In this document: positions 1 through 51,100 of the stretch, piece after piece
How positions within the stretch are numbered: position 1 is the first letter of the stretch
Layout of the letters: each line of letters begins with the position of its first letter
Origin: an uncultured Candidatus Saccharibacteria bacterium
Lineage (GTDB): Bacteria > Patescibacteriota > Minisyncoccia > Phycocordibacterales > UBA9973
Direction: 5' to 3'
Length of the DNA stretch: 51,100 bases
NCBI GenBank assembly: GCA_964596605.1
Contig: CAZQUJ010000001.1
Span: forward strand, 1 to 51,100
The notes under the pieces: model-generated
Told to the model about the DNA's origin: nothing
What the model saw: the letters and a program-made list of their open reading frames with translations, nothing else
Databases searched by the model: none
Made by a program: the position numbers and the translations under genes

Positions 1-73
1 TGCCATGAATTCATGATACCTTACCTTTCGTATTTAAAGGTGGGGAGAAGAACAAGGTAAAATATATTGGATT

Positions 74-1174
74 GTGGGAGCGATTGTTGTTATTTTAATA
101 ATCTTAATATTAGTTTTTTCTGGTCAAAATAAAAACAAAGAAACTATAAAAATTGGTTTTCTTGGTCCATTAACTGGAGATGCCGCATTGTATGGTTTGA
201 ACGCTCAAAAAGGTGCTCAACTGGCAATTGACGAAATTAATTCTAATGGAGGGGTTGATGGTAAAAAAATAGAATTAATTTCAGAAGATTCAAAGTGTAA
301 TTCTAGCTTAGGGGTTTCAGCTTTTAATAAGTTGATAAGTGCGGATAAGATTGATTATTTATTGGGGGATATGTGTTCTTCTGTTACTCTAGCTGTATCT
401 TCAATGGCCGAAGAAAATAAAATAGTAGTAATGTCCCCTGGTTCTACTAATTATCAAATTTCAAATTCTGGAGATTACATTTTTAGAACTGTTCCATCAG
501 ATGCTTTACAGGGGAAAAAGGGAGCAGAAATAGCGTATGAAAATAATTATAGAAAGGCTGCTATTTTTTACATTGGAGACAATGATTATGGAGAGGGCCT
601 CAAAAAAGTTTTTAACGAAAGATTTACGGAACTAGGTGGGGAAGTGGTATTTTCAGAATCACATCTTTCTGGTGACACAGATTTTAAAACACAGTTAATA
701 AAAATAAAATCAAAAAATCCAGATGTTTTATATCTTCCGACACAAACACAAGAGGCCGGTTTGATAATTAAGCAAGCTCAAGAGTTGAATTTAAATATCC
801 CAATAATAGGAACCGAAACAATGCAAAATGTTCAGTTTCTTAATCTGACCAATGACTCATCAGAAAAAGTAACATTCACTTCTTTTTCTGAGTTTGATGG
901 AGAAAGTGCTACTAAGTTCCTAGAATCATATAAAGAAAAATATAATGTGGAAGAAAAAGATATTTACTCCGATTATTCTTATGATGCAGTTTATGCAATA
1001 GTTAATTCAATGAAAAAATGTAACAGAATAACTCCTGAATGTGTAAAAACAAACCTTTATTCTGTTTATTTTATGGGATCAACGGGCCCAGTATCTTTTG
1101 ATAAAAATGGGGATGTAGAAGGAAAAGACTTCACTGTTTTTAAAGTGGAAGATGGAAAATTTATAAGGCAATAA
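74..1174 (+). CDS. ABC-transporter substrate-binding protein, LivJ/LivK-like (type 1 periplasmic-binding fold), paralogue 1 of 3
   Basis: 366-aa ORF with an N-terminal hydrophobic anchor. The motifs IKIGFLGPLTGDAALYG, SGDYIFRTVPSD and SFDKNGD are shared with the two downstream paralogues. It lies upstream of livHMGF-like genes. The start is uncertain: the frame opens after TAA 35-37 and has no ATG before GTG 74. Confidence 0.8.
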   Translation: MGAIVVILIILILVFSGQNKNKETIKIGFLGPLTGDAALYGLNAQKGAQLAIDEINSNGGVDGKKIELISEDSKCNSSLGVSAFNKLISADKIDYLLGDMCSSVTLAVSSMAEENKIVVMSPGSTNYQISNSGDYIFRTVPSDALQGKKGAEIAYENNYRKAAIFYIGDNDYGEGLKKVFNERFTELGGEVVFSESHLSGDTDFKTQLIKIKSKNPDVLYLPTQTQEAGLIIKQAQELNLNIPIIGTETMQNVQFLNLTNDSSEKVTFTSFSEFDGESATKFLESYKEKYNVEEKDIYSDYSYDAVYAIVNSMKKCNRITPECVKTNLYSVYFMGSTGPVSFDKNGDVEGKDFTVFKVEDGKFIRQ

Positions 1175-1193
1175 TCATGTTAATTAATTATTC

Positions 1194-2300
1194 ATGAAAA
1201 AACAAAATAAAATATATTGGATAGTGGCGGTGGTGGTTATAATTGTCTTAGTTGTTTTTCTTTCTTTAAATAATAAAGAAAAAATAAATGAGAAAATTAA
1301 AATTGGTGCCCTAGTACCCTTAACTGGAGATGTTGCTTCTTGGGGAGAAGCCATGAAGAAGGGATTTGATCTAGCCTTAGTAGACTCAGGGATAAAAAAT
1401 GTTGAATTAATTTATGAAGATGATAAATGTGAACCGGCAACTGGCGTGACTGCTACTCACAAGTTAATTGATGTAGATAAGGTTACTGCAGTAGCGGGAA
1501 CTACTTGTTCCAGTGTGACCTTAGCCATAGCTCCTATATTTGAACAAAATAAAACAATTTTGATGGCTATTGGGTCTTCAGCTCCAGATATAACAAACTC
1601 GGGAGATTATATCTTTAGAATGTGGCCGTCTGATAACTACGAAGCTTCTTTGATGGGTAAGTATATATCAGGGTTACAAGACAATCAAAATTTAAGTGTT
1701 TTGTATTCCAATAATGATTATGGTTTAGGGTTTAAAAATGCCCTAGAAGAAGAATATAAAAAAAGTGGAAAGACTATATTGTTTTCAGAACCTTTCAAGA
1801 AGGGCGACTCTGATTTGAGAACCCAATTAACTAAAATTAAAGAATTAAAAACTGATGGTATTTTTCTAATAGGTGTTCCGGCTGATTTAAAAATAATTCT
1901 AAAACAAATAGCAGAAATGAATATTGAGAGTCAATTGTTTTCCACCGTTAATATAATTGAACCCCAAATACTTTCAGAAAGTACTGTTCCGGTTGATGGT
2001 ATAGTGTATGGTGAATTAGAAATGTCTCAAGACTTAAAACAAAAATTAATTGATAGTTATGGAAATGAAGGTGAGAGTGTCTTAGCTAGTTCTTTTGCTT
2101 ACGACGGAATGATGTTAATATTAAATTCTATAAAGGAATGCGGAGGAAATTCTAGTTGTATTAAAAATGAATTGTATAAAGTTAAGGGGTATGAAGGTGT
2201 TAGCGGAATAACATCATTTGATAAAAATGGTGATCCGGTTGATAGAAATTTTATAATTAAAACTATAAAGAATAGAGTTCCATCGGTGTTGGAAAATTAA
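1194..2300 (+). CDS. ABC-transporter substrate-binding protein, LivJ/LivK-like, paralogue 2
   Basis: 368-aa ORF starting MKKQNKIYWIV with a TM anchor. It carries IKIGALVPLTGDVASWG, SGDYIFRMWPSD and SFDKNGDPVDRNF. The C-terminal ~70 aa are nearly identical to paralogue 3. Confidence 0.85.
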   Translation: MKKQNKIYWIVAVVVIIVLVVFLSLNNKEKINEKIKIGALVPLTGDVASWGEAMKKGFDLALVDSGIKNVELIYEDDKCEPATGVTATHKLIDVDKVTAVAGTTCSSVTLAIAPIFEQNKTILMAIGSSAPDITNSGDYIFRMWPSDNYEASLMGKYISGLQDNQNLSVLYSNNDYGLGFKNALEEEYKKSGKTILFSEPFKKGDSDLRTQLTKIKELKTDGIFLIGVPADLKIILKQIAEMNIESQLFSTVNIIEPQILSESTVPVDGIVYGELEMSQDLKQKLIDSYGNEGESVLASSFAYDGMMLILNSIKECGGNSSCIKNELYKVKGYEGVSGITSFDKNGDPVDRNFIIKTIKNRVPSVLEN

Positions 2301-2409
2301 TGTCTGTTTCAATTTGGTTGCTATAGTCATGATTTAGTCGCTTTTCTCCTTTGACAGCAAGGCTTTTTGTCTGTCCTATAAAGAATAATTTAAACACGGA
2401 TTTTAATCC

Positions 2410-2438
2410 TTGCAAAGGGGTCTCCTTTTGTCTATACT
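2410..2438 (+). promoter_or_regulatory. sigma70-like promoter candidate for paralogue 3 and the liv operon (TTGCAA-17 nt-TATACT)
   Basis: ttgcaa at 2410-2415, a 17-nt spacer, and tatact at 2433-2438, about 40 nt upstream of ATG 2480. A weaker look-alike module (ttgaca...tataaa) lies about 55 nt further upstream. Confidence 0.35.
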
Positions 2439-2479
2439 TTAAGAGTATGTGGACTGTTTATTAATTTAATCTTTTTATC

Positions 2480-3586
2480 ATGAAAAAACAAAATAAAATA
2501 TATTGGATAGTCGGGGCAATTATTGTAATTGTCTTGGCTGTTTTTGTTTCTTTAAACGAGAAAGAGAAAATAGATGAGAAAGTTAAAATAGGGATATTAA
2601 CTCCATTAACTGGTGATATGAATTCTTGGGGCCAGGCAACGTCTAAGGGTGTTGAACTAGCGTTAAGAGATTCAAAGATGGATAACATTGAGTTGATTTA
2701 TGAAGATAGTAAATGTGACGTATCTACTGGCGTAACAGCAACTAATAAGTTAATAGGAGTAGATGGTGCTAGCGTTATATTTGGAACTAACTGTTCCGGT
2801 GTAACCCTGTCTATTGCTTCAATAGTTGAACAAAAAGAAGTAGTGCAAATGGCTATTGGTTCTTCAGATCCTGCTATAACAAATGCAGGTGATTATACAT
2901 TTAGGATGTGGCCATCAGATGATTATGAAGCCTTGGTTATAGGTAATTATATGGTTAATAGTGGATATAGTAATTTCGGTATTCTCTATATGAATAATGA
3001 TTATGGTGTTTCTTTTAAGAATGCACTTAAAAAGGTATATCAAGATAATGGAAAAGAAATAGTAGTTGAAGAACCTTTTGAACAAAATGGTAGTGATTTT
3101 AAAACTCAATTAATTAAAATAAAGAAAGCCAATCCAGATGCTTTGTTTGTTGTAACTAATCCATCTGAGGCCACAGTAATTTTTAAACAAATTAGTGAAC
3201 TTAAGATAGAAACACAACTTTTCTCCTCTGGTTGGTTAATAGAAGATCCTCAAATTCTTACAGGTAGCTCAGACTTTATTGAGGGGGTTATCTATGCAAA
3301 CATGGAACTATCTACTGATTTAAAAGATAAAATGATAGAAAATTATGGAGATGAGGGAGAAAATTTAGCTGTTAGCTCTTTGTCTTACGACGGAATGATG
3401 TTAATATTAAATTCTATAAAGAAATGCGGAGGAAATTCTAGCTGTATAAAAGATGAATTATATAAAGTTAAAGGATATGAAGGTGTTAGCGGAATAACAT
3501 CATTTGATAAAAATGGTGATCCGGTTGATAGAAATTTTATAATTAAAACTATAAAGAATAGAGTTCCATCGGTGTTGGAAAATTAA
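2480..3586 (+). CDS. ABC-transporter substrate-binding protein, LivJ/LivK-like, paralogue 3
   Basis: 368-aa ORF. Its first 32 nt and last 125 nt are identical to paralogue 2. Its stop overlaps the livH-like start (TAATG). Confidence 0.85.
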   Translation: MKKQNKIYWIVGAIIVIVLAVFVSLNEKEKIDEKVKIGILTPLTGDMNSWGQATSKGVELALRDSKMDNIELIYEDSKCDVSTGVTATNKLIGVDGASVIFGTNCSGVTLSIASIVEQKEVVQMAIGSSDPAITNAGDYTFRMWPSDDYEALVIGNYMVNSGYSNFGILYMNNDYGVSFKNALKKVYQDNGKEIVVEEPFEQNGSDFKTQLIKIKKANPDALFVVTNPSEATVIFKQISELKIETQLFSSGWLIEDPQILTGSSDFIEGVIYANMELSTDLKDKMIENYGDEGENLAVSSLSYDGMMLILNSIKKCGGNSSCIKDELYKVKGYEGVSGITSFDKNGDPVDRNFIIKTIKNRVPSVLEN

Positions 3587-4473
3587 TGTCTGTTTCAATT
3601 TTATTACAATTGTTGATTAATGGATTAGTTGCTGGAGCAATTTATTCTTTGGTTTCTTCAGGTTTTTCGTTAATATACTCAGTTAATAAATTCGTTCATT
3701 TTGCTCACGGAGCAGTTATTGCTTTTAGTGCCTATTTCTTATATTTTCTTTTTTCTAAATTGGGTGTCACTTTTTGGTTAGCTGTTATCTTATCTGTCAT
3801 TTTCAGTGCTTTCTTGGGATATATTACAAATGAATTAATATATAAACAATTAAGAAAAAGGAAAGCCTCACCAGTTATCCTATTAGTCTCTGGCGTTGGA
3901 CTTTTAATTCTTTTGGAATCTTTGATATTGATATTTTTTGGAGCTGATGTTAAGGTCATCAATTTGATTAAAGTTTCCAAGGGGTTAGAATTTATGGGAG
4001 CCATAATAACTCCATTACAAGTTATTATTATCCTAACTTCAATTATCTTGTTAATTATTCTATTTTGGTTTATGAAGAAGTCCAAACTAGGTAAAGCTAT
4101 GAGAGCTGTGGCGGACAACAAAGAAGTGGCGGAAATAGTTGGAATATCTTCAGAAAAAATATATTCTTGGAGCTTCATTATCGGATCGGCAGTTGCTGGA
4201 ATTGCTGCCGTCTTAATTGGATTAGAACAAAATTTAGAACCAACAATGGGAACTAATCTAATGATTAAAGGGATGACTGCTTCTATAATTGGTGGAATTG
4301 GCTCTGTTCCAGGTGCTATTTTAGGGGCTTTTTTACTTGGAATTTTAGAAAATTTTGGTATTTGGTTTTTACCTTCTGGTTACAAAGACGCAATAGTCTT
4401 TACTTTATTATTTATCTTTCTTTTGTTTAGACCACAAGGGTTACTTGGTATAAAGAGAAGAGCTGAAAAATAG
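3586..4473 (+). CDS. livH: branched-chain amino acid ABC transporter permease (LivH-like)
   Basis: 295-aa polytopic membrane protein. It has N-terminal LLQLLINGLVAGAIYSLVSSGFSLIY and C-terminal RPQGLLG motifs typical of the LivH/BPD_transp_2 family. Its operon position fits. Confidence 0.85.
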   Translation: MSVSILLQLLINGLVAGAIYSLVSSGFSLIYSVNKFVHFAHGAVIAFSAYFLYFLFSKLGVTFWLAVILSVIFSAFLGYITNELIYKQLRKRKASPVILLVSGVGLLILLESLILIFFGADVKVINLIKVSKGLEFMGAIITPLQVIIILTSIILLIILFWFMKKSKLGKAMRAVADNKEVAEIVGISSEKIYSWSFIIGSAVAGIAAVLIGLEQNLEPTMGTNLMIKGMTASIIGGIGSVPGAILGAFLLGILENFGIWFLPSGYKDAIVFTLLFIFLLFRPQGLLGIKRRAEK

Positions 4474-4474
4474 G

Positions 4475-5344
4475 ATGGAAGCTTATTTTATACATTTAGC
4501 TATATTGGTTGGAATTTATTTGATACTTGCAATGTCCTTACAATTGTCTATTGGCTATACAGGTTTAATGAATTTTGGACACATTGCTTTTTATGCTATA
4601 GGTGCTTATGTTTCAGCTTTACTTACCTTAAATGGTGTTCCTTTTATTGTAGCTTTTGTTTTAGCTGGAGTTGTGTCTGGCTTTTTTGGTTTTCTTTTGT
4701 CTATTCCAACCAATAAACTTAAGGGAGATTATTTAGCTCTGGCCACAATTGCTTTTACTTTTGTTGTTTATGTTGTTTCTTTAAACTGGGTATCTCTAAC
4801 TAGAGGTCCACTTGGTTTACCAGGTATTCCAAAACCATCAATCTTTGGTTTAAGTTTTTCTTCAAATCTAATGTTTTTAATACTTGTAGCGGTTATAACT
4901 ATAGTTGTCTATTTTATTATCAAAAGAGTTACCAGTTCTCCTTTTGGTAAAGTTTTAGAAGCTACTAGAGATAACGAATTAGCTACTAAGGTTTTAGGAA
5001 AAAATACATTTAAGATTAAATCAATTTCCTTAGCCCTCTCTGCCGTTCTAGCTGGAATAGCTGGTAGCCTTTATGCTCATTATATTACATATATAGATCC
5101 ATCTAGTTTTTCAATGATGCAGATTACTCCAATTCTTTGTATGGTTATCATTGGCGGATTAGCTTCTCTTCGGGGGACAATAATAGCGACAATAATTTTA
5201 ACTTTGTTGCCAGAACCACTTAGGTTTATAGGTTTTTCTAGCTCCGTTGTTGGTCCAATGAGGCAGATTATCTATGCTTTAATTCTTCTTATAATTTTAG
5301 TGTATAAACCAAAAGGATTTTTTGGTAAGGTGGAACTAGAATAA
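4475..5344 (+). CDS. livM: branched-chain amino acid ABC transporter permease (LivM-like)
   Basis: 289-aa polytopic membrane protein with GYTGLMNFGHIAFYAIGAY and RDNELATKVLG motifs characteristic of LivM-type permeases. Confidence 0.85.
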   Translation: MEAYFIHLAILVGIYLILAMSLQLSIGYTGLMNFGHIAFYAIGAYVSALLTLNGVPFIVAFVLAGVVSGFFGFLLSIPTNKLKGDYLALATIAFTFVVYVVSLNWVSLTRGPLGLPGIPKPSIFGLSFSSNLMFLILVAVITIVVYFIIKRVTSSPFGKVLEATRDNELATKVLGKNTFKIKSISLALSAVLAGIAGSLYAHYITYIDPSSFSMMQITPILCMVIIGGLASLRGTIIATIILTLLPEPLRFIGFSSSVVGPMRQIIYALILLIILVYKPKGFFGKVELE

Positions 5345-5347
5345 ATT

Positions 5348-6085
5348 ATGTTAAAAATCAAAAACTTAACTAAAAATTTTGGAGGAGTTAAGGCAGTAAA
5401 CAGCTGTGATTTTGAAGTAGAAAAAAATACTATCACTGCCCTTATCGGTCCTAATGGCTCTGGAAAATCTACCATTTTTAATTTAATCTCTGGTATTCTT
5501 GTTCCAGATTCAGGGAAGATAATTTTTGAAGATACAGATATCTCTAATTTTTCTCCAGAAGATATTTCTAATATTGGTATCTCTAGACTTTTTCAAAAGT
5601 CTCAATTATTTGAAAACTTAACAGTTAAGGAAAATTTGCTTCTTGCTTTGGATAATGAAGATACCAAATTTTGGAAGAATATTTTGGGAAAAAATAAAAT
5701 AGACAAAGAAAAAGAAGATTTGGTCTATGATATGTTAGAAAAAATAGAGATGAAACATTTGGCCAATAGGTTGGGTAGAGAACTTAGTTTTGGTCAAAAA
5801 AGGCTTGTAGAAATTGCAAGAACTATATTAAATCCTCACAAGTTCTTGATTCTTGATGAACCAATTGCTGGAGTTAACCCAAAATTAAGAGTAAAGATAT
5901 CTAGTATTTTAACTGGTCTAAAGGAGAAAGGGGAGACTATTTTAATTGTTGAGCATGATATGAATTTCATTTTAAAACTAGCTGATAATGTTATAGTTCT
6001 AGATGAGGGTGCGGTTATTGCTTCGGGAAAACCAGAGAAAATTAAGGAAGATAAAAAAGTATTAGAAGCTTATTTAGGAAATTAA
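5348..6085 (+). CDS. livG: ABC transporter ATP-binding protein (LivG-like)
   Basis: Walker A GPNGSGKST, signature-like LSFGQKRLVEIAR, Walker B LILDEP, and a C-terminal LEAYLG tail typical of LivG. Confidence 0.9.
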   Translation: MLKIKNLTKNFGGVKAVNSCDFEVEKNTITALIGPNGSGKSTIFNLISGILVPDSGKIIFEDTDISNFSPEDISNIGISRLFQKSQLFENLTVKENLLLALDNEDTKFWKNILGKNKIDKEKEDLVYDMLEKIEMKHLANRLGRELSFGQKRLVEIARTILNPHKFLILDEPIAGVNPKLRVKISSILTGLKEKGETILIVEHDMNFILKLADNVIVLDEGAVIASGKPEKIKEDKKVLEAYLGN

Positions 6086-6086
6086 A

Positions 6087-6791
6087 ATGTTAAAAATAGA
6101 AAATATTAAAGCAGGATATGGTCAGCTAGAAGTACTTCATGGGGTAGACATAGAAGTTAATTCAGGTGAGATTGTGGCTATAATAGGTCCAAATGGTTCT
6201 GGAAAATCAACTATTCTAAAAAGTATTTTTAATCTATGTAATATTTATTCTGGCAAGATAACTTGGAAAGATAGAAATATTACTAAAATAAAAACTCATC
6301 AAAAAATATTGGAAGACATTTCCTATGTTCCTCAAGGAAGACAAATATTTAGAGATTTAACTGTTTTGGAAAATTTAGAAATGGGAGCTTTCATTTTTCA
6401 TAACAAAAAATTTATAGAAAAAAATATAGAAGATGTTTTTAGTGAATTTCCATTTTTAAGAGATAAAAAAGATAAAAATGCTGATACTCTTTCTGGGGGG
6501 CAACAACAAATGTTGGCCATAGGGAGAGCCTTAATTCAAAACCCACAACTACTTTTAATGGATGAGCCTTCTTTGGGGTTGAGTCCTAAAATGGTTAAGG
6601 AGGTGTTTAATAAGGTAAAGGAGATAAACAAAAAGGGGATATCTGTCATTATTGTTGAACAAAATGCTAGACAGGCCGTAGAAATAGCTGATAGGGTGTA
6701 TGTTTTAGACGATGGAAAGGTTGCTTTAATAGGTGACAAGGATATATTAAAAAACCCAAAAATTAAAGAAATATATTTTGGAGATTCTTAA
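6087..6791 (+). CDS. livF: ABC transporter ATP-binding protein (LivF-like)
   Basis: Walker A GPNGSGKST, signature LSGGQQQMLAIGRAL, Walker B LLLMDEPS, and a C-terminal YFG tail. Confidence 0.9.
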   Translation: MLKIENIKAGYGQLEVLHGVDIEVNSGEIVAIIGPNGSGKSTILKSIFNLCNIYSGKITWKDRNITKIKTHQKILEDISYVPQGRQIFRDLTVLENLEMGAFIFHNKKFIEKNIEDVFSEFPFLRDKKDKNADTLSGGQQQMLAIGRALIQNPQLLLMDEPSLGLSPKMVKEVFNKVKEINKKGISVIIVEQNARQAVEIADRVYVLDDGKVALIGDKDILKNPKIKEIYFGDS

Positions 6792-6858
6792 TTATTGGTT
6801 ATAATTAAATAGATTAAAAGATAATTATTCTTGTAAAATAAATAATACAAGAATCGAG

Positions 6859-7164
6859 ATGATGGGATTTAAAAAATTTATTACCAAAAAAGCACTTCAA
6901 ATGAAGGGTGTATCAGCTGATCAAGCAGAAGATATAGCTAAGCAATTAGATGAGAATCCAGAAATAGTAGATGCACTAAAGGGAATCGAATCAAATAAGG
7001 AGGTTAAAACTCTTTTTGAAAAAATTACTAAAGAAATAGAAGAAAAGAAAAAAGGAGGTTTGGCCGAAGAGTATGCTTCAGTTTTAGTTATGAGTAAGTA
7101 CAAAAATGAAATAATGAAGTATAGGGAAGAACTAGAACCATTAATACATTTAATTCAAAGATAA
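6859..7164 (+). CDS. hypothetical small soluble protein
   Basis: 101-aa ORF that is Lys/Glu-rich and predicted helical. I recognise no family. A hairpin at 6827-6854 lies directly upstream. Confidence 0.45.
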   Translation: MMGFKKFITKKALQMKGVSADQAEDIAKQLDENPEIVDALKGIESNKEVKTLFEKITKEIEEKKKGGLAEEYASVLVMSKYKNEIMKYREELEPLIHLIQR

Positions 7165-7165
7165 A

Positions 7166-7447
7166 ATGGAATATAATCCAGACATTTTAGTTAACTTGAA
7201 TTATGCGGATTTTATAAAACAAATTCCTATTTCAGAGTTTTTAATGTCTGTTCCCAGTTACGTTTGGTCTGCACTCTATTTAATATCTGCTGTCATTATT
7301 CTTTTTTATTCCATAGTATTGCTTTTTCATTGGTCTCGATATAGAGCCTATGGTCCAGTCATAGTAGTTGCGAGAATAATTTATTTAGTTGGAACATTAG
7401 CCCTACTTTATTTTTCGGGCAGTTTTCTTATTAATTATATTAATTAA
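7166..7447 (+). CDS. hypothetical small membrane protein (2 TM)
   Basis: 93-aa ORF with two long hydrophobic segments. It is tightly packed between neighbouring genes. Confidence 0.5.
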   Translation: MEYNPDILVNLNYADFIKQIPISEFLMSVPSYVWSALYLISAVIILFYSIVLLFHWSRYRAYGPVIVVARIIYLVGTLALLYFSGSFLINYIN

Positions 7448-7449
7448 AT

Positions 7450-7980
7450 ATGAATATTATAGATCAAGAAGAAAAGATAATTTCAACTTTTAGAAAGCAT
7501 AATTTCTATATTATCTTAGAAATTTTCTTTTTGATAGTTTTGGGTGCCCTGCCTGCTTTTATTTTTCTTTTTACCAAATTAATAAAGATAGAAGCTGGAA
7601 CTGAAATTTTAGGTTTATATGTCTTCTTCTATTTTCTTTTTGTTTCTTTTTTGTGGTTAATAGGTTTCTATTCTTGGACTAATTATTATTTAGATCTTTG
7701 GATTTTAACTGACAAGAGATTAGTTAGTGTAGACCAAAAGGGATTCTTTTCCAGAGAAGTTTCTTCTATAAGGTTAGACAAAATACAAGATATTAATATT
7801 GAAACTCATGGTTTGTTAGACACCGTTCTTGGTATTGGAATAATTAAAGTTCAGTCGGCTGGAACTGATAGGGAGTTTATTATGTATGGAATGCGTAATC
7901 CAACTGAAGTCAAAGACATTATATTTAGAGTCCAGACTAATCAAATAGATGCAATTAGAACAGTTAGAATTGCTAAATAA
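7450..7980 (+). CDS. membrane-anchored bacterial PH domain protein (bPH_2/DUF304, YdbS/YdbT-like)
   Basis: Two N-terminal TM helices followed by LTDKRLVSVDQKGFFSREVSSIRLDKIQDINIETHGLLDTVLGIGIIKVQSAG. This is the typical layout of the membrane-flanked PH domain family. Confidence 0.6.
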   Translation: MNIIDQEEKIISTFRKHNFYIILEIFFLIVLGALPAFIFLFTKLIKIEAGTEILGLYVFFYFLFVSFLWLIGFYSWTNYYLDLWILTDKRLVSVDQKGFFSREVSSIRLDKIQDINIETHGLLDTVLGIGIIKVQSAGTDREFIMYGMRNPTEVKDIIFRVQTNQIDAIRTVRIAK

Positions 7981-8774
7981 TGATAACTTATAAAATAAAA
8001 TATAAAGGATATATTTCAAGTTTATATATTCCAGAAAAAAGATCGGGGAAAACTATTTTGCTTTTGCCCGGGCTTCCAACTTCTTCTAATATAAATAAGA
8101 TTGTTCAATGCTTTTTAGATTCTGGGTGCTCTGTTTTTTATCCACAATTAGCTGGTTCTTTTGATAGTGAAGGGGGGTTTGATGGGTTTAATCACATTTC
8201 AGAAGTAAAAAATCTTATAAAGATGATTAAGAAAGGAAGTTTTAAAGAATTATATTTTTGTAAAGATATAAAGATTAGCAAAAGCAAAGAAATAATTTTA
8301 GCTGGGATGAGTTACAGCGGTTTAATCGCTTTGTTGGGAGAAACGAAAGAAGTTTCTAAGATATTACTTCTTTCTCCTGTTTTACTTTTCAACCAGACAG
8401 ATATTTCTAAGATAGTAAATTTTAATTTCAAGACTCAAATGCAATCCTTACTTGGTTTGCTTTCCCGAGCATTTTCTTTTTCTTATAGATTAACTTCTTT
8501 GCAGGTGATGAGAAAATTTTTATATGGTCAAGATAAAATTTTAAGGTTTGATTCAGTTTTGAATAAAATAAAAAATATTAAAAAACCTGTATTAATAGTT
8601 CATGGTAGGGATGATTCCTCTGTCCCTTATAAAATAGATGAATGTTTGATAGAAAGGGCTAATAATGAATTTGTCGACTTATACATAGGAGATTTTGGGC
8701 ATAGTAACAGTTCATATTCTAGGGAGGCCTTAGAAAAAATAAAGGATTTTATAGATAGTAAAATAATCTTTTAA
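7980..8774 (+). CDS. alpha/beta-fold hydrolase
   Basis: Nucleophile elbow GMSYSG, a later HGRDDSSVP segment, and a GDFGHS catalytic His region. The start overlaps the previous stop (TAATG). Confidence 0.65.
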   Translation: MITYKIKYKGYISSLYIPEKRSGKTILLLPGLPTSSNINKIVQCFLDSGCSVFYPQLAGSFDSEGGFDGFNHISEVKNLIKMIKKGSFKELYFCKDIKISKSKEIILAGMSYSGLIALLGETKEVSKILLLSPVLLFNQTDISKIVNFNFKTQMQSLLGLLSRAFSFSYRLTSLQVMRKFLYGQDKILRFDSVLNKIKNIKKPVLIVHGRDDSSVPYKIDECLIERANNEFVDLYIGDFGHSNSSYSREALEKIKDFIDSKIIF

Positions 8775-8804
8775 AAATTTGATTTTTGTGGTAGATTTTG
8801 TCTT

Positions 8805-9911
8805 ATGAAGATCGGAATAGTTGGATTGCCAAATGTAGGGAAAAGCACACTTTTTAACGCTCTAACAAAAAAGGGGGTTCCTTCGGAGAACTATCCTTTT
8901 TGTACTATTGATCCTTCTGTTGGAATTGTGGCTGTTCCAGATGAAAGACTTTGGAAATTATCAGATTTCTCTAAATCAGCTAAAACCATACCTGCTGTTA
9001 TAGAGTTTGTTGATATCGCTGGACTAGTAAAAGGGGCTTCAAAAGGGGAAGGATTGGGTAATAAATTTTTGGCAAATATTAGAGAGGTTGATGCTATTTT
9101 AGAAATGGTTAGAATTTTTCCTGTTAAAACAGAAAAGACTAATGAAATAATTCATGTCTATGGGAATATTGATCCTTTAAGAGATATTGAGGTTATAAAC
9201 CTAGAATTAATTTTAGCTGACTTAGAAACTGTAGCCAAAAGAAGAACTAATCTTTCTCATGATATAAAGATGAATAGCAAGGATGCAATTATGGAAGATA
9301 AAGCTCTTGCTCGTTTGGAGTTGGCTTTTGGAAAAGCCGAAATGGCTAACACTGTACCTTTTGATGAAAAAGAATTAGAAAAAATTAAAATGTTAAATCT
9401 TTTAACCATGAAGCCATTTATCTATGGTTTAAATAAAAGAAGTGGAGGTGGAAACTTAAACGAAACAGATCCGGAGACATTTAAAAATATAACGGAACAT
9501 ATTAAAAGTAAGGATTCTTCTTTTGTTATAATTGATGCCAAGATAGAAGATGAATTGAAAGATTTTGAAGGAGAAGAAAAAGAAATGTTCAGAAAAGAAA
9601 TGGGTGGAGAAGATGATGGGATAGATAAATTAATTAAAGAGTGTTATGACTTACTCGGGTTGGAGACATATTTTACTACAGGAGCTGATGAGTCTAGGGC
9701 GTGGACAATAAAAAAGGGAAGTACCGCTCCAGTTGCAGGGATGGCTATTCACTCAGATTTTCATGACAAATTTATCAGAGCTGAGGTTATAAACTGGCAA
9801 GAACTATTGGATGCAGGAAATTATGTTGAAGCTAGGGCTAAAGGAAAAATTAGAACGGAAGGAAAGGAGTATATAGTTTGTGATGGAGATGTTGTGGAGT
9901 TTAAAATATAA
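8805..9911 (+). CDS. ychF: ribosome-binding ATPase YchF (Obg-like GTPase family)
   Basis: MKIGIVGLPNVGKSTLFNALT P-loop, YPFCTIDP, DIAGLVKGASKGEGLGNKFL, and a C-terminal TGS-like GKEYIVCDGDVVEFK. Confidence 0.92.
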   Translation: MKIGIVGLPNVGKSTLFNALTKKGVPSENYPFCTIDPSVGIVAVPDERLWKLSDFSKSAKTIPAVIEFVDIAGLVKGASKGEGLGNKFLANIREVDAILEMVRIFPVKTEKTNEIIHVYGNIDPLRDIEVINLELILADLETVAKRRTNLSHDIKMNSKDAIMEDKALARLELAFGKAEMANTVPFDEKELEKIKMLNLLTMKPFIYGLNKRSGGGNLNETDPETFKNITEHIKSKDSSFVIIDAKIEDELKDFEGEEKEMFRKEMGGEDDGIDKLIKECYDLLGLETYFTTGADESRAWTIKKGSTAPVAGMAIHSDFHDKFIRAEVINWQELLDAGNYVEARAKGKIRTEGKEYIVCDGDVVEFKI

Positions 9912-9915
9912 AAAA

Positions 9916-10866
9916 ATGGTAGACATTGGGGTTATATTTATTTTAGAAAATAAGGGTAAGATCCTAATACAACAAAGAGATAAAAATTGTAAATTTTTCC
10001 CTTTTTCCTGGTGTATTCCCGGTGGTGGTAAAGAGAAGGGGGAAAGCTACAGACAAACACTTAAAAGAGAAGTTAAAGAAGAGTTTAATATAGATTTAGA
10101 AGATAGACAGTGTAAATATATGTTTGATTTTCCTCAAAAAGGGAATAGAGTATATATTTGTCATCTTTTGGGAGAACAAAAACCAAAATTGGGTGAGGGT
10201 ATGGATTTAGATTGGAAGACAATAGAGGAATTAGAAAAAATGCATCTTGGTTTTAATCAAGAAAACCTAATTTGTTTAATAAAAAATAAACTTATGCAAA
10301 ACAATTGGAAAAAAGCTGAAGAGTTTTTAAAAAATGATGGAGTTGTAGTGTTACCAACAGATACTCTCTATGGAATTATTGGAAGTGCTTTGTCTAAAAA
10401 GGCAGTTAGAAAAATATATGATATTAAAGGAAGAGACAAAACAAAACCTTTCATTGTTCTAATAAATTCCATTTCACAATTGAAAGTTTTTGGCATAAAG
10501 ATAAACGAAGAGCAGGCCAAAATTTTGAAAAAATTTTGGCCTGGAAAAGTTAGTGTTGTTTTGCCTTGTAACCTAAAGAAATTTGAGTATCTTCATTTGG
10601 GAGGAAATGGTATAGCTTTTAGAATGATTGGCAAAAGAAACAGAAACCTTTTTAACATAATATCTTCGGTTGGCCCGTTGGTTGCTCCAAGTGTTAATAG
10701 GCAAGGAGAAAAACCAGCTGAGACAATCAAAGAAGCTGAAGGATATTTTTCAGAGAAAATACAATGCTATGTTAATGTTGGCAAAATAACATCAAAACCA
10801 TCAACTTTAATTAAACTAGTTGGAGATGAGATTATAGTTTTAAGACAAGGAGAAGTAAAAATTTAG
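9916..10866 (+). CDS. Nudix hydrolase domain fused to an L-threonylcarbamoyladenylate synthase (TsaC/YrdC) domain
   Basis: The N-terminal half has a Nudix box, GGGKEKGESYRQTLKREVKEEFNI. The C-terminal half has YrdC/TsaC motifs VVVLPTDTLYGIIGSA, KGRDKTKPFIVLI and APSVNRQGEKPA. I take ATG 9916 as the start, because ATG 9880 lies inside ychF. Confidence 0.8.
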   Translation: MVDIGVIFILENKGKILIQQRDKNCKFFPFSWCIPGGGKEKGESYRQTLKREVKEEFNIDLEDRQCKYMFDFPQKGNRVYICHLLGEQKPKLGEGMDLDWKTIEELEKMHLGFNQENLICLIKNKLMQNNWKKAEEFLKNDGVVVLPTDTLYGIIGSALSKKAVRKIYDIKGRDKTKPFIVLINSISQLKVFGIKINEEQAKILKKFWPGKVSVVLPCNLKKFEYLHLGGNGIAFRMIGKRNRNLFNIISSVGPLVAPSVNRQGEKPAETIKEAEGYFSEKIQCYVNVGKITSKPSTLIKLVGDEIIVLRQGEVKI

Positions 10867-11384
10867 TTTTTATTTTTCTTCTTTTCTTCGCTCACTTTTT
10901 TAAGATGATTGAGGTGTTGCTTTTTTAAGTCGATGACTTCTTCTATTAGTCTTCCTAATGTGTCTTCTATTCGGTTAAGCATAATATCGTCTTTCTTGTC
11001 ATCGTCATCTTCTTCCTGAATATCCTCAACATCTTCCTGAATATCATCAATGTCTTCCTGAATATCATCAATGTCTTCCTGAATATCCTCAACATCTTCT
11101 TGAATATCATCAATATCCTTAGCGACTTTTTTCAAATTACGAGCTTGTCTATTAACAGACATTTGAATAAATATGGAAAGATAGATTGCTTCTAAAGATA
11201 CTATGGTTGTTAAAACCAAAAGAATCTCATCCATTGGAACACCATAAAAATACAAAGCAAAAGAGATTATAAATATTAAAGTATGAACTAAGAGAGAACT
11301 GGTGGAACCAATCCATCTAGTAGCAAGCATTGAAATCTTCTCAATTTTTAATTCAGATTTTTTTCTTAGATCTTTCATAAGCAA
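10863..11384 (-). CDS. DUF1003-family membrane protein with an acidic heptad-repeat tail
   Basis: Two TM helices with SLEAIYLSIFIQMSVNRQ, which resembles the DUF1003 signature. This is followed by (DIQED[IV][DE])x5 and a coiled-coil-like C-terminus. Confidence 0.6.
   Translation of the reverse strand: MLMKDLRKKSELKIEKISMLATRWIGSTSSLLVHTLIFIISFALYFYGVPMDEILLVLTTIVSLEAIYLSIFIQMSVNRQARNLKKVAKDIDDIQEDVEDIQEDIDDIQEDIDDIQEDVEDIQEEDDDDKKDDIMLNRIEDTLGRLIEEVIDLKKQHLNHLKKVSEEKKKNKN
11012..11116. repeat. 5 x 21-bp in-frame tandem repeat inside the DUF1003 gene
   Basis: The units are cttcctgaatatcctcaacat / cttcctgaatatcatcaatgt x2 / cttcctgaatatcctcaacat / cttcttgaatatcatcaatat, starting at 11012, 11033, 11054, 11075 and 11096. 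They encode DIQEDVE/DIQEDID repeats on the minus strand. Confidence 0.95.
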
Positions 11385-11406
11385 GGTTTATTATATATCA
11401 TTTTTC

Positions 11407-11415
11407 TGTTATAAT
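11407..11415 (+). promoter_or_regulatory. extended -10 promoter candidate (TGtTATAAT) for leuS
   Basis: tgttataat lies 27 nt upstream of ATG 11443. Confidence 0.4.
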
Positions 11416-11442
11416 ACAAGGGTTAAAATTTTAAATAAAAAT

Positions 11443-14028
11443 ATGAAAAAATACGAACATTTAAAAATAGAAAAAAGATGGCAAAAAAAATGGCAAACCT
11501 CTGGTGTATATAAAACATCAGCTAATTACAAAAAACCTAAAATGTATGTCCTGGATATGTTTCCATATCCTTCAGGAGTAGGTCTTCACGTTGGGCACCC
11601 ACGAGGATATATAGGAAGTGATGTTTATGCTAGAAAAAAAATGATGGAAGGATATAATGTTCTTCACCCTATGGGTTATGATGCTTTTGGATTGCCAGCT
11701 GAGCAATATGCATTGGAACATAAAATACATCCAAGAAAAGCAGTTGAAGAAAATGTTAAAACTTTTGAAAGACAACTTTCTATGATAGGTCTTTCATATG
11801 ATTGGGATAGAAAAGTAAACACAACAGATCCAAAGTATTATAAATGGACTCAATGGATTTTCTTGCAGATATATAATTCTTGGTTTGATAATTCTAAACA
11901 AAAGGCAAGACCAATAAAAGAACTAGAAGAAATATTTGAGAAAAAGGGGAATGAAGAAGTGGATGCTACTTGTAGTCCCGATGTTAAAATATTTAAATCA
12001 TCAGAATGGAAAGAATTTTCTAAAAAAGAAAAGCATGATATTTTAATGTCATATCGTTTAGCATATGAAGGTTATAGTGAAGTAAACTGGTGTCCGGAGC
12101 TTGGAACCGTTTTGGCTAATGATGAAATACTTAATGATGATAAAGGAAATTTGGTTTCAGAAAGAGGTAGTCATCCCGTAGAAAAGAAAAAAATGCGTCA
12201 GTGGTTTATGAGAATTACAGCTTATGCTGATAGGCTTTTAGAAAATCTTGAAGATTTGGATTGGAGTGATCATATAAAAGAAATTCAGAAGAACTGGATT
12301 GGTCGTTCTGAAGGAGCAGAAATTATTTTTAAAATTAAAAACAATAAAGAACAGATAAAAGTCTTTACCACACGAGCAGATACTTTATTTGGTGTGACTT
12401 ATGTTGTCTTAGCTCCGGAACATGATTTAGTTCAAAAATTAAAAAAAGATATCTCAAACTGGGGGGAAGTAGAAAAGTATATTAATAGTTTAAAAAATAA
12501 ATCGGAAGAAGATAGGGTTTCAACCGAAAAGGAAAAAACAGGAGTAGAACTTAAGGGAATCAAAGCTATTAATCCAGCAAACAGCGAAGAAGTTTCTGTT
12601 TGGATTGCTGATTATGTTTTAGCTACTTATGGTACAGGTATGGTTATGGCGGTACCAGCTCATGATGAAAGAGACTGGGCTTTTGCCAAGAAATATAATT
12701 TACCAATAAAAGTGGTGATAGAATATCCAAAAGATTATCCTACAGATAAACCATATACAGAATATGGTATTGTAATTAACTCAGAAGGGATTCCATCGGC
12801 TAATGGTCTTTTGAGCCAAGATGCCATGCTTGAAATTACAGAAGAATTGGAATACAGAGGACAAGCCAAATCAGTTGTTAAATACCGAATGAGAGATGCT
12901 ATTTTTGCTCGTCAGAGATACTGGGGGGAACCAATTCCTATAAAGCACAATCCTGATGGAACTATTACTCCACTTCAAGAAAAAGATTTACCACTAGAAT
13001 TACCTAAGGTTAAATCATATACAATTACAGGCACAGGGGAGTCACCACTGGCTTCTGTCAAAAGTTGGACAAAGGAAGGATATGAGACAAACACCATGCC
13101 TGGCTGGGCAGGATCTTCTTGGTATTTTATACGATACATGGATCCTAAGAATAGTAAAGAGTTTGCTAAAAGAGAATCAATAGATTATTGGAACCAAGTA
13201 GATATGTATGTTGGAGGACAAGAACATGCAACAGGGCATTTACTATATTCTCGTTTTTGGACAAATTTCTTGTATGATATTGGTAAATTACCCTTTGAGG
13301 AACCATTTAAGAAAATGAAGAATCAAGGAATGGTTATAGCTTCTGATGGACGAAGAATGAGTAAGAGGTGGGGAAATGTTGTTAACCCCGATGACATAGT
13401 TAAAACATATGGAGCTGATACATTGCGAATTTATGAAATGTTTATGGGTCCATTTGATCAAATGCTTCCTTGGTCTACCGAAAGCATAATTGGTTCTCGT
13501 CGTTTCTTGGAAAAAGTTTGGAGAGTTGGACAAATAGTTTTAGAATCTAAACCTAAAAAAACTAATCCTGAAACAGAAATTGTTTTGCATAAAACAATTA
13601 AGAAAGTTACAGAGGATATTGAAAGTTTTTCTTTCAACACGGCTATTTCATCTATGATGATTTTGGTTAATGTTTTAGAAAAAACAGACAATATAAAGGT
13701 TTCAGACTTTCTAAAATTCTTACAAATACTTTGTCCTTTTGCTCCACACATAACAGAAGAAATATCTTCTTTACTAGGACAAAAGAAGAGTCTAATCAGA
13801 AATGCTTGGCCAACTTGGGATGAAGATAAAATTGAAGATGAAAAAATTAAAATAGCTGTTCAGGTAAATGGAAAGGTTCGTTCTCTAATTGAGATAGACA
13901 AAGAAGCCAAAGAGGAAGAAGTTAAAAAGATAGCCCTAGGTGATTCAAATGTCAAAAAATGGTTGGAAAATAAGGACATAAAAAGATTTATTTATGTTCC
14001 TAGTCGGGTTGTTAATATCGTGGTATAG
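11443..14028 (+). CDS. leuS: leucyl-tRNA synthetase
   Basis: MKKYEHLKIEKRWQKKWQ N-terminus, PYPSGVGLHVGHPRGY (HIGH region), KMSKRWGN (KMSKS), and CP1 editing and anticodon-binding regions. The track ORF start at 11302 is an upstream extension that overlaps the opposite-strand gene. Confidence 0.95.
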   Translation: MKKYEHLKIEKRWQKKWQTSGVYKTSANYKKPKMYVLDMFPYPSGVGLHVGHPRGYIGSDVYARKKMMEGYNVLHPMGYDAFGLPAEQYALEHKIHPRKAVEENVKTFERQLSMIGLSYDWDRKVNTTDPKYYKWTQWIFLQIYNSWFDNSKQKARPIKELEEIFEKKGNEEVDATCSPDVKIFKSSEWKEFSKKEKHDILMSYRLAYEGYSEVNWCPELGTVLANDEILNDDKGNLVSERGSHPVEKKKMRQWFMRITAYADRLLENLEDLDWSDHIKEIQKNWIGRSEGAEIIFKIKNNKEQIKVFTTRADTLFGVTYVVLAPEHDLVQKLKKDISNWGEVEKYINSLKNKSEEDRVSTEKEKTGVELKGIKAINPANSEEVSVWIADYVLATYGTGMVMAVPAHDERDWAFAKKYNLPIKVVIEYPKDYPTDKPYTEYGIVINSEGIPSANGLLSQDAMLEITEELEYRGQAKSVVKYRMRDAIFARQRYWGEPIPIKHNPDGTITPLQEKDLPLELPKVKSYTITGTGESPLASVKSWTKEGYETNTMPGWAGSSWYFIRYMDPKNSKEFAKRESIDYWNQVDMYVGGQEHATGHLLYSRFWTNFLYDIGKLPFEEPFKKMKNQGMVIASDGRRMSKRWGNVVNPDDIVKTYGADTLRIYEMFMGPFDQMLPWSTESIIGSRRFLEKVWRVGQIVLESKPKKTNPETEIVLHKTIKKVTEDIESFSFNTAISSMMILVNVLEKTDNIKVSDFLKFLQILCPFAPHITEEISSLLGQKKSLIRNAWPTWDEDKIEDEKIKIAVQVNGKVRSLIEIDKEAKEEEVKKIALGDSNVKKWLENKDIKRFIYVPSRVVNIVV

Positions 14029-14106
14029 TTTATTAAGAGTAGTAAAACAAGTCGGTTTTGTGTATAATTATTAATATTATTAATTTTTTTATTAGATATA
14101 TAAATT

Positions 14107-16449
14107 ATGGAATCAAAGAAGATAGATTTTTTCAATAAATTGTCATTTGTTTTGTTATTAGTTACTATTTTTGCTTGTTTTTTCTTTTTTATACCTTTTT
14201 CTCCTGTAACCTTAGAAGCTAGCAAGGGTTTTCTTTTATCAGTTGGGGCAACTCTTTCTCTGTTTTTTTGGTTTGTTTCTAGACTTGGAGAAGGAAAGTT
14301 TGTTATACCTAAAGATAAATTGATTTTATTTGCTGGTGCTATCCCTCTTGTTTTTCTAATTTCCTCTTTCTTTTCTCCTTCAATCTATGCTTCTTTGTTT
14401 GGTAGTGGTTTTGAAATAGGAACATTTGGTTCTATGCTAGTTTTGTATATAGTTTTCTTTCTTTCAGCAATTTATTTTCAATCAGAAAAAAGAGTTTGGT
14501 ATTTTATCTGGTCTGTCTTTTTATCAGGAGCAATTTTGCTTTTGTATCAAACACTTAGTCTTTTTATAAACTTCGGTAATATAATTCCTAGATTTATTAG
14601 GGGTATAACTTCTGGAAACCTAGTTGGTTCATGGAACAACTTTGCTTTAGTGGTTGGAGCCATAGTCTTACTTTCTGTTATTACTATAGAGCTTGTTAAA
14701 ACCAAGAAATTCTTTAGAGTTTTACAGTACGTTCTTCTGGTTTTGGGACTATTGTTTTTGGTAATTATCAACATGAAGTTGGTTTGGATTTTGGTTGGAA
14801 TATTTTCTCTAATAGTTTTCGTTTATAGTATTTCTGTCCAACATGCCAGAAGCCGATTATCTGAAAGTTTTAGTGGCAAGAAAAAGTTTCCATTTACTTC
14901 TCTCATTGTAGTTTTTATTGCTTTTATTTCTTTGGTTGGAAACAGTTTATTGACTAATATAATTTCTAATTATGTTAATCTTAATAATCCAGATATTAGA
15001 CCTTCTTTCGTAACTACAGCTCAGATTGCTTTTCAATCATTTAAACATAATCCTGCCTTTGGAACAGGACCTAATACTTTTGCTTTAGATTGGGCTCTTT
15101 GGCAACCAAAAGAAATAGCTCAAACCGCCTTCTGGGGAGTAGATTTTTCTAGCGGTTACAGTTTATTATCTACATTTGCAGTAACAGCTGGATTGTTTGG
15201 TTTAATTGCTCTAGTTTGGTTTTTGGTCTTGTATATTACAAGAAGTATTCAGTCTATAAAGATTGCTTTACAGAATAATGTTTCAAATTATTTTATAGCA
15301 ACCATATTAATGCTTTCTTTGTATTCTTGGATATCAATTATTCTATATAGTCCTAATGTAGTTATCTTAATGTTGGCGTTTGTCTCAAGTGGAATGCTAA
15401 TTGGGATACTAGTTCACAAGCAAGCTATTAGAACAAAAGAATATTCATTTTTGACAGATCCTAGAAATAGCTTCTTCTCTATATTAGGATTAGTTGTCTT
15501 GATGGTTGCTTCTATTTCATTGTCTTATATTTATGTAGAGAAATTCACTTCTTTGGTATATTACTCAAAGAGTCTTAACGCTGAACAAACATTAGAATCT
15601 CTCGGAAAATCAGAATCAATGTTACTTCGAGCCATTAATCTAGACAAGAATGATACTTATTACAGAACTTTGTCTCAAGTCTATCTAGCAGAAATAGGGG
15701 TTTTGGCAAAAGATAAAACTATTTCAGAAGATATATTGAAATCAAGTATGCAACAATTAGTTAGCAATGCAGTTACTGCGGCATCGGGGGCTATAGAGCA
15801 AAATCCTAAACAGTATCAAAATTATGTTAACTTAGGAAATATTTATTCTGAATTATCACTTCTTTCTGTAGAAGGAAGTTATGATGGTGCTATAACTTCT
15901 TATGACAAAGCTTTAGCTCTAGCTCCTAATAATCCTTCAATCTTTTTGTCTAAAGCAACACTTGAATACTTGAATAAAAATAACAGTGAGGCTAGAAAGT
16001 ATATTAAGATGGCATTAGATCTTAAAGCTGATTATACAGATGCAATCTTCTTACTTGTTCAAATAGAAACAAATGAAGGTAACTTAAAGGAGGCTATTAA
16101 ACAAGCAGAATATGCAGGACAAGTTTCTCCTAGTGATCCAACAGTCTTCTTTAGACTTGGTTTGTTGAAATACAACAATAAAGATTACAAAGAATCAGTT
16201 AGTGCTTTTGAAAAAGCTGTTATCTTAGATAATTCTTATCTAAATGCTCGTTACTATCTTGGTCTAGCTTATCAAAAGGTTGGACGAAAAGATGATGCTT
16301 TAATTCAATTTAACCTATTGAAAGAACTAGCCCCTGACAATCAAGAGGTTAAAGATGCTATTAAGTCTATAGATTCAAAAGTTGAAACAGCAGGAGAAGA
16401 ACCTTTATCTGAGATGGATGCAGTCAAAGCTCCTCTAGAAGAAGATTAA
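14107..16449 (+). CDS. polytopic membrane protein (O-antigen ligase/Wzy-like region) with a C-terminal TPR repeat domain
   Basis: About 470 aa with at least 10 hydrophobic helices, including an FGTGPNTF loop typical of O-antigen-polymerase/ligase-like proteins. This is followed by about 300 aa of TPR-like repeats (YDKALALAPNN, FEKAVILDNSYLNARYYLGLAY). Confidence 0.5.
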   Translation: MESKKIDFFNKLSFVLLLVTIFACFFFFIPFSPVTLEASKGFLLSVGATLSLFFWFVSRLGEGKFVIPKDKLILFAGAIPLVFLISSFFSPSIYASLFGSGFEIGTFGSMLVLYIVFFLSAIYFQSEKRVWYFIWSVFLSGAILLLYQTLSLFINFGNIIPRFIRGITSGNLVGSWNNFALVVGAIVLLSVITIELVKTKKFFRVLQYVLLVLGLLFLVIINMKLVWILVGIFSLIVFVYSISVQHARSRLSESFSGKKKFPFTSLIVVFIAFISLVGNSLLTNIISNYVNLNNPDIRPSFVTTAQIAFQSFKHNPAFGTGPNTFALDWALWQPKEIAQTAFWGVDFSSGYSLLSTFAVTAGLFGLIALVWFLVLYITRSIQSIKIALQNNVSNYFIATILMLSLYSWISIILYSPNVVILMLAFVSSGMLIGILVHKQAIRTKEYSFLTDPRNSFFSILGLVVLMVASISLSYIYVEKFTSLVYYSKSLNAEQTLESLGKSESMLLRAINLDKNDTYYRTLSQVYLAEIGVLAKDKTISEDILKSSMQQLVSNAVTAASGAIEQNPKQYQNYVNLGNIYSELSLLSVEGSYDGAITSYDKALALAPNNPSIFLSKATLEYLNKNNSEARKYIKMALDLKADYTDAIFLLVQIETNEGNLKEAIKQAEYAGQVSPSDPTVFFRLGLLKYNNKDYKESVSAFEKAVILDNSYLNARYYLGLAYQKVGRKDDALIQFNLLKELAPDNQEVKDAIKSIDSKVETAGEEPLSEMDAVKAPLEED

Positions 16450-16457
16450 AAAACTTG

Positions 16458-18149
16458 ATGGTCAATAAAATTATTAAATTTCTTAACAAAGAATTTAAGG
16501 GAGTAAATGAAGCCGCCTTATTGCTTGGCGGTTTTACTCTACTTTCTCAAATTTTAGGGCTTTTAAGAGATAGGGCGTTAGCTCACTTCGTTGGAGCTGG
16601 TCCCGTTTTGGATGTCTATTATGCCGCTTTCAGAATTCCTGATTTCTTGTATATTTCTATAGCTTCACTTGCTTCTATAACAGTTTTAATGCCTTTTCTA
16701 ATGGATAGGATAAATAAAGATGGGACAATGGCTAAGGCTAAAAATTTTCTGAGCAATGTCTTTAGCACTTATGCCATCTTTATGGTTTTAGCTAGTATTT
16801 TAATAGCTATCTTAATGCCAAAGATTGTTCATTATATTGCTCCTGGTTTTGATCAGGGTCAATTAACTTCTTTGATTACAATGAGTCGAATAATGTTACT
16901 GTCTCCAATTTTTATAGGTCTATCCAACTTAATTGGAACGGTTACTCAGTTGTTAAAAAAGTTCTTGGTCTTTTCTTTGTCTCCCGTTTTTTACAATGTT
17001 GGAATAATATTTGGTATTATATTTTTGTTTCCAAAATTTGGAGTTTATGGTTTAGGAATTGGTGTAATTATTGGAGCAATATTGCATTTTTTAATTCAAG
17101 CTGTAGTGGTTTACAAAAATGGTTTTTTCCCAAAATTTATTTTAAATATAAATTGGCAGGAAATTGGACAGGTTGTTAAATTATCTGCTCCAAGGACATT
17201 AACTTTATCTTGCAATAACTTAGCTATTTTAGTTTTAATTTCTATTGCTTCAACTCTTAAGTCTGGTTCCATTTCTCTTTTTACCTTCGCATATAATTTA
17301 CAATCTGTTCCTGTTGGAATTATTGGTACATCGTATTCTGTGGCGGCTTTTCCAATGTTGGTAAAATCTTTTGCTGAAAAAAACATGAAAGATTTTATTA
17401 ATCAAATAGCTACCGCCTCAAGACAGATAATTTTTTGGTCTCTACCTATTATTTCCTTGCTAATAGTGTTGAGGGCTCAAATAGTTAGAGTTATTTTAGG
17501 TACAGGTCAATTCTCTTGGATGGATACTAGGTTAACAGCTGCTTCGGTTGCTTTGTTTGTAATATCTTTGGTGACTCAAGGATTAGTTCTTCTTTTGGTT
17601 AGGGGGTATTATGCATCGGGTAACACAAAGAAACCATTTATTACCAATGTATCTTCTTCTATTTTGGTTATAGTTTTTGCCAAGCTATTTATTTATTTAT
17701 TTAATAATAATCCAGATTTAATTTCTCATATAGAAAGGCTATTAAGAGTCAAAGATGTTCCTGGCACGGTCATGTTAGCTTTACCTCTTGCCTATGCACT
17801 CGGTTCGATTATTAATTTTGTCTTCCTTTGGATTATTTTTAAAAAAGATTTTCTAAGGGACAAAAGTATTGGAATCTTAAGAACAACTGCTGATAGTATA
17901 TTAGGAGCTTTAACAATGGGGTCAGTTTCTTATGTCTTTTTAAATATATTTGATGATGTCTTTAACCTATCAACCGGTTGGGGCGTCTTTATGCAAGGAT
18001 TTGTTTCGGGGGTGATAGGTATAGCGGGGGGAGTTGTTGTTCTTTATTTAATAAAGAACAAAGAATTCTTTAGTGTCATTAGAGCTTTAAAAAATAAATT
18101 CTGGAAGAAGAAAAATGTTTTGGCTCCAGAGCAGGAAGATTTGCAGTAA
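16458..18149 (+). CDS. murJ: lipid II flippase MurJ (MviN family)
   Basis: The N-terminus AALLLGGFTLLSQILGLLRDRALAHFVGAG...DVYYAAFRIPDFLY is the MurJ signature. About 14 TM helices. I prefer ATG 16458 over TTG 16455. Confidence 0.85.
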   Translation: MVNKIIKFLNKEFKGVNEAALLLGGFTLLSQILGLLRDRALAHFVGAGPVLDVYYAAFRIPDFLYISIASLASITVLMPFLMDRINKDGTMAKAKNFLSNVFSTYAIFMVLASILIAILMPKIVHYIAPGFDQGQLTSLITMSRIMLLSPIFIGLSNLIGTVTQLLKKFLVFSLSPVFYNVGIIFGIIFLFPKFGVYGLGIGVIIGAILHFLIQAVVVYKNGFFPKFILNINWQEIGQVVKLSAPRTLTLSCNNLAILVLISIASTLKSGSISLFTFAYNLQSVPVGIIGTSYSVAAFPMLVKSFAEKNMKDFINQIATASRQIIFWSLPIISLLIVLRAQIVRVILGTGQFSWMDTRLTAASVALFVISLVTQGLVLLLVRGYYASGNTKKPFITNVSSSILVIVFAKLFIYLFNNNPDLISHIERLLRVKDVPGTVMLALPLAYALGSIINFVFLWIIFKKDFLRDKSIGILRTTADSILGALTMGSVSYVFLNIFDDVFNLSTGWGVFMQGFVSGVIGIAGGVVVLYLIKNKEFFSVIRALKNKFWKKKNVLAPEQEDLQ

Positions 18150-18186
18150 CCTTTTATTTTTAAACCTTTTTTAATAGTATAAATCT

Positions 18187-20010
18187 ATGAATCAAGATAT
18201 CAGTTTAATAAGAAATTTCTCCATTATTGCTCACATTGATCACGGCAAGAGCACTTTGGCTGATAGGATGTTGGAAGTTACCGGAACCATAGAGAAGAGA
18301 AAAATGAAAGATCAGGTTTTGGATTCTATGGAACTAGAAAGGGAAAGAGGTATCACCATCAAAATGCAACCAGTTCGAATGGAATATGAACATGGTGGTC
18401 AAAAATATATTTTAAACCTAATCGATACTCCAGGACATATTGATTTTTCTTATGAAGTCTCAAGAGCTTTGAAGGCTGTTGAAGGTTCCATTTTGCTGGT
18501 AGATGCCACCCAAGGTGTTCAAGCTCAGACATTAACAACATTACAAATGGCTCGAGATTCTGGTTTGGTTATAATCCCTGTTTTGTCAAAAATAGATTCT
18601 CCGCTTGCTCGAGTTGACGAGGTTAAAATGGAAGTTGCTCTTCTTCTTGATATTAATCCAGATTCTGTTTTGTGTGTTTCGGGAAAGACAGGAGAGGGTG
18701 TTCAGTCTTTGTTGGGAGAAATAATTAAAAAAATACCAGCTCCCAAGAAAGAAGAAAGTCCATTAGATACTGGTCGCTCTTTGGTTTTTGATTTTGAATA
18801 TGATAACCACAGAGGTGTCATTGTCTATATCAGAGTCATGAGTGGTTCCTTTAAGAGAGGAGATGCACTTGTTTTTGCCGTTTCTAACGAAAGGTTTAAT
18901 TCTTTAGAAACAGGTATTTTTTCTCCAGAAGAGAAACCAGTTGACTCTTTAAACGCTGGGGAGATAGGGTATGTTATAACCGGTATAAAGAAACCGGGTA
19001 TTGCTTCAGTTGGAGATACTATAACTTTTTTTAAAAAACCGATGGTTGCTTTGTCTGGATATCAAAATCCTAAACCTGTTGTCTGGGCTTCTATCTATCC
19101 TGAAAGCCAAGATGATTTTCCAATTTTAAAGCAAGCTTTAGGTCGTTTAAAATTATCAGATTCTTCTTTTTCTTTTGAAGAAGAATCTTCGGGCTCATTG
19201 GGAAGAGGTTTTAGATGTGGATTTTTAGGGATGTTGCATTTGGAGATTATAACTGAAAGATTAACTAGAGAATTTAATCTAGAATTAATTGTTACTCTTC
19301 CTTCCATTACCTACAAAGTTCTTTTAAGAGGAGGCAAAGAACAAACCATTTATTCTCCCCATTTGTTTCCTGAAGATGGTTTAGTGATTAAGGTATTTGA
19401 GCCATGGATTAATTTAAAAATAATTACACCATCAATATATATAAATACATTAATGCCTTTTCTTTTTGATCATGAAGCGATAATTAAAGAAACTAATAAT
19501 TTTGGAGATAATCGTTCTTCTTTGGATGTTGAAATGCCACTTAGAGAATTAATGCGTAATTTCTTTGATGATTTAAAAAGTGTAACTTCTGGTTATTCTT
19601 CCATTTCATATGAGATAGGTGAATACAAGGAAGCTGATGTGGTTAGAATGGATATAGTGGTGGCTGATGAGGTCATTCCAGCTTTTAGCCGAGTTGTTTC
19701 AAGAAGAAAGGTAAATGAAGAGGCTAAAGCTCAGGTAGAGAAACTAAAAGATATTATACCAAGGCAACAATTTGCATTTAAAATTCAAGCCAAAGCCCTA
19801 GGGAGAATTATTTCCTCTGAATCAGTTTCTGCTTTCCGAAAAGATGTTCTGATGCATGGTAGTAAGGTGGTTGGAGGAGGAGATGTAAGTAGGAAAAAGA
19901 AGCTTTTGGAGAAACAGAAAAAAGGAAAAAAGAGATTGCAGTCAAATGCAAAAATAAACATCTCTCATGAGGTATTTCTTAAAATGATAAGAGGAGGGAA
20001 TTCTAAATAG
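18187..20010 (+). CDS. lepA: elongation factor 4 (LepA)
   Basis: IRNFSIIAHIDHGKSTLADR, DTPGHIDFSYEV, a LepA-specific C-terminal domain, and a KKLLEKQKKGKKRL tail. Confidence 0.95.
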   Translation: MNQDISLIRNFSIIAHIDHGKSTLADRMLEVTGTIEKRKMKDQVLDSMELERERGITIKMQPVRMEYEHGGQKYILNLIDTPGHIDFSYEVSRALKAVEGSILLVDATQGVQAQTLTTLQMARDSGLVIIPVLSKIDSPLARVDEVKMEVALLLDINPDSVLCVSGKTGEGVQSLLGEIIKKIPAPKKEESPLDTGRSLVFDFEYDNHRGVIVYIRVMSGSFKRGDALVFAVSNERFNSLETGIFSPEEKPVDSLNAGEIGYVITGIKKPGIASVGDTITFFKKPMVALSGYQNPKPVVWASIYPESQDDFPILKQALGRLKLSDSSFSFEEESSGSLGRGFRCGFLGMLHLEIITERLTREFNLELIVTLPSITYKVLLRGGKEQTIYSPHLFPEDGLVIKVFEPWINLKIITPSIYINTLMPFLFDHEAIIKETNNFGDNRSSLDVEMPLRELMRNFFDDLKSVTSGYSSISYEIGEYKEADVVRMDIVVADEVIPAFSRVVSRRKVNEEAKAQVEKLKDIIPRQQFAFKIQAKALGRIISSESVSAFRKDVLMHGSKVVGGGDVSRKKKLLEKQKKGKKRLQSNAKINISHEVFLKMIRGGNSK

Positions 20011-20117
20011 TTATCTAATACTTGGTATATATAGAAGAATCATGCTGATGATTACCAAAACTGATATTATTCCGAATATCTTTTCAACTTTTTTCTTGTT
20101 TTTTGAACTGAAAATCA

Positions 20118-20126
20118 TGCTATAAT
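20118..20126 (+). promoter_or_regulatory. extended -10 promoter candidate (TGcTATAAT)
   Basis: tgctataat ends 13 nt before ATG 20140, or 7 nt before TTG 20134. Confidence 0.4.
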
Positions 20127-20139
20127 ACTATCATTGTTT

Positions 20140-20529
20140 ATGGTAAAATTCAAGAAAAATAAATATAAATTTTGGTATTCTCCTTTGGTTTTGTTTATCT
20201 TTTTAATTGCCCTTGCGTTTTTTGGATATAAAATTTGTGGTTTAATTAAAACTCATAAACAAACATTACAAATGAAAAGAATAGCGGAAGAAGAATTAAA
20301 TCAACTTTCCCAAAGGATTGATGATTTAAATATGGACATATCAGAACTTAACACCGAAGAAGGTAAAGAGGGGGTGATTAGGGTTAAATATCAAGTTGCC
20401 AAAGAAGGAGAAAAAGTGTTAAGTATAGTAGAGGAAGATCAAAAAGAGACAAAAGAAGTTGTAGTTGAAGAGGAAAAAGACAGAAGAAGTTTTTTTGATT
20501 GGTTAAAAAATATATTTCAGAAGAAATAA
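20140..20529 (+). CDS. septum-formation initiator-like protein (FtsB/DivIC family)
   Basis: One N-terminal TM helix, a coiled coil (LQMKRIAEEELNQLSQRIDDLNMDISEL), then IRVKYQVAKEGEKVLSIVE, which resembles the DivIC C-terminal motif. The track start is TTG 20134; I prefer ATG 20140. Confidence 0.5.
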   Translation: MVKFKKNKYKFWYSPLVLFIFLIALAFFGYKICGLIKTHKQTLQMKRIAEEELNQLSQRIDDLNMDISELNTEEGKEGVIRVKYQVAKEGEKVLSIVEEDQKETKEVVVEEEKDRRSFFDWLKNIFQKK

Positions 20530-20533
20530 AATT

Positions 20534-20604
20534 GCGGGTATGGTATAGTGGTAGCATGCGACCTTCCCAAGGTTGAGACGCGAGTCCGATTCTCGCTACC
20601 CGCA
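20534..20604 (+). tRNA. tRNA-Gly (anticodon CCC)
   Basis: Acceptor stem gcgggta/tacccgc, anticodon loop ttcccaa, T-loop tccgattc. No encoded CCA. Confidence 0.9.
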
Positions 20605-20616
20605 CAGATGGTTTTA

Positions 20617-20625
20617 TGCTATAAT
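20617..20625 (+). promoter_or_regulatory. extended -10 promoter candidate (TGcTATAAT)
   Basis: tgctataat lies 39 nt upstream of ATG 20665. Confidence 0.35.
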
Positions 20626-20664
20626 GAAAAAAGTTAAATATTATTAATTAAATATATTAAAAAT

Positions 20665-20901
20665 ATGAAAAAAGTTACAATATATTCTAGCCCAACATGT
20701 CATTTTTGCCACATGGTTAAAGATTTCTTTATAGCTAACGGTGTTGTTTTTGAAGATTTTGATGTTTCAACAGACTTAGAAAAAAGAAAAGAAATGGTAG
20801 AAAAGAGTGGGCAAATGGGTGTTCCAGTGACGATAATAGATAATGAATTAGTTGTTGGTTTTGACAAAGAAAAACTAAGTAAATTACTTGATATTAAATA
20901 A
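20665..20901 (+). CDS. glutaredoxin-like protein (thioredoxin fold, NrdH/YruB-like)
   Basis: 78 aa with a CHFC redox motif near the N-terminus (IYSSPTCHFCHMVKDF) and a GVPVTIIDNELVVGFD C-terminal motif. Confidence 0.85.
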   Translation: MKKVTIYSSPTCHFCHMVKDFFIANGVVFEDFDVSTDLEKRKEMVEKSGQMGVPVTIIDNELVVGFDKEKLSKLLDIK

Positions 20902-20924
20902 AGTAATATATTGTTTGGAATAAT

Positions 20925-20950
20925 AAAGACACTCAAATAAGAGTGTCTTT
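20925..20950 (+). terminator. stem-loop after the glutaredoxin-like gene
   Basis: aaagacactc-aaataa-gagtgtcttt, a perfect 10-bp stem. The trailing T-tract is short. Confidence 0.5.
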
Positions 20951-20956
20951 ATACAA

Positions 20957-21031
20957 GCCCCCGTAGTTCAATGGATAGAACAGTTCCGTCCTAAGGAATA
21001 GATGTAGGTTCGATTCCCGCCGGGGGCACCA
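20957..21031 (+). tRNA. tRNA-Arg (anticodon CCT), CCA encoded
   Basis: Acceptor stem gcccccg/cgggggc, D-arm gttcaatggatagaac, anticodon loop gtcctaa, T-loop ttcgatt, ending acca. Confidence 0.88.
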
Positions 21032-21040
21032 ATTTAACTT

Positions 21041-21102
21041 TCGAATATTTTGAACGAAACGTCTGTTCACGCCTTGGCCGCGCTCGACAGGCTCGCGCGG
21101 GG
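21041..21102. repeat. inverted repeat, left copy (IR-L)
   Basis: tcgaatattttgaacgaaacgtctgttcacgccttggccgcgctcgacaggctcgcgcgggg. By hand alignment it matches the reverse complement of 27571-27634: a shared TCGAA end, a 2-nt indel, then 46/55 identities. Confidence 0.85.
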
Positions 21103-21108
21103 AAAAAC

Positions 21109-21189
21109 CAAAAATTCCCTATCCTTTTTATTTGTGCTCCCAACACCCTCGGCCACAAGGTGGAAAGTCTGAAAGGAAGGGAATTTTTG
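21109..21189 (+). other. long-range stem-loop (12-bp perfect stem, 57-nt loop) followed by a T-rich tract
   Basis: caaaaattccct (21109-21120) is the exact reverse complement of agggaatttttg (21178-21189). tttttgtt follows downstream. It lies between IR-L and the XRE gene. Confidence 0.4.
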
Positions 21190-21286
21190 TTTTTGTTGCT
21201 ACTGCTTCATATTTACATTTGGATTATTTTTTGCTACCATAGTAATAAGTTAACCAACCTGAATAGTCTTTACTTTAATTATAGCA

Positions 21287-21508
21287 ATGTATTACAATGC
21301 CTGCTGGCAAAAATTAACAATTGCCAATAATATAAAGAAATACCAACAAAAGCTCGGCATTTCTCAAAACCGTCTCTCCAAAATTGCCGATGTTGCTTAT
21401 AATACGATTATTAAAATTGAGTTAGGCGGTAGTCAAAACCCGACTATTGATACCTTGACCAAAATAGCTAAAGCGCTCGATGTTAGTGTAGATGAGTTAA
21501 TAAGATAA
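21287..21508 (+). CDS. XRE-family helix-turn-helix transcriptional regulator
   Basis: 73 aa. IKKYQQKLGISQNRLSKIADVAYNTIIKIELGGSQNPTIDTLTKIAKALDVSVDELI is a canonical HTH_3 (Cro/C1) domain. Confidence 0.85.
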   Translation: MYYNACWQKLTIANNIKKYQQKLGISQNRLSKIADVAYNTIIKIELGGSQNPTIDTLTKIAKALDVSVDELIR

Positions 21509-21513
21509 ATTTT

Positions 21514-22587
21514 ATGAATAAATCGAAAAAAATAAAAGTTGCACTTGTTGGCATAGGAAATTGCGCAAGTTCTCTTGTCCAAGGTGTCTCATTTTACTCA
21601 CAAGCAGAAAATGTAACGATTGGGTTAATGCACCCAAATTTTGCCGGATTTAATGTGTCTGATATTGAGTTTGTCGCCGCGTTTGATGTTGATAAAAGAA
21701 AAGTGGGGAAAGATCTCGCAGAAGCAATATTTCAAAAACCTAATTGCACAACGAAGTTTCAAGAAGTTGGGCTATTAAATATTAAGGTATTAAAGGGACA
21801 TGTTTTAGATGGTGTAGCACCTCATATGCAAGAATATTTTATTGTCGATGATAAACAGGAACCAGTTGATGTTGCGCAAGAATTACACAAATGCGGTGCA
21901 GAAATGCTCATCTCTTATTTACCAGTGGGTAGTGCTGAAGCGTCAAGATTTTATGCTAACGAAGCAATAAGGGCGGGTGTTGGATTTATTAACGCCATTC
22001 CTGAATTTATTTGCTCTAAGTCAGAATGGATTGCCAAATTTAAAGAAAAAGGGATACCCTGTGCTGGCGATGATATAAAATCTCAATTTGGTGCGACTAT
22101 CCTGCATAGAACTGTGACAAGATTAATTGAAGATCGTGGGCATAAGATTGATAATACATACCAATTAAATATCGGTGGAAATACAGATTTTTTAAACATG
22201 AAAGATGAAAATCGACTCAGTTCAAAGAGATTATCAAAAACGAATGCGGTAACCTCAATACTTGGAGAAAAAGAGTTTGGAGTTCGAATCGGTCCAAGCG
22301 ATTATATACCCTATCTTAATGACAATAAAATTTGCTATATAAATGTTAAGGGTAAGCAGTTTGGAGGATTACCTTTTGAATTAGATATTAAATTGAGTGT
22401 TGAAGACAGCCCGAATAGTGCTGGGGTTATGGTAGATGTTATCAGGGCCATGAAGGTTGCTATTGATCGTGGAGTTTCAGGAAATTTAGGGGCAATAAGC
22501 GCATATTATTTTAAATCACCAGAAGTTCAATATAGAGACGATATTGCCAGGACGATTGTTGAAGATTTCATCAATTTTAAGCAATAA
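21514..22587 (+). CDS. ino1: myo-inositol-1-phosphate synthase (inositol-3-phosphate synthase, bacterial/archaeal short type)
   Basis: The N-terminal Rossmann motif KVALVGIGNCASSLVQGVSFY is characteristic of short MIPS enzymes. Also present: GDDIKSQFGATILHR, NIGGNTDFLN, and SKRLSKTNAV (the conserved SK...SK region). Confidence 0.8.
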   Translation: MNKSKKIKVALVGIGNCASSLVQGVSFYSQAENVTIGLMHPNFAGFNVSDIEFVAAFDVDKRKVGKDLAEAIFQKPNCTTKFQEVGLLNIKVLKGHVLDGVAPHMQEYFIVDDKQEPVDVAQELHKCGAEMLISYLPVGSAEASRFYANEAIRAGVGFINAIPEFICSKSEWIAKFKEKGIPCAGDDIKSQFGATILHRTVTRLIEDRGHKIDNTYQLNIGGNTDFLNMKDENRLSSKRLSKTNAVTSILGEKEFGVRIGPSDYIPYLNDNKICYINVKGKQFGGLPFELDIKLSVEDSPNSAGVMVDVIRAMKVAIDRGVSGNLGAISAYYFKSPEVQYRDDIARTIVEDFINFKQ

Positions 22588-22593
22588 AGTTTT

Positions 22594-23814
22594 ATGATTT
22601 ACGTACACAAAAAAGAATTATCAGAGTCAGAGTATGAGTTCGTAGAACGTAAGGGCATTGGACATCCAGACACCTTATCTGATGCTCTTGCCGAGTTTTT
22701 ATCAGTTAAATACTCAAACTATACTCTGAAAAATTTTGGTGCAGTATTACATCATAACTTTGATAAAGTTGGGCTACTCGGTGGTGCTTCATTTGTAAAA
22801 TTTGGCGAGGGATACCTAACAAAACCGATAAGAGTATTATTAAATGGTCGCGCTTCAACAAAATTTGGAGATAAAAATATCCCAGTTGAGGACTTGTTAA
22901 AATCTTGGGCAGGCGAGTTTCTCTTAAACAAATTTAGAAATCTAATAAAAGAAAGTGACTTAGAGATCCATTACAATTTAAGTACACAAAGCAGTCCTGG
23001 TAAAACCGAAGAATTTAAGTCAACGAATACCCCCCGAAAATTTTGGTTTGAACCAAGAAATTTTGACGATCTTCCGGAAATTAAAAAACTATTTTCTAAT
23101 GATACTTCCTTGGGTGTGGGTTATGCTCCTTATTCTAAGTTAGAGAAACTTGTTTTAGATATTGAAGGAGTCCTAAACTCTGATAGTTTCAAAAAGGATC
23201 ATCCGTGGATAGGATCTGATATTAAAATAATGGGTACGAGGCACGGCCATCAGTTTGGTGTGACTTTATGTATACCACAAATAGCCAACTATGTGCATTC
23301 AGTTGAGGAATATAGACAAAATTTAGAGCAGGCCAAACAATTTATTTTCAAGATTTCTCAAAATATTGGAATAAATGGCCTCGAACTATCGTGTAATACT
23401 CGTGATAATTTAGAAACAGGGGAACTTTATCTTACAGCGATCGGTTCATCGATAGAAAGTGGTGACGAAGGTTTGGTTGGCAGAGGAAATAGAGTAAACG
23501 GGATAATTTCGCCCACGAGACTTATGAGTATGGAAGGGGCTTGTGGTAAAAATCCTGTTTATCATATTGGTAAGATTTACTATGTAGCCGCCAACGAGAT
23601 TAGTAAAAAAATTTTTGAAAAGTTTGGAATTGCGAATGAAGTCTCTTTAATTAGCCAAAGTGGTCGAGATTTACTTGATCCATGGAAGACATATGTTACT
23701 TTATACAATTCAAATATAGGTGAAGAACAGGTTCGGATTTTTGTTGAAAATGAACTAAGGAATATTCCGGAAATAACTAAAAACCTATTAGAGGATAAAT
23801 TAAGGCTATTTTAA
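22594..23814 (+). CDS. archaeal-type S-adenosylmethionine synthetase (MAT, AdoMet_Synthase family)
   Basis: FVERKGIGHPDTLSDALAE...FGAVLHHNFDKVGLLGGAS...VLLNGRAS closely parallels the archaeal MAT N-terminus (VERKG.GHPD..CD....FG..LHHN.D.V.LVGG....LL.GRA). It does not resemble bacterial MetK. Confidence 0.8.
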   Translation: MIYVHKKELSESEYEFVERKGIGHPDTLSDALAEFLSVKYSNYTLKNFGAVLHHNFDKVGLLGGASFVKFGEGYLTKPIRVLLNGRASTKFGDKNIPVEDLLKSWAGEFLLNKFRNLIKESDLEIHYNLSTQSSPGKTEEFKSTNTPRKFWFEPRNFDDLPEIKKLFSNDTSLGVGYAPYSKLEKLVLDIEGVLNSDSFKKDHPWIGSDIKIMGTRHGHQFGVTLCIPQIANYVHSVEEYRQNLEQAKQFIFKISQNIGINGLELSCNTRDNLETGELYLTAIGSSIESGDEGLVGRGNRVNGIISPTRLMSMEGACGKNPVYHIGKIYYVAANEISKKIFEKFGIANEVSLISQSGRDLLDPWKTYVTLYNSNIGEEQVRIFVENELRNIPEITKNLLEDKLRLF

Positions 23815-23818
23815 TGTT

Positions 23819-24943
23819 ATGGAAAAGATGCTTAATCAAGAAAAAGAAATAACAAGACTGGAATATTTAACTACCCATGTTGGACTAATTAAACAACTTG
23901 ATGGAAAATATTTGCTTGCTGAAAGCGTGTATTCAGAAGACATTCAAAATGAAAGTTCGTTAGAACACATACCCTTAATTAAGTCAGATGAAGTGATTAG
24001 GCCAGAGGGAGATACTACCATGCTTACTTCAGCTGGTATCCAGCATCTTGAAACTCTTGAACGTGACAAAATTAATTTAGAAAGTGAGAAGTTTAAAATT
24101 GCACAACCAGTTGTTCGTAGTCAGTTTATGGATAAAATCAAAGAAGGTTATTCAACGGCTTTTATAGATGAATCTGTCGTTCAACTCGGAGTATCTGATG
24201 AAGTTTTTTTTGGTATGTGTAAGCAAATGATCATTGATTCATTGAACCATGACGAAGATATACAAAAATATTATCTAACAATTGATACCCAAGATGATCG
24301 TTGGGGTCAAAAAAAGTTCACCAAATTAGTCATCACTTTATATTATGGCGGGAACGAAGTATCAGAAGGTGTGTATATAGATAAATTTCCTAAAGTTAAT
24401 GGGCAGACTGTTTCAGTTGCCGAGATAACCCACGGTGCTGAAAGATATAATTGGATTCACAGAGAAAATAAAGACCAACCATATTTTATTGATTTTGAAG
24501 AATTCTACCATTCTGATAATAAAGATAATGTTGCAAAAATTATAGATCCCATCAGAACAGCTACATTGATGATCATGCAAGGGGTTGTTCCATCCCATAA
24601 GGATCCTGGGTTTAGATTAAGACAGCTGATTAAAAGATTTGTGGAAAGAAACACCGAGACTTCTTTTTCTGAAGATAGACTTTTGGATTTATCATATGAT
24701 TTTTGGATAAGAAATAGTGTTGAAGGAATTGTTGATAAAATTGGGGTTCGTGAATCGTTAAAAAAAGAAATGATGCGTGCTCAAAATGTATATATTGTTG
24801 GCCACATAGAAAGAGATATGAACAAAAAAATTAAGGTTGATGTGAATTTAAGTACAGATGAATTTATTAAAAGAATCTATTCTTCATCTCCAGAAGAGAT
24901 TATTGAGATAGTAAAAAGTATTAATTTAAAAAAATATGAGTAA
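23819..24943 (+). CDS. stand-alone, diverged alanyl-tRNA-synthetase catalytic-core paralogue (class IIc aaRS-like; candidate amino-acid ligase)
   Basis: 374 aa. Three stretches align with AlaRS landmarks. GDTTMLTSAGIQHLE matches NDPTLLFTNAGMNQFK. IAQPVVRSQ matches TSQRCVRAG. IIDPIRTATLMIMQGVVPSHKDPGFRLRQLIKRFVER matches [37 protein letters not shown]. No tRNA-recognition, editing or C-Ala domains are present. Confidence 0.6.
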   Translation: MEKMLNQEKEITRLEYLTTHVGLIKQLDGKYLLAESVYSEDIQNESSLEHIPLIKSDEVIRPEGDTTMLTSAGIQHLETLERDKINLESEKFKIAQPVVRSQFMDKIKEGYSTAFIDESVVQLGVSDEVFFGMCKQMIIDSLNHDEDIQKYYLTIDTQDDRWGQKKFTKLVITLYYGGNEVSEGVYIDKFPKVNGQTVSVAEITHGAERYNWIHRENKDQPYFIDFEEFYHSDNKDNVAKIIDPIRTATLMIMQGVVPSHKDPGFRLRQLIKRFVERNTETSFSEDRLLDLSYDFWIRNSVEGIVDKIGVRESLKKEMMRAQNVYIVGHIERDMNKKIKVDVNLSTDEFIKRIYSSSPEEIIEIVKSINLKKYE

Positions 24944-25613
24944 GCTTTTTTTAAGTGGCGGTGGTGATGTAGATATGTCGTATTCGTTTGACAGCCTATT
25001 CTTTGATTCATTGCCACAGGCTGCGAATATACTTTATATTCCCGTTGCTATGGCGACCACTATGACTAAGACAGAGGTAGCTTTCGATTGGTTTTCAAAA
25101 TTGATTTCACGCCATTCAAGCAACAACAGATACCTAGATTTTACGATATGGAATATCGGGGATTCTTTGCCTATTTTGCATAATTATGATGCTGTATATG
25201 TTGGTGGTGGAAATACATATAGACTCTTGATGGCATTAGAAAAATCAGGAATGTTCGATGCTTTGAAAAAATATATCAGAAATGGTGGTATTTACTATGG
25301 TGGAAGTGCTGGTGCTGTGATTGTTGGTAAAAACTTACGAACTGTAGAGGAAGAAAATTTAGAAAATTATTCAAAGCATGATGGTATGAATTTAGTTGAA
25401 GATCTCTCTATATTTCCGCATTTTTCTGATAGTGAAGAGCAAAAAAATACCATTAGGAACATTTGTGGCAAATATTCCTTAAAGGTAGTCGCACTTCCCG
25501 AAAATTCTGGTCTTATTCTCGATACACAAAGTATAGGTGTTCACGGTAATATATATTTATATGAACAAGAGAAAGAAACTATTTTTTATACATCTGGGCA
25601 AATTATCAAGTAG
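24936..25613 (+). CDS. peptidase S51 family protein (dipeptidase E/cyanophycinase-like, class I glutamine-amidotransferase-like fold)
   Basis: YVGGGNTYRLLMALEKSGMFDALKKYIRNGGIYYGGSAGAVIVG contains the GGGNT and GxSAG nucleophile motifs of the S51 family. It overlaps the previous gene by 8 nt. Confidence 0.7.
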   Translation: MSKLFLSGGGDVDMSYSFDSLFFDSLPQAANILYIPVAMATTMTKTEVAFDWFSKLISRHSSNNRYLDFTIWNIGDSLPILHNYDAVYVGGGNTYRLLMALEKSGMFDALKKYIRNGGIYYGGSAGAVIVGKNLRTVEEENLENYSKHDGMNLVEDLSIFPHFSDSEEQKNTIRNICGKYSLKVVALPENSGLILDTQSIGVHGNIYLYEQEKETIFYTSGQIIK

Positions 25614-26763
25614 CTCCGGTCATACAGCGCGATTACGCTATGAATTAAAGGACATTAGCAAGATAGCAGAAGTTTCGATTCTGTCTTTAGCAAATGAGTC
25701 TGATCAATCTTTCCCTGGTAAATATCCGAATATACATTTCTATGTTTTACCAATTAAGTTCAATGGCTGGAAAGTTGTTAATTTGAGTCGTGTTGTAGAA
25801 CAGATAGATAGAATAATCAGCTTTTGTAAGCCAGATATTGTTATTTTGTGCATTGAAATTTGGGATTTAATTTTAGAATTGCATAAAAAAATATCTGACA
25901 AAGTAGCATTTTGTGCCATATGTCACGCAATGCCATTCTTAGGTTCACCCTTAAATCCAACAAAATCCTTTGAATCAGATGTAAGGAATTTTACTAATAA
26001 GCAAATACCAAAATACAGAAAAAACTATATTATCAAACATTACAAAGAATTTTCGAAGGTTATAAATTCTGGTTTATTAATTGCAAATAATGCATCTGTT
26101 GCTTTCTATTTTAAAAATTATTTCCCGAGATCATTGTTTTGGAAACAAGTGCCTCATGTTACGGTTGATCCACTAAGAATGCCCAAAACTTTAGATATTA
26201 GCTATGATTTTTGTTATATGGCGAGAATGGAGAAAGGAAAGGGGGTGGAATATCTGCAAGATTTGTTTGGTAAAATTTCAACCAAACTGGGTAGGAAAAT
26301 TAGGGTGGCACTCATGGGCAGGACAGATGATAAGTACTCACAAGAAAAACTCAGGAGCCTGCTTGAAAGTAAAAGTGAAGCTTACTCAATTCGGTTTTTT
26401 GGCTGGGCGGATGATAGAACTAAAGCTAAAGTATTAAGTAAAAGCGGTTGTTTTATTTACCCATCAATTTACGATAATTTTCCGACAGTAGTTAATGAAG
26501 CCATGGCTCATGGTTTGCCTGTGGCAATGTGGAATAATCTTTTTTATAGAGTTAATTATTCTGGCATAAAGTCTGTATCTGTCGCTATTCCTTTTAGTGT
26601 TGAACATTTAGCTTCGGTGGCTGTGAATTTATTAAAAAGAAAGTCTACTCTAAGTCATCATTCTATAGAATATATAAAGAAAAGTGGTGGCTCCAGATCA
26701 GTTGCTAAAGATGATCTCATGCTGTTTGATGAGATAATTAAACATAATGAAAGAAATAAATAG
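25561..26763 (+). CDS. family 4 (GT-B) glycosyltransferase
   Basis: The N-terminus is LFFIHLGKLSSSSGHTARLRYE. The C-terminal donor-binding region is GCFIYPSIYDNFPTVVNEAMAHGLPVA (E-x7-E type). I take ATG 25561 as the start (the track gives 25537). Either start overlaps the 3' end of the S51 gene, by 53 nt from 25561. Confidence 0.75.
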   Translation: MNKRKKLFFIHLGKLSSSSGHTARLRYELKDISKIAEVSILSLANESDQSFPGKYPNIHFYVLPIKFNGWKVVNLSRVVEQIDRIISFCKPDIVILCIEIWDLILELHKKISDKVAFCAICHAMPFLGSPLNPTKSFESDVRNFTNKQIPKYRKNYIIKHYKEFSKVINSGLLIANNASVAFYFKNYFPRSLFWKQVPHVTVDPLRMPKTLDISYDFCYMARMEKGKGVEYLQDLFGKISTKLGRKIRVALMGRTDDKYSQEKLRSLLESKSEAYSIRFFGWADDRTKAKVLSKSGCFIYPSIYDNFPTVVNEAMAHGLPVAMWNNLFYRVNYSGIKSVSVAIPFSVEHLASVAVNLLKRKSTLSHHSIEYIKKSGGSRSVAKDDLMLFDEIIKHNERNK

Positions 26764-28129
26764 TAACTTTGAAAAATTTTTTCCGAAAGAGAATGTTATT
26801 GTAATGCTCCACGCTCATGCTGATGATGAGTCATTTTTGTCTGCCGGTACTATAAATGAATTTATAGTGCGTGGTTATAATATTTTACTAATTTACTTAG
26901 CTGCAGGTCTTGTTGAAAATGAACAAGAGACACTTCTCAGGCAAAAAGAGCTTTCTATGGCATTAGAAACACTAGGTGCACATAATGTAAAGTTTCTTAA
27001 ATATTGCGAACCAAAATACAAAGGGAGTGGCGCCCCTCTTTATTTGCAATCAATACGAGAAGTATCAAACGAAATAATTAAATTTCTTAATAAAGAAAGA
27101 ATAAAAAAATATATACTTTTTTCATACGATAAAAATGGTGGTTATGGGAATAAGGATCATTTAGTAGTACATAAGGTAGGAAGATATCTGTTTAAAAAAT
27201 CATCGGTGATTAGTTCACTATTTGAGGTAACTATTTCAAGGGATATGTATACAGATTGGTTTTCAAAAGAATCGGGTAGGGTTTCTGAAACTTATTTACC
27301 AAAACTAAGTTATTGGTCTACAGAATTTGGACTAACAGACGAAGAAATCAATTACATATACGTACTTAATTCTAAACAAATTTGGTTAAAGAAAAAAGCT
27401 CTTATTAAACACGTCTCGCAAATAAAGAATACAGAATTTCCTCTGTCTCTTACTAATACCGATTTTATAAAATTGTTTGGTAGAGAATATCTTGCGTACG
27501 TTAATAGATCGATTCTGCAAGATATCGTAAATTTCACCGAAGCCACCACAGGACAAATACAAAGCAAGTGCCCCACGCGAGCTTGTCGAGCACTGGCGAG
27601 ACGTGGTCAGACGTTTCGTTCAAAATGCGTTCGAGCAGAGTCGTATAATTCTACAAATATGAATGAAAAAGATTTTAATCTAAGTATTTTTGATGGAAAG
27701 GGATGGTCAAAAATATCTAAATCTCTGTTTGAAATAGAAAAAGAGTGTTTTTTAGATTTGTCTTTTTCTTGGAAAGATTTTTGTAATTATTTTTCTAATC
27801 CTAAAATAATTGCAGTAATATTAAGATATAAAAATGACATTATTGGATTCTCCTTTGGTTTTCCTTCTGGTGATGATTCTTTTTTTATTTACGATACTGC
27901 TATAAAAAAAGAATTTCAGGGCAGGGGATTAGTTTCTCTAATTATGAATTTCTTGGAAAAGAAACTAAAGGAGGATGGCTACAAATATATAGAAAGGGAA
28001 GCTGATGTTGATAATGGGTATGCTGATAAAATTCGCAGACATTATAAAGGAAGAATAATAGAGGAAGGAATTCCTCATAATTCTATTTATTCAAAAGGAA
28101 AACAGGTATTTTTTAAGATAGAGATTTAG
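26747..28129 (+). CDS. PIG-L/LmbE-family N-acetylglucosaminyl deacetylase (aa 1-~270), whose frame reads through IR-R into the downstream GNAT gene
   Basis: VIVMLHAHADDESFLSAGT (the AHPDDE-type zinc motif) and YGNKDHLVVHK (the HxDH-type motif). Residues 275-296 (CPTRACRALARRGQTFRSKCVR) are encoded by IR-R. There is no stop codon before the GNAT domain, so the 460-aa ORF is either a real fusion or a read-through artefact. Confidence 0.7.
   Translation: MKEINSNFEKFFPKENVIVMLHAHADDESFLSAGTINEFIVRGYNILLIYLAAGLVENEQETLLRQKELSMALETLGAHNVKFLKYCEPKYKGSGAPLYLQSIREVSNEIIKFLNKERIKKYILFSYDKNGGYGNKDHLVVHKVGRYLFKKSSVISSLFEVTISRDMYTDWFSKESGRVSETYLPKLSYWSTEFGLTDEEINYIYVLNSKQIWLKKKALIKHVSQIKNTEFPLSLTNTDFIKLFGREYLAYVNRSILQDIVNFTEATTGQIQSKCPTRACRALARRGQTFRSKCVRAESYNSTNMNEKDFNLSIFDGKGWSKISKSLFEIEKECFLDLSFSWKDFCNYFSNPKIIAVILRYKNDIIGFSFGFPSGDDSFFIYDTAIKKEFQGRGLVSLIMNFLEKKLKEDGYKYIEREADVDNGYADKIRRHYKGRIIEEGIPHNSIYSKGKQVFFKIEI
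27571..27634. repeat. inverted repeat, right copy (IR-R)
   Basis: ccccacgcgagcttgtcgagcactggcgagacgtggtcagacgtttcgttcaaaatgcgttcga, which is the reverse complement of IR-L with about 84% identity over the ungapped 55-nt core. Confidence 0.85.
27659..28129 (+). CDS. GNAT-family N-acetyltransferase (possible independent cistron from an internal ATG)
   Basis: The C-terminal 156 aa of the long ORF carry an acetyl-CoA motif-A-like segment, IKKEFQGRGLVSLIMNFLEKKLKEDGYKYI (Q/RxxGxG/A). TATAAT at 27644-27649 lies 9 nt upstream of ATG 27659. The composition drops back to flank-like AT-richness. Confidence 0.6.
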   Translation: MNEKDFNLSIFDGKGWSKISKSLFEIEKECFLDLSFSWKDFCNYFSNPKIIAVILRYKNDIIGFSFGFPSGDDSFFIYDTAIKKEFQGRGLVSLIMNFLEKKLKEDGYKYIEREADVDNGYADKIRRHYKGRIIEEGIPHNSIYSKGKQVFFKIEI

Positions 28130-28160
28130 TTGTCCGAAGACCCTTTTTATGCTATTATAA

Positions 28161-28421
28161 ATGAGTATGGACGAAGAAGGAAAGCGTTTATTACAAGAAA
28201 TTTTAACCTTACAAAAAGAGAATAACGAAATGTTATTGTCTTTCAAAAAAAATATTAGATGGAACAATCTATCTCGCATTTTTTATTGGGTTTTAATAGC
28301 TGGTATTGCTTTTGGAGCTTTTTATTTCATCAAACCATACTTAGGAAGTTTTATGAATATTTACAGTGGAAATATTTCTGGAGTAAATATTACTGAATTG
28401 ACTAAAAGTTTAATGGAATAA
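28161..28421 (+). CDS. hypothetical small membrane protein
   Basis: 86-aa ORF with an N-terminal helical region and one TM helix (IFYWVLIAGIAFGAFYFI). I recognise no family. Confidence 0.45.
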   Translation: MSMDEEGKRLLQEILTLQKENNEMLLSFKKNIRWNNLSRIFYWVLIAGIAFGAFYFIKPYLGSFMNIYSGNISGVNITELTKSLME

Positions 28422-28460
28422 CTTGTCAGATTTGTTTTAATTAGGTAAATTATATTTATC

Positions 28461-28533
28461 GCTTGGGTAGCTCAGTTGGTAGAGCGCTCCCCTGAAGAGG
28501 GATAGGTCGGCAGTTCAATTCTGCCCCCAAGCA
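28461..28533 (+). tRNA. tRNA-Phe (anticodon GAA)
   Basis: Acceptor stem gcttggg/cccaagc, D-arm tagctcagttggtagagc, anticodon loop ctgaaga, T-arm ggcagttcaattctgcc. No encoded CCA. Confidence 0.9.
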
Positions 28534-28545
28534 CAGAATAAAAAA

Positions 28546-28570
28546 CACCTCCGATTAAAATCGGAGGTGT
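28546..28570. terminator. bidirectional intrinsic terminator (tRNA-Phe and convergent hsp20)
   Basis: acacctccgat-taa-atcggaggtgt is a perfect 11-bp stem. An A-run lies on its 5' side and a T-run on its 3' side, so it can terminate either strand. Confidence 0.8.
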
Positions 28571-28573
28571 TTT

Positions 28574-29071
28574 TTAGATTGATTTAATTTTTAATTTAGT
28601 TTCTCTGTTTTTGTCTAGTTTAGGAAGTTTGATAATCAACAATCCATGTTTCTCTATCGCTTCAGCCTCTTCTGGATCAACTTCTTCTGGAAGGGAAATA
28701 GTTCTAGAAAATGAACCCCAATAAAGTTCTTTAACGAAATAGTTATCTTTTTGGATAGACTGATTTTCTTCTCTCTTTCCTTTGATGGTAACCATATCTC
28801 TGGTTATTGTTATATTTAAATTATCTGGTTGAACTCCAGCTACCATTGTTTGAACGATAATATCAGAAGGAGTTTGATACAAATCAACAGTTAGTTCAGC
28901 TTCCTGTTCTTCTTCCCATTTTTCTTCTTTTTCTACTTCTATATTTTTTGATTCACTGACAGATTTAGAGTTTTTTTTGCTACTTGATTCCTCGTATAGA
29001 TCATCATCGAGTTCGTCTTCGTCAACTCTAATATTTCCTGTAAGTCTTTCTAAAAATGATTTTTTCTTCAT
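28574..29071 (-). CDS. small heat-shock protein (Hsp20/alpha-crystallin family)
   Basis: The alpha-crystallin domain runs LTVDLYQTPSDIIVQTMVAGVQPDNLNITITRDMVTIKGKRE...FSRTISLPEEVDPEEAEAIEKHGLLIIKLPK. The N-terminal region is acidic. Confidence 0.85.
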   Translation of the reverse strand: MKKKSFLERLTGNIRVDEDELDDDLYEESSSKKNSKSVSESKNIEVEKEEKWEEEQEAELTVDLYQTPSDIIVQTMVAGVQPDNLNITITRDMVTIKGKREENQSIQKDNYFVKELYWGSFSRTISLPEEVDPEEAEAIEKHGLLIIKLPKLDKNRETKLKIKSI

Positions 29072-29796
29072 ATTGTTTTTTCATTTAGTACAGGAAGGTG
29101 TTTCCCCATACGCTTAAGTTTCTCAAAAATGAGAAGATTAATAATAGTTGTAACCCACAAAAATCCGAAAACTGAAAGAAAATTCTTACCGCCTTCTCTC
29201 ATTATAAGTAAATTAAAAATACTATGCAACACAATAGCACTTAATAAACCAACCCAAAGATAGCGAGTCTTTCTTTTTTTTAAGAAAAAAGCTAATCCTA
29301 AAGCACTACCTACCATAGAACTAGAAATAGCATGAAGTAATGTAGAGCCTAAGAATCTTAAATTTCCAGTAATTAGGCCAACGGTAGAGCCACTTGAATC
29401 AAAAGCACCAACTAAATAAAGAATATTTTCTAAGGCAGCAAAACCTAAAGCCACTGAAATAAAATACATAGGGTAGTCTATAGGTTCATCTACATGTTTA
29501 TTTCCAAAAATAATCAAAGATACTGCTATAAACTTAAGGACTTCTTCGATTATAGCCCAAACTACAATTTTCAAATCACTATTTTTGTCTAAAAAGTTAA
29601 GTGAATATTTTTCTAAGCAAATAGCAAGTAAAACAACTAAACCACCTACGATAAAAGACAAAACTATTAAACCAGTAGGTTCTGGCCTTTCTCTATCTTC
29701 ATGTTTTAACCAAAACCAGAGCCAAAAAACAGCTGGGACTAGACCACTTAAGATGGCTAAAATAAGATTCTTGGGGTCTAGCGAATGGGCAATCAT
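29068..29796 (-). CDS. PrsW-family intramembrane metalloprotease
   Basis: Polytopic membrane protein with IIEEVLKFIAV (EExxK motif), FAALENILY and LLHAISSS motifs typical of PrsW (Protease_PrsW). Confidence 0.7.
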   Translation of the reverse strand: MIAHSLDPKNLILAILSGLVPAVFWLWFWLKHEDRERPEPTGLIVLSFIVGGLVVLLAICLEKYSLNFLDKNSDLKIVVWAIIEEVLKFIAVSLIIFGNKHVDEPIDYPMYFISVALGFAALENILYLVGAFDSSGSTVGLITGNLRFLGSTLLHAISSSMVGSALGLAFFLKKRKTRYLWVGLLSAIVLHSIFNLLIMREGGKNFLSVFGFLWVTTIINLLIFEKLKRMGKHLPVLNEKTI

Positions 29797-29797
29797 T

Positions 29798-31987
29798 TTA
29801 AATAGGCCAGTCTTCTATAATTAGTAATTTTTTATTATCTATCATTGGAATCAAGGACCATATTTCTTCGGTTAAGAATGGCATAAACGGATGGAGTGTT
29901 TTTATTATCATCACAAGAGTTTGAATCAAGAATTGTTTTCTAGAAAATTTAGCTTGTTTATCTTCTTGATTAAATATCTTTTTACTATCTTCTAGAATAA
30001 CGTCAGCAAAAGAATGCCAGATGTATTGATATATTTTTTCACTAGCCATATAGAATCTAAATTCTTCCATGTCGCGGGTGATATCTTTTACAAAATCATC
30101 TCTTTCTTTGATCAGATTTAAATCATTTTCATTGAATTCTTTATAGATTGGATCGTATGTAATATCTTTTGTTCCTTCTAAAACAAATCTGGTAATATTC
30201 CATACTTTATTAGCAAAGTTTTTATTGGCTCTAACCCTATCTTCAGCCCACTTCATGTCTGTCCCCGGAGTGTTTCCAACTACTAGTGCCATTCTTCCGG
30301 CATCAGCTCCGAACTTTGAAGCAATCTCCAATGGATCAACCCCGTTATTTAAAGATTTAGACATTTTTCTTCCTTTGGCATCACGAACTGTTCCATGGAG
30401 ATATATTGTTTTGAATGGAATAGTTCCAAGAGTATATCCAGTCATTAATATCATTCTTGCTACCCAGAAGAATAGTATTTCATATCCTGTTTCTAGGACA
30501 TCTGTTGGATGGAAGAAAGATAAATCTTTGTTTTCATTTGGCCAACCAAGAGTTGAAAATGTCCAAAGGGCTGAAGAGAACCAAGTATCTAGAGTGTCTT
30601 CATCTTGAGTCCAACCAGTTTCTTCAGGAGCTTCGGTTCCGCAGTATATTTCATCTTGTTTATACCAGACGGGGATTCGATGGCCATACCAAATCTGACG
30701 AGAAATACACCAATCTTTTAAGTTATCAATCCAGTGAAAATATGTTTTATCGAAATAGTCAGGAATAATTTTAATCTGTTCATTCTCTATCACTTTTCTC
30801 ATTATTTCCTTTAAACTGACCATGCTTCCAGATTCTACTCCTTTTATTCCAGAGTGATCTATTTTAAATGGTTTATCTACGGCCACAAACCACTGTAGTT
30901 TAGGAAGAGGCTCAATAATTCCACCAGTTCTTTCAGCAGTGGAAACATTTTGTTCAACCTCTTCTTCTTTTTCTAATAACCCATTTTCTTTTAGCCAGTT
31001 AACTACTTCTTCTCTGGCTTCAGTAGCTTTTTTACCCATGATATTTTCATTTCCAACCATCATTCTAGCTTTTTCGTCTATAACTTGTATAACTGGCAGG
31101 TCATTAGCTTGTCCCATTTCCCAGTCAATCATTGAGTGAGCTGGGGTAACTCCCAAAGCTCCAGTTCCGAATTCACGATCAACTTCTTTGTCAGCGATAA
31201 TTTTAATTTTCAATGGAACTCCGCAGAAGTTTTCTATTTCAAAAGTTTGGCCAATATATTTTTGGTATCTTGGATCATCTGGGTGAACAGCTACGGCTGA
31301 ATCTCCTAATTTTGTTTCAGGTCTTGTTGTAGAAATGGAAATAGGGAAGTCTTTTGAATATTTAAATGTCCAAAATTTTGCTTTTCTTCCTTCATAGACT
31401 ATTTCATCGTCGGAGATGGTGGTTTGACCGCTTGGGTCCCAGTTAACTATTCTGTATCCTCTGTATATTAATCCATCATCATACATTTTTTTGAATATAG
31501 TTCTAACGGCCAAGTTCCTCTCTTCATCTAAAGTAAATGCTTCTCTAGACCAATCACAAGAAGCTCCAAATGTTCTGATTTGTGAGGTGATTGTTTGATG
31601 ACTATTTTTAGCAAACTCTTCTATTCTTTTAAGTAGTTCTTCTCTTCCTAAATCATATCTGGACTTGTTTTCTTTTTTCTTGATATCTTTTTCAACTTTA
31701 GATTGAGTGGCAATAGCGGCATGGTCTGTTCCAGGTAGCCAGAGGGTTTTTTTACCTCTCATCCTCTCAAATCTAATCATTACGTCTTCTATTGTAATCA
31801 TTAGAGCATGACCCATATGCAAAACTCCAGTTACGTTTGGAGGAGGCATCATAATAGTATATTTTTCTTTGTGTCTTTCTGGTAGGTTATCTGGGTTAAA
31901 AAAACCAGATTCTTCCCATATCTTATATATTCTTGGTTCTGTCTCTTTTGGATCGTAAGGCTTTAAAAACTTTTCATTTATTTCCAT
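29798..31987 (-). CDS. valS: valyl-tRNA synthetase (compact form, no C-terminal coiled coil)
   Basis: PPPNVTGVLHMGHA (HIGH), LPGTDHAAIATQ, a CP1 editing region (TTRPETKLGDSAVAVHPDD), and KMSKSLNN. The 729-aa protein ends shortly after the anticodon-binding domain. Confidence 0.9.
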   Translation of the reverse strand: MEINEKFLKPYDPKETEPRIYKIWEESGFFNPDNLPERHKEKYTIMMPPPNVTGVLHMGHALMITIEDVMIRFERMRGKKTLWLPGTDHAAIATQSKVEKDIKKKENKSRYDLGREELLKRIEEFAKNSHQTITSQIRTFGASCDWSREAFTLDEERNLAVRTIFKKMYDDGLIYRGYRIVNWDPSGQTTISDDEIVYEGRKAKFWTFKYSKDFPISISTTRPETKLGDSAVAVHPDDPRYQKYIGQTFEIENFCGVPLKIKIIADKEVDREFGTGALGVTPAHSMIDWEMGQANDLPVIQVIDEKARMMVGNENIMGKKATEAREEVVNWLKENGLLEKEEEVEQNVSTAERTGGIIEPLPKLQWFVAVDKPFKIDHSGIKGVESGSMVSLKEIMRKVIENEQIKIIPDYFDKTYFHWIDNLKDWCISRQIWYGHRIPVWYKQDEIYCGTEAPEETGWTQDEDTLDTWFSSALWTFSTLGWPNENKDLSFFHPTDVLETGYEILFFWVARMILMTGYTLGTIPFKTIYLHGTVRDAKGRKMSKSLNNGVDPLEIASKFGADAGRMALVVGNTPGTDMKWAEDRVRANKNFANKVWNITRFVLEGTKDITYDPIYKEFNENDLNLIKERDDFVKDITRDMEEFRFYMASEKIYQYIWHSFADVILEDSKKIFNQEDKQAKFSRKQFLIQTLVMIIKTLHPFMPFLTEEIWSLIPMIDNKKLLIIEDWPI

Positions 31988-32047
31988 GACAAAAATATAC
32001 CATTTTTGGGCTTATTTTTCAATTAAAAAATTGTTGACAGTGATAGT

Positions 32048-33232
32048 CTACAAACTTAAATTTCCATTAGCATTAAGTCCCCCAACTCTCTTTTTACTTT
32101 TAGATTGAAAATATCCAGCTATGGCAATCATTAATCCATTATCTCCACTTAGTTTTTTGGTGGGGAAGTGAACATTGATATCTTTATCAACACTAGCTCT
32201 CATGGTTTCTTGCAGGAAATCATTAGCTGAAACACCACCTCCAACTATTAAAGTTTTTGCCTTGTATTCTTTCAAAGCTCTTTTGGTTTTAGAGACTAGA
32301 ACTTCCACAACTGAATCTTCAAATTCTCTAGCAATTTTTTGTTTAACTTTTATATCTTCTAGCACCTTAGGATTTTCATCTTTCATTTTTTTAATTGTGT
32401 ACAAGACAGCGGTTTTTAGCCCAGAAAAAGAAAAATCATAATCTTTAGAATTTATCATAGGGCGAGGAAAAGAAATGTCAGATATATTTTTTTCTTCTCG
32501 TTCTACTTTAGCTAGTTTAGAAATTTGAGGACCCCCAGGATATGGTAGCTCTAGCATTCTAGCTACTTTGTCAAAAGCTTCTCCCGAAGCGTCATCTCTT
32601 GTTTTACCTATCTTCTTATATTTCATCCAGTCTTTAATTAATACAAGTTCAGTGTGTCCGCCAGAAATGAGTAATGATAATATAGGGAATATTTTTTTAT
32701 CTTTTTTGACGACAAATACATCTTTGTCTTTTGGATAAATAGAAAAAATATGCCCCTCCATGTGATTAACCGGAATGATTGGAATGTTTAAATATGTTCC
32801 TAGAGCTTTAGCAAAACTAATTCCAACCCAAAGAGCTGGCTCTAATCCTGGACCCACAGTTACGGCTATGGCATCTACTTTAGGTTTTTCTATTTTTTTC
32901 ATGAAGTCTATGAAGCTATTAAAGAGTTCTCCCTCTCTTTCTAAAATTTTATTTATTTTCCTTTTTGTTTTATCGTCAGTTTCGGATGTTTTCTTTTTCT
33001 CTTTATATAGTTTTGCTTCTTTAAGAGCTTTTTCTAATACTCCAACGATGTTTTTAGCATGTTCTCTTTTGGCCATCATTGGAAAAACTCCGCCATATTG
33101 TGTGTGGATGGCTATTTGGGAAGAAACCTCATTACCTAGTATTTTAAAAGATGTCTCCTTTGTGTTTTCTGTTGCTTTAACTATAGCGATGGCGGTTTCG
33201 TCACACGATGTTTCGATTGATAGTATTTTCAT
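32048..33232 (-). CDS. tsaD: tRNA N6-adenosine threonylcarbamoyltransferase TsaD (Kae1/Gcp family) with an internal insertion
   Basis: MKILSIETSCDETAIAIV, VTVGPGLEPALWVG, VNHMEGH, SGGHTELV, DDASGEAFDKVARML and VGGGVSANDFL. A Lys/Glu-rich insertion of about 40 aa lies between the first His region and the GPGL motif. Confidence 0.9.
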   Translation of the reverse strand: MKILSIETSCDETAIAIVKATENTKETSFKILGNEVSSQIAIHTQYGGVFPMMAKREHAKNIVGVLEKALKEAKLYKEKKKTSETDDKTKRKINKILEREGELFNSFIDFMKKIEKPKVDAIAVTVGPGLEPALWVGISFAKALGTYLNIPIIPVNHMEGHIFSIYPKDKDVFVVKKDKKIFPILSLLISGGHTELVLIKDWMKYKKIGKTRDDASGEAFDKVARMLELPYPGGPQISKLAKVEREEKNISDISFPRPMINSKDYDFSFSGLKTAVLYTIKKMKDENPKVLEDIKVKQKIAREFEDSVVEVLVSKTKRALKEYKAKTLIVGGGVSANDFLQETMRASVDKDINVHFPTKKLSGDNGLMIAIAGYFQSKSKKRVGGLNANGNLSL

Positions 33233-33280
33233 ACGAGTTTAAATATACCACATCAGACTATTTTATGGTATCATTTTGAT

Positions 33281-33859
33281 ATGGATAAAAAGAGGATTAT
33301 CACCCTAGCCGGAAACTTAGGAAGCGGAAAATCTTCTACTGCTAAAAGGTTAGCAGATATTTTAAACTACGAGCATTATTCGACTGGTGATTTTATGCGT
33401 GCCATTGCTGATGAAAAAGGGATATCCTTAATTGAACTAAGTTCTTTGGCTGAAAGTGACAGGAGTATAGATGAGGAGTTGGATAACAAAAACAAAGAAG
33501 TTGGAAAGAAAGAGAATGTGGTCATAGATTCTCGCCTGGGTTTCTATTTCATTCCACATTCATTTAAAGTTTTTTTGAAATTGGATCCTGAAATATCAGC
33601 TGAGAGAATTTTGAAAGACAAACAGACTAATCCTAATCGTCAAAATGAAGCTAATCAAGATTTTGATACCAAAGAGGGAATAATGAGGAATATAAAAATA
33701 AGGCAGGAGAGTGAAAGAAAAAGATACCAAGAAATGTATGGAATATCTGATTATACTGATTCTAGTAATTTTGATTTAATAATAGATACTTCACTGTTAC
33801 CGCTTGAAGGTGTTGTTGATAAAATAATAGAAGAATACAATTATTGGTTAAGGGGTTAA
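33281..33859 (+). CDS. cmk: cytidylate kinase (short form)
   Basis: P-loop LAGNLGSGKSSTAKRLA, YSTGDFMRAIADEKGISL (compare Cmk LDTGAMYRAVA), and VIDSRLGFYFIP. Confidence 0.65.
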   Translation: MDKKRIITLAGNLGSGKSSTAKRLADILNYEHYSTGDFMRAIADEKGISLIELSSLAESDRSIDEELDNKNKEVGKKENVVIDSRLGFYFIPHSFKVFLKLDPEISAERILKDKQTNPNRQNEANQDFDTKEGIMRNIKIRQESERKRYQEMYGISDYTDSSNFDLIIDTSLLPLEGVVDKIIEEYNYWLRG

Positions 33860-33882
33860 TTTATTAAATTAATTTTAAAAAA

Positions 33883-34674
33883 ATGAAAAAATACTTTTTG
33901 TTTCTATTCGCTTTAGCTTTTGTTTGTCCGTTTTCCTTTACCCACGCTGAGGTTTCTAATACTTTAACTTTTCTACCCGATGAGGTTTGGTATTCAGAGG
34001 AAAACTTAAAAGAAGGTCAGTCGGTTAATGTTTATGCTGGTCTTTGGAATGGAACAGATAATTTAGTTAAAACAAAAATTGAGTTTTATGACAAAAGTAC
34101 ACTTCTTGGATCTAGAGAAGTATCTATAGAGTCAAAGAAATTAAAAGAAGTTTCAATTTCTTGGAAGGTAACTGTTGGTGAGCACTCTATTTCAGCTAAA
34201 ATAACTTCACCTAAATCGGTCATAGATGGAGAGAATGAAAATCTTAAGGTTAAAGATAGCTCAACAAAAAGTGATAGATTAAACATTTCTGTTGTGGTTA
34301 GAAATGAAGAAGGGGAAGAAGTTAAAGCCACTGAAGCATTGGATGGCATAGTTGAGAAGGCAGGAGAAAAAGTTGATGAAATTTTAGATGAAGATGTTAA
34401 AGAAAAAATAAATGTTGGCCTTAGCGCTATAGAAGGATATCGATTAGAAAAAGGTGAACAGGTAAAAGAACTTGTAGAGGAAGCAGAAGAAAAAGTAGAG
34501 GAAATTAAATCTGAGGAAGGACAAGAAGGTTTAACGGGAGCTATGATAAAAATGTATTTTTGGAAAGTGATTAGTTTTGTTTTTGAAAATAAAACTGTTT
34601 TCTATATTGTCATAATTGTTCTAGCCTTTTGTGTTTTAAGGGCAATTTACCGAGCTTTTAGACATCGCACATAA
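33883..34674 (+). CDS. hypothetical secreted, C-terminally anchored protein (CARDB-like beta-sandwich plus acidic linker)
   Basis: A signal-peptide-like N-terminus, then a beta-rich segment (SVNVYAGLWNGTDNLVKTKIEFYDKSTLLGSREVSIESKKLKEVSISWKVTVGEHSISAKI), a Glu/Lys-rich region, and a C-terminal TM helix. Confidence 0.4.
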   Translation: MKKYFLFLFALAFVCPFSFTHAEVSNTLTFLPDEVWYSEENLKEGQSVNVYAGLWNGTDNLVKTKIEFYDKSTLLGSREVSIESKKLKEVSISWKVTVGEHSISAKITSPKSVIDGENENLKVKDSSTKSDRLNISVVVRNEEGEEVKATEALDGIVEKAGEKVDEILDEDVKEKINVGLSAIEGYRLEKGEQVKELVEEAEEKVEEIKSEEGQEGLTGAMIKMYFWKVISFVFENKTVFYIVIIVLAFCVLRAIYRAFRHRT

Positions 34675-34691
34675 AATGATATAATGGCTTT

Positions 34692-34961
34692 ATGCTGAAA
34701 AGGATATCATTTGATTTAGTTTTATTTATTTCTATATTTGTCTTACCTTGGTGGATAAATGTACCACTCTTGTTTATAGGCCTTTTTATTTTTAAAAATT
34801 TTTATGAATTTTTGTTTTTTTCTATTGTGATTTTTTCTGTTTATTCAGTTTCGGATGGCCGGTTGATTTCTAACAAGTATTTTTATACTATTTTGGTTTG
34901 CTTTATTTTTATAATCATAGAGCTTTTGAAAAAACAAATTATTTTTTACAGAAATAGATAA
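34692..34961 (+). CDS. small integral membrane protein (position upstream of PBP2 suggests an MreD-like role; unproven)
   Basis: 89 aa with three hydrophobic helices. Its stop overlaps the PBP2 start. Confidence 0.4.
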   Translation: MLKRISFDLVLFISIFVLPWWINVPLLFIGLFIFKNFYEFLFFSIVIFSVYSVSDGRLISNKYFYTILVCFIFIIIELLKKQIIFYRNR

Positions 34962-36661
34962 TGAGAAGAAAATTTAAATATAACAAAAAAATAAAAGATA
35001 TAGATCCGGATGAAATATTTTTGGATTCAGAAAACTTACCAAACTTTAATAAACAACAGTTTGAGGGACGATTAGAAAAAACAATCCCCAAAAGGTCAAT
35101 CTTTTTTTTGGGAGCTTTTTTCTTTTTGGTTTTATGTATTTTTGTTTGGAAGACGGTGGACTTGCAAATAGTTAATGGTGGAGAATATTTTGAGAAAAGT
35201 GAAAATAATACTTTAATGCAACAACCTATATTTGCTGACAGGGGGTTAATATATGATCGCAATGGAGTTCTTTTGGTTTGGAATAAATGGCAAGAGGAAG
35301 ACATTGATAAAATGTCATATCCGACTAGAGCCTACTTCGAAGAATCAGGTTTTTCTCATCTCTTAGGTTATACTAGTTCTCCGGCTAAAGATAATGCTGG
35401 TTTTTACTGGCAAGATCGCTTTATTGGAAGAGATGGGGTAGAAAGCTACTATGATGACAAATTAACTGGAAAGAATGGAGTAAAAATAAGTGAGACGAAT
35501 GCGGTCGGACAAATACAGTCAGAAAATATTGTTTTGTTACCAACTGAGGGCGAAGATTTAACACTCACTATAGATAGCAGGATTCAAAAAGAAATGTATA
35601 AAGCAATATCCGAGATGGCTAAGAACGTTGGATTTCAAGGAGGGGCTGGTTTGATAATGGATATTGAAAATGGTGAGTTGTTATCATTAGTTAGTTATCC
35701 AGAATACGACAGCAATGTATTATCTTTAGGTAAAGACAAGAAAAAAATAAATTCCTTTTTAGATGATAAAGGTAAGGTGTTTTTAAATAGATCAATTTCT
35801 GGGTTATACAGCCCAGGATCTATAGTTAAACCATTTTTGGCATATGGTGCCCTAGAAGAAGAAATTATTACTCCCGAAAAAACAATTTTAGCTAATGGTT
35901 TCATTTCAATACCTAATCCATATTACCCAGAGCTTAAATCTATTTTTAAAGACCATGGTTCTTTTGGTAATGTAGACATGCGTCAAGCTATTTCTATTTC
36001 TTCTGATATCTATTTCTATGAAATTGGCGGAGGTTTTGAAGATCAAAATGGATTAGGAATTTTAAATATTGATAAATACTCTAAATTATTTGGAATTGGA
36101 TTAAAAACAAATATAGATTTAAATGGAGAACAAGAAGGTCTCATACCTGACCCTGTTTGGAAAGCTAATGTTTTTAAGGGTGATCCATGGAGAATCGGAG
36201 ATACTTACAATACTTCCATTGGACAATATGGTTTTCAGGTTACTCCAATTCAAATGGTTAGAGCTGTTGGCACATTGGCAAACAAAGGAAAATTATTTTC
36301 TCCTCACATTTTAAGGAAAGAAGAAAATGTTTTACCAGAGCAAGAATTACTATTGGGTGAAGATAAAATTAAAGTTATTTTTGAAGGAATGAGGATGGCT
36401 GTAACAGAAGGGACTTGTTTAGCTTTAAATACTCCAAAAGTTGAAGTGGCAGCTAAATCTGGAACGGCTCAGGTGGGGGTGGGTAACACTAACACTAATT
36501 CTTGGGTAATAGGTTTTTTCCCATATCAAAAGCCTCGTTATGCTTTTGCTTTAGTTATGGAAAGGGGTCCAAAATCAGCTTCTGGTAATGCCACAAGGGT
36601 TATGAGAGAAGTTATAGACTACATGAAAGATTATACACCGGAATACTTTGACTTAAATTAA
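34961..36661 (+). CDS. mrdA: class B penicillin-binding protein 2 (elongation transpeptidase)
   Basis: An N-terminal TM helix, a PBP dimerisation region (IFADRGLIYDRNGVLL), and the transpeptidase motifs SPGSIVKP (SxxK), SSD (SxN-like) and KSGTAQ (KTG-like). Confidence 0.8.
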   Translation: MRRKFKYNKKIKDIDPDEIFLDSENLPNFNKQQFEGRLEKTIPKRSIFFLGAFFFLVLCIFVWKTVDLQIVNGGEYFEKSENNTLMQQPIFADRGLIYDRNGVLLVWNKWQEEDIDKMSYPTRAYFEESGFSHLLGYTSSPAKDNAGFYWQDRFIGRDGVESYYDDKLTGKNGVKISETNAVGQIQSENIVLLPTEGEDLTLTIDSRIQKEMYKAISEMAKNVGFQGGAGLIMDIENGELLSLVSYPEYDSNVLSLGKDKKKINSFLDDKGKVFLNRSISGLYSPGSIVKPFLAYGALEEEIITPEKTILANGFISIPNPYYPELKSIFKDHGSFGNVDMRQAISISSDIYFYEIGGGFEDQNGLGILNIDKYSKLFGIGLKTNIDLNGEQEGLIPDPVWKANVFKGDPWRIGDTYNTSIGQYGFQVTPIQMVRAVGTLANKGKLFSPHILRKEENVLPEQELLLGEDKIKVIFEGMRMAVTEGTCLALNTPKVEVAAKSGTAQVGVGNTNTNSWVIGFFPYQKPRYAFALVMERGPKSASGNATRVMREVIDYMKDYTPEYFDLN

Positions 36662-36685
36662 TAAATACGCTAATATGGACTGGCT

Positions 36686-37150
36686 ATGGAAGAAATAAAT
36701 TACATGACAGAGGGTAAGAAAAAAGAGCTTCAGGGAGAGCTTGATTACCTAAAAACATTTAAAAGAAAGGAGAATGCAGAAGCTATAGAGGCAGCTAAGG
36801 CTCTTGGTGATTTATCTGAGAATGCTGAATATCATGAAGCTAGAGATGAACAAGGGAGAACAGAGAGTCGTATTATGGAAATAGAAGAACTGTTAAAAAC
36901 TGCTGTTATTGTTAAAAAGCATTCAAGTTCACAAGTTGAAGTTGGAACTTCAGTTAAGGTTAAAAAGGGAGAAGAAAAAGATGAGATTATATATCATATA
37001 GTCGGAGCCCAAGAATCAAATATGGCTGAAAATAAAATATCATATAAATCTCCACTTGGTCAGGCATTAATGGGAAAGAAAAAAGGAGAAGAATTTAGCA
37101 TAAAAACACCTAAGGGACTAGTCAAATACGCTCTCGTTGATATACAATAG
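36686..37150 (+). CDS. greA: transcription elongation factor GreA
   Basis: The N-terminal coiled coil has AKALGDLSENAEYHEARDEQ (acidic-tip motif). The C-terminal FKBP-like domain has ISYKSPLGQALMGKKKGEEF. Confidence 0.9.
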   Translation: MEEINYMTEGKKKELQGELDYLKTFKRKENAEAIEAAKALGDLSENAEYHEARDEQGRTESRIMEIEELLKTAVIVKKHSSSQVEVGTSVKVKKGEEKDEIIYHIVGAQESNMAENKISYKSPLGQALMGKKKGEEFSIKTPKGLVKYALVDIQ

Positions 37151-37154
37151 AGTC

Positions 37155-38645
37155 ATGGCATCACTTGAAGAATTACGCAATGTGCGTCTAAATAAAATAG
37201 AATTACTCAAAGAAGCTGGAATGGATGCTTATCCTGTTTCAGTTCCTTTTGATAGTTCTATCAAAGAAATTAAAAATAATTTTAATGAGTTAAAAGAAGA
37301 TTTAAATGAGAAAAGTATTTCAACTTCTGGAAGGGTTTTGGTTGTAAGGGGACAGGGTTCAATACTTTTCGTTGTCTTGCAATCTGGTGGTAGTCGTTTG
37401 CAAGCTGTTTTAAAGAAAGGTGAAATAGAAGATAGTTTGTTTGATCTGTTTAATAACACAGTAGACAGTGGAGATTACATTTCTGTTTCTGGTCCACTCT
37501 TTGTAACAACTCGGGGAGAACAAAGTATTTTGATTAAAAAATGGGTAATGGCATCCAAATCTCTTTTACCGCTACCAGATAAGTGGGCAGGTATTCAAGA
37601 TCAAGAAGAAATTAATCGTAAAAAATATTTAGATATTTTAATGAATGAAGAATCATATAAAAGATTCGAAGTTCGATCTAAGGTTATCCAAGCTATTCGT
37701 AGATTTTTTGACGACAAGGGTTTTATGGAAATAGAAACTCCTATTTTGCAAAACCAAGCTGGCGGAGCTATGGCTAGAGTTTTTGAAACCCATCACAATG
37801 ATTATGATATGCCAATGGTTCTAAGAATTGCTTTGGAATTGGATCATAAAAAAATCATGGTTGGAGGGTACGAAAGGGTTTATGAGATAGGAAAGACTTT
37901 CAGAAATGAAGGTTCAGATCCAACCCATCTTCAAGAATTTACAATGATAGAATGGTATGCTGCATATCAAACCTTAGAAACCAATATGCTTTGGACCGAA
38001 GAGCTTATTAGATCTTTGGCAGTTGATGTAATTGGTAAAACAACTTTTACCGTTTACGACAAAGAAGGTAATGGAACTCAAGTTGATTTTAGTGGAGATT
38101 GGACAAGAGTAACTTTTGCTAGTTTGCTCAAAGAAAATGCAGGGGTAGATATAAAAACAATTAGTTTAGAGGAAGCTAGAAATGAAGCAATAAAGTGGGG
38201 TATGGAAAAAGAAGAAGCAGAAAAGGCTGGTAGGGGAAACTTGCTAGATTTTATTTATAAAAAATCTTCTCGTCATAAAATAATAAACCCAACATTTGTT
38301 ATAGATTTCCCTGGAGAGTTAAAACCTTTGGCTCAACAAAATAAAGAAGATGGAACAGCTAAGGTAGCTCAGTTGCTTATCGGTGGTGCTGAAATAACTA
38401 ATCAATATGCAGAGCTGGTAAATCCTATAACCCAAAGAGATCTTTTGGTGGCTCAAGCTAAAGCTAAAGAAAGTGGAGATGAAGAGGCTATGGATATAGA
38501 TGAGGAGTTTTTGACAGCTATGGAGCATGGTATGCCACCTATGACAGGATTTGGTATGGGAATTGATAGATTAGTTGCTATTTTAACTGATCAAAAGAAC
38601 CTAAGGGATGTAATTTTCTTCCCAATAATGCATCCGAGAGAGTAA
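37155..38645 (+). CDS. lysS: lysyl-tRNA synthetase, class II
   Basis: An OB-fold N-domain (GRVLVVRGQGSILFVVLQ), motif 2 FRNEGSDPTHLQEFTMIEWY, and motif 3 GFGMGIDRLVAILT. I take ATG 37155 (MASLEEL) as the start. Confidence 0.92.
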   Translation: MASLEELRNVRLNKIELLKEAGMDAYPVSVPFDSSIKEIKNNFNELKEDLNEKSISTSGRVLVVRGQGSILFVVLQSGGSRLQAVLKKGEIEDSLFDLFNNTVDSGDYISVSGPLFVTTRGEQSILIKKWVMASKSLLPLPDKWAGIQDQEEINRKKYLDILMNEESYKRFEVRSKVIQAIRRFFDDKGFMEIETPILQNQAGGAMARVFETHHNDYDMPMVLRIALELDHKKIMVGGYERVYEIGKTFRNEGSDPTHLQEFTMIEWYAAYQTLETNMLWTEELIRSLAVDVIGKTTFTVYDKEGNGTQVDFSGDWTRVTFASLLKENAGVDIKTISLEEARNEAIKWGMEKEEAEKAGRGNLLDFIYKKSSRHKIINPTFVIDFPGELKPLAQQNKEDGTAKVAQLLIGGAEITNQYAELVNPITQRDLLVAQAKAKESGDEEAMDIDEEFLTAMEHGMPPMTGFGMGIDRLVAILTDQKNLRDVIFFPIMHPRE

Positions 38646-38697
38646 AATTTAACGCAAAAGTTTTAGTCTGACTATTGATTGTCTTTTCAGTATTTAA

Positions 38698-38706
38698 TGT
38701 TATAAT
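38698..38706 (+). promoter_or_regulatory. extended -10 promoter candidate (TGtTATAAT) for the Panacea module
   Basis: tgttataat ends 2, 8 and 14 nt before the three in-frame ATGs at 38709, 38715 and 38721. This suggests a leaderless or very short-leader transcript. Confidence 0.4.
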
Positions 38707-38708
38707 AA

Positions 38709-39323
38709 ATGTATATGAAAATGTTGCTTGAGTTTGATTACAAAAAAGCTACACAGGCGATAAATTATCTCGCAAAAAAAGAAGGTGGAACGATAGATAA
38801 ACTTAAACTTATAAAGTTGGTTTATTTTGCAGATAGGTATCACCTAAGACGTTATGGTCGTCCTGTTATAAACGATGCTTATTTTGCTATGCAACTTGGC
38901 CCAGTTGGATCATCAGTAAAAGATATTGCGGAATTTTCTGATTTTTTGGATGACAGTGAACGTGAATATGCTACTAATTTTATTGGTCGTGGTGGAGATG
39001 CAAATACAGTAGTATCGATTGCAGAGGTTGATAATAAAATCTTTTCTGAAAGTGAAATTGAGGCGCTTGATTTTTCTTATAAAGAATTTGGTGAAAACGA
39101 TGCTTTAGAATTAGTAAATATTACTCATCGTTACCCAGAATGGAAAAAATTTAAGAATGCCCTAGATTCAAAAGAAACAACTCGTGAAGCTATGTCATAT
39201 AAGGATTTTTTTGATAATCCTAGTAATAATGTAAAAGATAAGTTTTCAATAGATCAAAATATTCTTTCTGCTTCAAAAGAATTGTTTGAAGATAATTATA
39301 AGATTGCTGAATATTGGAAGTAA
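38709..39323 (+). CDS. Panacea (DUF4065/SocA-like) domain protein, putative antitoxin
   Basis: ATQAINYLAKKEGGTIDKLKLIKLVYFADRYHLRRYGRPVINDAYFAMQLGPVGSSV matches the DUF4065 core pattern (KLxKLxYFA...HL...G.P......Y.A...GPV). The real start may be ATG 38715 or 38721. Confidence 0.7.
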   Translation: MYMKMLLEFDYKKATQAINYLAKKEGGTIDKLKLIKLVYFADRYHLRRYGRPVINDAYFAMQLGPVGSSVKDIAEFSDFLDDSEREYATNFIGRGGDANTVVSIAEVDNKIFSESEIEALDFSYKEFGENDALELVNITHRYPEWKKFKNALDSKETTREAMSYKDFFDNPSNNVKDKFSIDQNILSASKELFEDNYKIAEYWK

Positions 39324-39336
39324 TCATGTTTGTTTT

Positions 39337-39777
39337 ATGAATATTTCTGCACAAATTCGGATATTGGCTGGAATACGAACAGGATCTGTCTATTATTTTA
39401 TAGAAGAAAAACTTTCTTCTGAAAAACCTCATTATTTTATAGTATTAAATAGAAGCCCTAGAATAAAAAATATTCTTGTTTTAGTTTGTGCCTCTTCTCA
39501 AACTAAGAAAAGGCAAGAAATAGCAAAAAAATTAGGATTTTCTGATGATACTTTAGTTCTAATATCTCCATCTGAATATTCTCTATTTAGTAAAAATACT
39601 GTAGTTGATTGTAATAGTGTTTTTGAAAAGACGGCCCAATCACTTATTGATAAGCTTGAAGCTTGTAAATTGGGGGTTTGTACAGAAATAATGCCCGCAG
39701 AAATTGTTGAAAAATTGATTAGGGGAGTTAAAGCAAGTACTCAAGTTTCTGAAGAAGTTAAAGAAATACTTAAATAG
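39337..39777 (+). CDS. hypothetical protein, candidate toxin partner of the Panacea protein (remote MazF/PemK-like pattern)
   Basis: 146 aa from ATG 39337, 13 nt after the Panacea stop. GSVYYFIEE..KPHYFIVLN...LVLVCASSQ...SKNTVVDCNSVFE resembles the MazF/PemK layout (GDIxxVxF...KxRPxVVxS...VIVxPxTS...xSxVxxxQIRTID). The similarity is weak. Confidence 0.4.
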   Translation: MNISAQIRILAGIRTGSVYYFIEEKLSSEKPHYFIVLNRSPRIKNILVLVCASSQTKKRQEIAKKLGFSDDTLVLISPSEYSLFSKNTVVDCNSVFEKTAQSLIDKLEACKLGVCTEIMPAEIVEKLIRGVKASTQVSEEVKEILK

Positions 39778-39812
39778 TAGCATCATTTCTTTGTTTAAAA
39801 ATATAATTCTAC

Positions 39813-39835
39813 AGGACCACAAGTGGTCCTTTTTA
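39813..39835 (+). terminator. intrinsic terminator after the Panacea two-gene module
   Basis: aggacca-caag-tggtcct followed by ttttt. Confidence 0.7.
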
Positions 39836-39852
39836 GTTATCCACAGATTTGG

Positions 39853-39919
39853 GTGGGATAAACCATTTGTTTTGTGGGGCAAAGTGGTCTATAATATTAA
39901 TTAAGTGGGATGTAGTGGG
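39853..39919 (+). promoter_or_regulatory. dcw-cluster promoter with an array of direct GTGG(G/T) repeats (candidate MraZ operator)
   Basis: GTGGG at 39853, 39874, 39905 and 39915, and GTGGT at 39884. The spacings are 21, 10, 21 and 10 nt. TATAAT at 39890-39895 sits inside the array, 55 nt upstream of mraZ. Confidence 0.55.
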
Positions 39920-39950
39920 AGATAAAAAAACATCTTACTTTTATTAAATT

Positions 39951-40385
39951 ATGCTAATAGGAGAATATATACATACATTAGATGACAAGAATAGAATTTC
40001 TTTACCTATTAAGTTCAGGAAAGAAATGGGGAAGAGTATTGTTGTTGCTCCTGGTCTAGATAATTGTCTTTCTTTGTATACAACAAAAGAATGGCAGAAA
40101 ATTTCAAATAAATTATCTGACTCATCAATGTTAGCTAGTGATAACAGAAGTTTTTCAAGATTTATGTTTGGTCAAGCTGTGGTGGTAGATGTTGATGGAA
40201 ACGGCCGAATACTAATCCCGGAAAATTTAAAGAATCGTTCAAGCCTTTCAACCAAGGTGGTTGTTATCGGTGTTCAAAACAGAGTAGAAATTTGGAATGA
40301 AAGTTCTTGGATTGAATACAAGAAGAAAGTAGAAACACAGGCAGATGCCCTCGCAGATAAATTAGGGCAGGGTGGTGTTCTTTAA
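39951..40385 (+). CDS. mraZ: transcriptional regulator MraZ
   Basis: MLIGEYIHTLDDKNRISLPIKFR and a second DGNGRILIP repeat (duplicated SpoVT/AbrB-like DxxxR motifs). It is the first gene of the dcw cluster. Confidence 0.9.
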   Translation: MLIGEYIHTLDDKNRISLPIKFRKEMGKSIVVAPGLDNCLSLYTTKEWQKISNKLSDSSMLASDNRSFSRFMFGQAVVVDVDGNGRILIPENLKNRSSLSTKVVVIGVQNRVEIWNESSWIEYKKKVETQADALADKLGQGGVL

Positions 40386-40386
40386 T

Positions 40387-41277
40387 ATGAGACATATTTC
40401 TGTATTGCTTAAAGAAACAGTTGATGGAATTAACATCAAAGCTGGCGATATCATTGTTGATGGAACATTGGGTGGCGGAGGTCATTCCTTAGAGATTATA
40501 AAAAGATTTAATTCTAAGGTTAAAATAATTGGTTTTGATTTAGACATAGATGCCATAGACAGAGTTAAAAATCTAACCAAAGAGGCTGACATTGTTTTTG
40601 TTAACAACGGTTTTGAAAAGATAGATCAAGAACTTGAACATTTGAAGATAGATAAGATAGATGGTTTAATTCTTGATTTAGGCTTCAGTTCTTTTCAATT
40701 AGAAGAAGGCGGAAGAGGTTTCTCTTTTCTAAGAGATGAACCACTTTTAATGACATTGAAAAAGGATATAACTGAAAATGACTTAACAGCCAGAGAGATA
40801 GTCAATGAGTGGTCAGAGGAAAGTTTGGCAGACATTATTTATGGTTTCGGAGAGGAAAGATACGCTAGAAAGATTGCAAGAGCTATAGTTCTTACCAGAC
40901 AAGATAAAAAGATTAGTACTACATTTGATTTAGTTTCGATTTTGGAAAAAACAGTTGGTCGTTTCTATAGAGGGAAGAAAATCCATTTTGCCACTAAAAC
41001 TTTTCAAGCTCTTAGAATTGCTACCAATAGAGAATTGGAAAACTTAGATGAAGTGATAGAAAAAGGTTTCCATTGTTTAAGTAAAGGTGGACGAATCGCA
41101 ATCATAACATTTCATAGTTTAGAAGATCGTTTAGTTAAGAGAAAGTTTAAAGATTTAGTAGAACAGGGGCAAGCAGAATTAGTCAATAAAAAACCAATTA
41201 TACCAAATGAATTAGAAACAGAGGAAAACCCTCGTTCTCGAAGTGCAAAATTAAGATTAATAGAAAAAATAATTTAA
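40387..41277 (+). CDS. rsmH: 16S rRNA (cytosine1402-N4)-methyltransferase RsmH
   Basis: HISVLLKETVDGINIKAGDIIVDGTLGGGGHS, DLGFSSFQLEE..RGFSF, FHSLEDRLVK and NPRSRSAKLR. I take ATG 40387 as the start. Confidence 0.92.
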   Translation: MRHISVLLKETVDGINIKAGDIIVDGTLGGGGHSLEIIKRFNSKVKIIGFDLDIDAIDRVKNLTKEADIVFVNNGFEKIDQELEHLKIDKIDGLILDLGFSSFQLEEGGRGFSFLRDEPLLMTLKKDITENDLTAREIVNEWSEESLADIIYGFGEERYARKIARAIVLTRQDKKISTTFDLVSILEKTVGRFYRGKKIHFATKTFQALRIATNRELENLDEVIEKGFHCLSKGGRIAIITFHSLEDRLVKRKFKDLVEQGQAELVNKKPIIPNELETEENPRSRSAKLRLIEKII

Positions 41278-41282
41278 ATAAT

Positions 41283-41606
41283 ATGATAAAAGCAATATCC
41301 ATAACTAAAGATTTTAAAAAAGACCAAGAATTAAGAAGGACAATATTTAGAATGTTGTTAGTTGTTTTGGCTGTTTTTTCTATTTCTTATTTCTATCTAA
41401 TAGGTTCAATTACTTGCAATATAGTTGAGAGAAGATCTTTTGAAAATAAAATTACTAGCTTGAATAGTCAAGTTAATGAGTTAGATTTAATCTACCTTCA
41501 TATGATTAAAAATTTAGATAAAGAGTATGCCATGTCTAATGGCTTTACTGATAATGATCAAAATCTTTTTGTTTCTAGGGACATTAATCATGTGGCGGTT
41601 AGATAA
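41283..41606 (+). CDS. FtsL-like cell-division membrane protein
   Basis: 107 aa with a single TM helix followed by a short coiled coil. It lies between rsmH and the division PBP, as ftsL usually does. Confidence 0.45.
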   Translation: MIKAISITKDFKKDQELRRTIFRMLLVVLAVFSISYFYLIGSITCNIVERRSFENKITSLNSQVNELDLIYLHMIKNLDKEYAMSNGFTDNDQNLFVSRDINHVAVR

Positions 41607-43318
41607 TGAGGGTTTTAAATTTTAAAACAAGAATAAGAATAATAATAGCTATATTTCTTTTGGTAGCAGTTGTTTTGTTGGTTAATCTTTTTAATCTCCA
41701 GGTTATAAATGGTGAAGCTTATCTTAAAGAAGTAAATAGTCAACATATTTCTAGTTCCAGCGATGTCTTTAGTCGTGGTTCTATTTTTTTCTCTGATAAA
41801 GATGGTAGCCTAGTTTCTGCAGCAACAGTAACTTCGGGTTTTAAGGTCTCTGTAAGGCCAGATGATTTAGAAGAAGATGGGGAAGATCTTTTTGAAAAAT
41901 TAAGTTCATATTTAAATATAGATCGTGACACTTTTCTCATTAGGGTTAACAAAAAAGGAGATCCGTATGAAGAGATTGCTAGTAAATTAACCAGGGAACA
42001 AGTAGATGAAATTGAAACTTTAGGTATTAAAGGACTTTCAATTCATAAAGATAATTGGCGAAGTTATCCAAGTGCTGATGTGGCATCACATTCTATAGGT
42101 TTTTTAGCTTATCAAGAAAATGAATTAAAAGGAAGATATGGATTAGAACGATTTTATGATTCTGTTTTAGCTAGACCACAAGATGAGCCATATGTTAATT
42201 TTTTTGCTGAAGCATTTTCTAATATCAAAAAAGGTAAATCAGATCAGAGTCGTGGAGATGTCGTAACTACCTTAGAGCCAGTTGTTGCATATACTTTTGA
42301 AACTGAATTATCTAATGTGGTTAATAAATGGAAAGCTGATCAAGCTGGAGGAATAATAATTAATCCACAAAATGGTGAGATATATGCCATGGCTGGTTTT
42401 CCTAATTTTGATTTAAATAATTTTAGGAATGTCTCTGATCCAGATATATTTAGAAATCCTTTAGTTGAAAACGTTTTTGAAATGGGCTCGGTTATAAAGC
42501 CACTAGTTATGGCTAGTGCTATTGATGCTGGTGCTGTTACTCCAGAAACTAGCTATTACGATAGTGGGTCTATTACAGTTGATAAAAAGGTTATAAGCAA
42601 TTTTGATAAAAAGGGAAGAGGACAAGTTACCATGCAAGATGTTTTAAATCAATCTTTAAACACAGGTATGGTTTTTGCTGAAAGCAAATTAGGGCATGAA
42701 AAATTTAGGGAATATGTAAAGGCTTTTGGTCTAGGAGAAAAAACAGGTATAGATTTACCAAACGAAACATCGGGGTTAATGAAGAATTTATTAACCAGTC
42801 CTCGTGATATTGAATATGCCAATGCTTCTTTTGGACAAGGAATAGCCCTTACTCCCATTGGGGCAGTTAGAAGCTTTAGTGCTCTAGCCAATGGTGGTAA
42901 TTTAATAACGCCCCATTTAATGAAAGAAATAAAATATAATAATGGATTAAGTGAAAAAAATGATACTGGTTTTTCTAGACAAAATGTTTTAAAACCTGAA
43001 ACGGTAGAGACCATAACCAAAATGTTGGTTAAGGTTTTTGATAACTATGATAGTGGAGCTCACAAGTTTGAACACTATAGTATAGCAGCTAAAACTGGAA
43101 CCGCTCAGATCGCAAGAGAAAGTGGAGGAGGGTATTATGATGATAGAAACATGCACTCATTCTTTGGTTATTTCCCAGCATATGAACCTAAGTTTTTAGT
43201 TTTTCTTTATATAAAAAATCCTAAGGGGATAAAGTATGCTTCGCAAACTTTAATTCCTTCTTTTGTAAATATCACTAAGTTTCTTTTAAACTACTATAAT
43301 GTTCCTCCTGATAGATAA
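41606..43318 (+). CDS. ftsI: class B penicillin-binding protein (FtsI/PBP3-like division transpeptidase)
   Basis: An N-terminal TM helix, a dimerisation domain, and the transpeptidase motifs GSVIKP (SxxK), SLN (SxN) and KTGTAQ (KTG). It sits in dcw context. Confidence 0.8.
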   Translation: MRVLNFKTRIRIIIAIFLLVAVVLLVNLFNLQVINGEAYLKEVNSQHISSSSDVFSRGSIFFSDKDGSLVSAATVTSGFKVSVRPDDLEEDGEDLFEKLSSYLNIDRDTFLIRVNKKGDPYEEIASKLTREQVDEIETLGIKGLSIHKDNWRSYPSADVASHSIGFLAYQENELKGRYGLERFYDSVLARPQDEPYVNFFAEAFSNIKKGKSDQSRGDVVTTLEPVVAYTFETELSNVVNKWKADQAGGIIINPQNGEIYAMAGFPNFDLNNFRNVSDPDIFRNPLVENVFEMGSVIKPLVMASAIDAGAVTPETSYYDSGSITVDKKVISNFDKKGRGQVTMQDVLNQSLNTGMVFAESKLGHEKFREYVKAFGLGEKTGIDLPNETSGLMKNLLTSPRDIEYANASFGQGIALTPIGAVRSFSALANGGNLITPHLMKEIKYNNGLSEKNDTGFSRQNVLKPETVETITKMLVKVFDNYDSGAHKFEHYSIAAKTGTAQIARESGGGYYDDRNMHSFFGYFPAYEPKFLVFLYIKNPKGIKYASQTLIPSFVNITKFLLNYYNVPPDR

Positions 43319-43355
43319 AATATGTGTTAAAATACGAAGGAGGTGACTAGTTAAG

Positions 43356-44639
43356 ATGAAAAGATTTTTTAAAAAAATATTAACTTGGATAATTACTTGG
43401 CAATCTAAAATTGTTATCTTTAAGTATAAACCTAAAATCATAGCTATTACTGGTTCGGTTGGAAAGACTTCTACCAAGCGAGCAATTTTTTCAATTATTT
43501 CAAGCAAAAAGACAGTTAGAATGAGCGAGAAAAGTTTCTATAATGAAATAGGCTTACCTTTAACTATTTTAGGTTGCTACGATGGTGGGGAAGATTTGTT
43601 TATGTGGATTGGAACGATTATTCATGGTCTTAGTTTAATTATTTTTAAACATAAGTATCCTGAGTTTTTGATTTTGGAAGTAGGGTTGAGGAATCCGGGA
43701 GACATTAAAAACAAAGTTGCTAATTGGCTAAAACCAGATGTGGTGATAATAACTAGAATGCCTAATTGTCCATCTCATATTGAATTTTTTGATAGTTTAG
43801 AAAAATTAGAAGAGGAAAAAATTTCTTTAGTTAAAGCTCTTAGAAAAGATGGACTACTCATTTTAAATCATGATGATCCTAAGGTATATTCATTACATGA
43901 AATGTCCAGTTCAAGAGCTGTTTCTTTTGGAATAGATCAAAACTCCACATATCAAATTCTTTACCTTATAGAAAACTACCAAAAGAAAGAGGATTCAGGG
44001 ATTAATTTTAAAATTAAATATGGAGGAAATACTTTTCCTGTTAGTTTGCCAAACATCTTAGGTCTGCATAATGCTTTAATTGTCACTTCTGCTCTGGCTT
44101 GTACGAAAGAATTAGGGTTTGATCTTTTGGAGAGCATAGAGACTATTAATAGTTTTAAAACTCCGCCAGGAAGATTATCTCAATTAAAAGGTATAAATAA
44201 TTCAATTATTATAGATGATAGCTATAACTCTTCTCCTTTGGCTCAAGAAGTTGCTATAAATGTTTTAAAAGAGATGAGTGGGAGGCGTAAGATTGCTGTT
44301 TTGGGAGATATGTTAGAGCTTGGAAAATATACTGAAAAAGAACATCAAAATGTTGGATTAAAAATTTCTCAGGTGGCTGATAAATTAGTTATTGTAGGTC
44401 AGAGAGCTAAATTAATAGCTGATGGAGCTATTGATAATAATTTTTCTAAGAAAGACATTATCTACTTCAATGAATCTGATGAGGTTGGTGATTATTTAGT
44501 TAAAGAAATAAAAGAAGGGGATGTTGTTTTGGTTAAGGGATCACAAAAAATGAGAATGGAAAAAATAGTTGAAAAAATAATGTTGGAAAAAGAAAATAAA
44601 GGGGAGTTGCTTTGTCGCCAAAGTAAGGAGTGGAAATAA
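43356..44639 (+). CDS. murF: UDP-N-acetylmuramoyl-tripeptide--D-alanyl-D-alanine ligase MurF
   Basis: ITGSVGKTSTK P-loop, NHDDP, DDSYNSSP, and GDMLELG with a following EH motif. The Mur ligase three-domain length fits. Confidence 0.85.
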   Translation: MKRFFKKILTWIITWQSKIVIFKYKPKIIAITGSVGKTSTKRAIFSIISSKKTVRMSEKSFYNEIGLPLTILGCYDGGEDLFMWIGTIIHGLSLIIFKHKYPEFLILEVGLRNPGDIKNKVANWLKPDVVIITRMPNCPSHIEFFDSLEKLEEEKISLVKALRKDGLLILNHDDPKVYSLHEMSSSRAVSFGIDQNSTYQILYLIENYQKKEDSGINFKIKYGGNTFPVSLPNILGLHNALIVTSALACTKELGFDLLESIETINSFKTPPGRLSQLKGINNSIIIDDSYNSSPLAQEVAINVLKEMSGRRKIAVLGDMLELGKYTEKEHQNVGLKISQVADKLVIVGQRAKLIADGAIDNNFSKKDIIYFNESDEVGDYLVKEIKEGDVVLVKGSQKMRMEKIVEKIMLEKENKGELLCRQSKEWK

Positions 44640-44662
44640 AAAAAGGACATCAGTAGATGTCC
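44638..44662 (-). terminator. intrinsic terminator of the minus-strand orphan gene
   Basis: On the minus strand: ggacatc-tact-gatgtcc followed by ttttttt. The TGA stop of the orphan gene straddles the loop and the 3' stem arm. Confidence 0.6.
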
Positions 44663-45018
44663 CGTGGGCTTACTTCCACAATATCAGGAGGAACCATTTG
44701 TGGGTATTTTTTTGCTAGATTTATTGCGGCGTCAATTGTCTTTTTCAGCTCTTCTCCCACTACTACAAAGATACAAAAGTTACTTTCTATATACTCTACA
44801 TATTTGTAGAATTTATTCCAAGGAACAACCTTGTTTCTTCTACGAACCAAGGATGAATCCATGGTATAGGCGAGTAAAGAAACAGAATCTGTTCTTTCGA
44901 GCAGTATCTCAAGACTACCCGAAGTTAGCCGTCGTGCATTTTTCCTGATGCGAGATTCTTCTCGCCACTTTATAATTACCTCCTGGAGATAATTATAAAG
45001 ATTCTTAAGAATATTCAT
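44650..45018 (-). CDS. hypothetical protein (orphan, opposite strand, directly after murF)
   Basis: 122-aa ORF with its own terminator. I recognise no family. I prefer it over the overlapping + strand ORF 44664-44948, whose translation is low-complexity. Confidence 0.45.
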   Translation of the reverse strand: MNILKNLYNYLQEVIIKWREESRIRKNARRLTSGSLEILLERTDSVSLLAYTMDSSLVRRRNKVVPWNKFYKYVEYIESNFCIFVVVGEELKKTIDAAINLAKKYPQMVPPDIVEVSPRDIY

Positions 45019-45126
45019 CGTGTAGGGTTTTGTTTACATTGTATAACGACTTAAAGCATATGTCAAATTTTTAATCCCCCAAAAATATTTCTTTTTCTTT
45101 CTATAAAAAGGTATAATATATGTCAT

Positions 45127-45933
45127 ATGAAAAAAGAAAAACTAATTACTAAAATATTTGTCCCGATTACTTTTTTAGCCATGATAATTGTTAATTTCTT
45201 GGCTAATTTTTTGCCAATTAATAACATGACTACAGGGGGTGTTTCTGAACATTATCCTAATTTATTTACTCCCACTCCTCTAACTTTTTCTATTTGGGGA
45301 TTAATATATTTTTTGGTTATCTTATATGTTGTCTATCAACTAGGTTGGTTTAAAAAAGTTAGAAGAGACAAATCTCTTTTAGCTAAAGTTGGTCTTTATT
45401 TTTCAATTTCTTCTCTTGCTAACATAGCTTGGATTTTCTTTTGGCATTATGACTTAATCGTTTTGAGTTTTATCACCATCCTGGTATTGTTAGCTTCTCT
45501 TGTAATGGTGGTAATTAGTTTAGAAAAAGAAAGATTAGATAGTTGGCAAAAGTTATTAGTCAAACTTCCTTTTGATGTCTATTTAGGTTGGATCTCTATT
45601 GCTACTTTAGCTAATTTGGTTGTTCTTCTAAAGAGTTTTGAATTAATTAAAAATCCAGTTTGTTTTACCATTTCTATGCTTTCCATAAGTGCAATTATTG
45701 GATTGTTTGTTTTGATTAAAAGAAAAAATATAGTTTATGGTCTTGTCTTTATTTGGGCATATTTGGGAATATATATTAAACATACATCTCCGATGTTTTA
45801 TAACGGATCATATGATCGAATAATACTTGTAACTTCTATTTATTTAATTCTTTTTGTTGTTATGGAATTGGTAGTTTTCTTTCATTTTAAAGAAAAACCA
45901 AAAAATTTGTTTGAAAGAATTTTTAAGAGATGA
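45127..45933 (+). CDS. TspO/MBR-related tryptophan-rich membrane protein (long form)
   Basis: Polytopic, 268 aa. NFLANFLPINNMTTGGVSEHYPNLFTPTPLTFSIWGLIYFLV and YLGWISIATLAN resemble the long Firmicutes-type TspO-related family. Confidence 0.45.
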   Translation: MKKEKLITKIFVPITFLAMIIVNFLANFLPINNMTTGGVSEHYPNLFTPTPLTFSIWGLIYFLVILYVVYQLGWFKKVRRDKSLLAKVGLYFSISSLANIAWIFFWHYDLIVLSFITILVLLASLVMVVISLEKERLDSWQKLLVKLPFDVYLGWISIATLANLVVLLKSFELIKNPVCFTISMLSISAIIGLFVLIKRKNIVYGLVFIWAYLGIYIKHTSPMFYNGSYDRIILVTSIYLILFVVMELVVFFHFKEKPKNLFERIFKR

Positions 45934-48900
45934 AATATATAAAAAAATTTGAAGAAATAGGCAAGAAAGATGTAGACATTGCTGGAGGCAAGGGAGCTTC
46001 GTTAGGGGAGATGTTGAATTCTGGAATTCCTGTTCCTAATGGTTTTGTTATCCTTTCTTCAACTTTTGATTATTTTATTAAAAAAACAGATTTAATTCAG
46101 GAAATTGATTCTATTTTAGACAATGTTGATCGTAATGTCATACATGAAGTAGAAAAAGCTTCAGAAAAAATTCGAGAATTAATAATTTCCCGAAAAATTC
46201 CAGAGGATATTAAGATTGAGATAGAAAAGAATTTTAAAGAATTAGGATCTTCTTTTGTGGCTGTCAGATCATCAGCTACTGCTGAAGATGGTTCTCAAAA
46301 TGCTTGGGCTGGACAGCTAGAAAGCTATTTAAATACTAATAAAAATGATTTATTAGAAAATGTAAAGAAATGCTGGGCTTCTTTGTTTACTCCTAGAGCC
46401 ATTTTCTATCGTTTTGAAAAAGGGTTAGACAAAACAAAAATTTCTGTGGCTGTTGTAATTCAACAAATGGTTCAATCGGAAATTTCGGGAATTGCTTTTT
46501 CTGTTCATCCTGTGACTGAAGACAAAAACCAGGTGATAATAGAGGCAGGTTTTGGGTTGGGGGAGGCTATTGTGTCTGGATCGGTTACTCCAGATTCATA
46601 TGTTTTGGAAAAAGAACCAAGGGGGATTCTGGATATAAATATTAATGAGCAAAATAGAGCTTTGTATAGAGGAAAAGATGGGGGAGTAGAATGGAAAAAA
46701 TTAACTGAGGAAGGGTCAAAGAAACAAGTTTTGTCTAATTCTCAAATTTTAGAATTGGCAGAGTTGGTGATAAAAATAGAGAATCATTACGGTTTTCCTT
46801 GTGATATAGAATGGGCTTATGAAGATAATAAGTTTTATATAGTTCAATCAAGACCAATTACGACACTAAAAAGAGAGGTTAATGATGTGGGTACAGAAAC
46901 TATTAATTTAGTAAAAGAACACAGTAGAGAATATTCGATTGCACAAATAAATTCATATTGTGAAATAATAAATAAAATTAAAAAGGAAACAGGGTGTCAA
47001 ATAGAAAATGAATTATTTCTCTATAATCCAAAAATTAAATTAGTTTCAATTTACCATCAACCCCAAGAACTAAAAAATCTTTTTAAGGCTGTTGGGACTT
47101 TAGCAATGGATAAATTAGTTTTAAAAAAGATCATATCAGATTTTGAGCAATCTCTATCTGATATAAAACCATATCTGGAGAATAAAAAAGTTGTAAGAAA
47201 TATTGAAGAGTTTAATTTGCTATATGATTTATTTTTTAGATTTTATTTAGGGATAGCCTATGTTTGGGTGTTACCACTTCTTGAATACTTACCAGAAAAA
47301 GTAAAGGAAGTATCTTTAAAACTAAGAGAAAAGACTGAAAAATATTCTTCTAGAAGAGATCAAGTTTTAATAAATAATTTAAAAATTATTTATCCCGAGG
47401 TGGAGGATTTGGTAAAATATTTGTCTATAGATGAAATTAGAAGGGGGAAGATAACCGAAGAATTAATTTCTAAGTTAAAAGAAAGAGCAGATGGTTTTAT
47501 ATATTATCGAGATAATATCTATCAAGGTAAATTATATGAAGAATTTTTTGAAAATAATAAAATAAAATTAGATGATCAAGTATTAGATAAAGATATTAAT
47601 AAAATAACAGGTTCTGTTGGCTTTAGAGGGGTGGCAAAAGGGTTTGTTAGATTGATTTTTACCGAAAAAGATTTAAATAATTTTAAAGAGGGAGAAATTC
47701 TTGTTTCTCCTATGACTAGACCAGAATTTCTTTCTGTTATGCAGAAAGCTTTAGCTTTTGTCACTGACGAGGGTGGAATAACTTGTCATGCCGCAATAAT
47801 AGCAAGAGAAATGAAAAAACCTTGTATCATAAGTACAAAAATTGCTACTCAAGTTTTAAAAGATGGAGATTTGGTTGAAGTAGATGCAGACAATGGGGTA
47901 GTGAGGATATTGGAAAGGAGTGAAAAGTTAGTTGGAGAAAACGATAAGGCCAATAAAAAATTTGAATTAGATCCAGATATTTGGTCTGATTCTTTTAATT
48001 GGAAATATGGGGCATATCCGTTTTTTACCTCGGTATATACAAAACTTAACACAGAAGAAAAAAATAAATATGAAACAGATTGGAAATATTTTTTAAACTA
48101 TTTTAAGGATGGTCAACTTAATGCTTATCTACCAAAGAAAGAAGTGATTGATAATGGTCGTTTGATTATCAGTGAGCTTTTAAATGGCAATGAAAATTTT
48201 TTAAATGTATTTAATGATTATCACGATAAAATTAATCAATCCTTGTGTATTTGTCAAAAATACTTGAAAAGTAATTCCAATAAATTTGAAGAGATCTGGT
48301 TTCTAGTTCAAGACTCACTTTCAAATGCTGCTAAAATTTTGTTTAATTTTGATTACGGTCTAGACGATTATTTTAAAGAATTACAAAAGGATGATATTAA
48401 ACTTTTTGAAATTATTAATTCCAACATAGCAGAAGAAAAGGAATCATTTATTAGTGAAGCATCAAAAGAGCTAATAAAACTTGCAAAAGAAAATCCAAAT
48501 GATTTTGATATGGTTTATGAGACTTTCTTAATGAAATATGGATGGTTTCAAAATTCATATAAGGGGGTTTTTAATATAACGAAAGATTGGTTGCTTGATT
48601 TTTATAATAAAACAAAAGATCTTAATCCCGTACAAAAAACAAAAATAAAAATTAAAATTGATAGCAAGTATAAATTATTTATAAAAGTTATTAATAAAGC
48701 CATTTCTTTTAGAGACGACAAAAAGAAATTATTACTTTTCTCTGTAGGGATTATGAACAAATGGCTAGAAGAGTTTTCTGATAAGTACAAGCTAAACAAA
48801 AAAGATTTATTGTGGCTTTCGGTTGACGAAATTTTGGAACTCTCTAGCAGCGTTAATCTTCTTGAAGAGAAAGTAAATACCTATAAAAGTTCTAATAGTA

Positions 48901-49322
48901 GAATTGGGTTAATGAATAAAAATGGATATAAAGACATTGATGAAATCCTATGGGGTGAAGTAATTAAATTAAATAGTATTAGTGATAATACTAAAGAGAT
49001 AAAAGGTATAACTGGAAATAGGGGTAACATTAATGGAAAGGTTAGAATTATTTTAAAGGCAGAAGAAAGTAAAAATTTTGTAGATGGAGAAATTTTAGTA
49101 ACATCTATGACTAGACCTGAATTTTTACCCCTTATGGGTAGAGCCTCCGCCTTTATTACAGATGAAGGAGGAATAACTTGTCATGCCGCAATAGTTGCCA
49201 GAGAAATGGGTAAACCTTGTATAATTAGTACAAAATTTGCTACTCAAGTTTTAAAAGATGGAGACTTTGTTGAAGTTGATGCAGATAATGGAGTGGTCAA
49301 AATATTAGAAAGAAAAAAATAA
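45930..49322 (+). CDS. PEP-utilizing-enzyme family phosphotransferase: PPDK_N ATP-grasp domain plus two (helical region + phosphohistidine swivel domain) modules
   Basis: The N-terminus has GGKGASLGEM, VAVRSSATAEDG and DIEWAYEDNKFYIVQSRPIT. Swivel domains lie at about 47610-47917 and 49013-49319; both carry MTRPEF...TDEGGITCHAAI(I/V)AREM. No PEP/pyruvate TIM-barrel domain is present. Confidence 0.8.
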   Translation: MKYIKKFEEIGKKDVDIAGGKGASLGEMLNSGIPVPNGFVILSSTFDYFIKKTDLIQEIDSILDNVDRNVIHEVEKASEKIRELIISRKIPEDIKIEIEKNFKELGSSFVAVRSSATAEDGSQNAWAGQLESYLNTNKNDLLENVKKCWASLFTPRAIFYRFEKGLDKTKISVAVVIQQMVQSEISGIAFSVHPVTEDKNQVIIEAGFGLGEAIVSGSVTPDSYVLEKEPRGILDININEQNRALYRGKDGGVEWKKLTEEGSKKQVLSNSQILELAELVIKIENHYGFPCDIEWAYEDNKFYIVQSRPITTLKREVNDVGTETINLVKEHSREYSIAQINSYCEIINKIKKETGCQIENELFLYNPKIKLVSIYHQPQELKNLFKAVGTLAMDKLVLKKIISDFEQSLSDIKPYLENKKVVRNIEEFNLLYDLFFRFYLGIAYVWVLPLLEYLPEKVKEVSLKLREKTEKYSSRRDQVLINNLKIIYPEVEDLVKYLSIDEIRRGKITEELISKLKERADGFIYYRDNIYQGKLYEEFFENNKIKLDDQVLDKDINKITGSVGFRGVAKGFVRLIFTEKDLNNFKEGEILVSPMTRPEFLSVMQKALAFVTDEGGITCHAAIIAREMKKPCIISTKIATQVLKDGDLVEVDADNGVVRILERSEKLVGENDKANKKFELDPDIWSDSFNWKYGAYPFFTSVYTKLNTEEKNKYETDWKYFLNYFKDGQLNAYLPKKEVIDNGRLIISELLNGNENFLNVFNDYHDKINQSLCICQKYLKSNSNKFEEIWFLVQDSLSNAAKILFNFDYGLDDYFKELQKDDIKLFEIINSNIAEEKESFISEASKELIKLAKENPNDFDMVYETFLMKYGWFQNSYKGVFNITKDWLLDFYNKTKDLNPVQKTKIKIKIDSKYKLFIKVINKAISFRDDKKKLLLFSVGIMNKWLEEFSDKYKLNKKDLLWLSVDEILELSSSVNLLEEKVNTYKSSNSRIGLMNKNGYKDIDEILWGEVIKLNSISDNTKEIKGITGNRGNINGKVRIILKAEESKNFVDGEILVTSMTRPEFLPLMGRASAFITDEGGITCHAAIVAREMGKPCIISTKFATQVLKDGDFVEVDADNGVVKILERKK

Positions 49323-49335
49323 TTAAATTAATTTT

Positions 49336-50190
49336 ATGAAAGAATCAATAGGTTTAAGCAAAGAGTCAAAAGAAAAAATTAGTTCAGAGATAGTCTTACA
49401 TTTTTTTAGGCATTCCATTAAAGAAAAGACAAATAATCCTGATGATCTTATTCCTATTAGCCAAGAAGGAAGAAAATTAGCCAAAGAAAAATCTTTTAAA
49501 AATGTTAATTTAGACCAGTCTGTTGCTTTTGGTTCTCCTAAGATAAGAACACAGGAAACAGCTATGCTTATGATGGCTGGTGAATTAGATGATATTACGG
49601 GAGATGAAACACTAGAAGAATTAAAAGAAAAAATAAATGGAGGAGTTTCTTTTGGTTCTAAGATTGGAATAGATAAAAGATTAGATTATGAAGATGACTT
49701 TGAAAGTCCATTGGGTAAAAAAGCTTATGTAGCTTATAACAATAATAAATATCTATCTTTTTTAGCTAACGAAAGTGATATGATTTCAAAAAAAACAAAT
49801 GATAAAACCAAGTCTAATTATTCAGCTAAATCTTCCCAGTTAGCAAAAGTAATACATAAGTATATAAAAATTATTCCAAGGTGGAATAAGTTAGTTAGCG
49901 AAAAATCAGGTAAATATGATAGTAAGTTAGAAAGGTTTTTCTGTACGCATACTAGTATTCCAGAATCTTTTCTATTGAAAGTTTTTGAATTACTTGGAGA
50001 CAATAAATCAAAAGAAGAATATCTTGAAAAATATACTAATGATATAAACTATCTAGAGGGTTTTGAGGTGGATATAAAAAAATATCCAAATAAGAAGGAA
50101 CCAGATATAGTCATTACTTATGATCTTGGAGAAAAAAAGAATAGTATAAATGTTCCATTAGGACTAATAGAAAAAATGATTGAGGAATGA
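49336..50190 (+). CDS. histidine phosphatase superfamily protein (PGAM/SixA-like branch 1)
   Basis: IVLHFFRHSIKE (RH catalytic motif), ISQEGRKLAKE, FGSPKIRTQETA (compare SPxxRAxQTA), and a later FCTHTS (second His). Diverged. Confidence 0.5.
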   Translation: MKESIGLSKESKEKISSEIVLHFFRHSIKEKTNNPDDLIPISQEGRKLAKEKSFKNVNLDQSVAFGSPKIRTQETAMLMMAGELDDITGDETLEELKEKINGGVSFGSKIGIDKRLDYEDDFESPLGKKAYVAYNNNKYLSFLANESDMISKKTNDKTKSNYSAKSSQLAKVIHKYIKIIPRWNKLVSEKSGKYDSKLERFFCTHTSIPESFLLKVFELLGDNKSKEEYLEKYTNDINYLEGFEVDIKKYPNKKEPDIVITYDLGEKKNSINVPLGLIEKMIEE

Positions 50191-50978
50191 AAAGAAGAGT
50201 TGATTTAGAATTAGTAAAAAGAGAAATATTTAAAACAAGAAACAAAGCCAGTGAAGCAGTCTCTTCAGGGATTGTATTTTGTAATGATAAAAAGGTGGAA
50301 AAGGCAAGTTTCTTGGTTTGTGAAGATGATAATCTTGAGGTGAGGGGATACGTAATGCCATATGTATCAAAGGGTGGATTAAAATTAGAAAAAGCAGTTT
50401 CGGGATTTAATATTTCTTTGAAAGATAAAACTATGATAGACATAGGTTCATCTACTGGTGGTTTTACTGATTTTGCACTTAAAAATGGTATTAAAAAAGT
50501 AATAGCTGTAGATGTGGGGAAAGATCAAATGCATGAATCTTTAAAAAAAGATTCAAGAGTTTTATTGTATGAAAAAACTGATTTTAGAGATTTAGACATT
50601 AATTTAATAAATGACATAAATATAGCGACAATAGATGTTTCTTTTATATCTTTGTCTAAGTTAATTGATCGGCTATTTCAAATGTCTTCCTTAGAAGAAA
50701 TTGTTTGTTTAATCAAACCTCAATTTGAATGTGGAAAGGAAGTGGCGGATAAATACAAAGGGGTAATACTCAATAAAGAAATACATAAAAATGTAATTAA
50801 AGATATTTTTGGTTCATTTGCTGATTGCAACTTCTTTGCTTGTGGTTTGACATACTCTCCAATAACTGGAGGAGATGGAAATATAGAGTATTTAGCTTAT
50901 TTTAAAAAACAGAAATCAAATTCAGTTATTGATATTGAAAAAGTAGTGAGTGAAGTTTTTAATGTTTTTAAAATTTAA
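50187..50978 (+). CDS. tlyA: TlyA-family rRNA (cytidine-2'-O)-methyltransferase
   Basis: An S4-like N-terminus (RVDLELVKREIFKTRNKASEAVSSGIVFCNDKKV), YVSKGGLKLEKA, and the SAM motif IDIGSSTGGFTDFALKNG. The start overlaps the previous stop (ATGA). Confidence 0.88.
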   Translation: MKRRVDLELVKREIFKTRNKASEAVSSGIVFCNDKKVEKASFLVCEDDNLEVRGYVMPYVSKGGLKLEKAVSGFNISLKDKTMIDIGSSTGGFTDFALKNGIKKVIAVDVGKDQMHESLKKDSRVLLYEKTDFRDLDINLINDINIATIDVSFISLSKLIDRLFQMSSLEEIVCLIKPQFECGKEVADKYKGVILNKEIHKNVIKDIFGSFADCNFFACGLTYSPITGGDGNIEYLAYFKKQKSNSVIDIEKVVSEVFNVFKI

Positions 50979-51048
50979 TTTATAGGGGAGTGGGGTTGTA
51001 TTTACAAGACTTTTTTGCTATTTTATAGGAGTAATTGGAGTATGGTTT

Positions 51049-51100
51049 GGCCCTATCGTCTAACGGTTAGGACATCGCCTTCTCAAGGCGGTAATCAGAG
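51049..51100 (+). tRNA. tRNA-Glu (anticodon CTC), 3' end cut by the window edge
   Basis: ggccctatcgtctaacggttaggacatcgccttctcaaggcggtaatc... has a Glu-type D-arm and the anticodon loop ttctcaa. The T-arm and acceptor 3' strand are not in the window. Confidence 0.7.

Follow-up and report, generated by a model that had tools for sequence, protein, structure and literature searches.

The window, the whole 51,100-nt stretch of DNA that was analysed, contains a tRNA-Arg(CCT) gene and a GNAT acetyltransferase gene separated by a 6.6-kb block of seven co-oriented genes (Table 1). The first of these encodes an XRE-family HTH protein and the other six form a cargo operon, with gaps of 4-6 nt or overlaps between genes; an earlier note on this DNA had described the same arrangement, with gaps given as 5-6 nt. 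An inverted-repeat search of the window recovered arms of 56 nt that are 84% complementary (21047-21102 and 27571-27626), have a G+C content of 58-60% and share TCGAA just beyond a 2-nt indel. The window contains just two copies of the 18-mer TTTTGAACGAAACGTCTG, one on each strand, against a chance expectation of 0.09 matches even when up to 3 mismatches are allowed. The GC-rich imperfect inverted repeats of ~62 nt proposed in the earlier note are therefore real, and the left one (IR-L) does start 10 nt past the tRNA gene. That the cassette carries no recombinase gene also holds: a domain search found no recombinase or transposase domain in the seven genes between the repeats, and the large serine recombinase (LSR) described below gave zero tblastn matches across the 51-kb window.

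Table 1. Features of the inserted block and its borders, in window coordinates.
Feature	Position	Strand	Remarks
tRNA-Arg(CCT)	20957..21031	+	integration target; ARAGORN, Rfam
Crossover dinucleotide AC (discriminator A73 + C74)	21028-21029		within tRNA-Arg(CCT) end
Inserted element, 6625 bp	21030..27654	+	filled versus empty sites, composition, L004 identity
Left terminal arm	21030..21102	+	contains IR-L (21041/21047-21102)
Module B	21104..21194	+	17-nt inverted repeat, 94% complementary, around 57-nt C-rich core
Conserved region upstream of HTH gene	21195..21286	+	~82% nt identity to L004, running into HTH
XRE-family HTH gene	21287..21508	+	Pfam HTH_3, 3e-13
Cargo operon	21514..27517	+	Pfam, NCBIfam
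Inositol-3-phosphate synthase	21514-22587	+	
Archaeal-type methionine adenosyltransferase (AdoMet synthetase)	22594-23814	+	
374-aa AlaRS-core-like protein	23819-24943	+	weak match to AlaRS catalytic core
Peptidase S51	24936-25613	+	
GT4 glycosyltransferase	25561-26763	+	
PIG-L/MshB-like deacetylase	26747-27517	+	
Module D remnant, non-coding in relatives	27518..27570	+	3' of PIG-L
Right terminal arm	27571..27654	-	IR-R (27571-27634) and outermost 20 nt
Right-hand AC crossover	27653-27654		element end set by empty site
Host GNAT acetyltransferase gene	27659..28129	+	outside element; 156 aa, stand-alone in relatives

The borders of the block can be read from an empty site. In locus L144, from the same assembly as the filled site L003, tRNA-Arg(CCT) runs straight into the GNAT gene at the junction GGGGGCAC/AAATATGAATG, where the bases after the slash begin AAATATG. 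The window has GGGGGCAC/CAATTT on the left and, 6.6 kb further on, TTCTAC/AAATATGAATG on the right. The earlier note had suggested looking for such a site and had seen no target-site duplication; comparison of filled and empty sites agrees, with only the dinucleotide AC common to both junctions. Because AC is shared, the borders are uncertain by 2 nt. The discrete unit that the note had placed at 21032-27640 is thus upheld, while its limits give way to the slightly larger ones in Table 1. The same synteny without a cassette occurs in four further loci (L140-L143). The GNAT protein differs by 12% between the filled and empty sites, which therefore represent different strains and not a polymorphism of one population. 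A sliding-window profile of composition also bears out the shift that spot counts had suggested, modest in G+C and strong in tetranucleotide usage: the G+C fraction is 0.344 in the insert and 0.318 in the rest (z = 2.5), the insert exceeding every other window of the same size, and the tetranucleotide L1 distance of the insert is 0.229, whereas other windows reach at most 0.145 (z = 8.5). The end of the tRNA-Arg gene carries a genuine insertion, bounded by repeats and horizontally acquired.

There is a gene fusion at the right border. The seventh ORF, PIG-L, has lost its stop codon and continues across IR-R into the GNAT gene, to which it is fused in frame as a 460-aa ORF; stand-alone GNAT homologues in the empty-site contigs show 88% and 71% identity. 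The PIG-L stop codon, TAA in L004 and L010, is CAA in the window, and for this reason the remnant of module D now lies inside the read-through ORF. Module D follows PIG-L in L004, L010 and L011 as well, with 82-93% identity among them.

The cargo gene set is shared with several relatives (L004, L005/L006, L009, L010 and L011). One of them, L004, is a Parcubacteria contig carrying the same operon at 85% nucleotide identity over 6381 nt between different flanks. Its inverted arms are about 265 nt long and match at 90-92%, and the left one is preceded, at the contig end, by a module that lies next to the LSR in other loci ('o'). L010, with the same operon, has inverted arms of 39 nt, and the nucleotides beside its two ends have no dinucleotide in common. 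Module B, present only on the left side of the window copy, is conserved across the family, with homologues in L004, L009, L010, L011 and many metagenome loci. HTH homologues lie ~260-350 nt inward of the arm terminus motif in 15 loci (one at 479 nt), and two further loci have longer HTH-matching ORFs that start inside the arm. The XRE-HTH gene is the backbone gene of the family, next after the arm, and the conserved region upstream of it is likely to contain its promoter/operator.

The repeats also occur outside this cassette and represent one version of a mosaic arm that is widespread. The terminus motif, TATTARCYTTTGCGCGAACC, matches at least 120 metagenome contigs, and among the 111 arms listed the homology ends sharply before at least 77 distinct flank types. 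The cargo enclosed by homologous arms varies, with restriction-modification systems, SMODS+SLATT and a toxin-antitoxin-like pair among the examples, and inverted arm pairs surround differing cargo in L039, L049, L104, L118, L064/L066, L145, L147 and L148. This range of contexts, together with the precise empty site, counters the idea of a recombination scar, one of the options in the earlier note. Arm length reaches 863 nt (L118), and in three cases (L039, L049 and L108/L025) the inverted repeat continues into the flank, beyond the boundary seen in other arms. These arms exceed the needs of a recombinase half-site, and a simple att-site model does not explain their length or their extension into the flank. 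Several long repeats that are 100% identical lie at contig ends and may have been partly collapsed by assemblers.

It could be argued that the GC-rich repeats are functional RNA or DNA structures of the operon (terminators, insulators, 5'-3' pairing or a non-coding RNA) that border it by coincidence. The arms do consist of several short GC-rich hairpins and the conserved palindromic module B, in whose stems variants differ by paired changes; they are much longer than a recombinase half-site, and module D is better conserved than coding sequence. However, the arms have no Rfam match, even at E <= 10, and fold no more stably than shuffled sequence (z = -1.4 and -0.5). Furthermore, unrelated cargo lies between the same arms, homology ends sharply at the insertion site, and the window and L010 retain a right arm of 39-62 nt only. 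We consider this explanation improbable as an account of the borders, although the inner modules could have a structural role alongside their role as ends.

About a quarter of the arm homologues adjoin a highly conserved LSR, which is encoded immediately outside the arm in some 15-20 motif-selected loci and has the same orientation in all 13 genes next to an arm. The protein combines Resolvase, Recombinase and Zn_ribbon_recom domains. Its best NCBIfam matches are CcrB, XisF and CcrA, but it is not a Ccr, since it scores far under the Ccr family cut-offs (77 bits versus 900); among solved structures, SPbeta YokA is the nearest (E = 1.7e-11). Three loci fetched with the LSR protein alone (L145, L147 and L148), all three of those whose contig includes the region upstream of the LSR, show the same double inverted-repeat layout, with an HTH homologue adjoining the LSR-proximal arm. 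The 3' end of the LSR gene abuts the 3' ends of genes for tRNA-Ser (four anticodons), Arg, Leu, Ile and Glu, directly past the discriminator base and C, the tRNA position at which the window junction also lies. The junction dinucleotide co-varies with the tRNA, being GC at tRNA-Ser and AC at Arg, Leu and Glu, as in the window. L148 has AC/GT at all three sites; L056 is mismatched, with AC at the tRNA junction and GC at the internal site.

We propose that the inserted block is probably a non-autonomous, recombinase-less member of a family of LSR-moved cassettes in bacteria of the candidate phyla radiation (CPR; Patescibacteria). The LSR would be the responsible enzyme and the ends its putative binding sites, and the window copy may still be mobilisable. 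A full-length element runs from the tRNA 3' end through the LSR gene, whose 3' end meets the junction, to 'o', an inverted copy of the LSR 3' end, and then through a GC-rich arm (modules A and B), the XRE-HTH gene and variable cargo to an inverted copy of the arm and the flank. Its junctions carry imperfectly palindromic sites with the tRNA discriminator base and C74 as central dinucleotide, in line with conservative attP x attB recombination by a serine recombinase with a 2-nt staggered cut; given serine-recombinase chemistry, the lack of a target duplication is expected. The window copy, or an ancestral element, entered the tRNA-Arg(CCT) 3' end at AC, and the copy retains both putative terminal half-sites (the core of the inverted repeats), module B, the HTH gene and the cargo. 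The right arm appears to be a diverged A-type terminal half-site, with 30/38 identity to L034 and 29/38 to L148. The outermost ~20 nt of the left arm, also a putative half-site, are ambiguous between an LSR-3'-end-like sequence (o') and a shortened A-type: pairwise alignment gives 20/26 to the o' end of L023 and 19/22, with gaps, to A-type ends. The LSR may be absent because ~2 kb containing it was deleted, or because an LSR-less unit was moved by LSR supplied in trans; as the left end fits either type, a deletion derivative and a unit moved without its LSR are inseparable here. Of the three origins raised in the earlier note, mobilisation of a non-autonomous element in trans is the best fit. 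The note's statement that this is not a standard tRNA-integrating island is not supported, in view of homologous arms linked to an LSR that joins elements to tRNA 3' ends.

A related but distinct reading, tentative and in our view rather unlikely, is that two separate integron-like elements exist: a minimal autonomous LSR unit at tRNA ends, with its own inverted ends of ~130 nt (o'/o), and independent, circularisable, arm-bounded cassettes that it captures at its outer site. Joined cassette ends would form the palindromic site, and the window would hold a free-standing cassette placed directly beside a tRNA, not a deletion derivative. Consistent with this, an inverted repeat of 120-143 nt brackets the LSR gene in every complete case (L064, L145, L147 and L148); cassettes that lack the LSR and have an arm-type end on either side lie beside tRNAs or terminators (L010, L059, L076 and the window); L038 has the LSR and an arm without cargo; L147 contains tandem units; and the arm begins with a sequence similar to a tRNA 3' half in reverse complement, like a target half-site. 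Against it, no armless LSR unit was seen with its outer site on plain host DNA, in a set of loci mostly selected by the arm motif and in which the three informative LSR-fetched loci all have an arm. Nor was any multi-cassette array seen behind a single LSR, and the left end in the window aligns about equally to LSR-end and arm types.

The derivation from LSR-moved elements can also be set against inversion, in which the repeats would be crossover sites that flip the operon, with phase variation of cargo or recombinase. The geometry is that of the Gin/Cin/Pin systems (phages Mu and P1; prophage e14), with the gene for a serine recombinase directly beside, and not within, the repeat-bounded segment. 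Three sites are present in full elements, the middle one inverted; the GC of tRNA-Ser targets is self-complementary and would leave sites without polarity; and the module B core occurs in both orientations between close relatives. Those systems, however, depend on small invertases, an enhancer and Fis to switch alternative tail-fibre genes, whereas the present family has an LSR and self-contained operons. An HTH gene and its upstream region travel with the cargo, and a flip should therefore not switch expression. At seven LSR-proximal arms with cargo the genes face away, and no cargo was found in both orientations, though this is a weak test of inversion. The constant orientation of the LSR gene, the polarity of AC in the window, where the LSR is absent, and the empty site, which shows that the locus arose by insertion, leave the invertible segment raised in the earlier note very improbable.

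Least probable, and in our estimate highly improbable, is a cassette with IS-like terminal inverted repeats, moved by a DDE transposase whose gene lies elsewhere. Mobile insertion cassettes and MITEs resemble the family in having the ends of an autonomous element around passengers or nothing, without the enzyme and with mobilisation presumed in trans; the family also includes two-end minimal forms of 65-115 nt (L054 and L032/L121) and occupies many insertion contexts. Those DDE substrates, however, have target-site duplications, whereas here only a 2-nt dinucleotide is shared. The junctions have a fixed tRNA position with a co-varying dinucleotide, and the serine recombinase is the only gene recurrently linked to arms. 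Pfam searches of ~50 cargo and neighbour proteins gave as sole transposition match a weak, sub-threshold TnsA-like nuclease. That match sits on a type III restriction enzyme.

Among known systems, the staphylococcal/enterococcal cassette chromosome (SCC) elements (SCCmec, SCC-like and ccr-less pseudo-SCC), as described in general background and in PMC6222049, are similar in that an LSR (Ccr) places a cargo cassette at the 3' terminus of a conserved housekeeping gene. They also have variable cargo, imperfect inverted repeats as ends, tandem or composite arrays, and recombinase-less cassettes with the same ends, ccr-less SCC corresponding to the window copy. They differ in using rlmH, and not the 3' ends of many tRNA genes, as target and a CcrAB pair in place of a single LSR; the present family has arms of tens to hundreds of nt, an internal palindromic site beside the LSR gene, an XRE-HTH backbone and CPR hosts. 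Serine-integrase prophages and islands (phiC31, Bxb1, A118, SPbeta SprA/YokA) share the Resolvase, Recombinase and zinc ribbon domains, the 2-nt crossover at imperfectly palindromic sites without target duplication, and a recombinase gene at one end of the integrated element. In contrast, elements here are 2.4-7 kb without phage genes, use at least 8 tRNA species, duplicate the region upstream of the cargo in long inverted arms and often lack the integrase. Tycheposons of Prochlorococcus are likewise cargo-carrying integrative elements that form variable islands at tRNA genes, and a minority of them have an LSR (27/937 elements; bioRxiv 10.1101/2020.12.28.424599). They mostly use tyrosine recombinases, each integrase tied to one tRNA, often have replication genes and are flanked by direct partial-tRNA repeats, whereas in the present family the arms are inverted, replication genes are absent and a single LSR family is spread across many tRNAs. 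A literature search found no paper describing the cassette family. Overall, bacteria of the candidate phyla radiation apparently carry a large and hitherto undescribed family of such cassettes.

The cassette in the window is a recombinase-less member of a large family of cassettes, linked to a large serine recombinase (LSR), that insert at tRNA 3' ends in bacteria of the candidate phyla radiation (CPR). The finding is real and of more interest than a lone repeat pair, but for another reason than the earlier note gave. The inverted repeats described there are genuine: a repeat search of the window recovered 56-nt arms that are 84% complementary, with TCGAA common to both repeats just outside the 2-nt indel, and the 18-nt perfect run occurs at these two sites only in 51 kb (chance expectation 0.09 matches even allowing three mismatches). 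tRNA-Arg(CCT) ends at 21031, and the left repeat, IR-L, begins 10 nt further on. Seven co-oriented, tightly packed genes sit between the repeats, as claimed, encoding in order an XRE-type HTH protein, an inositol-3-phosphate synthase, an archaeal-type methionine adenosyltransferase, a 374-aa protein that marginally matches the catalytic core of AlaRS (a PDB sequence search likewise gave marginal AlaRS-core matches only), a PepE-like S51 peptidase, a GT4 glycosyltransferase and a PIG-L/MshB-like deacetylase. Consistent with the reported lack of a recombinase, Pfam identified no such gene between the repeats and tblastn found no homologue of the family LSR anywhere in the 51-kb window; this copy is therefore at most a non-autonomous derivative. 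The claimed shift in composition held in a formal test: G+C is 0.344 in the cassette against 0.318 in the rest (z = 2.5), exceeding every other stretch of the same size, and its tetranucleotide distance to the remaining window sequence is 0.229, where no other stretch exceeds 0.145 (z = 8.5). This composition supports a foreign origin.

The borders of the insertion are given by an empty site. Stand-alone 156-aa homologues of the downstream GNAT gene exist, and one, 88% identical, lies on L144, a contig from the same assembly as the filled site L003. Here tRNA-Arg(CCT) (...GGGGGCAC) continues directly into AAATATGAATGAAAAAG, the GNAT start, the arrangement that the earlier note had suggested looking for, while the window reads ...GGGGGCAC / CAATTTAACTTTCGAATA ... 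GTCGTATAATTCTAC / AAATATGAATG (slashes mark junctions). This comparison defines an inserted unit of 6625 bp, extending 11 nt and 20 nt past the repeats as first described. The two junctions have AC alone in common (discriminator base and C74 of the tRNA), and nothing is duplicated, as the note had observed. Distant relatives (GNAT 71% identical) show the same synteny without the cassette: DivIC, tRNA-Gly, glutaredoxin, tRNA-Arg(CCT), GNAT, small ORF, tRNA-Phe, HSP20, PrsW. An odd repeat pair thus becomes a dated insertion event with exact borders. IS-derived mobile insertion cassettes and MITEs share inverted repeats with the window but carry a target-site duplication, whereas here there is none beyond 2 nt; as the linked enzyme is moreover a serine recombinase, movement as a DDE-type mobile insertion cassette is scarcely credible.

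Coordinates of features in the window and at comparison loci (L numbers; loci or contigs)
Locus	Feature	Coordinates	Remark
Window	Inserted unit	21030-27654	
Window	Inverted arms	21047-21102 / 27571-27626	
Window	Module B	21104-21194	
Window	Cargo	21514-27517	
Window	PIG-L ORF	26747-28129	
Window	Host glutaredoxin gene	20665-20901	
Window	Counterpart of L038 gene	46256-46849	
L004	Module B	228-362	
L009	Module B	9931-10075	
L004	Module D	6674-6902	
L010	Module D	10775-10875	
L011	Module D	7266-7522	
L118	Stretch related to module D	245-500	
L039	Overrunning inverted repeat	390-606 / 3472-3688	
L049	Overrunning inverted repeat	1-375 / 2307-2681	
L108 with L025	Overrunning inverted repeat	23-394 with 2041-2412	
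L054	Minimal form	388-500	~110 nt
L032	Minimal form	1865-1993	~65 nt, directly after tRNA-Arg(TCT)
L121	Minimal form	4355-4483	~65 nt, directly after tRNA-Arg(TCT)
L147	Tandem units	1000-8500	
L038	LSR gene, arm, host-type genes	463-3380	
L009	tRNA-Arg(TCG) join	4043-4200	
L005 / L006	Operon without GC-rich arms	6250-6460 / 1-220	Hainich groundwater
L004	Second large serine recombinase	12235-13965	

The arm terminus is widespread and accompanies variable cargo. At least 120 metagenome contigs match a 20-nt pattern taken from the terminal stretch of the arms, which has no match in a viral contig collection. Among the matches listed, none carries the window's operon, homology ends at one sharp boundary in 123 arm copies, and LSR-less cassettes are common, with about a quarter of arm ends being LSR-proximal. 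The 111 copies with enough flank sort into 77 unrelated types of flank, often a terminator hairpin or a tRNA 3' end. For 41 copies the contig ends within 400 nt on the inner side, a pattern to be expected of a repeat that breaks assemblies. Loci with both arms on one contig bracket 2.4-6.8 kb of differing cargo, so that the further copies and cargos envisaged in the earlier note do exist. Genes between or behind the arms encode methyltransferase, SMODS and SLATT (L039); pyrophosphatase, GFA and DUF7689 (L049); PLDc_N and TMEM43 (L118); type III (L023, L071) or type IIG (L108) restriction-modification; an Eco57I-type methylase (L104); dCMP deaminase and GrpB (L145); or an M78 peptidase and DUF4411 (L148). 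XRE-HTH genes homologous to that of the window lie ~260-350 nt (in one case 479 nt) inward of the motif at 15 loci, and two further loci have longer HTH-matching ORFs that begin inside the arm; an HMM of the HTH gene was too insensitive for counting its adjacency to the LSR-proximal arm. Minimal, cargo-less forms, in which two inverted terminal half-sites span ~65-115 nt, are MITE-like derivatives or footprints.

Variable cargo and the empty site both contradict a purely structural role of the repeats, as RNA or DNA, which we consider improbable. Rfam at gathering score returned tRNAs alone, with nothing credible at E <= 10 around either repeat, and single-strand folds of both repeat regions were no more stable than shuffled sequence; the conserved structured RNA that the note had weighed against its own reading therefore finds no support. 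Long-range 5'-3' RNA pairing, or an RNase III processing stem, was also discarded, as the same arms surround unrelated cargo and end at the insertion border. Arm length, the conservation of modules B and D, and paired stem changes in module B may nevertheless reflect a second function.

Arms are homologous across loci and form a mosaic of a terminal stretch (GCGGTGATG/GGTGCAGAAA-TATTAACCTTTGCGCGAACC), a module A of several short GC-rich hairpins and a palindromic module B, present in the window on the left side only. The window arms represent a short variant of this mosaic. An internal deletion common to both was dropped as an explanation, since the window has another arm variant, of CATTTTGAACGAAA type, which also occurs at loci L034, L039 and L109. 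Read on the outward-to-inward strand, the 55-60-nt core of module B is G-rich in L004 and C-rich in L009, L010 and the window, indicating that this palindrome-bounded core has flipped between close relatives. Cassettes with ~70% protein identity share 82-93% identity in module D, a non-coding segment that follows PIG-L. A stretch related to this module, by eye only, lies within the long arms of an unrelated element, L118, whose 863-nt arms contain two arm-type (A-type) modules and do not fit the simple layout. At three further elements the inverted repeat overruns the usual terminus into the flank, and the overrun sequence differs by element (tRNA end plus 26 nt, module o, or terminator-like flank). 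Arms that are 100% identical and reach contig ends may partly be an assembly effect.

Clustering of all ORFs at arm loci yielded one dominant arm-adjacent family, an LSR of 510-550 aa with Resolvase, Recombinase and zinc-ribbon domains. The start of its gene lies ~130-195 nt outward of the terminal stretch, with transcription directed away from the HTH gene. The space between LSR start and arm, module o (~130 nt), repeats the 3' coding end of the LSR itself (o') in inverted orientation, so the gene sits within an inverted repeat of its own. A search with the LSR protein, used to escape selection through the arm motif, matched at least 5277 clusters at E <= 1e-20. The best 120 of these are 69-96% identical and span several CPR classes, those named being Patescibacteria classes or unclassified 'bacterium' MAGs except for one labelled Deltaproteobacteria. 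Four loci were fetched through the protein: L145, L147 (two tandem units) and L148 all read distal arm - cargo - HTH - arm / o - LSR - o' / tRNA, and the contig of L146 ends inside o, showing LSR and tRNA junction only. Both units of L147 are complete (cargo and LSR), and at the 3' end of each LSR lies the same ~20-nt fragment, which is similar to the 3' end of tRNA-Ser; the tandem suggests repeated insertion into a regenerated target. At locus L038 host-type genes, in place of cargo, follow an LSR gene and arm; one of them is 71% nucleotide-identical to part of the window. The closest named relatives of the family LSR in NCBIfam are CcrB (77 bits; cut-off 900), XisF and CcrA (62 bits; cut-off 700), all matched far below cut-offs; among solved structures, SPbeta YokA comes nearest.

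The LSR gene and a tRNA gene meet 3' end to 3' end, the junction always falling directly after the discriminator plus C; the tRNAs concerned are tRNA-Ser (four anticodons), Arg-GCG, Leu-CAG, Leu-TAG, Ile-TAT and Glu-CTC. The arm start is an imperfect inverted copy of the end of o, which makes their junction (o|A) a palindromic, att-like site. The central dinucleotide tracks the target, being GC with tRNA-Ser (G73) and AC/GT with Arg, Leu and Glu (A73); tRNA junction, internal site and distal arm are all AC/GT in L148, and one exception, L056, has AC at the tRNA junction versus GC at the internal site. AC at both window junctions, in the same position of the tRNA, conforms to this rule. Serine recombinases such as the phiC31, Bxb1 and A118 integrases leave a shared 2-nt core and no duplication. 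The right end of the window cassette is a diverged A-type terminus (30/38 to L034, 29/38 to L148), and its left end matches the o' (LSR-end) type of L023 (20/26) and a shortened A-type (19/22) about equally; both ends are thus homologous to the imperfect inverted half-sites that lie next to the LSR in autonomous members.

Two histories could account for a copy of this kind. A full element may have lost some 2 kb comprising LSR, o and arm start, perhaps between the TTTTGAA motifs present in both half-sites, or an LSR-less cassette may have been inserted by an LSR supplied in trans. Were the cassette circularised, the joined ends would read ...GTCGTATAATTCTAC / CAATTTAACTTTCG... Inversion of the repeat-bounded segment has a geometry like that of Gin/Cin systems, but is very improbable: on assembled contigs, the cargo beside an LSR-proximal arm faces away from it in seven loci and 13 of 13 LSR genes share one orientation, and the three orientation exceptions are not flipped versions of one cargo. 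No cargo was seen in both orientations, which on assembled contigs is a weak test. L108/L025 and L049 were rejected as inversion polymorphisms, being inseparable from assembly behaviour at inverted repeats or from arms extending into the flank, as was the pairing of L034 with L038 as one cargo in two orientations, since in L038 the arm leads directly into host genes.

Through PIG-L homologues, the operon was traced to unrelated neighbourhoods on other CPR contigs, whose hosts are named Parcubacteria, Uhrbacteria and Saccharibacteria. The closest relative, L004, is 85% identical in nucleotides over 6381 nt, is flanked by ~265-nt inverted arms (90-92% match), and has its left arm preceded by module o at the contig end; a flipped LSR gene was dropped here, the fragment at the contig start being the usual inverted pseudo-copy o. 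Located 5 kb downstream of this cassette, beside tRNA-His and phage-like genes, is the gene of a second large serine recombinase, only distantly related to that of the family (22% identity); it probably represents a separate integrated element. The L010 cassette has 39-nt arms. In L009 (Uhrbacteria) the right arm is intact and the left part of the cassette is gone; a tRNA-Arg(TCG) 3' end is joined straight to the middle of the inositol-phosphate synthase gene, at AAGAAGTTTCAAGA, a sequence similar to an LSR half-site. In L005/L006 the operon lacks the GC-rich arms and apparently also the HTH gene, and is seemingly flanked by a direct repeat of a histidine-kinase gene 3' end (HATPase_c fragment).

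The cargo resembles a mycothiol-type pathway, with an INO1-like synthase (431 bits against the mycothiol_INO1 model), a GT4 transferase, an MshB-like deacetylase and the aminoacyl-tRNA-synthetase-core-like protein, which could be the ligase; it also holds the archaeal-type AdoMet synthetase and the S51 peptidase. The host glutaredoxin gene lies just upstream of the cassette. The PIG-L stop codon, TAA in L004 and L010, is CAA in the window, and consequently the ORF continues in frame through module D, the right repeat and the GNAT leader into the host GNAT gene. The fused 460-aa 'PIG-L + acetyltransferase' protein is present in public databases (P0001), where relatives have separate 257-aa and 156-aa proteins, which shows this entry to be a by-product of cassette insertion and a lost stop codon.

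The family would appear to work like ccr-less SCC cassettes and serine-integrase islands, yet it is a member of neither. SCC elements carry a Ccr-family recombinase (CcrAB or CcrC) and insert at the rlmH (orfX) 3' end, whereas the family LSR falls far under the Ccr cut-offs and targets tRNA 3' ends. Serine-integrase elements share with the window copy precise insertion, a central dinucleotide and the lack of target-site duplication, but encode their own LSR, which the window copy lacks and its relatives have beside homologous arms. Integron cassettes consist of a mostly promoterless ORF with one attC at its 3' end, and form arrays beside intI, a tyrosine recombinase; the window cassette, in contrast, has two inverted arms and its own HTH gene with upstream region, the arm-linked enzyme is a serine recombinase, and no cassette arrays were seen at the examined family loci. 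An integron-like division, in which LSR unit and cassettes are separate elements, is a less probable reading. The literature searched contains no description of the present family; only papers on tycheposons and SCC were relevant.

More speculatively, the family might be a hitherto unrecognised, broad-host-range CPR cassette platform, a serine-recombinase analogue of the integron. One highly conserved LSR would read a structural feature shared by tRNA 3' ends (crossover at discriminator + C74) and use three sites (tRNA junction, internal palindromic site and distal arm) to capture, exchange and spread self-contained defence or biosynthetic cassettes with long inverted adaptor arms between phyla, the window containing one cassette parked without its enzyme. 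CPR bacteria have small genomes, in which mobile elements are usually described as scarce; the LSR-linked family looks abundant, and brings restriction-modification, SMODS+SLATT, toxin-antitoxin-like and biosynthetic cargo into tRNA-adjacent sites. To our knowledge, genetic tools for these bacteria are almost absent. Should the mechanism prove correct, it would account for the movement of accessory genes between CPR lineages, and would enlarge the set of natural serine integrases by enzymes that use defined short sites and obey an unusual target rule (a tRNA 3' end, with the dinucleotide set by the discriminator base), of interest for genome engineering and CPR vectors.

Follow-up and report, generated by a model that had tools for sequence, protein, structure and literature searches.

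A truncated alanyl-tRNA synthetase paralogue, a methionine adenosyltransferase and an S51 hydrolase form the constant core of a mobile gene cassette in uncultured bacteria

Analysis of a 51,100-nucleotide stretch of DNA from an uncultured Candidatus Saccharibacteria bacterium, here called the window, identified a transposon-like mobile gene cassette of about 6.6 kb that lies at positions 21047-27626 and is flanked by inverted repeats. Comparison with homologous loci demonstrates that its constant core consists of three genes, which encode an archaeal-type methionine adenosyltransferase (MAT), a truncated alanyl-tRNA synthetase (AlaRS) paralogue designated AlaL, and an S51 hydrolase, and that the genes for a myo-inositol-3-phosphate synthase (MIPS), a GT4 glycosyltransferase and a PIG-L de-N-acetylase are optional modules. 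As a whole, the cassette is best explained as encoding a short pathway that makes a small aminoacylated glycoside, a tentative reading to which we assign a probability of about 0.4. No published description of the cassette was found in the literature.

The terminal inverted repeats (left, 21047-21102; right, 27571-27626) are 56 nt long and 84% complementary, and both arms are unique within the window, where the chance expectation is zero matches. A conserved subterminal segment that can form a hairpin adjoins the left repeat (21104-21194; 17-nt arms, 94% complementary), and the same hairpin was found inside the terminal repeats of the related loci L040, L039 and L037. The terminal repeats are perfect in L040 (219 nt) and L039 (at least 96 nt), and L012 carries a 39-nt pair. 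Saccharibacteria and Uhrbacteria MAGs carry copies that share approximately 85% DNA identity with the element over about 6 kb and are flanked by unrelated sequence. Homology to L011 and L012 stops at about position 27546, and the segment 21066-21216 is about 75% identical to the end regions of L012 and, in inverted orientation, of L011. A tRNA-Arg(CCT) gene outside the element (20957-21031, forward strand, detected with ARAGORN) adjoins the insertion point, and several related cassettes are located directly downstream of tRNA genes of varied identity. No transposase gene was found within 21047-27626. The element includes a gene for an HTH_3 (Cro/C1-type) regulator (21287-21508, forward strand; PF01381, E 3e-13), a homologue of which precedes MIPS in L012. 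A preliminary description of this DNA had delimited the unit as 21514-28129 and had missed its mobile nature; the true unit is wider on the left, and the regulator gene and the terminal repeats belong to it. Related cassettes were found in Patescibacteria, Alpha- and Gammaproteobacteria, Chloroflexota, Clostridia and one Omnitrophota-labelled MAG, all uncultured and some of them ultra-small. Proteobacteria normally possess their own metK and alaS genes.

The six putative biosynthetic genes, all on the forward strand, are closely packed or overlapping, and the six calls made in the preliminary description proved correct, as judged by Pfam profile matches and, for the AlaRS-like protein, also by profile comparison, hhalign and AF2/Foldseek. 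To describe their co-occurrence, 41 dereplicated clusters containing the AlaRS-like gene were counted, using as denominators the clusters assessable for each gene. The MAT gene adjoins the AlaRS-like gene in 35/35 clusters and the S51 hydrolase is a partner in 33/34, so that the two proteins whose roles had been left unexplained are now recognized as the invariant partners of AlaL. A glycosyltransferase of any kind is present in 25 of 31 clusters, PIG-L in 14 of 20 and MIPS in 16 of the 41 cassettes, while GT4 and PIG-L together occur in about two thirds of the dereplicated homologous loci. This co-occurrence is far above chance and is not that of a random neighbourhood. Other cassettes also encode accessory phosphatases (PHP/HisJ-type, Cof-type HAD or IMPase), which fit a sugar-inositol-phosphate intermediate and soluble sugar-phosphate chemistry; the window's own cassette has no phosphatase gene. 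Consistent with the earlier account, neither an IMPase nor a CDP-alcohol transferase was detected among the scanned window ORFs of at least 150 aa (51 kb).

AlaL (23819-24943) is a predicted ATP-dependent amino-acid ligase. Its single-sequence match to PF01411 is weak (E 7.5e-5), but its profile matches Escherichia coli AlaRS with an E-value of 2.8e-9, hhalign relates it to AlaRS with a probability of 98.2%, and in Foldseek the top matches of its AF2 model (pLDDT 88) are without exception catalytic fragments of AlaRS (E 1e-14 to 1e-10), in agreement with the proposed derivation from AlaRS. The fold of the catalytic fragment AlaRS441 is shared (TM about 0.6), but AlaL, with 374 aa, is only about 14% identical to the canonical enzyme, scores 22 bits against the alaS model, for which the cut-off is 457, and is encoded on a mobile cassette among non-translational partners. 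It comprises the aminoacylation and tRNA-recognition domains only, and the editing and C-terminal (C-Ala) domains are absent. AlaL is a member of a new and real family of shortened AlaRS look-alikes; at E ≤ 1e-30 this family comprises 200 representative clusters, of which almost all that are listed measure 320-430 aa.

Residue conservation indicates that AlaL retains a class II adenylate-forming site together with the helical tRNA-recognition domain. Invariant in 74/74 sequences are the arginines of motifs 2 and 3 (R100 and R209) and the adenine-stacking phenylalanine (F115); the amino-group anchor equivalent to D235 is acidic in all 74, and W162 is kept in 72 of them. AlaL shares with canonical AlaRS the motif-2 Arg, the motif-3 signature D-x-G-x-G-x-E-R, a counterpart of Trp170 and the helix motif for tRNA recognition, whereas Asp or Glu takes the place of the conserved Asn212 in 62/74 sequences. 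Since the tRNA-recognition motif GV.PS(N/H)..G(Y/F)RLR..KR is retained, tRNA may still serve as a substrate or donor, as in AcmF. In other genomes, AlaL is fused to a glycosyltransferase, to an S51 hydrolase (P0175) or to a methyltransferase, and the fusions to glycosyltransferases point to a sugar substrate; together with the conserved adenylate-forming residues, they favour the ligase role suggested previously.

The MAT (22594-23814) matches PF01941 with 355 bits (E 4.8e-106) and the Pyrococcus furiosus enzyme with an E-value of 1.6e-74. PMC8727953 lists eight SAM-contact residues, of which the window protein has six unchanged; across the cassette MATs, four of the eight are invariant and two positions differ. 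The clade to which this MAT belongs is also linked to the cassette. The third core protein is a PepE-like S51 serine hydrolase (24936-25613; PF03575, 90.5 bits, E 1.5e-25); among solved structures, Lmo0363 and PepE are closest to it. Its predicted Ser-His-Glu triad is intact, with Ser124 and His162 each found in 22/22 sequences and Glu189 in 21/22.

Among the optional modules, the Ino1-type MIPS (21514-22587; PF01658, E 2.8e-33) was correctly recognized as such from the beginning: it is a close relative of Mycobacterium tuberculosis Ino1 (1gr0; 376 bits, about 52% identity), and it scores 431 bits with TIGR03450, under the cut-off of 638. The GT4 protein (25561-26763; PF00534, E 1.3e-15, and PF13692) is a divergent retaining glycosyltransferase belonging to a small family of 35 proteins in a word-based search. 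The Foldseek neighbours of its AF2 model (pLDDT 90) include BH4 glucosyltransferase, BshA, MshA (TM 0.70), PimB' and SPS; the best of them are retaining GT4 enzymes acting on small soluble acceptors, and LPS-specific enzymes are not leading. Sequence and structure comparisons do not assign it to an acceptor class, nor to any of the MshA, BshA and BtrM clades among which its nearest relative had been sought. The de-N-acetylase proper (PIG-L/LmbE, 26747-27520; PF02585, E 1.6e-14) has invariant, intact HxDD and DH zinc motifs, and the best solved match of its profile is the GlcNAc-Ins deacetylase MshB (E 1.4e-9), one of the candidates named for it. The GT4 and PIG-L proteins score far under the MshA and MshB family cut-offs, and BshB models give only 18-19 bits in the window, with cut-offs above 180.

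The open reading frame of PIG-L extends to position 28129 through the loss of its stop codon: positions 27518-27520 read CAA in the window but are a stop codon in the relatives (TAA in L012, TGA in L011), and the right inverted repeat lies inside the read-through linker. The GNAT acetyltransferase encoded in this extension (27659-28129; PF00583, E 8.8e-9 with the GNAT part scanned alone) has its own ATG at 27659, beyond the right repeat, its best NCBIfam match is a weak one to rimI, and no GNAT was found near any other cassette. The analogy with MshD drawn in the preliminary description is therefore not upheld, and the GNAT is an unrelated neighbour outside the element.

In the proposed pathway, MIPS would form inositol-3-phosphate, GT4 would add GlcNAc to it, and PIG-L would remove the acetyl group from the GlcNAc-inositol product. 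AlaL would then use ATP to activate a small alpha-amino acid, which it would place on the freed amine, as MshC does in mycothiol synthesis. The S51 enzyme may hydrolyse or transfer the aminoacyl bond for proofreading, turnover or release, as a stand-in for the absent AlaRS editing domain or in a Mca-like role, and SAM could be the amino-acid source, the acceptor or a mere tailoring cofactor.

This scheme resembles the mycothiol pathway of Actinobacteria (Ino1, MshA, MshA2, MshB, MshC and MshD) in its Ino1-type MIPS, its retaining GT4, its LmbE/PIG-L deacetylase and the use of an aaRS paralogue as presumed ATP-dependent amino-acid ligase, the common logic being GlcNAc transfer, de-N-acetylation and N-aminoacylation. 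However, the mycothiol ligase derives from class I CysRS and AlaL from class II AlaRS, the element has no MshD-type GNAT, and the mycothiol genes are scattered on the chromosome, whereas those of the cassette are on a mobile unit in which MIPS, GT4 and PIG-L are optional. The mycothiol-like reading plausibly fits this window but is incomplete, and the universal MAT and S51 hydrolase, which have no mycothiol counterpart, are left unaccounted for by it. Nothing indicates a thiol or cysteine, contrary to the suggestion of a low-molecular-weight thiol analogue. The bacillithiol (BshA/BshB/BshC) and 2-deoxystreptamine aminoglycoside (BtrM/BtrD) pathways likewise use a GT4 and PIG-L pair on a small acceptor; they differ in that the cassette MIPS indicates an inositol acceptor, and no relative of BshC, of 2-DOI synthase or of an aminotransferase was seen beside the cassettes.

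A product attached to a macromolecule or an envelope lipid, such as an aminoacylated GlcN-phosphatidylinositol-type or glycolipid anchor, a glycopolymer, or a tRNA or protein modified as with GluQRS or EpmA, is unlikely, although GT4 and PIG-L are also the first two enzymes of GPI-anchor synthesis, the sequence-level PDB matches of GT4 include the phosphatidylinositol mannosyltransferase PimA (weak, E 1.4e-3), several cassettes lack sugar genes entirely, and the basic tRNA-recognition motif is kept in AlaL. No phosphatidyl-transferase, flippase or transporter gene recurs beside the cassettes surveyed, no tRNA gene lies inside any cassette examined, and both the soluble acceptors of the best GT4 structural neighbours and the accessory phosphatases argue for soluble chemistry. 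Rather improbable, too, is a route in which AlaL would transfer alanine from host-made Ala-tRNA(Ala) to a MAT-derived adenosyl compound (SAM or a relative), yielding an aminoacyl-nucleoside that might act as a signal or as a toxin resembling aaRS inhibitors, with S51 as a deacylating self-protection or activation enzyme and the sugar-inositol genes as decorations. Its precedent is AcmF of ascamycin biosynthesis, the one characterized truncated AlaRS-like transferase of the same two-domain layout, whose substrate is a 5'-modified adenosine and whose partner is the hydrolase AcmE (PMC12945691). Compared by description, AcmF and AlaL are both stand-alone AlaRS paralogues linked to small-molecule biosynthesis, to an adenosine-5' derivative and to a partner hydrolase, and the tRNA-recognition motif, the invariant neighbour MAT, whose product is a 5'-substituted adenosine, and its two altered SAM-contact positions are in keeping with such a route. 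By the same comparison, AcmF reportedly lacks most ATP-binding and activation residues and uses Ala-tRNA (PMC12945691), whereas AlaL retains them. AcmE belongs to the alpha/beta hydrolases and not to S51, and MAT, MIPS, GT4 and PIG-L are absent from the ascamycin cluster. No exporter or resistance aaRS was found in any cassette examined, tRNA genes are likewise missing from them, and the AlaL-glycosyltransferase fusions favour a sugar.

The mobility and patchy distribution of the cassette, one copy of which lies beside a recombinase/methylase island, and the weak match of GT4 to GT4-conflict (E 7e-4, below cut-off) could suggest an anti-phage or inter-bacterial conflict system whose product would be a nucleotide or amino-acid derivative acting as a toxin or a signal. 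This is very improbable, since PADLOC matched 0/6 cassette proteins, phage, plasmid and viral-contig matches were lacking, sensor, nuclease and effector-like domains are absent from the cassette, and its gene content is that of a biosynthetic pathway. Hardly credible is adjacency without common function, a reading that would make AlaL the catalytic half of an AlaRS that is split but serves housekeeping, MAT an ordinary SAM synthetase and the remaining genes chance neighbours in a compact genome. Split AlaRS genes occur in some ultra-small archaea, and in the compact contigs of Patescibacteria type, housekeeping genes, aaRS genes among them, adjoin the cassette. Yet the MAT-AlaL-S51 triad is kept across several phyla, the repeat-bounded unit moves between different Patescibacteria lineages, no partner gene encodes an editing or C-terminal half, and the alaS score, the loss of Asn212 and the AlaL fusions all set AlaL apart from the housekeeping enzyme.

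Returning to the aminoacylated glycoside, an inositol-glucosamine scaffold aminoacylated by AlaL, as originally proposed, is plausible for this window. The observations named beforehand as speaking against it, namely GT4 and PIG-L proteins falling in lipid-, LPS- or teichoic-acid-specific clades, a MIPS-like protein lacking its catalytic residues, or homologous genes that never co-occur, were not encountered, and AlaL genes are accompanied by MIPS, GT4 and PIG-L in other genomes. The scaffold cannot define the product of the whole system, since these modules are optional; being absent beside the core in at least one third of the loci, they suggest a GlcN-inositol acceptor for some members only, this window included. 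The dedicated MAT implies that SAM would be a consumed substrate of the core reaction, and the product of the cassette is probably an undescribed small molecule.

The preliminary description had taken the synthetase-like protein of the cassette to be derived from AlaRS and not from CysRS, and our analysis bears this out: the only aaRS-like gene of the element encodes a class II AlaRS derivative of 374 amino acids (AlaL, window 23819-24943). Its single-sequence match to PF01411 was the weakest of the six gene calls (E 7.5e-5 over 47 residues); a profile made from 25 AlaL homologues matched E. coli AlaRS at E 2.8e-9, and hhalign, run with 74 AlaL homologues, returned a probability of 98.2% over AlaRS residues 6-321. 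The AF2 model of AlaL (pLDDT 88) agrees with these profiles, as its best Foldseek matches were all AlaRS catalytic fragments, with E-values between 1e-14 and 1e-10 and TM scores of about 0.6. The model spans the aminoacylation and helical domains only, the editing and C-Ala domains being absent, and the protein scored 22 bits against TIGR00344, the cut-off of which is 457.

The 74 family members were mapped onto E. coli AlaRS, with the E. coli residues numbered as in the literature, one below the gene numbering in the alignment. The motif-2 residue Arg69 and the motif-3 residue Arg242 correspond to R100 and R209 of AlaL, both present in 74/74 sequences, and Trp170 corresponds to W162 (72/74). 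Asp235, which binds the amino group, is D in 67 and E in 7 of the 74 (E202 in the window protein); Gly237 is G in 62/74, with T204 in the window; and the alanine-site residue Asn212 gives way to D or E in 62/74, with E183 in the window. F115 of AlaL is invariant in the 74 sequences, and the helical-domain motif GV.PS(N/H)..G(Y/F)RLR..KR parallels the AlaRS motif GVMPSNENRGYVLRRIIRR. Because the class II catalytic residues are kept, AlaL is predicted to be adenylate-forming, and it would bind ATP and make the adenylate of a small alpha-amino acid. Binding of SAM in the adenylate pocket as a mimic of aminoacyl-AMP appears unlikely, to judge from the invariance of the phosphate-binding arginines.

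A word-based search of 5.8 billion clusters retrieved only 37 AlaRS-like homologues. With a threshold of E<=1e-30, an exhaustive profile search gave 200 representative clusters of AlaL, and almost all of the listed ones measured 320-430 amino acids; the AlaL family therefore appears to be real but rare. Some proteins from the profile search are gene fusions, which confirm functional coupling: AlaL is joined to a glycosyltransferase of a second type, here called c5, in P0130 and P0159, to S51 in P0175, and to a class I methyltransferase-fold domain with matches to MTS and TRM5/TYW2 in P0171 (589 amino acids). The class I methyltransferase fold also occurs in some enzymes whose reaction is aminocarboxypropyl transfer or SAM cyclisation.

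Profile searches also upheld the proposed assignments of the MAT, S51, GT4 and PIG-L genes, the last three each scoring above the Pfam cut-off. The MAT (22594-23814) matched PF01941 with 355 bits, the cut-off being 27, and the P. furiosus MAT at E 1.6e-74, and it stayed below every NCBIfam equivalog cut-off (351 vs 481). The SAM contacts described for the P. furiosus enzyme are H30, H59, N61, D141, L142, D198, Y268 and D280 (PMC8727953); the window MAT is identical at six of these eight, and four are invariant in 24/24 cassette MATs. D141 and L142 become E139 and E140 in the window (about 23008-23013), and E/Y and E/N elsewhere in the family, within a loop whose alignment is uncertain; these changes could point to a different handling of the substrate or to an error in aligning the loop. 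Three MAT homologues were sampled on long contigs (60-66% identity); all three adjoin S51 and two also adjoin AlaL, and the MAT clade is itself linked to the cassette. The S51 protein (24936-25613) matched PF03575 with 90.5 bits (cut-off 23.9), and it keeps the GGGN and GGSAG motifs and a triad of Ser124 (22/22 sequences), His162 (22/22) and Glu189 (21/22). Among solved structures, Lmo0363 and PepE are the closest to it, and it reached 70 bits against the PepE equivalog NF003642 (Asp-X dipeptidase), below the cut-off of 156.

The MIPS gene (21514-22587) matches PF01658, and its product shares about 52% identity with M. tuberculosis Ino1 across 350 residues (376 bits), making it an Ino1-type synthase; against the TIGR03450 equivalog it scored 431 bits, with a cut-off of 638. 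The GT4 enzyme (25561-26763) belongs to a small, seemingly cassette-specific family. No significant PDB match came from sequence or profile searches, and MshA was matched by neither sequence nor profile. The AF2 model of GT4 (pLDDT 90) retrieved with Foldseek a BH4 glucosyltransferase, BshA, MshA (TM 0.70), PimB', GlgM and SPS about equally well; these structural neighbours are consistent with a small soluble acceptor, without telling the candidates apart. The GT4 could not be placed with the MshA, BshA or BtrM clades, as the PDB searches were not significant and the Foldseek ranking did not discriminate.

The PIG-L protein (26747-27520) has invariant HxDD and DH metal motifs. The suggested kinship with the mycothiol deacetylase holds in part: the best solved match of the PIG-L profile was MshB (E 1.4e-9), followed by archaeal diacetylchitobiose deacetylases and BshB1, but the score against the MshB equivalog TIGR03445 was 45 bits with a cut-off of 224. 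In two Gammaproteobacteria-labelled loci, L017 (10932-12221) and L020 (10804-12147), PIG-L carries an additional C-terminal domain of about 170 amino acids that starts with EIERKF, which resembles a CYTH triphosphatase signature, and in L034 (11250-12482) the product is comparably long (410 amino acids); a CYTH domain was not matched in these three proteins by Pfam or NCBIfam. At a further locus (L004 12037-12735, also L005), GT4 and PIG-L are only short remnants, apparently pseudogenes; the neighbourhood on this contig looks proteobacterial, and genes for an IMPase, an APH-family kinase and a radical-SAM/SPASM protein are close by.

A GNAT domain immediately downstream had also been pointed out, and it could have been read as the counterpart of MshD. 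This can no longer be maintained. The PIG-L stop position of the window reads CAA (27518-27520), where the related loci L012 and L011 have TAA and TGA, respectively, and the open reading frame continues across the right-hand repeat and into the adjoining GNAT gene; the lost stop could be a true mutation or a sequencing variant. The GNAT gene has its own start, an ATG at 27659, beyond that repeat, and no GNAT gene was found near any of the other cassettes annotated. The GNAT "domain" of PIG-L is a read-through artefact.

For the conservation survey, 68 loci from look-ups, a GTDB genome scan and a metagenome scan were annotated with HMMs made from the cassette proteins and dereplicated at 90% identity into 41 AlaL clusters, and the counts refer to the clusters assessable for each feature. 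MAT lies directly upstream of AlaL in 35/35 clusters, and S51 adjoins AlaL in 33/34. A glycosyltransferase of any kind was present in 25 of 31 clusters, one of the window GT4 type in 20/31 and one of the c5 type, of about 350 amino acids, in 9/31; PIG-L was present in 14 of 20, and MIPS in 16 when all 41 clusters are counted. The fullest cassette has the order MIPS-MAT-AlaL-S51-c5 GT-GT4-PIG-L (L053-L056), and other recurring accessories are HisJ-type PHP phosphatases, Cof-type HAD phosphatases, IMPase, radical-SAM/SPASM enzymes and a class I methyltransferase. The hosts, all of them uncultured, are mostly Patescibacteria; Alpha- and Gammaproteobacteria, Chloroflexota, Clostridia and one Omnitrophota-labelled MAG are represented as well. 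One variant, at L036 (5937-8904), consists of MIPS-MAT-S51 beside a ProRS and lacks AlaL. This ProRS is canonical (540 bits, cut-off 437), so MAT-S51 can persist without AlaL, and a functional link between ProRS and MAT-S51 was rejected; GlyRS, GluRS-like and MetRS neighbours at other loci were taken as chance in compact genomes. Literature searches did not find this gene combination described.

In the window, the cassette lies between degenerate terminal inverted repeats of 56 nt that are 84% complementary (21047-21102 and 27571-27626). Perfect repeats of 219 nt flank the same cassette in L040 (1768-1986 and 8548-8766); in L039 the repeats are the same but truncated where the contig stops (1264-1359 and 7921-8016), and L012 has a 39-nt pair (5162-5200 and 11792-11830). 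Window 21505-27546 is about 85% identical at the DNA level to the cassettes of one Saccharibacteria MAG and one Uhrbacteria MAG, the flanks of which are unrelated; inverted repeats thus enclose a unit that is found in differing genomic contexts, the arrangement by which TIR elements are recognized. Between the window repeats, the six enzyme genes, all on the plus strand and closely packed or overlapping, are joined by one HTH_3 gene, and gene calls and Pfam found no transposase among them. With terminal repeats around it and no internal transposase, the cassette therefore resembles a non-autonomous, cargo-carrying transposable element. A conserved hairpin-forming segment with arms of 17-36 nt lies within or beside the terminal repeats (window 21104-21194, L040 1878-1971, L037 2670-2763), perhaps as a site for transposase binding or for regulation. 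tRNA genes of varied identity often lie directly upstream of cassettes; a dedicated tRNA gene was found inside none of 43 loci. Rfam searches for known RNAs and riboswitches at a permissive threshold returned only tRNAs and sub-threshold noise, and promoter and terminator scans for operon boundaries gave counts equal to the shuffled expectation.

In the window, the flank downstream of the cassette (PBP, GreA, aaRS, MraW, PBP and Mur ligase) matches the L006 flank, where the cassette insertion site differs; a SocA/Panacea antitoxin-domain protein (38709-39323) interrupts, in the window, the otherwise conserved block of GreA, aaRS, MraW, PBP and Mur ligase. Directly after tRNA-Phe (28461-28534) there is a perfect 18-nt palindrome with a T-rich tail (28539-28576), resembling a terminator that would act in both directions and also serve the convergent HSP20 gene. 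Elsewhere in the window we noted a tandem array of three Peripla_BP_6 binding proteins, behind which come the two permeases and two ATPases of an ABC importer of the branched-chain amino-acid type (74-6791); NUDIX hydrolase and Sua5/YciO/YrdC domains in one open reading frame (9880-10866); TsaD on the minus strand (32048-33232); and an 1130-amino-acid protein (45930-49322) with an N-terminal PPDK_N ATP-binding domain, a far C-terminal PEP-utilizers mobile domain and about 700 residues without assignment between them.

For the window cassette, the best-supported reading of the gene identities, linkage and fusions observed here is a mycothiol-like route, whose substrates and order of steps we infer. 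MIPS would form Ins-3-P, GT4 would place GlcNAc on it, deacetylation by PIG-L would free the amine, and AlaL would join a small amino acid in an ATP-driven step; S51 might then hydrolyse or transfer the aminoacyl bond, in proofreading or turnover, either replacing the absent AlaRS editing domain or acting in a Mca-like manner. Both systems have an Ino1-type synthase, but the mycothiol ligase MshC is a CysRS paralogue whereas that of the cassette derives from AlaRS, the deacetylase falls outside the MshB equivalog, and the GNAT enzyme MshD has no counterpart inside the element. The inositol-glucosamine scaffold of the preliminary description is plausible for the window genes, but there are also cores that lack MIPS, GT4 or PIG-L, which makes the GlcN-inositol unit a variable carrier and not the essence of the system. 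A dedicated MAT is present even in Proteobacteria-labelled MAGs, and Proteobacteria would have metK. Because the MAT is both universal and dedicated, its presence implies that SAM is consumed stoichiometrically in the core reaction, where it could be the source of the amino acid, serve as acceptor or have some other part; accessory radical-SAM enzymes and methyltransferases occur too sporadically to account for the MAT. We rather doubt a more far-reaching proposal, in which the invariant MAT-AlaL-S51 triad would be a self-contained machine for a novel, SAM-consuming aaRS-paralogue chemistry that spreads like a transposon among ultra-small bacteria, either activating a small, SAM-derived, non-proteinogenic amino acid (azetidine-2-carboxylate- or ACC-like; AlaRS binds Aze) or aminoacylating SAM as a mimic of the 3'-terminal adenosine of tRNA, with S51 as dedicated deacylase and the sugar and inositol modules as interchangeable carriers.

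Among the other explanations, the most interesting is aminoacyl-tRNA-dependent aminoacylation of an adenosyl compound, after the example of AcmF, an AlaRS-like transferase of ascamycin biosynthesis and the only characterised truncated AlaRS-like enzyme found in the literature searched. AcmF is truncated to its aminoacylation and tRNA-recognition domains, has reportedly lost the residues for ATP binding and activation, and uses Ala-tRNA (PMC12945691). By this published description AlaL shares the two-domain truncation but differs in keeping the ATP-site residues, which speaks against such a mechanism. Modification of an envelope lipid or macromolecule is possible, but the cassette is not recurrently accompanied by genes for a phosphatidyl-transferase, flippase, transporter or tRNA. 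A role in defence finds no support, as PADLOC matched 0/6 proteins, tblastn found no AlaL match in plasmids or phages, and an IMG/VR scan for viral carriage gave no match. The conservation, host range, mobility and fusions of the cassette exclude the readings that its genes are neighbours by chance or that AlaL belongs to a split housekeeping AlaRS.

We rate the system as a candidate aaRS-paralogue-dependent aminoacyl-glycoside pathway akin to that of mycothiol, with a novel ligase family, an unexplained SAM/S51 core and a transposon-like vehicle. Hundreds of stand-alone AlaRS-paralogue clusters appear to have left translation for other functions, and the strict linkage to an archaeal-type MAT suggests undescribed SAM chemistry. 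The cassette is compact, with six enzymes in 6 kb, so it is directly testable by heterologous expression. A dedicated, horizontally mobile pathway would stand out in Patescibacteria, which are usually seen as metabolically minimal. The compound made could serve as a redox buffer or solute, as a precursor for the cell surface or as a toxin, with a possible bearing on the epibiotic life of these bacteria.

Follow-up and report, generated by a model that had tools for sequence, protein, structure and literature searches.

What does a truncated alanyl-tRNA synthetase (AlaRS) do in an operon of sugar and inositol genes? This question is raised by a 374-aa open reading frame in the window, the 51,100-nt stretch of a contig from an uncultured Candidatus Saccharibacteria bacterium that we analyzed. 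To our knowledge, before AcmF appeared in 2024, AlaRS was considered to have almost no free-standing paralogues of its catalytic domain. An earlier note on the window had described the reading frame as a free-standing, strongly diverged paralogue of the AlaRS catalytic core, and the comparisons below uphold such a relationship to the N-terminal part of AlaRS. All peptides quoted from it are present in its translation: GDTTMLTSAGIQHLE at residues 64-78, IAQPVVRSQ at 94-102, STAFIDESVVQLG at 112-124, ITHGAERYNWI at 203-213 and IIDPIRTATLMIMQGVVPSHKDPGFRLRQLIKRFVER at 241-277. The gene and its neighbors are listed in the table.

Table. Genes of the operon and domains of the AlaRS-like protein, in window coordinates.
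Feature	Coordinates	Strand	Basis
Myo-inositol-phosphate synthase (INO1)	21514..22587	+	Pfam Inos-1-P_synth E 2.8e-33
Archaeal-type methionine adenosyltransferase paralogue (MAT-like)	22594..23814	+	Pfam AdoMet_Synthase E 4.8e-106; PDB MATs E 1e-74
AlaRS-like protein	23819..24943	+	374 aa, ATG start; truncated alanyl-tRNA synthetase paralogue
Class II catalytic core of AlaRS-like protein, residues ~60-234	23996..24520	+	hhalign alignment, column counts over 162 members
Helical domain of AlaRS-like protein, residues ~235-374	24521..24940	+	HMM and hhalign alignments to E. coli AlaRS 270-403
Peptidase S51 serine hydrolase	24936..25613	+	Pfam Peptidase_S51 E 1.5e-25
GT4 glycosyltransferase	25537..26763	+	Pfam Glycos_transf_1 E 1.3e-15; weak GT4-conflict match
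PIG-L family de-N-acetylase (MshB-like)	26747..27500	+	Pfam PIG-L E 1.6e-14
GNAT acetyltransferase	27659..28129	+	Pfam Acetyltransf_1 E 6.3e-8, residues 327-424; in frame with PIG-L

As a single sequence, the AlaRS-like protein matched Pfam tRNA-synt_2c (PF01411) with E = 7.5e-5 and 21.9 bits (gathering score 30.3) over residues 235-281 only, and NCBIfam alaS (TIGR00344) with E = 4.3e-5 and 22 bits against a threshold of 457. The thresholds of both canonical AlaRS families are not reached. When a profile of 24 family sequences was compared with the PDB, 15 sequences matched and all were AlaRS (best E = 2.7e-9). An alignment of 162 family members matched E. coli AlaRS 1-461 along its whole length in hhalign (probability 98.7%, E = 2.7e-15), and the three AlaRS landmarks that had been aligned by eye were recovered in it. 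An AF2 model of the protein (mean pLDDT 86.5, pTM 0.86) was searched with Foldseek. Ranks 1-27 were AlaRS catalytic fragments (E 7e-12 to 2e-8, TM 0.52-0.62), followed by GlyRS alpha subunits, and PDB 5v59 was among the structural matches. The profile and structure check that the earlier note proposed was answered by both hhalign and Foldseek with the AlaRS catalytic domain. Identity to solved AlaRS structures is ~14%. The resemblance to AlaRS is far above chance and is visible at the level of profiles and structures only. At that level, both homology and fold are demonstrated.

The catalytic core contains a motif-1 region (TTxFTSAGIQ), a motif 2 made up of QPVVR (R100) and STAF (F115), and a motif 3 (G206-x-E208-R209). 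The class II arginines of motifs 2 and 3 lie within an AlaRS-type fold. Further core residues matched by hhalign are W162 (AlaRS W170), E180-x-x-E183 (E209/N212) and E202 (D235). Family members are only ~20% identical to one another, yet the residues that bind the adenine and the 5' group, R100, F115 and R209, are invariant. By column counts, these three and Q96 are each present in 162 of 162 members, and W162 is present in 156 of 162. Motif 2 had been thought to be replaced. Instead, its loop is merely shortened, and R100 and F115 are kept throughout the family.

The alanine-site residues Asn212, Asp235 and Gly237 (E. coli literature numbering) correspond to E183, E202 and T204 in the window protein, and to D/E, D/E and mostly G across the family. 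An acidic residue (D or E) occupies position 183 in 137 of 162 members. At position 202, where the Asp of AlaRS binds the alpha-amino group, every member is acidic (D in 132, E in 30). The small-side-chain pocket is retained in the family (W162, V/I185, G204). A check on the ATP- and alanine-binding residues, as the note had proposed, finds the arginines of motifs 2 and 3 kept but the alanine site altered. When compared to canonical AlaRS fragments (E. coli 1-441, PDB 3HXU; A. fulgidus 3WQY), the family has the same fold and the same order of motifs 1, 2 and 3, and it shares the pocket Trp and acidic residue as well as a helix-loop-helix with PSN and GYxLRxxxKR. It differs in its shorter motif 2 and pre-motif-3 loops and in having Asp or Glu for Asn212.

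The tRNA-recognition domain had been reported as absent, which proved wrong: residues ~235-374 align with the E. coli AlaRS helical domain (~270-403) and are homologous to the tRNA-recognition (Mid) domain. This is the best-conserved segment relative to AlaRS, most strongly so in the acceptor-stem helix-loop-helix. It carries the motifs DPIRTATL...GVVPSH(K)...GFRLRQLIKRF, and the AF2 model places helices at 235-367. Conserved residues include D243, R246, L250, G264, R268 (146 of 162 members), K272 (138 of 162) and W296. The position of the PSN Asn is Asn in 79 of 162 members and His in 41, and is His260 in the window protein. For the Asp of the Asn and Asp pair that reads G3:U70 (YDTYGFP motif), the AlaRS-like protein has no confidently aligned counterpart. 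The domain is net basic family-wide, with a median net charge of +3 versus -2 for the E. coli region. The absence of the editing and C-Ala domains was correctly noted. There were no matches to the editing domain (PF07973, tRNA_SAD) or to the C-terminal AlaRS domain in the AlaRS-like protein, which ends at residue 374, near E. coli residue ~403. No relation to AlaRS is seen in the first ~60 residues, where some clades carry a Cys4 motif. The domain content (an aminoacylation core followed by a helical tRNA-recognition domain) and the conserved residues are likewise demonstrated.

The genes of the window operon are tightly packed and translationally coupled. In this respect the proposed sugar-inositol operon setting stood, but the conserved partners of the AlaRS-like gene are the MAT-like gene and the S51 hydrolase gene. 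The stop codon of the MAT-like gene lies 4 nt upstream of the AlaRS-like ATG, and a MAT-like gene is present in 37 of the 37 loci with long flanks, on the opposite strand in several clades. The MAT-like proteins form a distinct subfamily. In 58 of 58 partners the GxGSxDLV motif is swapped for a longer segment with an insertion of ~13-25 aa, and in the same 58 the Ile of SQIG (MjMAT I351) is S or M. The methionine-side features of archaeal-type MATs, GxGSxDLV and the SQIG Ile (MjMAT L147 and I351), are absent from the MAT-like partner. In total, 38 archaeal-invariant positions are altered in the subfamily, while the ATP and metal motifs are kept. Judged from sequence, the methionine pocket of the MAT-like paralogue is remodelled.

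The start of the S51 gene overlaps the AlaRS-like stop by 8 nt, and the gene is adjacent in 30 of 37 long-flank loci. The nearest PDB entries of the hydrolase are Lmo0363 and PepE. Its triad is intact, as Ser124, His162 and Glu189 are each conserved in 75-77 of 77 partners.

A third recurrent neighbor is a seryl-tRNA synthetase (SerRS) gene, which is found in 13 of 37 long-flank loci. A SerRS gene within the module or adjoining it was seen in 31 loci that represent several divergent lineages (SerRS identity 36-100%), and in 5 of 5 actinomycete operons examined. In the window's own clade it was found in 0 of 21 loci with flanks of at least 2.5 kb. Some clusters contain other synthetase genes: L016 has a GlyRS and L008 a GluRS-like gene. 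When 40 loci were scanned for tRNA genes, none was consistently linked; in L065 and L098, a few tRNA-Ser genes were found close to SerRS. Methyltransferase, carbamoyltransferase and radical-SAM genes are present in some variant clusters. Linkage of the AlaRS-like gene to these neighbors is observed directly. We conclude that the family and a neo-functionalised SAM synthetase paralogue of the archaeal type have evolved together, and that the family often also has an S51 hydrolase and a private SerRS.

The sugar and inositol genes are distributed differently. INO1 was seen in 7 loci, all within some loci of the window's clade, and its best NCBIfam match is mycothiol_INO1 (E = 2.8e-129, under the equivalog cut-off). 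The GT4 gene is present in 16 loci and begins at 25561 as called in public records. A PDB search with the GT4 sequence gave no match, and the protein is a candidate MshA-like accessory of the window's clade. The PIG-L protein is closest to MshB and Mca (NCBIfam MshB E = 9.7e-12, under cut-off). Its homologues elsewhere are ~250 aa long, and the GNAT domain that follows in frame probably belongs to a gene of its own, with M305 as the start. The GC-rich spacer between PIG-L and GNAT matched no Rfam family and had a folding z-score of -0.31. No GNAT homologue was found by tblastn in any other fetched locus. GT4, PIG-L and INO1 occur in only 16-17 of ~110 loci and are missing from the A3-type and actinomycete clades; they are accessories limited to the window's clade. 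At the same position, relatives encode phosphatases (an IMPase in L004, PHP and HAD proteins elsewhere), and the variant locus L081 encodes an inositol-dehydrogenase-type oxidoreductase and a DegT aminotransferase.

The closest described relative in architecture is AcmF from ascamycin biosynthesis in Streptomyces sp. 80H647, an AlaRS-like aminoacyl-tRNA-dependent transferase described in 2024 (PMC12945691). The earlier note had regarded an AlaRS-core example in a sugar-inositol operon as new; AcmF, published in that year, is a truncated AlaRS-like biosynthetic enzyme with the same two-domain architecture (PMC12945691). Both AcmF and the window family are truncated AlaRS paralogues that consist of the aminoacylation and tRNA-recognition domains only. 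The acceptor of AcmF is a 5'-modified adenosine held in the adenylate pocket (PMC12945691), and the window family has an adenosyltransferase gene as its neighbor. AcmF carries the substitutions N219Q and D232E (PMC12945691). At the Asn212 and Asp235 equivalents, AcmF has Q and E where the window protein has E and E, and both retain the motif 2 Arg. Of the window family as a whole, 132 of 162 members keep Asp at the Asp235 equivalent. Most residues for ATP binding and alanine activation are reportedly lost from AcmF, in a review that does not itemise them (PMC12945691); the arginines of motifs 2 and 3, F115, W162 and E180 are kept in the window family. Active-site spacing differs, with AcmF compared by description only: R93/F104/E216/Q219/E232 in AcmF and R100/F115/E180/E183/E202 in the window family. 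Both AcmF and the window protein are encoded with a hydrolase, and AcmF, like many relatives of the window protein, also with a dedicated aminoacyl-tRNA synthetase. The SerRS linkage parallels AcmD/AcmF, and the intact-triad hydrolase parallels AcmE. The partners differ in kind: SerRS rather than AlaRS, and S51 rather than an alpha/beta-hydrolase. Nothing in the acm cluster corresponds to the MAT-like partner or to the GlcN-inositol genes.

A similar arrangement is known from albomycin (SB-217452), where the synthetase-like AbmF couples serine to an amino-nucleoside and the cluster SerRS AbmK supplies it and confers resistance (PMC9032320). AbmF is termed an aminoacyl-tRNA synthetase there, without mention of an AlaRS origin (PMC9032320). 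The abm cluster and some variant clusters of the window family have a SerRS and methyltransferase, carbamoyltransferase and radical-SAM genes in common, but the window family lacks thiosugar and siderophore genes and its hosts are mostly CPR bacteria. HisZ, AsnA, EpmA/PoxA and the SerRS-like amino acid:carrier-protein ligases are likewise free-standing class II cores with a new acceptor or a regulatory role. None of them derives from AlaRS or has a gene for a MAT paralogue or S51 hydrolase linked to it.

These comparisons suggest that the AlaRS-like protein most likely works outside translation, linking a small molecule with a small amino acid. Our best reading is a transferase or ligase, with either aminoacyl-tRNA or ATP as the donor. 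Within it we lean, with less than even confidence, toward an AcmF-like transfer of Ser, Ala or Gly from aminoacyl-tRNA to a small-molecule acceptor. This analogy is supported by the AlaRS fold, the two-domain architecture, the invariant pocket residues and the basic helical domain. It is further supported by the SerRS linkage, the S51 triad, the MAT-like gene in 37 of 37 loci, the gene fusions and the translational coupling. Against it stand the different spacing of the AcmF active-site residues, the G3:U70-reading Asp that has no confident counterpart, the lack of a consistently linked tRNA gene in the 40 loci scanned and of SerRS in the 21 loci of the window's clade. From this evidence we infer catalysis as well as the donor (aminoacyl-tRNA), which amino acid is used and the nature of the acceptor. 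The protein would be an editing-less AlaRS paralogue, putatively active, that moved from translation into small-molecule biosynthesis. Its retained AlaRS pocket would hold an adenosine-5'-X ligand beside a small amino acid, and it also retains the basic helical domain, which in AlaRS grips the tRNA acceptor stem. The protein would draw Ser, Ala or Gly, as a small aminoacyl group, from an aminoacyl-tRNA. In many relatives, this donor tRNA may be charged by the SerRS of the same cluster. The aminoacyl group would then pass to a nucleophile of the acceptor held in the adenylate pocket, most likely an adenosyl compound from the accompanying MAT-like adenosyltransferase, and the S51 serine hydrolase might process or shuttle the aminoacyl product. 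In the window's clade, INO1, GT4 and PIG-L, perhaps with GNAT, could attach or provide a GlcN-inositol moiety, much as in mycothiol biosynthesis. An obvious alternative acceptor is the free amine generated by PIG-L.

Because the arginines of motifs 2 and 3 are absolutely kept, use of ATP fits equally well. The protein may instead be a functional analogue of MshC from class II, an amino acid:amine ligase driven by ATP. It would activate a small amino acid as the adenylate and pass it directly to the GlcN-inositol amine unmasked by PIG-L, with N-acetylation by GNAT afterwards to give a mycothiol-like aminoacyl-GlcN-Ins. We consider this doubtful, though a serious contender. The class II ATP-site signature is fully conserved (R100, F115, E180, G206/E208/R209), and precedents exist in MshC, the SerRS-like amino acid:carrier-protein ligases and AsnA (PMC2922099). 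As in the mycothiol pathway, a synthetase paralogue lies beside INO1, GT4, PIG-L and GNAT genes, and the shared logic, if applicable, would be that GlcNAc-Ins is made, deacetylated, aminoacylated and acetylated. The operon accounts for four of five mycothiol-type steps, and the AlaRS-like protein is its sole candidate ligase. All Msh equivalog scores are under cut-off, so the likeness is at the family level. The phosphatases found at the same position in relatives, the L081 oxidoreductase and aminotransferase, which would likewise yield an amine, and the natural fusion to GT4 all agree with such a ligase. However, MshC is class I and CysRS-derived, and the candidate ligase in the window is class II and AlaRS-derived. 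GT4, PIG-L and INO1 are missing from the A3-type and actinomycete clades in which the AlaRS-like gene persists. Since the sugar genes are present in so few of the ~110 loci, GlcN-Ins cannot be the family-wide acceptor. Among the fetched loci, GNAT is confined to the window. Neither the MAT-like nor the S51 partner plays a part in making mycothiol, and an MshC-like ligase leaves unexplained the best-conserved tRNA-recognition domain, the constant MAT paralogue and the recurrent SerRS linkage.

The remaining readings are less probable. HisZ is a HisRS paralogue that acts as a regulatory subunit of HisG, and the strict co-occurrence and translational coupling with the MAT-like gene would fit a non-catalytic subunit that binds a ligand or tRNA and regulates or scaffolds the MAT-like enzyme in the same manner. 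This seems improbable to us, as residues of the catalytic site, and not of the surface alone, are invariant across ~20% identity, the fusions join S51, GT4 or a methyltransferase but never MAT, and the MAT-like gene can lie on the opposite strand. Slightly more improbable still is true tRNA charging, in which the product of the MAT-like enzyme would be turned into a non-canonical amino acid (such as a small one derived from SAM) and the charged tRNA would be used by another transferase. Residues of the adenylate site are kept together with a basic domain like that for tRNA recognition, and AlaRS accepts azetidine-2-carboxylate, which is SAM-derivable (compare PDB 5v59 above). Yet no aminoacyl-tRNA-using transferase of the Fem, MprF, CDPS or LanB type is conserved nearby, no dedicated tRNA was linked in the 40 loci scanned, and the protein stops near E. 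coli residue ~403. In classical studies, E. coli AlaRS fragments of such shortness were reportedly unable to aminoacylate. Finally, the N-terminal piece of a split alaS had been named as a possible refutation. Split AlaRS genes are known in Nanoarchaeum, and canonical alaS was found neither in the 51-kb window nor in any fetched flanks. We regard a split or degenerate alaS that serves translation as very improbable indeed. The ~14% identity to AlaRS, the scores under the Pfam and NCBIfam thresholds and the changes in the alanine site (N212 to E, D235 to E, G237 to T) argue against it. The neighbors do not include an AlaRS C-terminal half at any of ~110 loci, and the family also resides in accessory operons of actinomycetes with complete genomes.

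The family is large and unnamed, and it is conserved beside a modified SAM-synthetase-like gene. At 50% identity it falls into at least 200 clusters, to which 469 clusters from actinomycetes are added, every one labelled 'hypothetical'. Its carriers are mostly CPR bacteria, with Streptomyces, Nocardiopsis and other actinomycetes among the rest. Natural fusions of the AlaRS-like protein join it to S51 (P0175), to GT4 (P0159) and to a methyltransferase. The family was not matched by tblastn in phage and plasmid collections, and PADLOC returned nothing meaningful for the window operon, one actinomycete operon and one A3-type module, which places the module outside catalogued defence systems. Literature on the gene combination or on named AlaRS paralogues turned up AcmF alone, and the family is not covered in the Aravind 2010 paper on synthetase-like proteins (PMC2922099).

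More speculatively, the AlaRS-like and MAT-like proteins may carry out an unrecognised two-enzyme chemistry, spread from CPR bacteria to Streptomyces, that yields aminoacyl-adenosyl metabolites. We think this rather unlikely. The re-tooled MAT would adenosylate a non-methionine substrate, and the AlaRS adenylate pocket would hold the S-adenosyl (sulfonium) product, for which the change of Asn to Asp or Glu would suit a positive charge at the usual place of the phosphate. The pocket would then join the sulfonium product with a seryl or alanyl group delivered by tRNA. If true, such aminoacyl-adenosyl metabolites would constitute a new class, and might act as antibiotics resembling aminoacyl-tRNA synthetase inhibitors or as antiviral effectors, because the actinomycete operons encode their own SerRS and lie in defence or mobile islands. 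Adenomycin, made up of adenosine, inositol, an amino sugar and serine, was considered as a product type and not as evidence.

The hundreds of clusters of this AlaRS-derived family are carried by CPR bacteria and further uncultured lineages as well as by many actinomycetes in culture. Among the latter, Streptomyces sp. NBC_01396, Actinocatenispora thailandica and Nocardiopsis metallicus offer a direct search for the product. If our model of aminoacyl transfer is true, the family would represent a new way of making aminoacylated small molecules, perhaps of the aminoacyl-nucleoside or mycothiol-like type, and would provide a handle on the secondary metabolism of CPR bacteria.

The likeness of the 374-aa protein (the AlaRS-like protein) to alanyl-tRNA synthetase (AlaRS) is marginal from the single sequence and unambiguous once relatives are added. 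On its own, the protein matched Pfam tRNA-synt_2c at E 7.5e-5 (residues 235-281, under the gathering score) and NCBIfam alaS at E 4.3e-5, and phmmer against the PDB gave E 0.055. When a 24-sequence family profile was searched against the PDB, the matches were AlaRS chains only (best E 2.7e-9). A 162-sequence family alignment compared with E. coli AlaRS 1-461 in hhalign aligned end to end (probability 98.7%, E 2.7e-15). Foldseek with the AlphaFold2 model (pLDDT 86.5, pTM 0.86) ranked AlaRS catalytic fragments 1-27, followed by alpha subunits of GlyRS, the other subclass IId enzyme. Profile, hhalign and model thus bear out the AlaRS resemblance proposed in an earlier note, whose quoted peptides are all present in the translation of the ORF. 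The window protein differs from canonical AlaRS in falling short of the family thresholds, in its alanine-site residues and in lacking, as that note had said of this last point, the editing and C-Ala domains.

We assigned residue equivalences from the hhalign alignment and column counts in 162 members. Motif 2, which the earlier note had taken to be replaced, is merely shortened. Conservation of the site holds even between family members that are only ~20% identical. These data indicate strong selection on a predicted site for stacking adenine, binding the 5' group and holding a small amino acid by its alpha-amino group.

Active-site residues of the AlaRS-like protein (E. coli AlaRS literature numbering)
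Residue	Equivalent in AlaRS	Occurrence in family
R100	motif 2 R69	162/162
F115	second motif 2 strand	162/162
W162	W170	156/162
E180	E209	128/162
E183	N212	D/E in 137/162
V185	V214	V/I in 83/162, N/S in 40
E202	D235	D 132, E 30
T204	G237	G in 119/162
G206-x-E208-R209	motif 3 GLER	R209 162/162

Residues ~235-374 are helical in the AlphaFold2 model and align with the tRNA-recognition domain of AlaRS, its PSN loop and basic GYxLRxxxKR helix among the matched parts; the earlier note's claim that this domain is absent was wrong. It is the segment most conserved relative to AlaRS, and it is net basic across the family (median charge +3 vs -2 in the E. coli region). Many members outside the window's clade, A3-type (e.g. 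P0162; L033-L084) and A4, carry a zinc-ribbon-like CxxC...CxxxxC where the window protein has its N-terminal ~55 residues.

This is a large family that carries no annotation. Across 1.84 billion representatives, an exhaustive profile search returned 200 clusters with E below 1e-30 and 359 with E below 1e-10, with few exceptions 320-430 aa long. An actinomycete-seeded search added 469 further 90% clusters from Streptomyces, Nocardiopsis, Kitasatospora, Amycolatopsis, Streptosporangium, Actinocatenispora and others, every one labelled 'hypothetical protein'.

We fetched ~110 loci, clustered their ORFs and counted partners wherever both flanks reached at least 4.5 kb. A paralogue of archaeal-type methionine adenosyltransferase (MAT-like) was encoded at 17 of 17 window-type, 15 of 15 A3-type and 5 of 5 actinomycete loci, the last count being taken from gene tables because one gene lay just outside the distance cut-off of the clustering. 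A Peptidase S51 family serine hydrolase (S51) was found at 16, 14 and none of these, respectively, and SerRS at none, 8 and 5. GT4 and PIG-L occur in just 16-17 of the ~110 loci and INO1 in 7, all in the window's clade. Naturally occurring fusion proteins unite the AlaRS-like domain with S51 (P0175), GT4 (P0159) or a methyltransferase (P0171). Given these counts, the accessory distribution and the fusions, the AlaRS-like and MAT-like proteins are an invariant functional unit, with S51 the usual companion and a private SerRS often present.

Ser124, His162 and Glu189 of S51 are conserved in 75-77 of 77 sequences, and with this triad retained the partner is probably an active serine hydrolase or acyl-transferase. 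The MAT-like partner clearly has the archaeal MAT fold (E 1e-74 vs solved MATs). It retains 74 positions invariant in three solved archaeal MATs, among them the motifs GHPD, NDTS, GRGNR and GKNPVxHxGK. In all 58 partner sequences, GxGSxDLV has given way to a longer stretch that contains a ~13-25-residue insertion, Ser or Met stands in place of the Ile in SQIG, and 38 archaeal-invariant positions are altered in concert. These include M. jannaschii MAT L147 and I351, the only two positions at which PDB 7P82 and 7P83 differ within the alignments printed; these are the residues mutated for a wider S-alkyl pocket. Cluster-linked MAT-like proteins (the window's and those of ~75 related loci) form a separate subfamily with ATP/metal motifs intact, in which the lengthened stretch reads SPGKTEE...RKxWFEPR or GPGVVY...NERQFFFE. 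The sequences suggest a substrate other than methionine, and we infer a partner that has kept ATP binding but adenosylates something besides plain methionine.

In the window (G+C ~32%), the AlaRS-like gene sits in a row of tightly packed genes, its ATG 4 nt from the upstream stop and its own stop overlapping the downstream ATG by 8 nt. No plus-strand terminator-like site was found within the row upstream of a weak one in the PIG-L/GNAT spacer. A GC-rich stretch, odd for an AT-rich genome, links the PIG-L and GNAT domains in frame; it matched no Rfam family, and its folding energy is not in excess (z = -0.31). No other fetched locus has a GNAT counterpart. tRNA genes bracket the operon and housekeeping genes (LepA, FtsB/DivIC-like, Hsp20, ValRS) flank it; therefore, the cluster lies in no obvious island of this CPR-like genome.

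Features of the gene row in the window
Feature	Position	Strand	Remark
tRNA-Gly(CCC), tRNA-Arg(CCT)	20534-21031		upstream
Gene row	21514-28129	+	
MAT-like gene	22594-23814	+	
AlaRS-like gene	23819-24943	+	ORF, 374 aa
S51 gene	24936-25613	+	
GC-rich stretch	27540-27650		~110 nt
Weak terminator-like site	27593-27610	+	5 bp
GNAT start	27659		probably own ATG
tRNA-Phe(GAA) with the terminator after it	28461-28576		downstream
Sole strong terminator	28539-28576		3' of tRNA-Phe; 17-bp stem

AcmF, likewise a truncated AlaRS-like protein built from these two domains, carries Q and E where AlaRS has N212 and D235. Its alanine donor is the Ala-tRNA that the cluster's own AlaRS, AcmD, produces; the acceptor, 5'-O-sulfamoyl-adenosine, is acylated while sitting in the adenylate pocket, and the alanyl group is taken back off by AcmE, a hydrolase (PMC12945691). 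The window protein resembles AcmF in architecture and in some of the substitutions. The family shares the two domains, acidic or altered pocket residues, conserved acceptor-stem-binding helices, a co-encoded hydrolase (here S51) and a neighbouring enzyme, here MAT-like, whose chemistry yields 5'-substituted adenosines. The recurrent private SerRS is a further likeness, also paralleling AbmK/AbmF of albomycin (PMC9032320). Unlike AcmF, compared here from its description only, the window protein retains the ATP-site arginines.

Both an AcmF-like aminoacyl-tRNA-dependent transferase and an ATP-dependent ligase acting in the manner of MshC fit this anatomy. That the arginines of motifs 2 and 3 never vary speaks for a ligase, as does the window's INO1/GT4/PIG-L/GNAT set, which mirrors the logic of mycothiol synthesis. 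We slightly prefer the AcmF-like transferase, for two reasons. The GlcN-inositol genes are absent from most of the family and so cannot supply its general acceptor, and a ligase would account neither for the tRNA-recognition domain nor for the MAT-like partner or the SerRS linkage. The protein is less likely to be a pseudo-enzyme with a regulatory role, to charge tRNA with a non-canonical amino acid or to come from a split alaS.

Aminoacyl-tRNA synthetase paralogues in biosynthesis are already known, and an AlaRS-derived case is now among them. Our literature searches returned no account of the family, of the MAT-like protein as its obligate partner, of the S51/SerRS linkage or of a range that extends from CPR bacteria to Streptomyces.

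Actinomycetes have a fixed operon, (APH)-MAT-like-APH/fructosamine-kinase-like-His_Phos-SerRS-GT4-like-AlaRS-like, which no PADLOC model matches. It is located in defence or mobile islands, adjoining a Dpd-type 7-deazaguanine/DndB system (L113, Streptomyces sp. NBC_01396), a type ISP restriction enzyme (L115, Nocardiopsis metallicus) or an SNF2/PLD helicase and Dnd-associated genes (L029, Solihabitans fulvus), or amid RHS toxins and transposases (L114, Actinocatenispora thailandica).

Elsewhere, a GlyRS alpha-beta fusion lies between the AlaRS-like gene and glycosyltransferases at a locus without S51 (L016 9024-12080), and a 458-aa class I GluRS-like protein is encoded downstream of S51 and a methyltransferase (L008 10530-11906). 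At one locus, what lies between the MAT-like gene and the AlaRS-like gene encodes a DegT/StrS-type aminotransferase and a GFO/IDH/MocA oxidoreductase (L081 3408-8164), an enzyme pair typical of the conversion of inositol to aminocyclitols in aminoglycoside pathways. Other variable accessories are glycosyltransferases, PHP, HAD, IMPase and His_Phos phosphatases, methyltransferases, a carbamoyltransferase, radical-SAM genes and an amidohydrolase. Accessories that vary in this way suggest that a small molecule is being decorated.

What the first reader, a model, noticed from the sequence alone, without database searches (positions are those of the whole stretch)
45930..49322. 1130-aa PEP-utilizing-family enzyme with one ATP-grasp domain and two tandem (helical domain + phosphohistidine swivel) modules
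The N-terminal ~310 aa form a clear PPDK_N/PEP-synthase nucleotide-binding domain. Two swivel His domains follow, at nt ~47610-47917 and ~49013-49319. Each is preceded by a helical region of unknown family, about 240 aa and about 330 aa long. The two helical regions share a local pattern (Y/W-L-S-I/V-DEI, then G..G.VR.I just before the swivel domain). There is no PEP/pyruvate-binding TIM barrel.

The single-module layout (ATP-grasp, substrate-binding domain, swivel His) is established for rifampin phosphotransferase-type small-molecule kinases. A doubled substrate-plus-His module on one ATP-grasp domain is something I have not seen described.

The two swivel segments are about 85% identical at the nucleotide level over about 150 nt by hand alignment (130/153), with perfect runs of 24-26 nt. 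The preceding regions are far more diverged. This suggests either recent duplication or ongoing gene conversion confined to the His domain.
Basis: partly seen in the sequence, partly recalled or inferred. Interest (0 to 1): 0.7.

Follow-up and report, generated by a model that had tools for sequence, protein, structure and literature searches.

The report
Modular multi-module dikinase of CPR bacteria
This 1130-aa enzyme from an ultra-small (CPR/Patescibacteria) bacterium has one ATP-binding domain followed by two different "binding domain plus phosphate-carrying histidine" modules, and it belongs to a large family in CPR bacteria and DPANN archaea, not found described in the papers searched, in which one ATP domain serves from one to at least five such modules, fused or encoded as separate genes.

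Summary
ORF 45930-49322 (+) encodes a PEP-synthase-like ATP-grasp domain, a 236-aa helical domain, a swivel-His domain (His620), a 360-aa helical domain and a second swivel-His domain (His1085). It has no TIM barrel.

The interpretation needs changing. The second module is not a duplicate. Its closest relatives are stand-alone 450-460-aa "helical domain + swivel" proteins. The high identity between the two swivels reflects family-wide conservation of the catalytic half plus AT-biased codons, not gene conversion.

The gene is one fusion state of a modular system in Patescibacteria and DPANN archaea:
- All 121 proteins examined have exactly one N-terminal ATP-grasp domain.
- The 120 proteins other than fragment P0001 carry 1-5 modules, drawn from at least 7 helical-domain types in varying order.
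- Some relatives are fully split operons with an ATP-grasp-only gene plus 6-7 single-module genes.
- The catalytic His is present in 337 of 337 swivels.

The long helical domain resembles only the rifampin-binding domain of rifampin phosphotransferase, and only weakly. The short one has no structural match. A diverged histidine-phosphatase-family gene (49336-50190) is a conserved operon partner.

Most likely function: a two-substrate water dikinase in which one ATP site charges two carrier histidines. The substrates are unknown. I found no paper describing this architecture.

The parts
45930..49322 (+). Whole gene: 1130-aa two-module dikinase-like protein (ATP-grasp, type-A module, type-G module)
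   Evidence: ORF and translation. Pfam PPDK_N plus two PEP-utilizers matches. Identical protein in an independent assembly.
45930..46895 (+). ATP-grasp (nucleotide-binding) domain, aa 1-322, PEP-synthase-like
   Evidence: Pfam PPDK_N aa 16-319, E 1.9e-101. The best PDB sequence hits for the whole protein are PEP synthases 8a8e and 9dae, then RPH 5fbs. All 121 family proteins examined have exactly one, always N-terminal.
46896..47603 (+). Helical domain 1 (type A), aa 323-558. Carries the conserved Arg466-Glu467, Glu502 and Arg519.
   Evidence: AF2 pLDDT 93.6, pTM 0.89. No Pfam, NCBIfam or PDB sequence match. No Foldseek match above probability 0.18. 769 representative proteins carry this domain, most often as stand-alone proteins of about 345 aa (type A + swivel). 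Conserved columns.
47604..47918 (+). Swivel phosphohistidine domain 1, aa 559-663. Catalytic His620 (codon 47787-47789) in DEGGITCHAAI.
   Evidence: Pfam PEP-utilizers. HMM coordinates. His invariant in 337 of 337 swivels. Residue mapping.
47919..47957 (+). Flexible inter-module linker, aa 664-676
   Evidence: pLDDT below 50 for residues 1-13 of the model of aa 664-1023.
47919..48998 (+). Helical domain 2 (type G), aa 664-1023. Carries the conserved Arg928-Asp929 (FRDDKKK), Glu967 and Arg991.
   Evidence: AF2 pLDDT 90.5, pTM 0.88. The top six Foldseek PDB hits are all RPH-Lm (probability 0.75-0.99, TM 0.35-0.41); nothing else exceeds 0.15. Closest homologues are stand-alone module proteins of 448-463 aa. 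Invariant residues.
48999..49313 (+). Swivel phosphohistidine domain 2, aa 1024-1128. Catalytic His1085 (codon 49182-49184).
   Evidence: Pfam PEP-utilizers aa 1052-1121. HMM coordinates. Nearest swivels are those of stand-alone type-G modules, e.g. P0122 at 74%.
49336..50190 (+). Conserved operon partner: diverged histidine-phosphatase-superfamily protein, 284 aa, with invariant Arg25-His26, Arg71 and His205
   Evidence: Weak Pfam His_Phos_1 and NCBIfam PmrG/GpmA hits over the same region. 134 homologues, many with PF00300. Catalytic tetrad invariant in 29 sequences. Lies directly after the last module gene in L024, L025 and L026. Also present in or beside the L008, L010, L016 and L018 clusters.
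45127..45933 (+). Upstream multi-pass membrane protein, 268 aa, whose stop codon overlaps the kinase start (ATGA). Probably co-transcribed; its membership in the system is unproven.
   Evidence: ORF coordinates. Sequence is hydrophobic and multi-pass by eye. No family hit. Not conserved in the one related locus compared, L006.

Best explanation
The gene encodes a bifunctional, RPH-type water dikinase built from exchangeable parts.

**Proposed mechanism**
1. A single PEP-synthase-like ATP-grasp domain binds ATP.
2. It transfers the beta-phosphate to the catalytic histidine of a swivel domain, His620 or His1085. The gamma-phosphate is released as Pi and AMP is left.
3. Each swivel domain sits on flexible linkers. 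It swings back to the helical domain immediately N-terminal to it.
4. There it passes the phosphoryl group to a substrate bound in that domain. A conserved Arg-(Glu/Asp) dyad (R466-E467; R928-D929) lies about 95 residues upstream of each swivel and is proposed to assist the transfer.
5. The two helical domains belong to different types (A and G), so the enzyme is predicted to phosphorylate two different substrates from one ATP site.

**Family context**
- The protein is one fusion state of a modular system in Patescibacteria and DPANN archaea.
- One ATP-grasp unit serves 1 to at least 5 modules, either in cis (fused proteins) or in trans (separate genes).
- A co-operonic histidine-phosphatase-family protein presumably hydrolyses or rearranges the phospho-products, or resets the phosphohistidines.

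**What is shown and what is inferred**
- Shown: the architecture, the intact catalytic motifs, the modularity, and the split and fused forms.
- Inferred by homology: the dikinase chemistry, loading of both histidines by the one ATP-grasp domain, and substrate binding by the helical domains.
- Unknown: the substrates.
For: **Architecture and catalytic motifs**
- Domain layout.
- The ATP-grasp and both swivels are strongly PEP-synthase/RPH-like, each swivel carrying the GGxTCHAAI motif.
- The catalytic His is invariant in 337 of 337 swivels, so no module looks degenerate.
- All 121 proteins have exactly one ATP-grasp, always N-terminal.

**The module is the unit**
- Stand-alone type-G modules: 19 proteins of 448-463 aa.
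- Stand-alone type-A modules are the commonest form of that type.
- Fully split operons exist with an ATP-grasp-only gene plus 6-7 module genes (L016, L021). Giant fusions also exist (L010, 2396 aa).

**Modules are shuffled**
- At least 7 helical-domain types occur in different orders.

**Precedent for loading in trans**
- HpeHI, CreHI and PpsAB are two-component homologues of RPH. Each pairs an ATP-grasp subunit with a subunit that carries the substrate-binding and swivel domains (PMC12167813).

**Helical domains as substrate-binding domains**
- The only specific fold match for type G is the rifampin-binding domain region of RPH.
- All types are linked by profile-profile hits. A-D scores 98.8%, B-G 98.6%, and B-C 95.6% over the C-terminal 78 or so columns.
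- Three columns are conserved across 469 modules of all types. One is an Arg followed by Glu or Asp in types A, E and G, a median of 95 residues before the swivel.
- In RPH-Lm, Arg666-Glu667 is essential for the second phosphotransfer (PMC4844700) and lies about 100 residues before the swivel (swivel start from the alignment).

**Flexible linkers**
- Low-pLDDT segments mark the module boundaries.

**Conserved phosphatase-family partner**
-.
Against: - There is no biochemical evidence for any member, and no substrate is known.
- The Foldseek match of type G to RPH is weak (E 3e-3 at best, TM 0.35-0.41).
- Type A has no structural match at all. Its link to type G is only transitive; the direct A-G comparison gives 0.8% probability.
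- The correspondence between the Arg-Glu/Asp dyad and RPH Arg666-Glu667 rests on position and motif. No residue-level alignment supports it, because sequence profiles do not extend past the swivel.
- In types B, C and D the residue after the conserved Arg is usually not acidic.
- I could not model the full-length protein. Whether both swivels can physically reach the single ATP site is therefore untested.
- Several stand-alone type-G modules have no ATP-grasp gene within 8-10 kb.
- A kinase paired with a phosphatase looks futile unless the phosphate serves as an activating or transient group.
Confidence: 0.6

Rival explanations
1. Phosphorelay or carrier array. The swivel domains pass one phosphoryl group along the chain (ATP, then His620, then His1085, then an external acceptor), or they act as redundant swinging arms, like the tandem lipoyl domains of 2-oxoacid dehydrogenase E2. 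The helical domains are scaffolds, not substrate sites.
For: - Both swivels are nearly identical around the catalytic His.
- Modules are joined by flexible linkers.
- Type A has no recognisable ligand-binding fold.
- 'A-A-swivel' proteins exist with two helical domains and one swivel.
Against: - The helical domains fall into at least 7 diverged types that are shuffled between proteins. Pure scaffolds or redundant arms would not be expected to do this.
- Each swivel co-varies with its own helical-domain type.
- Single modules exist as complete genes, like the substrate-binding subunits HpeH, CreH and PpsA.
- Type G matches the RPH substrate domain.
- The proteins have no terminal acceptor domain; they end at a swivel.
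Confidence: 0.12
2. Same mechanism, but a specific biological role: a multi-drug or xenobiotic-inactivating kinase. This would be an RPH-like resistance enzyme with several specificities, protecting an episymbiont from host or community antibiotics.
For: - RPH is the only structural relative of type G.
- RPH homologues were proposed to be a wide family of small-molecule dikinases, some acting on antibiotics (PMC4844700).
- rph-like genes have been counted in CPR resistome surveys (PMC8651080).
- The helical domains are highly diverse and shuffled, which suits a defence-like repertoire.
Against: - NCBIfam RPH models are far below their cut-offs: 395 bits against 999, and 278 against 1700.
- The gene sits among housekeeping genes (dcw cluster, FtsJ/TlyA) in a conserved operon with a phosphatase-family gene. 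A phosphatase would undo inactivation by phosphorylation.
- The family is equally present in DPANN archaea.
- There is no PADLOC defence hit. That library covers anti-phage defence only, so this is a weak argument.
Confidence: 0.15
3. Recent internal duplication of a module, or ongoing gene conversion confined to the His domain.
For: - 130 of 153 nt are identical, with identical runs of 24 and 28 nt.
- 49 of 74 conserved residues use the same codon, against 36.5 expected from codon usage (P about 0.001).
- This pair ranks highest of 106 within-locus swivel pairs for both amino-acid and codon identity.
Against: - The helical domains are of different types.
- Swivel 2 is closer to the swivels of stand-alone type-G modules (74%) than to swivel 1 (70%).
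- In the N-terminal half, the partner swivel ranks only 13th and 33rd of 336. In the C-terminal half, swivels in other, more distant family members reach 90-94% against 88% here.
- A cross-genome AT-rich pair reaches 0.71 codon identity.
- 25 synonymous differences remain among the 74 conserved codons.
- Only 7 of 311 swivels family-wide have their nearest neighbour in the same protein.
Confidence: 0.05
4. An ordinary PEP synthase or PPDK with a cryptic PEP/pyruvate TIM barrel, or an assembly artefact that joined two genes.
For: - The top NCBIfam hits are PEP synthase models, at 567 and 533 bits.
- The public annotation of a fragment reads 'phosphoenolpyruvate synthase/pyruvate phosphate dikinase'-like.
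Against: - Scores are below both PEP synthase cut-offs (598 and 739.75) and come only from the ATP-grasp and swivel domains.
- No TIM-barrel family is detected at E<=1.
- Both inter-swivel regions fold as helical domains, not barrels.
- The identical ORF appears in an independent assembly, and a collinear third contig exists.
- Hundreds of homologues share multi-module layouts.
Confidence: 0.01

Closest known systems
Rifampin phosphotransferase (RPH-Lm; PDB 5FBS/5FBT/5FBU, 5HV1-3)
   Same: - Domain order is ATP-grasp, helical substrate-binding domain, C-terminal swivel His domain.
- It is the only specific fold match for helical domain 2.
- An Arg-acid dyad lies about 95-100 residues before the swivel, as Arg666-Glu667 does in RPH.
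- Dikinase chemistry is expected by homology.
   Different: - RPH has one module; this protein has two, and relatives have up to 5 or more.
- The helical domains are shorter (236 and 360 aa, against about 428 aa).
- TM-scores to RPH are only 0.35-0.41 for domain 2, and there is no match for domain 1.
- NCBIfam RPH scores are far below their cut-offs.
- The swivel and ATP-grasp sequences are closer to PEP synthase than to RPH.
Two-component small-molecule dikinases HpeHI, CreHI and phenylphosphate synthase PpsAB
   Same: - The ATP-grasp is one polypeptide, and the substrate-binding domain plus swivel is another that is charged in trans (PMC12167813).
- This is exactly the layout of the split relatives of this gene (L016, L021) and of the stand-alone type-A and type-G modules.
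   Different: - Those systems pair one ATP-grasp subunit with one module. Here one ATP-grasp is associated with 2 to 8 modules of different types.
- Their substrate subunits are about 600-650 aa and belong to families such as PRK08296. Those models match here only over the swivel.
- Their substrates are phenolics in aromatic catabolism, for which there is no sign in these genomes.
PEP synthase (PpsA; archaeal multimeric form, PDB 8A8E and 9DAE) and PPDK
   Same: - They are the closest sequence relatives of the ATP-grasp and of both swivel domains, including the GGxTCHAAI motif.
- The swivelling-histidine mechanism is shared.
   Different: - In PpsA and PPDK the swivel follows the ATP-grasp directly, and a C-terminal TIM barrel binds pyruvate/PEP.
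- Here there is no TIM barrel, and a helical domain precedes each swivel.
Prodiginine condensing enzymes PigC, RedH and HapC
   Same: They have the same three-domain RPH-like layout. NCBIfam PigC and RedH models hit at 377 and 370 bits.
   Different: - Scores are far below their cut-offs of 1300 and 1350.
- They have a single module.
- They sit in a pigment biosynthesis context that is absent here.
Tandem swinging-arm carriers (lipoyl domains of 2-oxoacid dehydrogenase E2; carrier domains of NRPS/PKS). Analogy only, from general knowledge.
   Same: Several mobile carrier domains on flexible linkers are served by one loading site. The architecture is modular, like beads on a string, and is shuffled during evolution.
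   Different: - The folds and chemistry are unrelated.
- Here each carrier is paired with its own distinct helical domain, rather than being a redundant copy or a step in an assembly line.

Membership tests
PEP-utilising / swivelling-histidine dikinase superfamily | N-terminal PPDK_N-type ATP-grasp nucleotide-binding domain | tested here: met
   Pfam PF01326, aa 16-319, E 1.9e-101, 340 bits against a cut-off of 27.
PEP-utilising / swivelling-histidine dikinase superfamily | Mobile phosphohistidine domain with a catalytic His in a T/SxxGGxxxH context | tested here: met
   PF00391 matches twice, 172.6 bits. TDEGGITCH is present at His620 and His1085. The motif definition comes from PMC12167813.
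PEP synthase (PpsA) / PPDK | C-terminal PEP/pyruvate-binding TIM barrel (PEP-utilizers_C) | tested here: not met
   No such Pfam hit at E<=1. The regions between and after the swivels are helical domains. The protein ends 2 residues after swivel 2.
PEP synthase (PpsA) / PPDK | Score above the NCBIfam equivalog cut-off (NF005057: 598; TIGR01418: 739.75; TIGR01828: 843) | tested here: not met
   566.6, 533.2 and 132.8 bits respectively.
Rifampin phosphotransferase (RPH) | Domain order ATP-grasp, substrate-binding domain, swivel | tested here: met
   Met for module 1 in cis. Module 2 repeats the last two elements.
Rifampin phosphotransferase (RPH) | Substrate domain with the RIF-binding-domain fold | tested here: inconclusive
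   Type G: RPH takes the top 6 Foldseek hits (probability 0.75-0.99), but TM is only 0.35-0.41. Type A: no hit; it is linked to type G only through profile chains.
Rifampin phosphotransferase (RPH) | Score above the NCBIfam RPH cut-offs (NF041857: 999; NF000283: 1700) | tested here: not met
   395.1 and 277.7 bits.
Rifampin phosphotransferase (RPH) | Catalytic Arg-Glu dyad in the substrate domain (Arg666-Glu667 in RPH-Lm) | tested here: inconclusive
   R466-E467 and R928-D929 lie in a column that is R or K in 383 of 469 modules, about 95 aa before the swivel. No residue-level alignment to RPH could be obtained.
Two-component small-molecule dikinases (HpeHI/CreHI/PpsAB type) | Separate ATP-grasp subunit, plus a subunit carrying the substrate-binding and swivel domains | tested here: not met
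   This gene is fused. Relatives do meet the feature: ATP-grasp-only ORFs of 315-320 aa lie next to single-module genes in L016 and L021, and stand-alone modules are common.
Two-component small-molecule dikinases (HpeHI/CreHI/PpsAB type) | ATP-dependent phosphorylation of a small molecule, yielding AMP + Pi | not testable with these tools
   Requires an enzyme assay.
Histidine phosphatase superfamily (partner gene 49336-50190) | Catalytic Arg-His ... Arg ... His core | tested here: met
   R25, H26, R71 and H205 are invariant in 29 aligned homologues. Many homologues carry PF00300. The window protein itself scores below the Pfam cut-off (12.6 against 21.7 bits).

The most novel reading that the evidence does not exclude
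CPR bacteria and DPANN archaea have a combinatorial 'kinase hub'. A single ATP-grasp loading domain charges an exchangeable array of phosphohistidine carrier modules, each specific for a different substrate. The modules may be fused like beads on a string or encoded as separate genes, and they are coupled to a dedicated histidine-phosphatase-family enzyme. In these reduced genomes the hub could stand in for several individual kinases, serving salvage, activation or envelope modification. It would be the first multi-acceptor swivelling-histidine enzyme, and helical domains A to G would be new ligand-binding domain families.
Probability: 0.4. Interest if true: 0.85.

Novelty: new variant of a known kind. 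Interest (0 to 1): 0.72.

Why it matters
**Enzymology.** Swivelling-histidine dikinases (PpsA, PPDK, RPH, GWD, HpeHI) are textbook examples of one mobile carrier shuttling between one donor site and one acceptor site. A family in which one donor site serves two to five or more carrier/acceptor modules changes that picture. It raises testable questions:
- How do several swivels share one ATP site?
- Is loading ordered?
- Can modules be exchanged to build custom kinases?

**Biology of CPR and DPANN.**
- The system is fairly widespread in these lineages. The type-A domain alone defines 769 clusters at 50% identity.
- The genes are large for genomes of about 1 Mb, reaching 2648 aa.
- It keeps a conserved phosphatase-family partner, so it probably matters to these poorly understood organisms.

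**Annotation.** These genes are now labelled 'PEP synthase', 'PEP/pyruvate-binding domain-containing protein' or 'rifampicin phosphotransferase'. Those labels feed wrong calls into metabolic reconstructions (gluconeogenesis) and into resistome counts.

Tried and rejected
- **Cryptic TIM barrel or ordinary PpsA:** rejected.
- **Assembly artefact:** rejected. P0001, the 99%-identical 674-aa 'single-module' hit, is a fragment from an indel-rich contig, not a real short variant.
- **Gene conversion or recent duplication:** tested by nearest-neighbour analysis of 337 swivels, by half-domain identities, and by codon identity against codon-usage and cross-genome controls. Not supported.
- **Sequence searches of the two helical domains:** Pfam, NCBIfam and PDB searches with single sequences and with profiles found nothing meaningful.
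- **Residue-level alignment to RPH:** a profile of the whole type-G module aligns to PDB chains only over the swivel, so no alignment to RPH Arg666 could be made.
- **Weak Pfam hits:** Epimerase_2 (20.5 bits, inside swivel 1) and Toxin_YhaV are below their cut-offs. I treat them as spurious.
- **NCBIfam PRK05849:** matches aa 890-1126 at 63.6 bits against a cut-off of 501. Not a member.
- **PADLOC defence models:** no hit.
- **Conserved non-module neighbours:** all-against-all comparison of locus ORFs found only antisense artefacts and lineage-specific synteny (TrpRS, LytR, Der, Pth, DprA, TopA in Falkowbacteria-like genomes).
- **aaRS neighbours:** TrpRS, AsnRS/AspRS and AlaRS genes recur nearby, but in genomes this small and translation-rich I judge that unlikely to exceed chance; I did not test it.
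- **Upstream genes in relatives:** the window's upstream membrane protein is not matched in L006, and the genes upstream of the L024 and L026 kinases are unrelated to each other.
- **The search for related loci with the type-A alignment:** failed because no stretch was conserved enough.
- **Literature:** seven full-text searches found no description of multi-swivel dikinases. The library covers open-access papers only, so this is not proof of absence.

Full report
**1. The observation**

Window 45930-49322 (+) is one uninterrupted 1130-codon ORF.

Pfam finds a PPDK_N ATP-grasp domain at aa 16-319 (E 1.9e-101) and two PEP-utilizers mobile domains. It finds no PEP/pyruvate TIM barrel, even at E<=1. 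NCBIfam ranks PEP synthase models first, at 567 and 533 bits. These are below their cut-offs of 598 and 739.75, and the score comes only from the ATP-grasp and the two swivels. The RPH and PigC/RedH models are far below their cut-offs.

A swivel HMM places the two His domains at aa 559-663 and aa 1024-1128. Both carry DEGGITCHAAI, with catalytic His620 and His1085.

The two swivels are 70% identical over 105 aa and 78% over 272 nt.

The intervening regions are aa 323-558 (236 aa) and aa 664-1023 (360 aa). Neither has a Pfam, NCBIfam or PDB sequence match.

The ORF is not an assembly artefact. A Logan assembly of SRR8925805 encodes the identical protein with the same flanking genes. An indel-rich JGI contig is collinear at 99.1% over both modules. 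The 674-aa '99% identical' database hit is a fragment from that JGI contig.

**2. The genomic setting**

- The window has about 31% G+C.
- It carries ordinary chromosomal genes. These include three paralogous solute-binding proteins, LeuRS, MurJ, LepA, other aaRS genes, PBPs, and mraZ-rsmH-PBP-Mur ligase.
- Named homologues of the target and its neighbour come from Patescibacteria (Buchanan-, Moran-, Parcubacteria).
- The target lies in a probable operon. A 268-aa multi-pass membrane protein overlaps its start (ATGA). The kinase follows, then a 284-aa ORF 13 nt downstream, then an FtsJ/TlyA-type methyltransferase.

**3. The gene belongs to a large modular family**

A homologue search gave nearly 8000 hits with E<=1e-10 (the search scored only 8000 candidates). 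The top 120 are 661-1941 aa, and the named ones are almost all from Patescibacteria or DPANN archaea.

Swivel counts in this protein plus those 120 are:

| Swivels per protein | Proteins |
|---|---|
| 1 | 7 |
| 2 | 34 |
| 3 | 73 |
| 4 | 6 |
| 5 | 1 |

Ranking by summed bit score favours proteins with many modules, so these proportions are biased. The architectures themselves are real.

All 121 proteins (the query plus the 120 hits) have exactly one ATP-grasp domain, always N-terminal. The catalytic His is present in all 337 swivels.

The regions that precede each swivel cluster into at least seven types:

| Group | Types | Typical length |
|---|---|---|
| Short | A, C, D | about 240-255 aa |
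| Long | B, E, F, G | about 340-380 aa |

These types occur in many orders. Examples are A-B and B-A, B-B-A and A-B-B, and D-A-B. The query is A then G.

Its closest full-length relatives, P0007 and P0009, are also 1130 aa and are 57-58% identical over the first 59%.

**4. The module is the evolutionary and genetic unit**

The closest relatives of helical domain 2 are 19 stand-alone proteins of 448-463 aa. Each consists of a type-G domain plus a swivel, with no ATP-grasp.

A type-A profile finds 769 representative proteins among 1.84 billion. The commonest form is a stand-alone protein of about 345 aa (type A plus swivel). The longest member is 2648 aa.

Scanning fetched loci with my own HMM library shows every degree of fusion:

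| Locus | Organism label | Layout |
|---|---|---|
| L016 | Nanoarchaeia | ATP-grasp-only gene of 320 aa among seven single-module genes |
| L021 | Parcubacteria | Six or seven module genes (some frameshifted), then an ATP-grasp-only gene |
| L018 | Saccharibacteria | Six module genes in a row |
| L010 | archaeon | 2396-aa ORF (ATP-grasp-B-s-A-s-G-s-A-B-s) plus three further module genes |
| L008 | not named in the output | Several stand-alone modules, a 1619-aa three-module protein and a second giant protein of about 2300 aa |

The two-component dikinases HpeHI, CreHI and PpsAB provide the biochemical precedent. There, an ATP-grasp subunit charges a separate subunit that carries the substrate-binding and swivel domains (PMC12167813).

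**5. What the helical domains are**

Both give confident AlphaFold2 models (pLDDT 90.5 and 93.6). They share a secondary-structure plan: an N-terminal beta-alpha-beta-beta element, a helical bundle, then a beta-hairpin and a helix before the swivel. Type G has a larger bundle.

- **Type G.** The six best Foldseek PDB hits are all Listeria rifampin phosphotransferase (probability 0.75-0.99, E 3e-3 to 0.14, TM 0.35-0.41). Every other hit is a generic helical protein with probability at most 0.15.
- **Type A.** Nothing exceeds probability 0.18.

Profile-profile comparison links the types in a chain. A-D scores 98.8%, C-D 97.2% and A-C 92.7%. B-G scores 98.6%, B-E 97.9%, B-F 97.7% and E-G 94.1%. 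The short and long groups join through the C-terminal 70-80 columns (B-C 95.6%). The direct A-G comparison is not significant.

I aligned the 130 residues before the swivel in 469 modules. Only three positions are conserved across all types:
- An Arg (R466/R928), which is R or K in 383 of 469 modules. It is followed by Glu or Asp in types A, E and G, and lies a median of 95 residues before the swivel.
- The Glu of the LSxDEI motif (E502/E967).
- A second Arg (R519 in module 1). In type G the invariant R991 probably corresponds to it.

In RPH-Lm, Arg666-Glu667 contacts the transferred phosphate and is essential for the second phosphotransfer (PMC4844700). It lies about 100 residues before the swivel. 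The correspondence is suggestive, but it rests on position and motif, not on an alignment.

**6. Duplication and gene conversion**

Four lines of evidence argue against both:
- Swivel domains are simply very conserved. Mean identity between proteins is 55% overall, and 68% in the C-terminal half that holds the catalytic His.
- In that half the two copies are 88% identical, but swivels from other proteins reach 90-94% against swivel 1.
- In the more variable N-terminal half, each swivel is closest to swivels of its own module type. Swivel 1 groups with single-module type-A proteins P0036 and P0019. Swivel 2 groups with stand-alone type-G proteins P0121-P0123. The partner in the same protein ranks 13th and 33rd of 336.
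- Only 7 of 311 swivels in multi-module proteins have their nearest relative in the same protein.

Codon identity gives a small signal. It is 49 of 74 conserved residues, against 36.5 expected (P about 0.001). This is the highest of 106 within-locus pairs. However, an unrelated AT-rich genome gives 0.71, so shared codon bias is a sufficient explanation.

The protein therefore arose by fusing two distinct modules, each bringing its own swivel.

**7. A conserved partner**

The 284-aa ORF just downstream (49336-50190) gives only weak hits to His_Phos_1, PmrG and GpmA, all over the same region. It nevertheless belongs to a family of 134 detected homologues of about 285-300 aa, many of which carry PF00300. 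The catalytic Arg-His, Arg and His residues are invariant in 29 aligned members.

Homologues lie directly after the last module gene in three further loci:
- L024, after a 1602-aa kinase.
- L025, after a 1708-aa kinase.
- L026, after a 1117-aa kinase and two stand-alone modules.

Eight phosphatase homologues share a longest-contig length with one of the listed kinase homologues, which suggests they lie on the same contigs.

In loci chosen without reference to the phosphatase, a family profile or Pfam finds a member in or beside the clusters of L008, L010, L016 and L018. L006 has a canonical His_Phos_1 gene adjacent. Loci with a lone type-G module have none. L014 has a HAD phosphatase between two modules.

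**8. Interpretation**

The best-supported model is a two-acceptor water dikinase.
1. One PEP-synthase-like ATP site charges His620 and His1085.
2. Each swivel then delivers the phosphoryl group to a substrate held by its own helical domain.
3. The phosphatase-family partner acts on the products or on the phosphohistidines.

The architecture, the intact catalytic motifs, the modular inheritance and the split/fused continuum are shown. The dikinase chemistry, the sharing of one ATP site and substrate binding by the helical domains are inferred by homology. The substrates are unknown.

I considered four rivals: a His-to-His relay or redundant carrier array, a multi-drug inactivating role, duplication or gene conversion, and ordinary PpsA or an assembly artefact. 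The evidence above weighs against each of them to varying degrees.

**9. Novelty**

Seven full-text searches found papers on RPH, HpeHI, GWD, HapC and a CPR resistome survey that counts rph-like genes. None describes more than one swivel module per ATP-grasp domain. The library covers open-access papers only.

I rate this a new variant of a known kind. The parts and the chemistry are those of RPH-type and two-component dikinases. What is new is the one-to-many modular organisation, the two unannotated helical-domain families found here (types A and G), and the conserved phosphatase-family partner.

Noticed in passing
window 38709-39777: A SocA/Panacea antitoxin-domain protein (204 aa, E 3.5e-21) overlaps a 163-aa ORF with no family hit. 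This may be a PanA-type toxin-antitoxin pair, lying just upstream of mraZ.
   Followed up: no
window 44650-45018 (-): A lone minus-strand 122-aa ORF lies between the Mur ligase gene and the kinase operon. It has an 11/12 sigma-70-like promoter match (45066-45038) and a terminator-like hairpin (44663-44644). It has no Pfam or NCBIfam hit.
   Followed up: partly
window 74-3586: Three tandem paralogous Peripla_BP_6 solute-binding proteins (366, 368 and 368 aa) sit at the head of what is probably a branched-chain amino-acid-type ABC transporter operon. That is an unusual investment for a small genome.
   Followed up: no
window 20534-20604, 20957-21028, 28461-28533: Three tRNA genes are the only Rfam matches in the window.
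   Followed up: no
L002 1726-3123 and L002 1-297: Near a stand-alone type-G module in a 376-kb Patescibacteria contig there is a bAvd plus reverse-transcriptase pair, like a diversity-generating retroelement. A DNA_topoisoIV-family (GyrA/ParC-type) topoisomerase subunit there is interrupted by an intein with a LAGLIDADG domain.
   Followed up: no
L004, L017, L019, L020, L022, L023 (about 1 kb upstream of the match); also L024 579-1526: A TrpRS-type (tRNA-synt_1b) gene sits directly upstream of stand-alone type-G modules in six Falkowbacteria-like genomes; in L004 the gap is 1 nt. One also lies two genes upstream of the three-module kinase in L024. AlaRS and AsnRS/AspRS genes flank other clusters. 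This may be lineage synteny or chance in aaRS-rich small genomes.
   Followed up: partly
P0140-P0147 and similar proteins (about 555-590 aa): About 15 of 138 representative proteins have two type-A helical domains followed by a single swivel ('A-A-s'). The one-domain-per-swivel rule is therefore not absolute.
   Followed up: no
L008 14681-16860: An rve-family integrase gene lies between the module cluster and a second giant protein of about 2300 aa with PPDK_N and PEP-utilizers domains. This hints at mobile-element-associated rearrangement of module arrays.
   Followed up: no
L025 1289-1846; L006 6525-8364: Lipid- and envelope-related genes lie next to multi-module kinases: a PAP2 phosphatase directly upstream in L025, and PGA_cap, patatin and PLD genes around the one in L006. 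L008 has Mur ligase and MurB genes upstream, and the window has the dcw cluster upstream. This is a possible but unproven link to the cell envelope.
   Followed up: no
P0358 (493 aa): One homologue of the phosphatase-family partner is fused to a transglutaminase-like domain (PF01841).
   Followed up: no
P0060, P0389 and L014: A few family members are labelled Flavobacteriaceae or Gammaproteobacteria MAGs. Both the kinase and its phosphatase partner appear under 'Flavobacteriaceae bacterium' labels. Mis-binning of CPR contigs seems more likely than a true occurrence.
   Followed up: no
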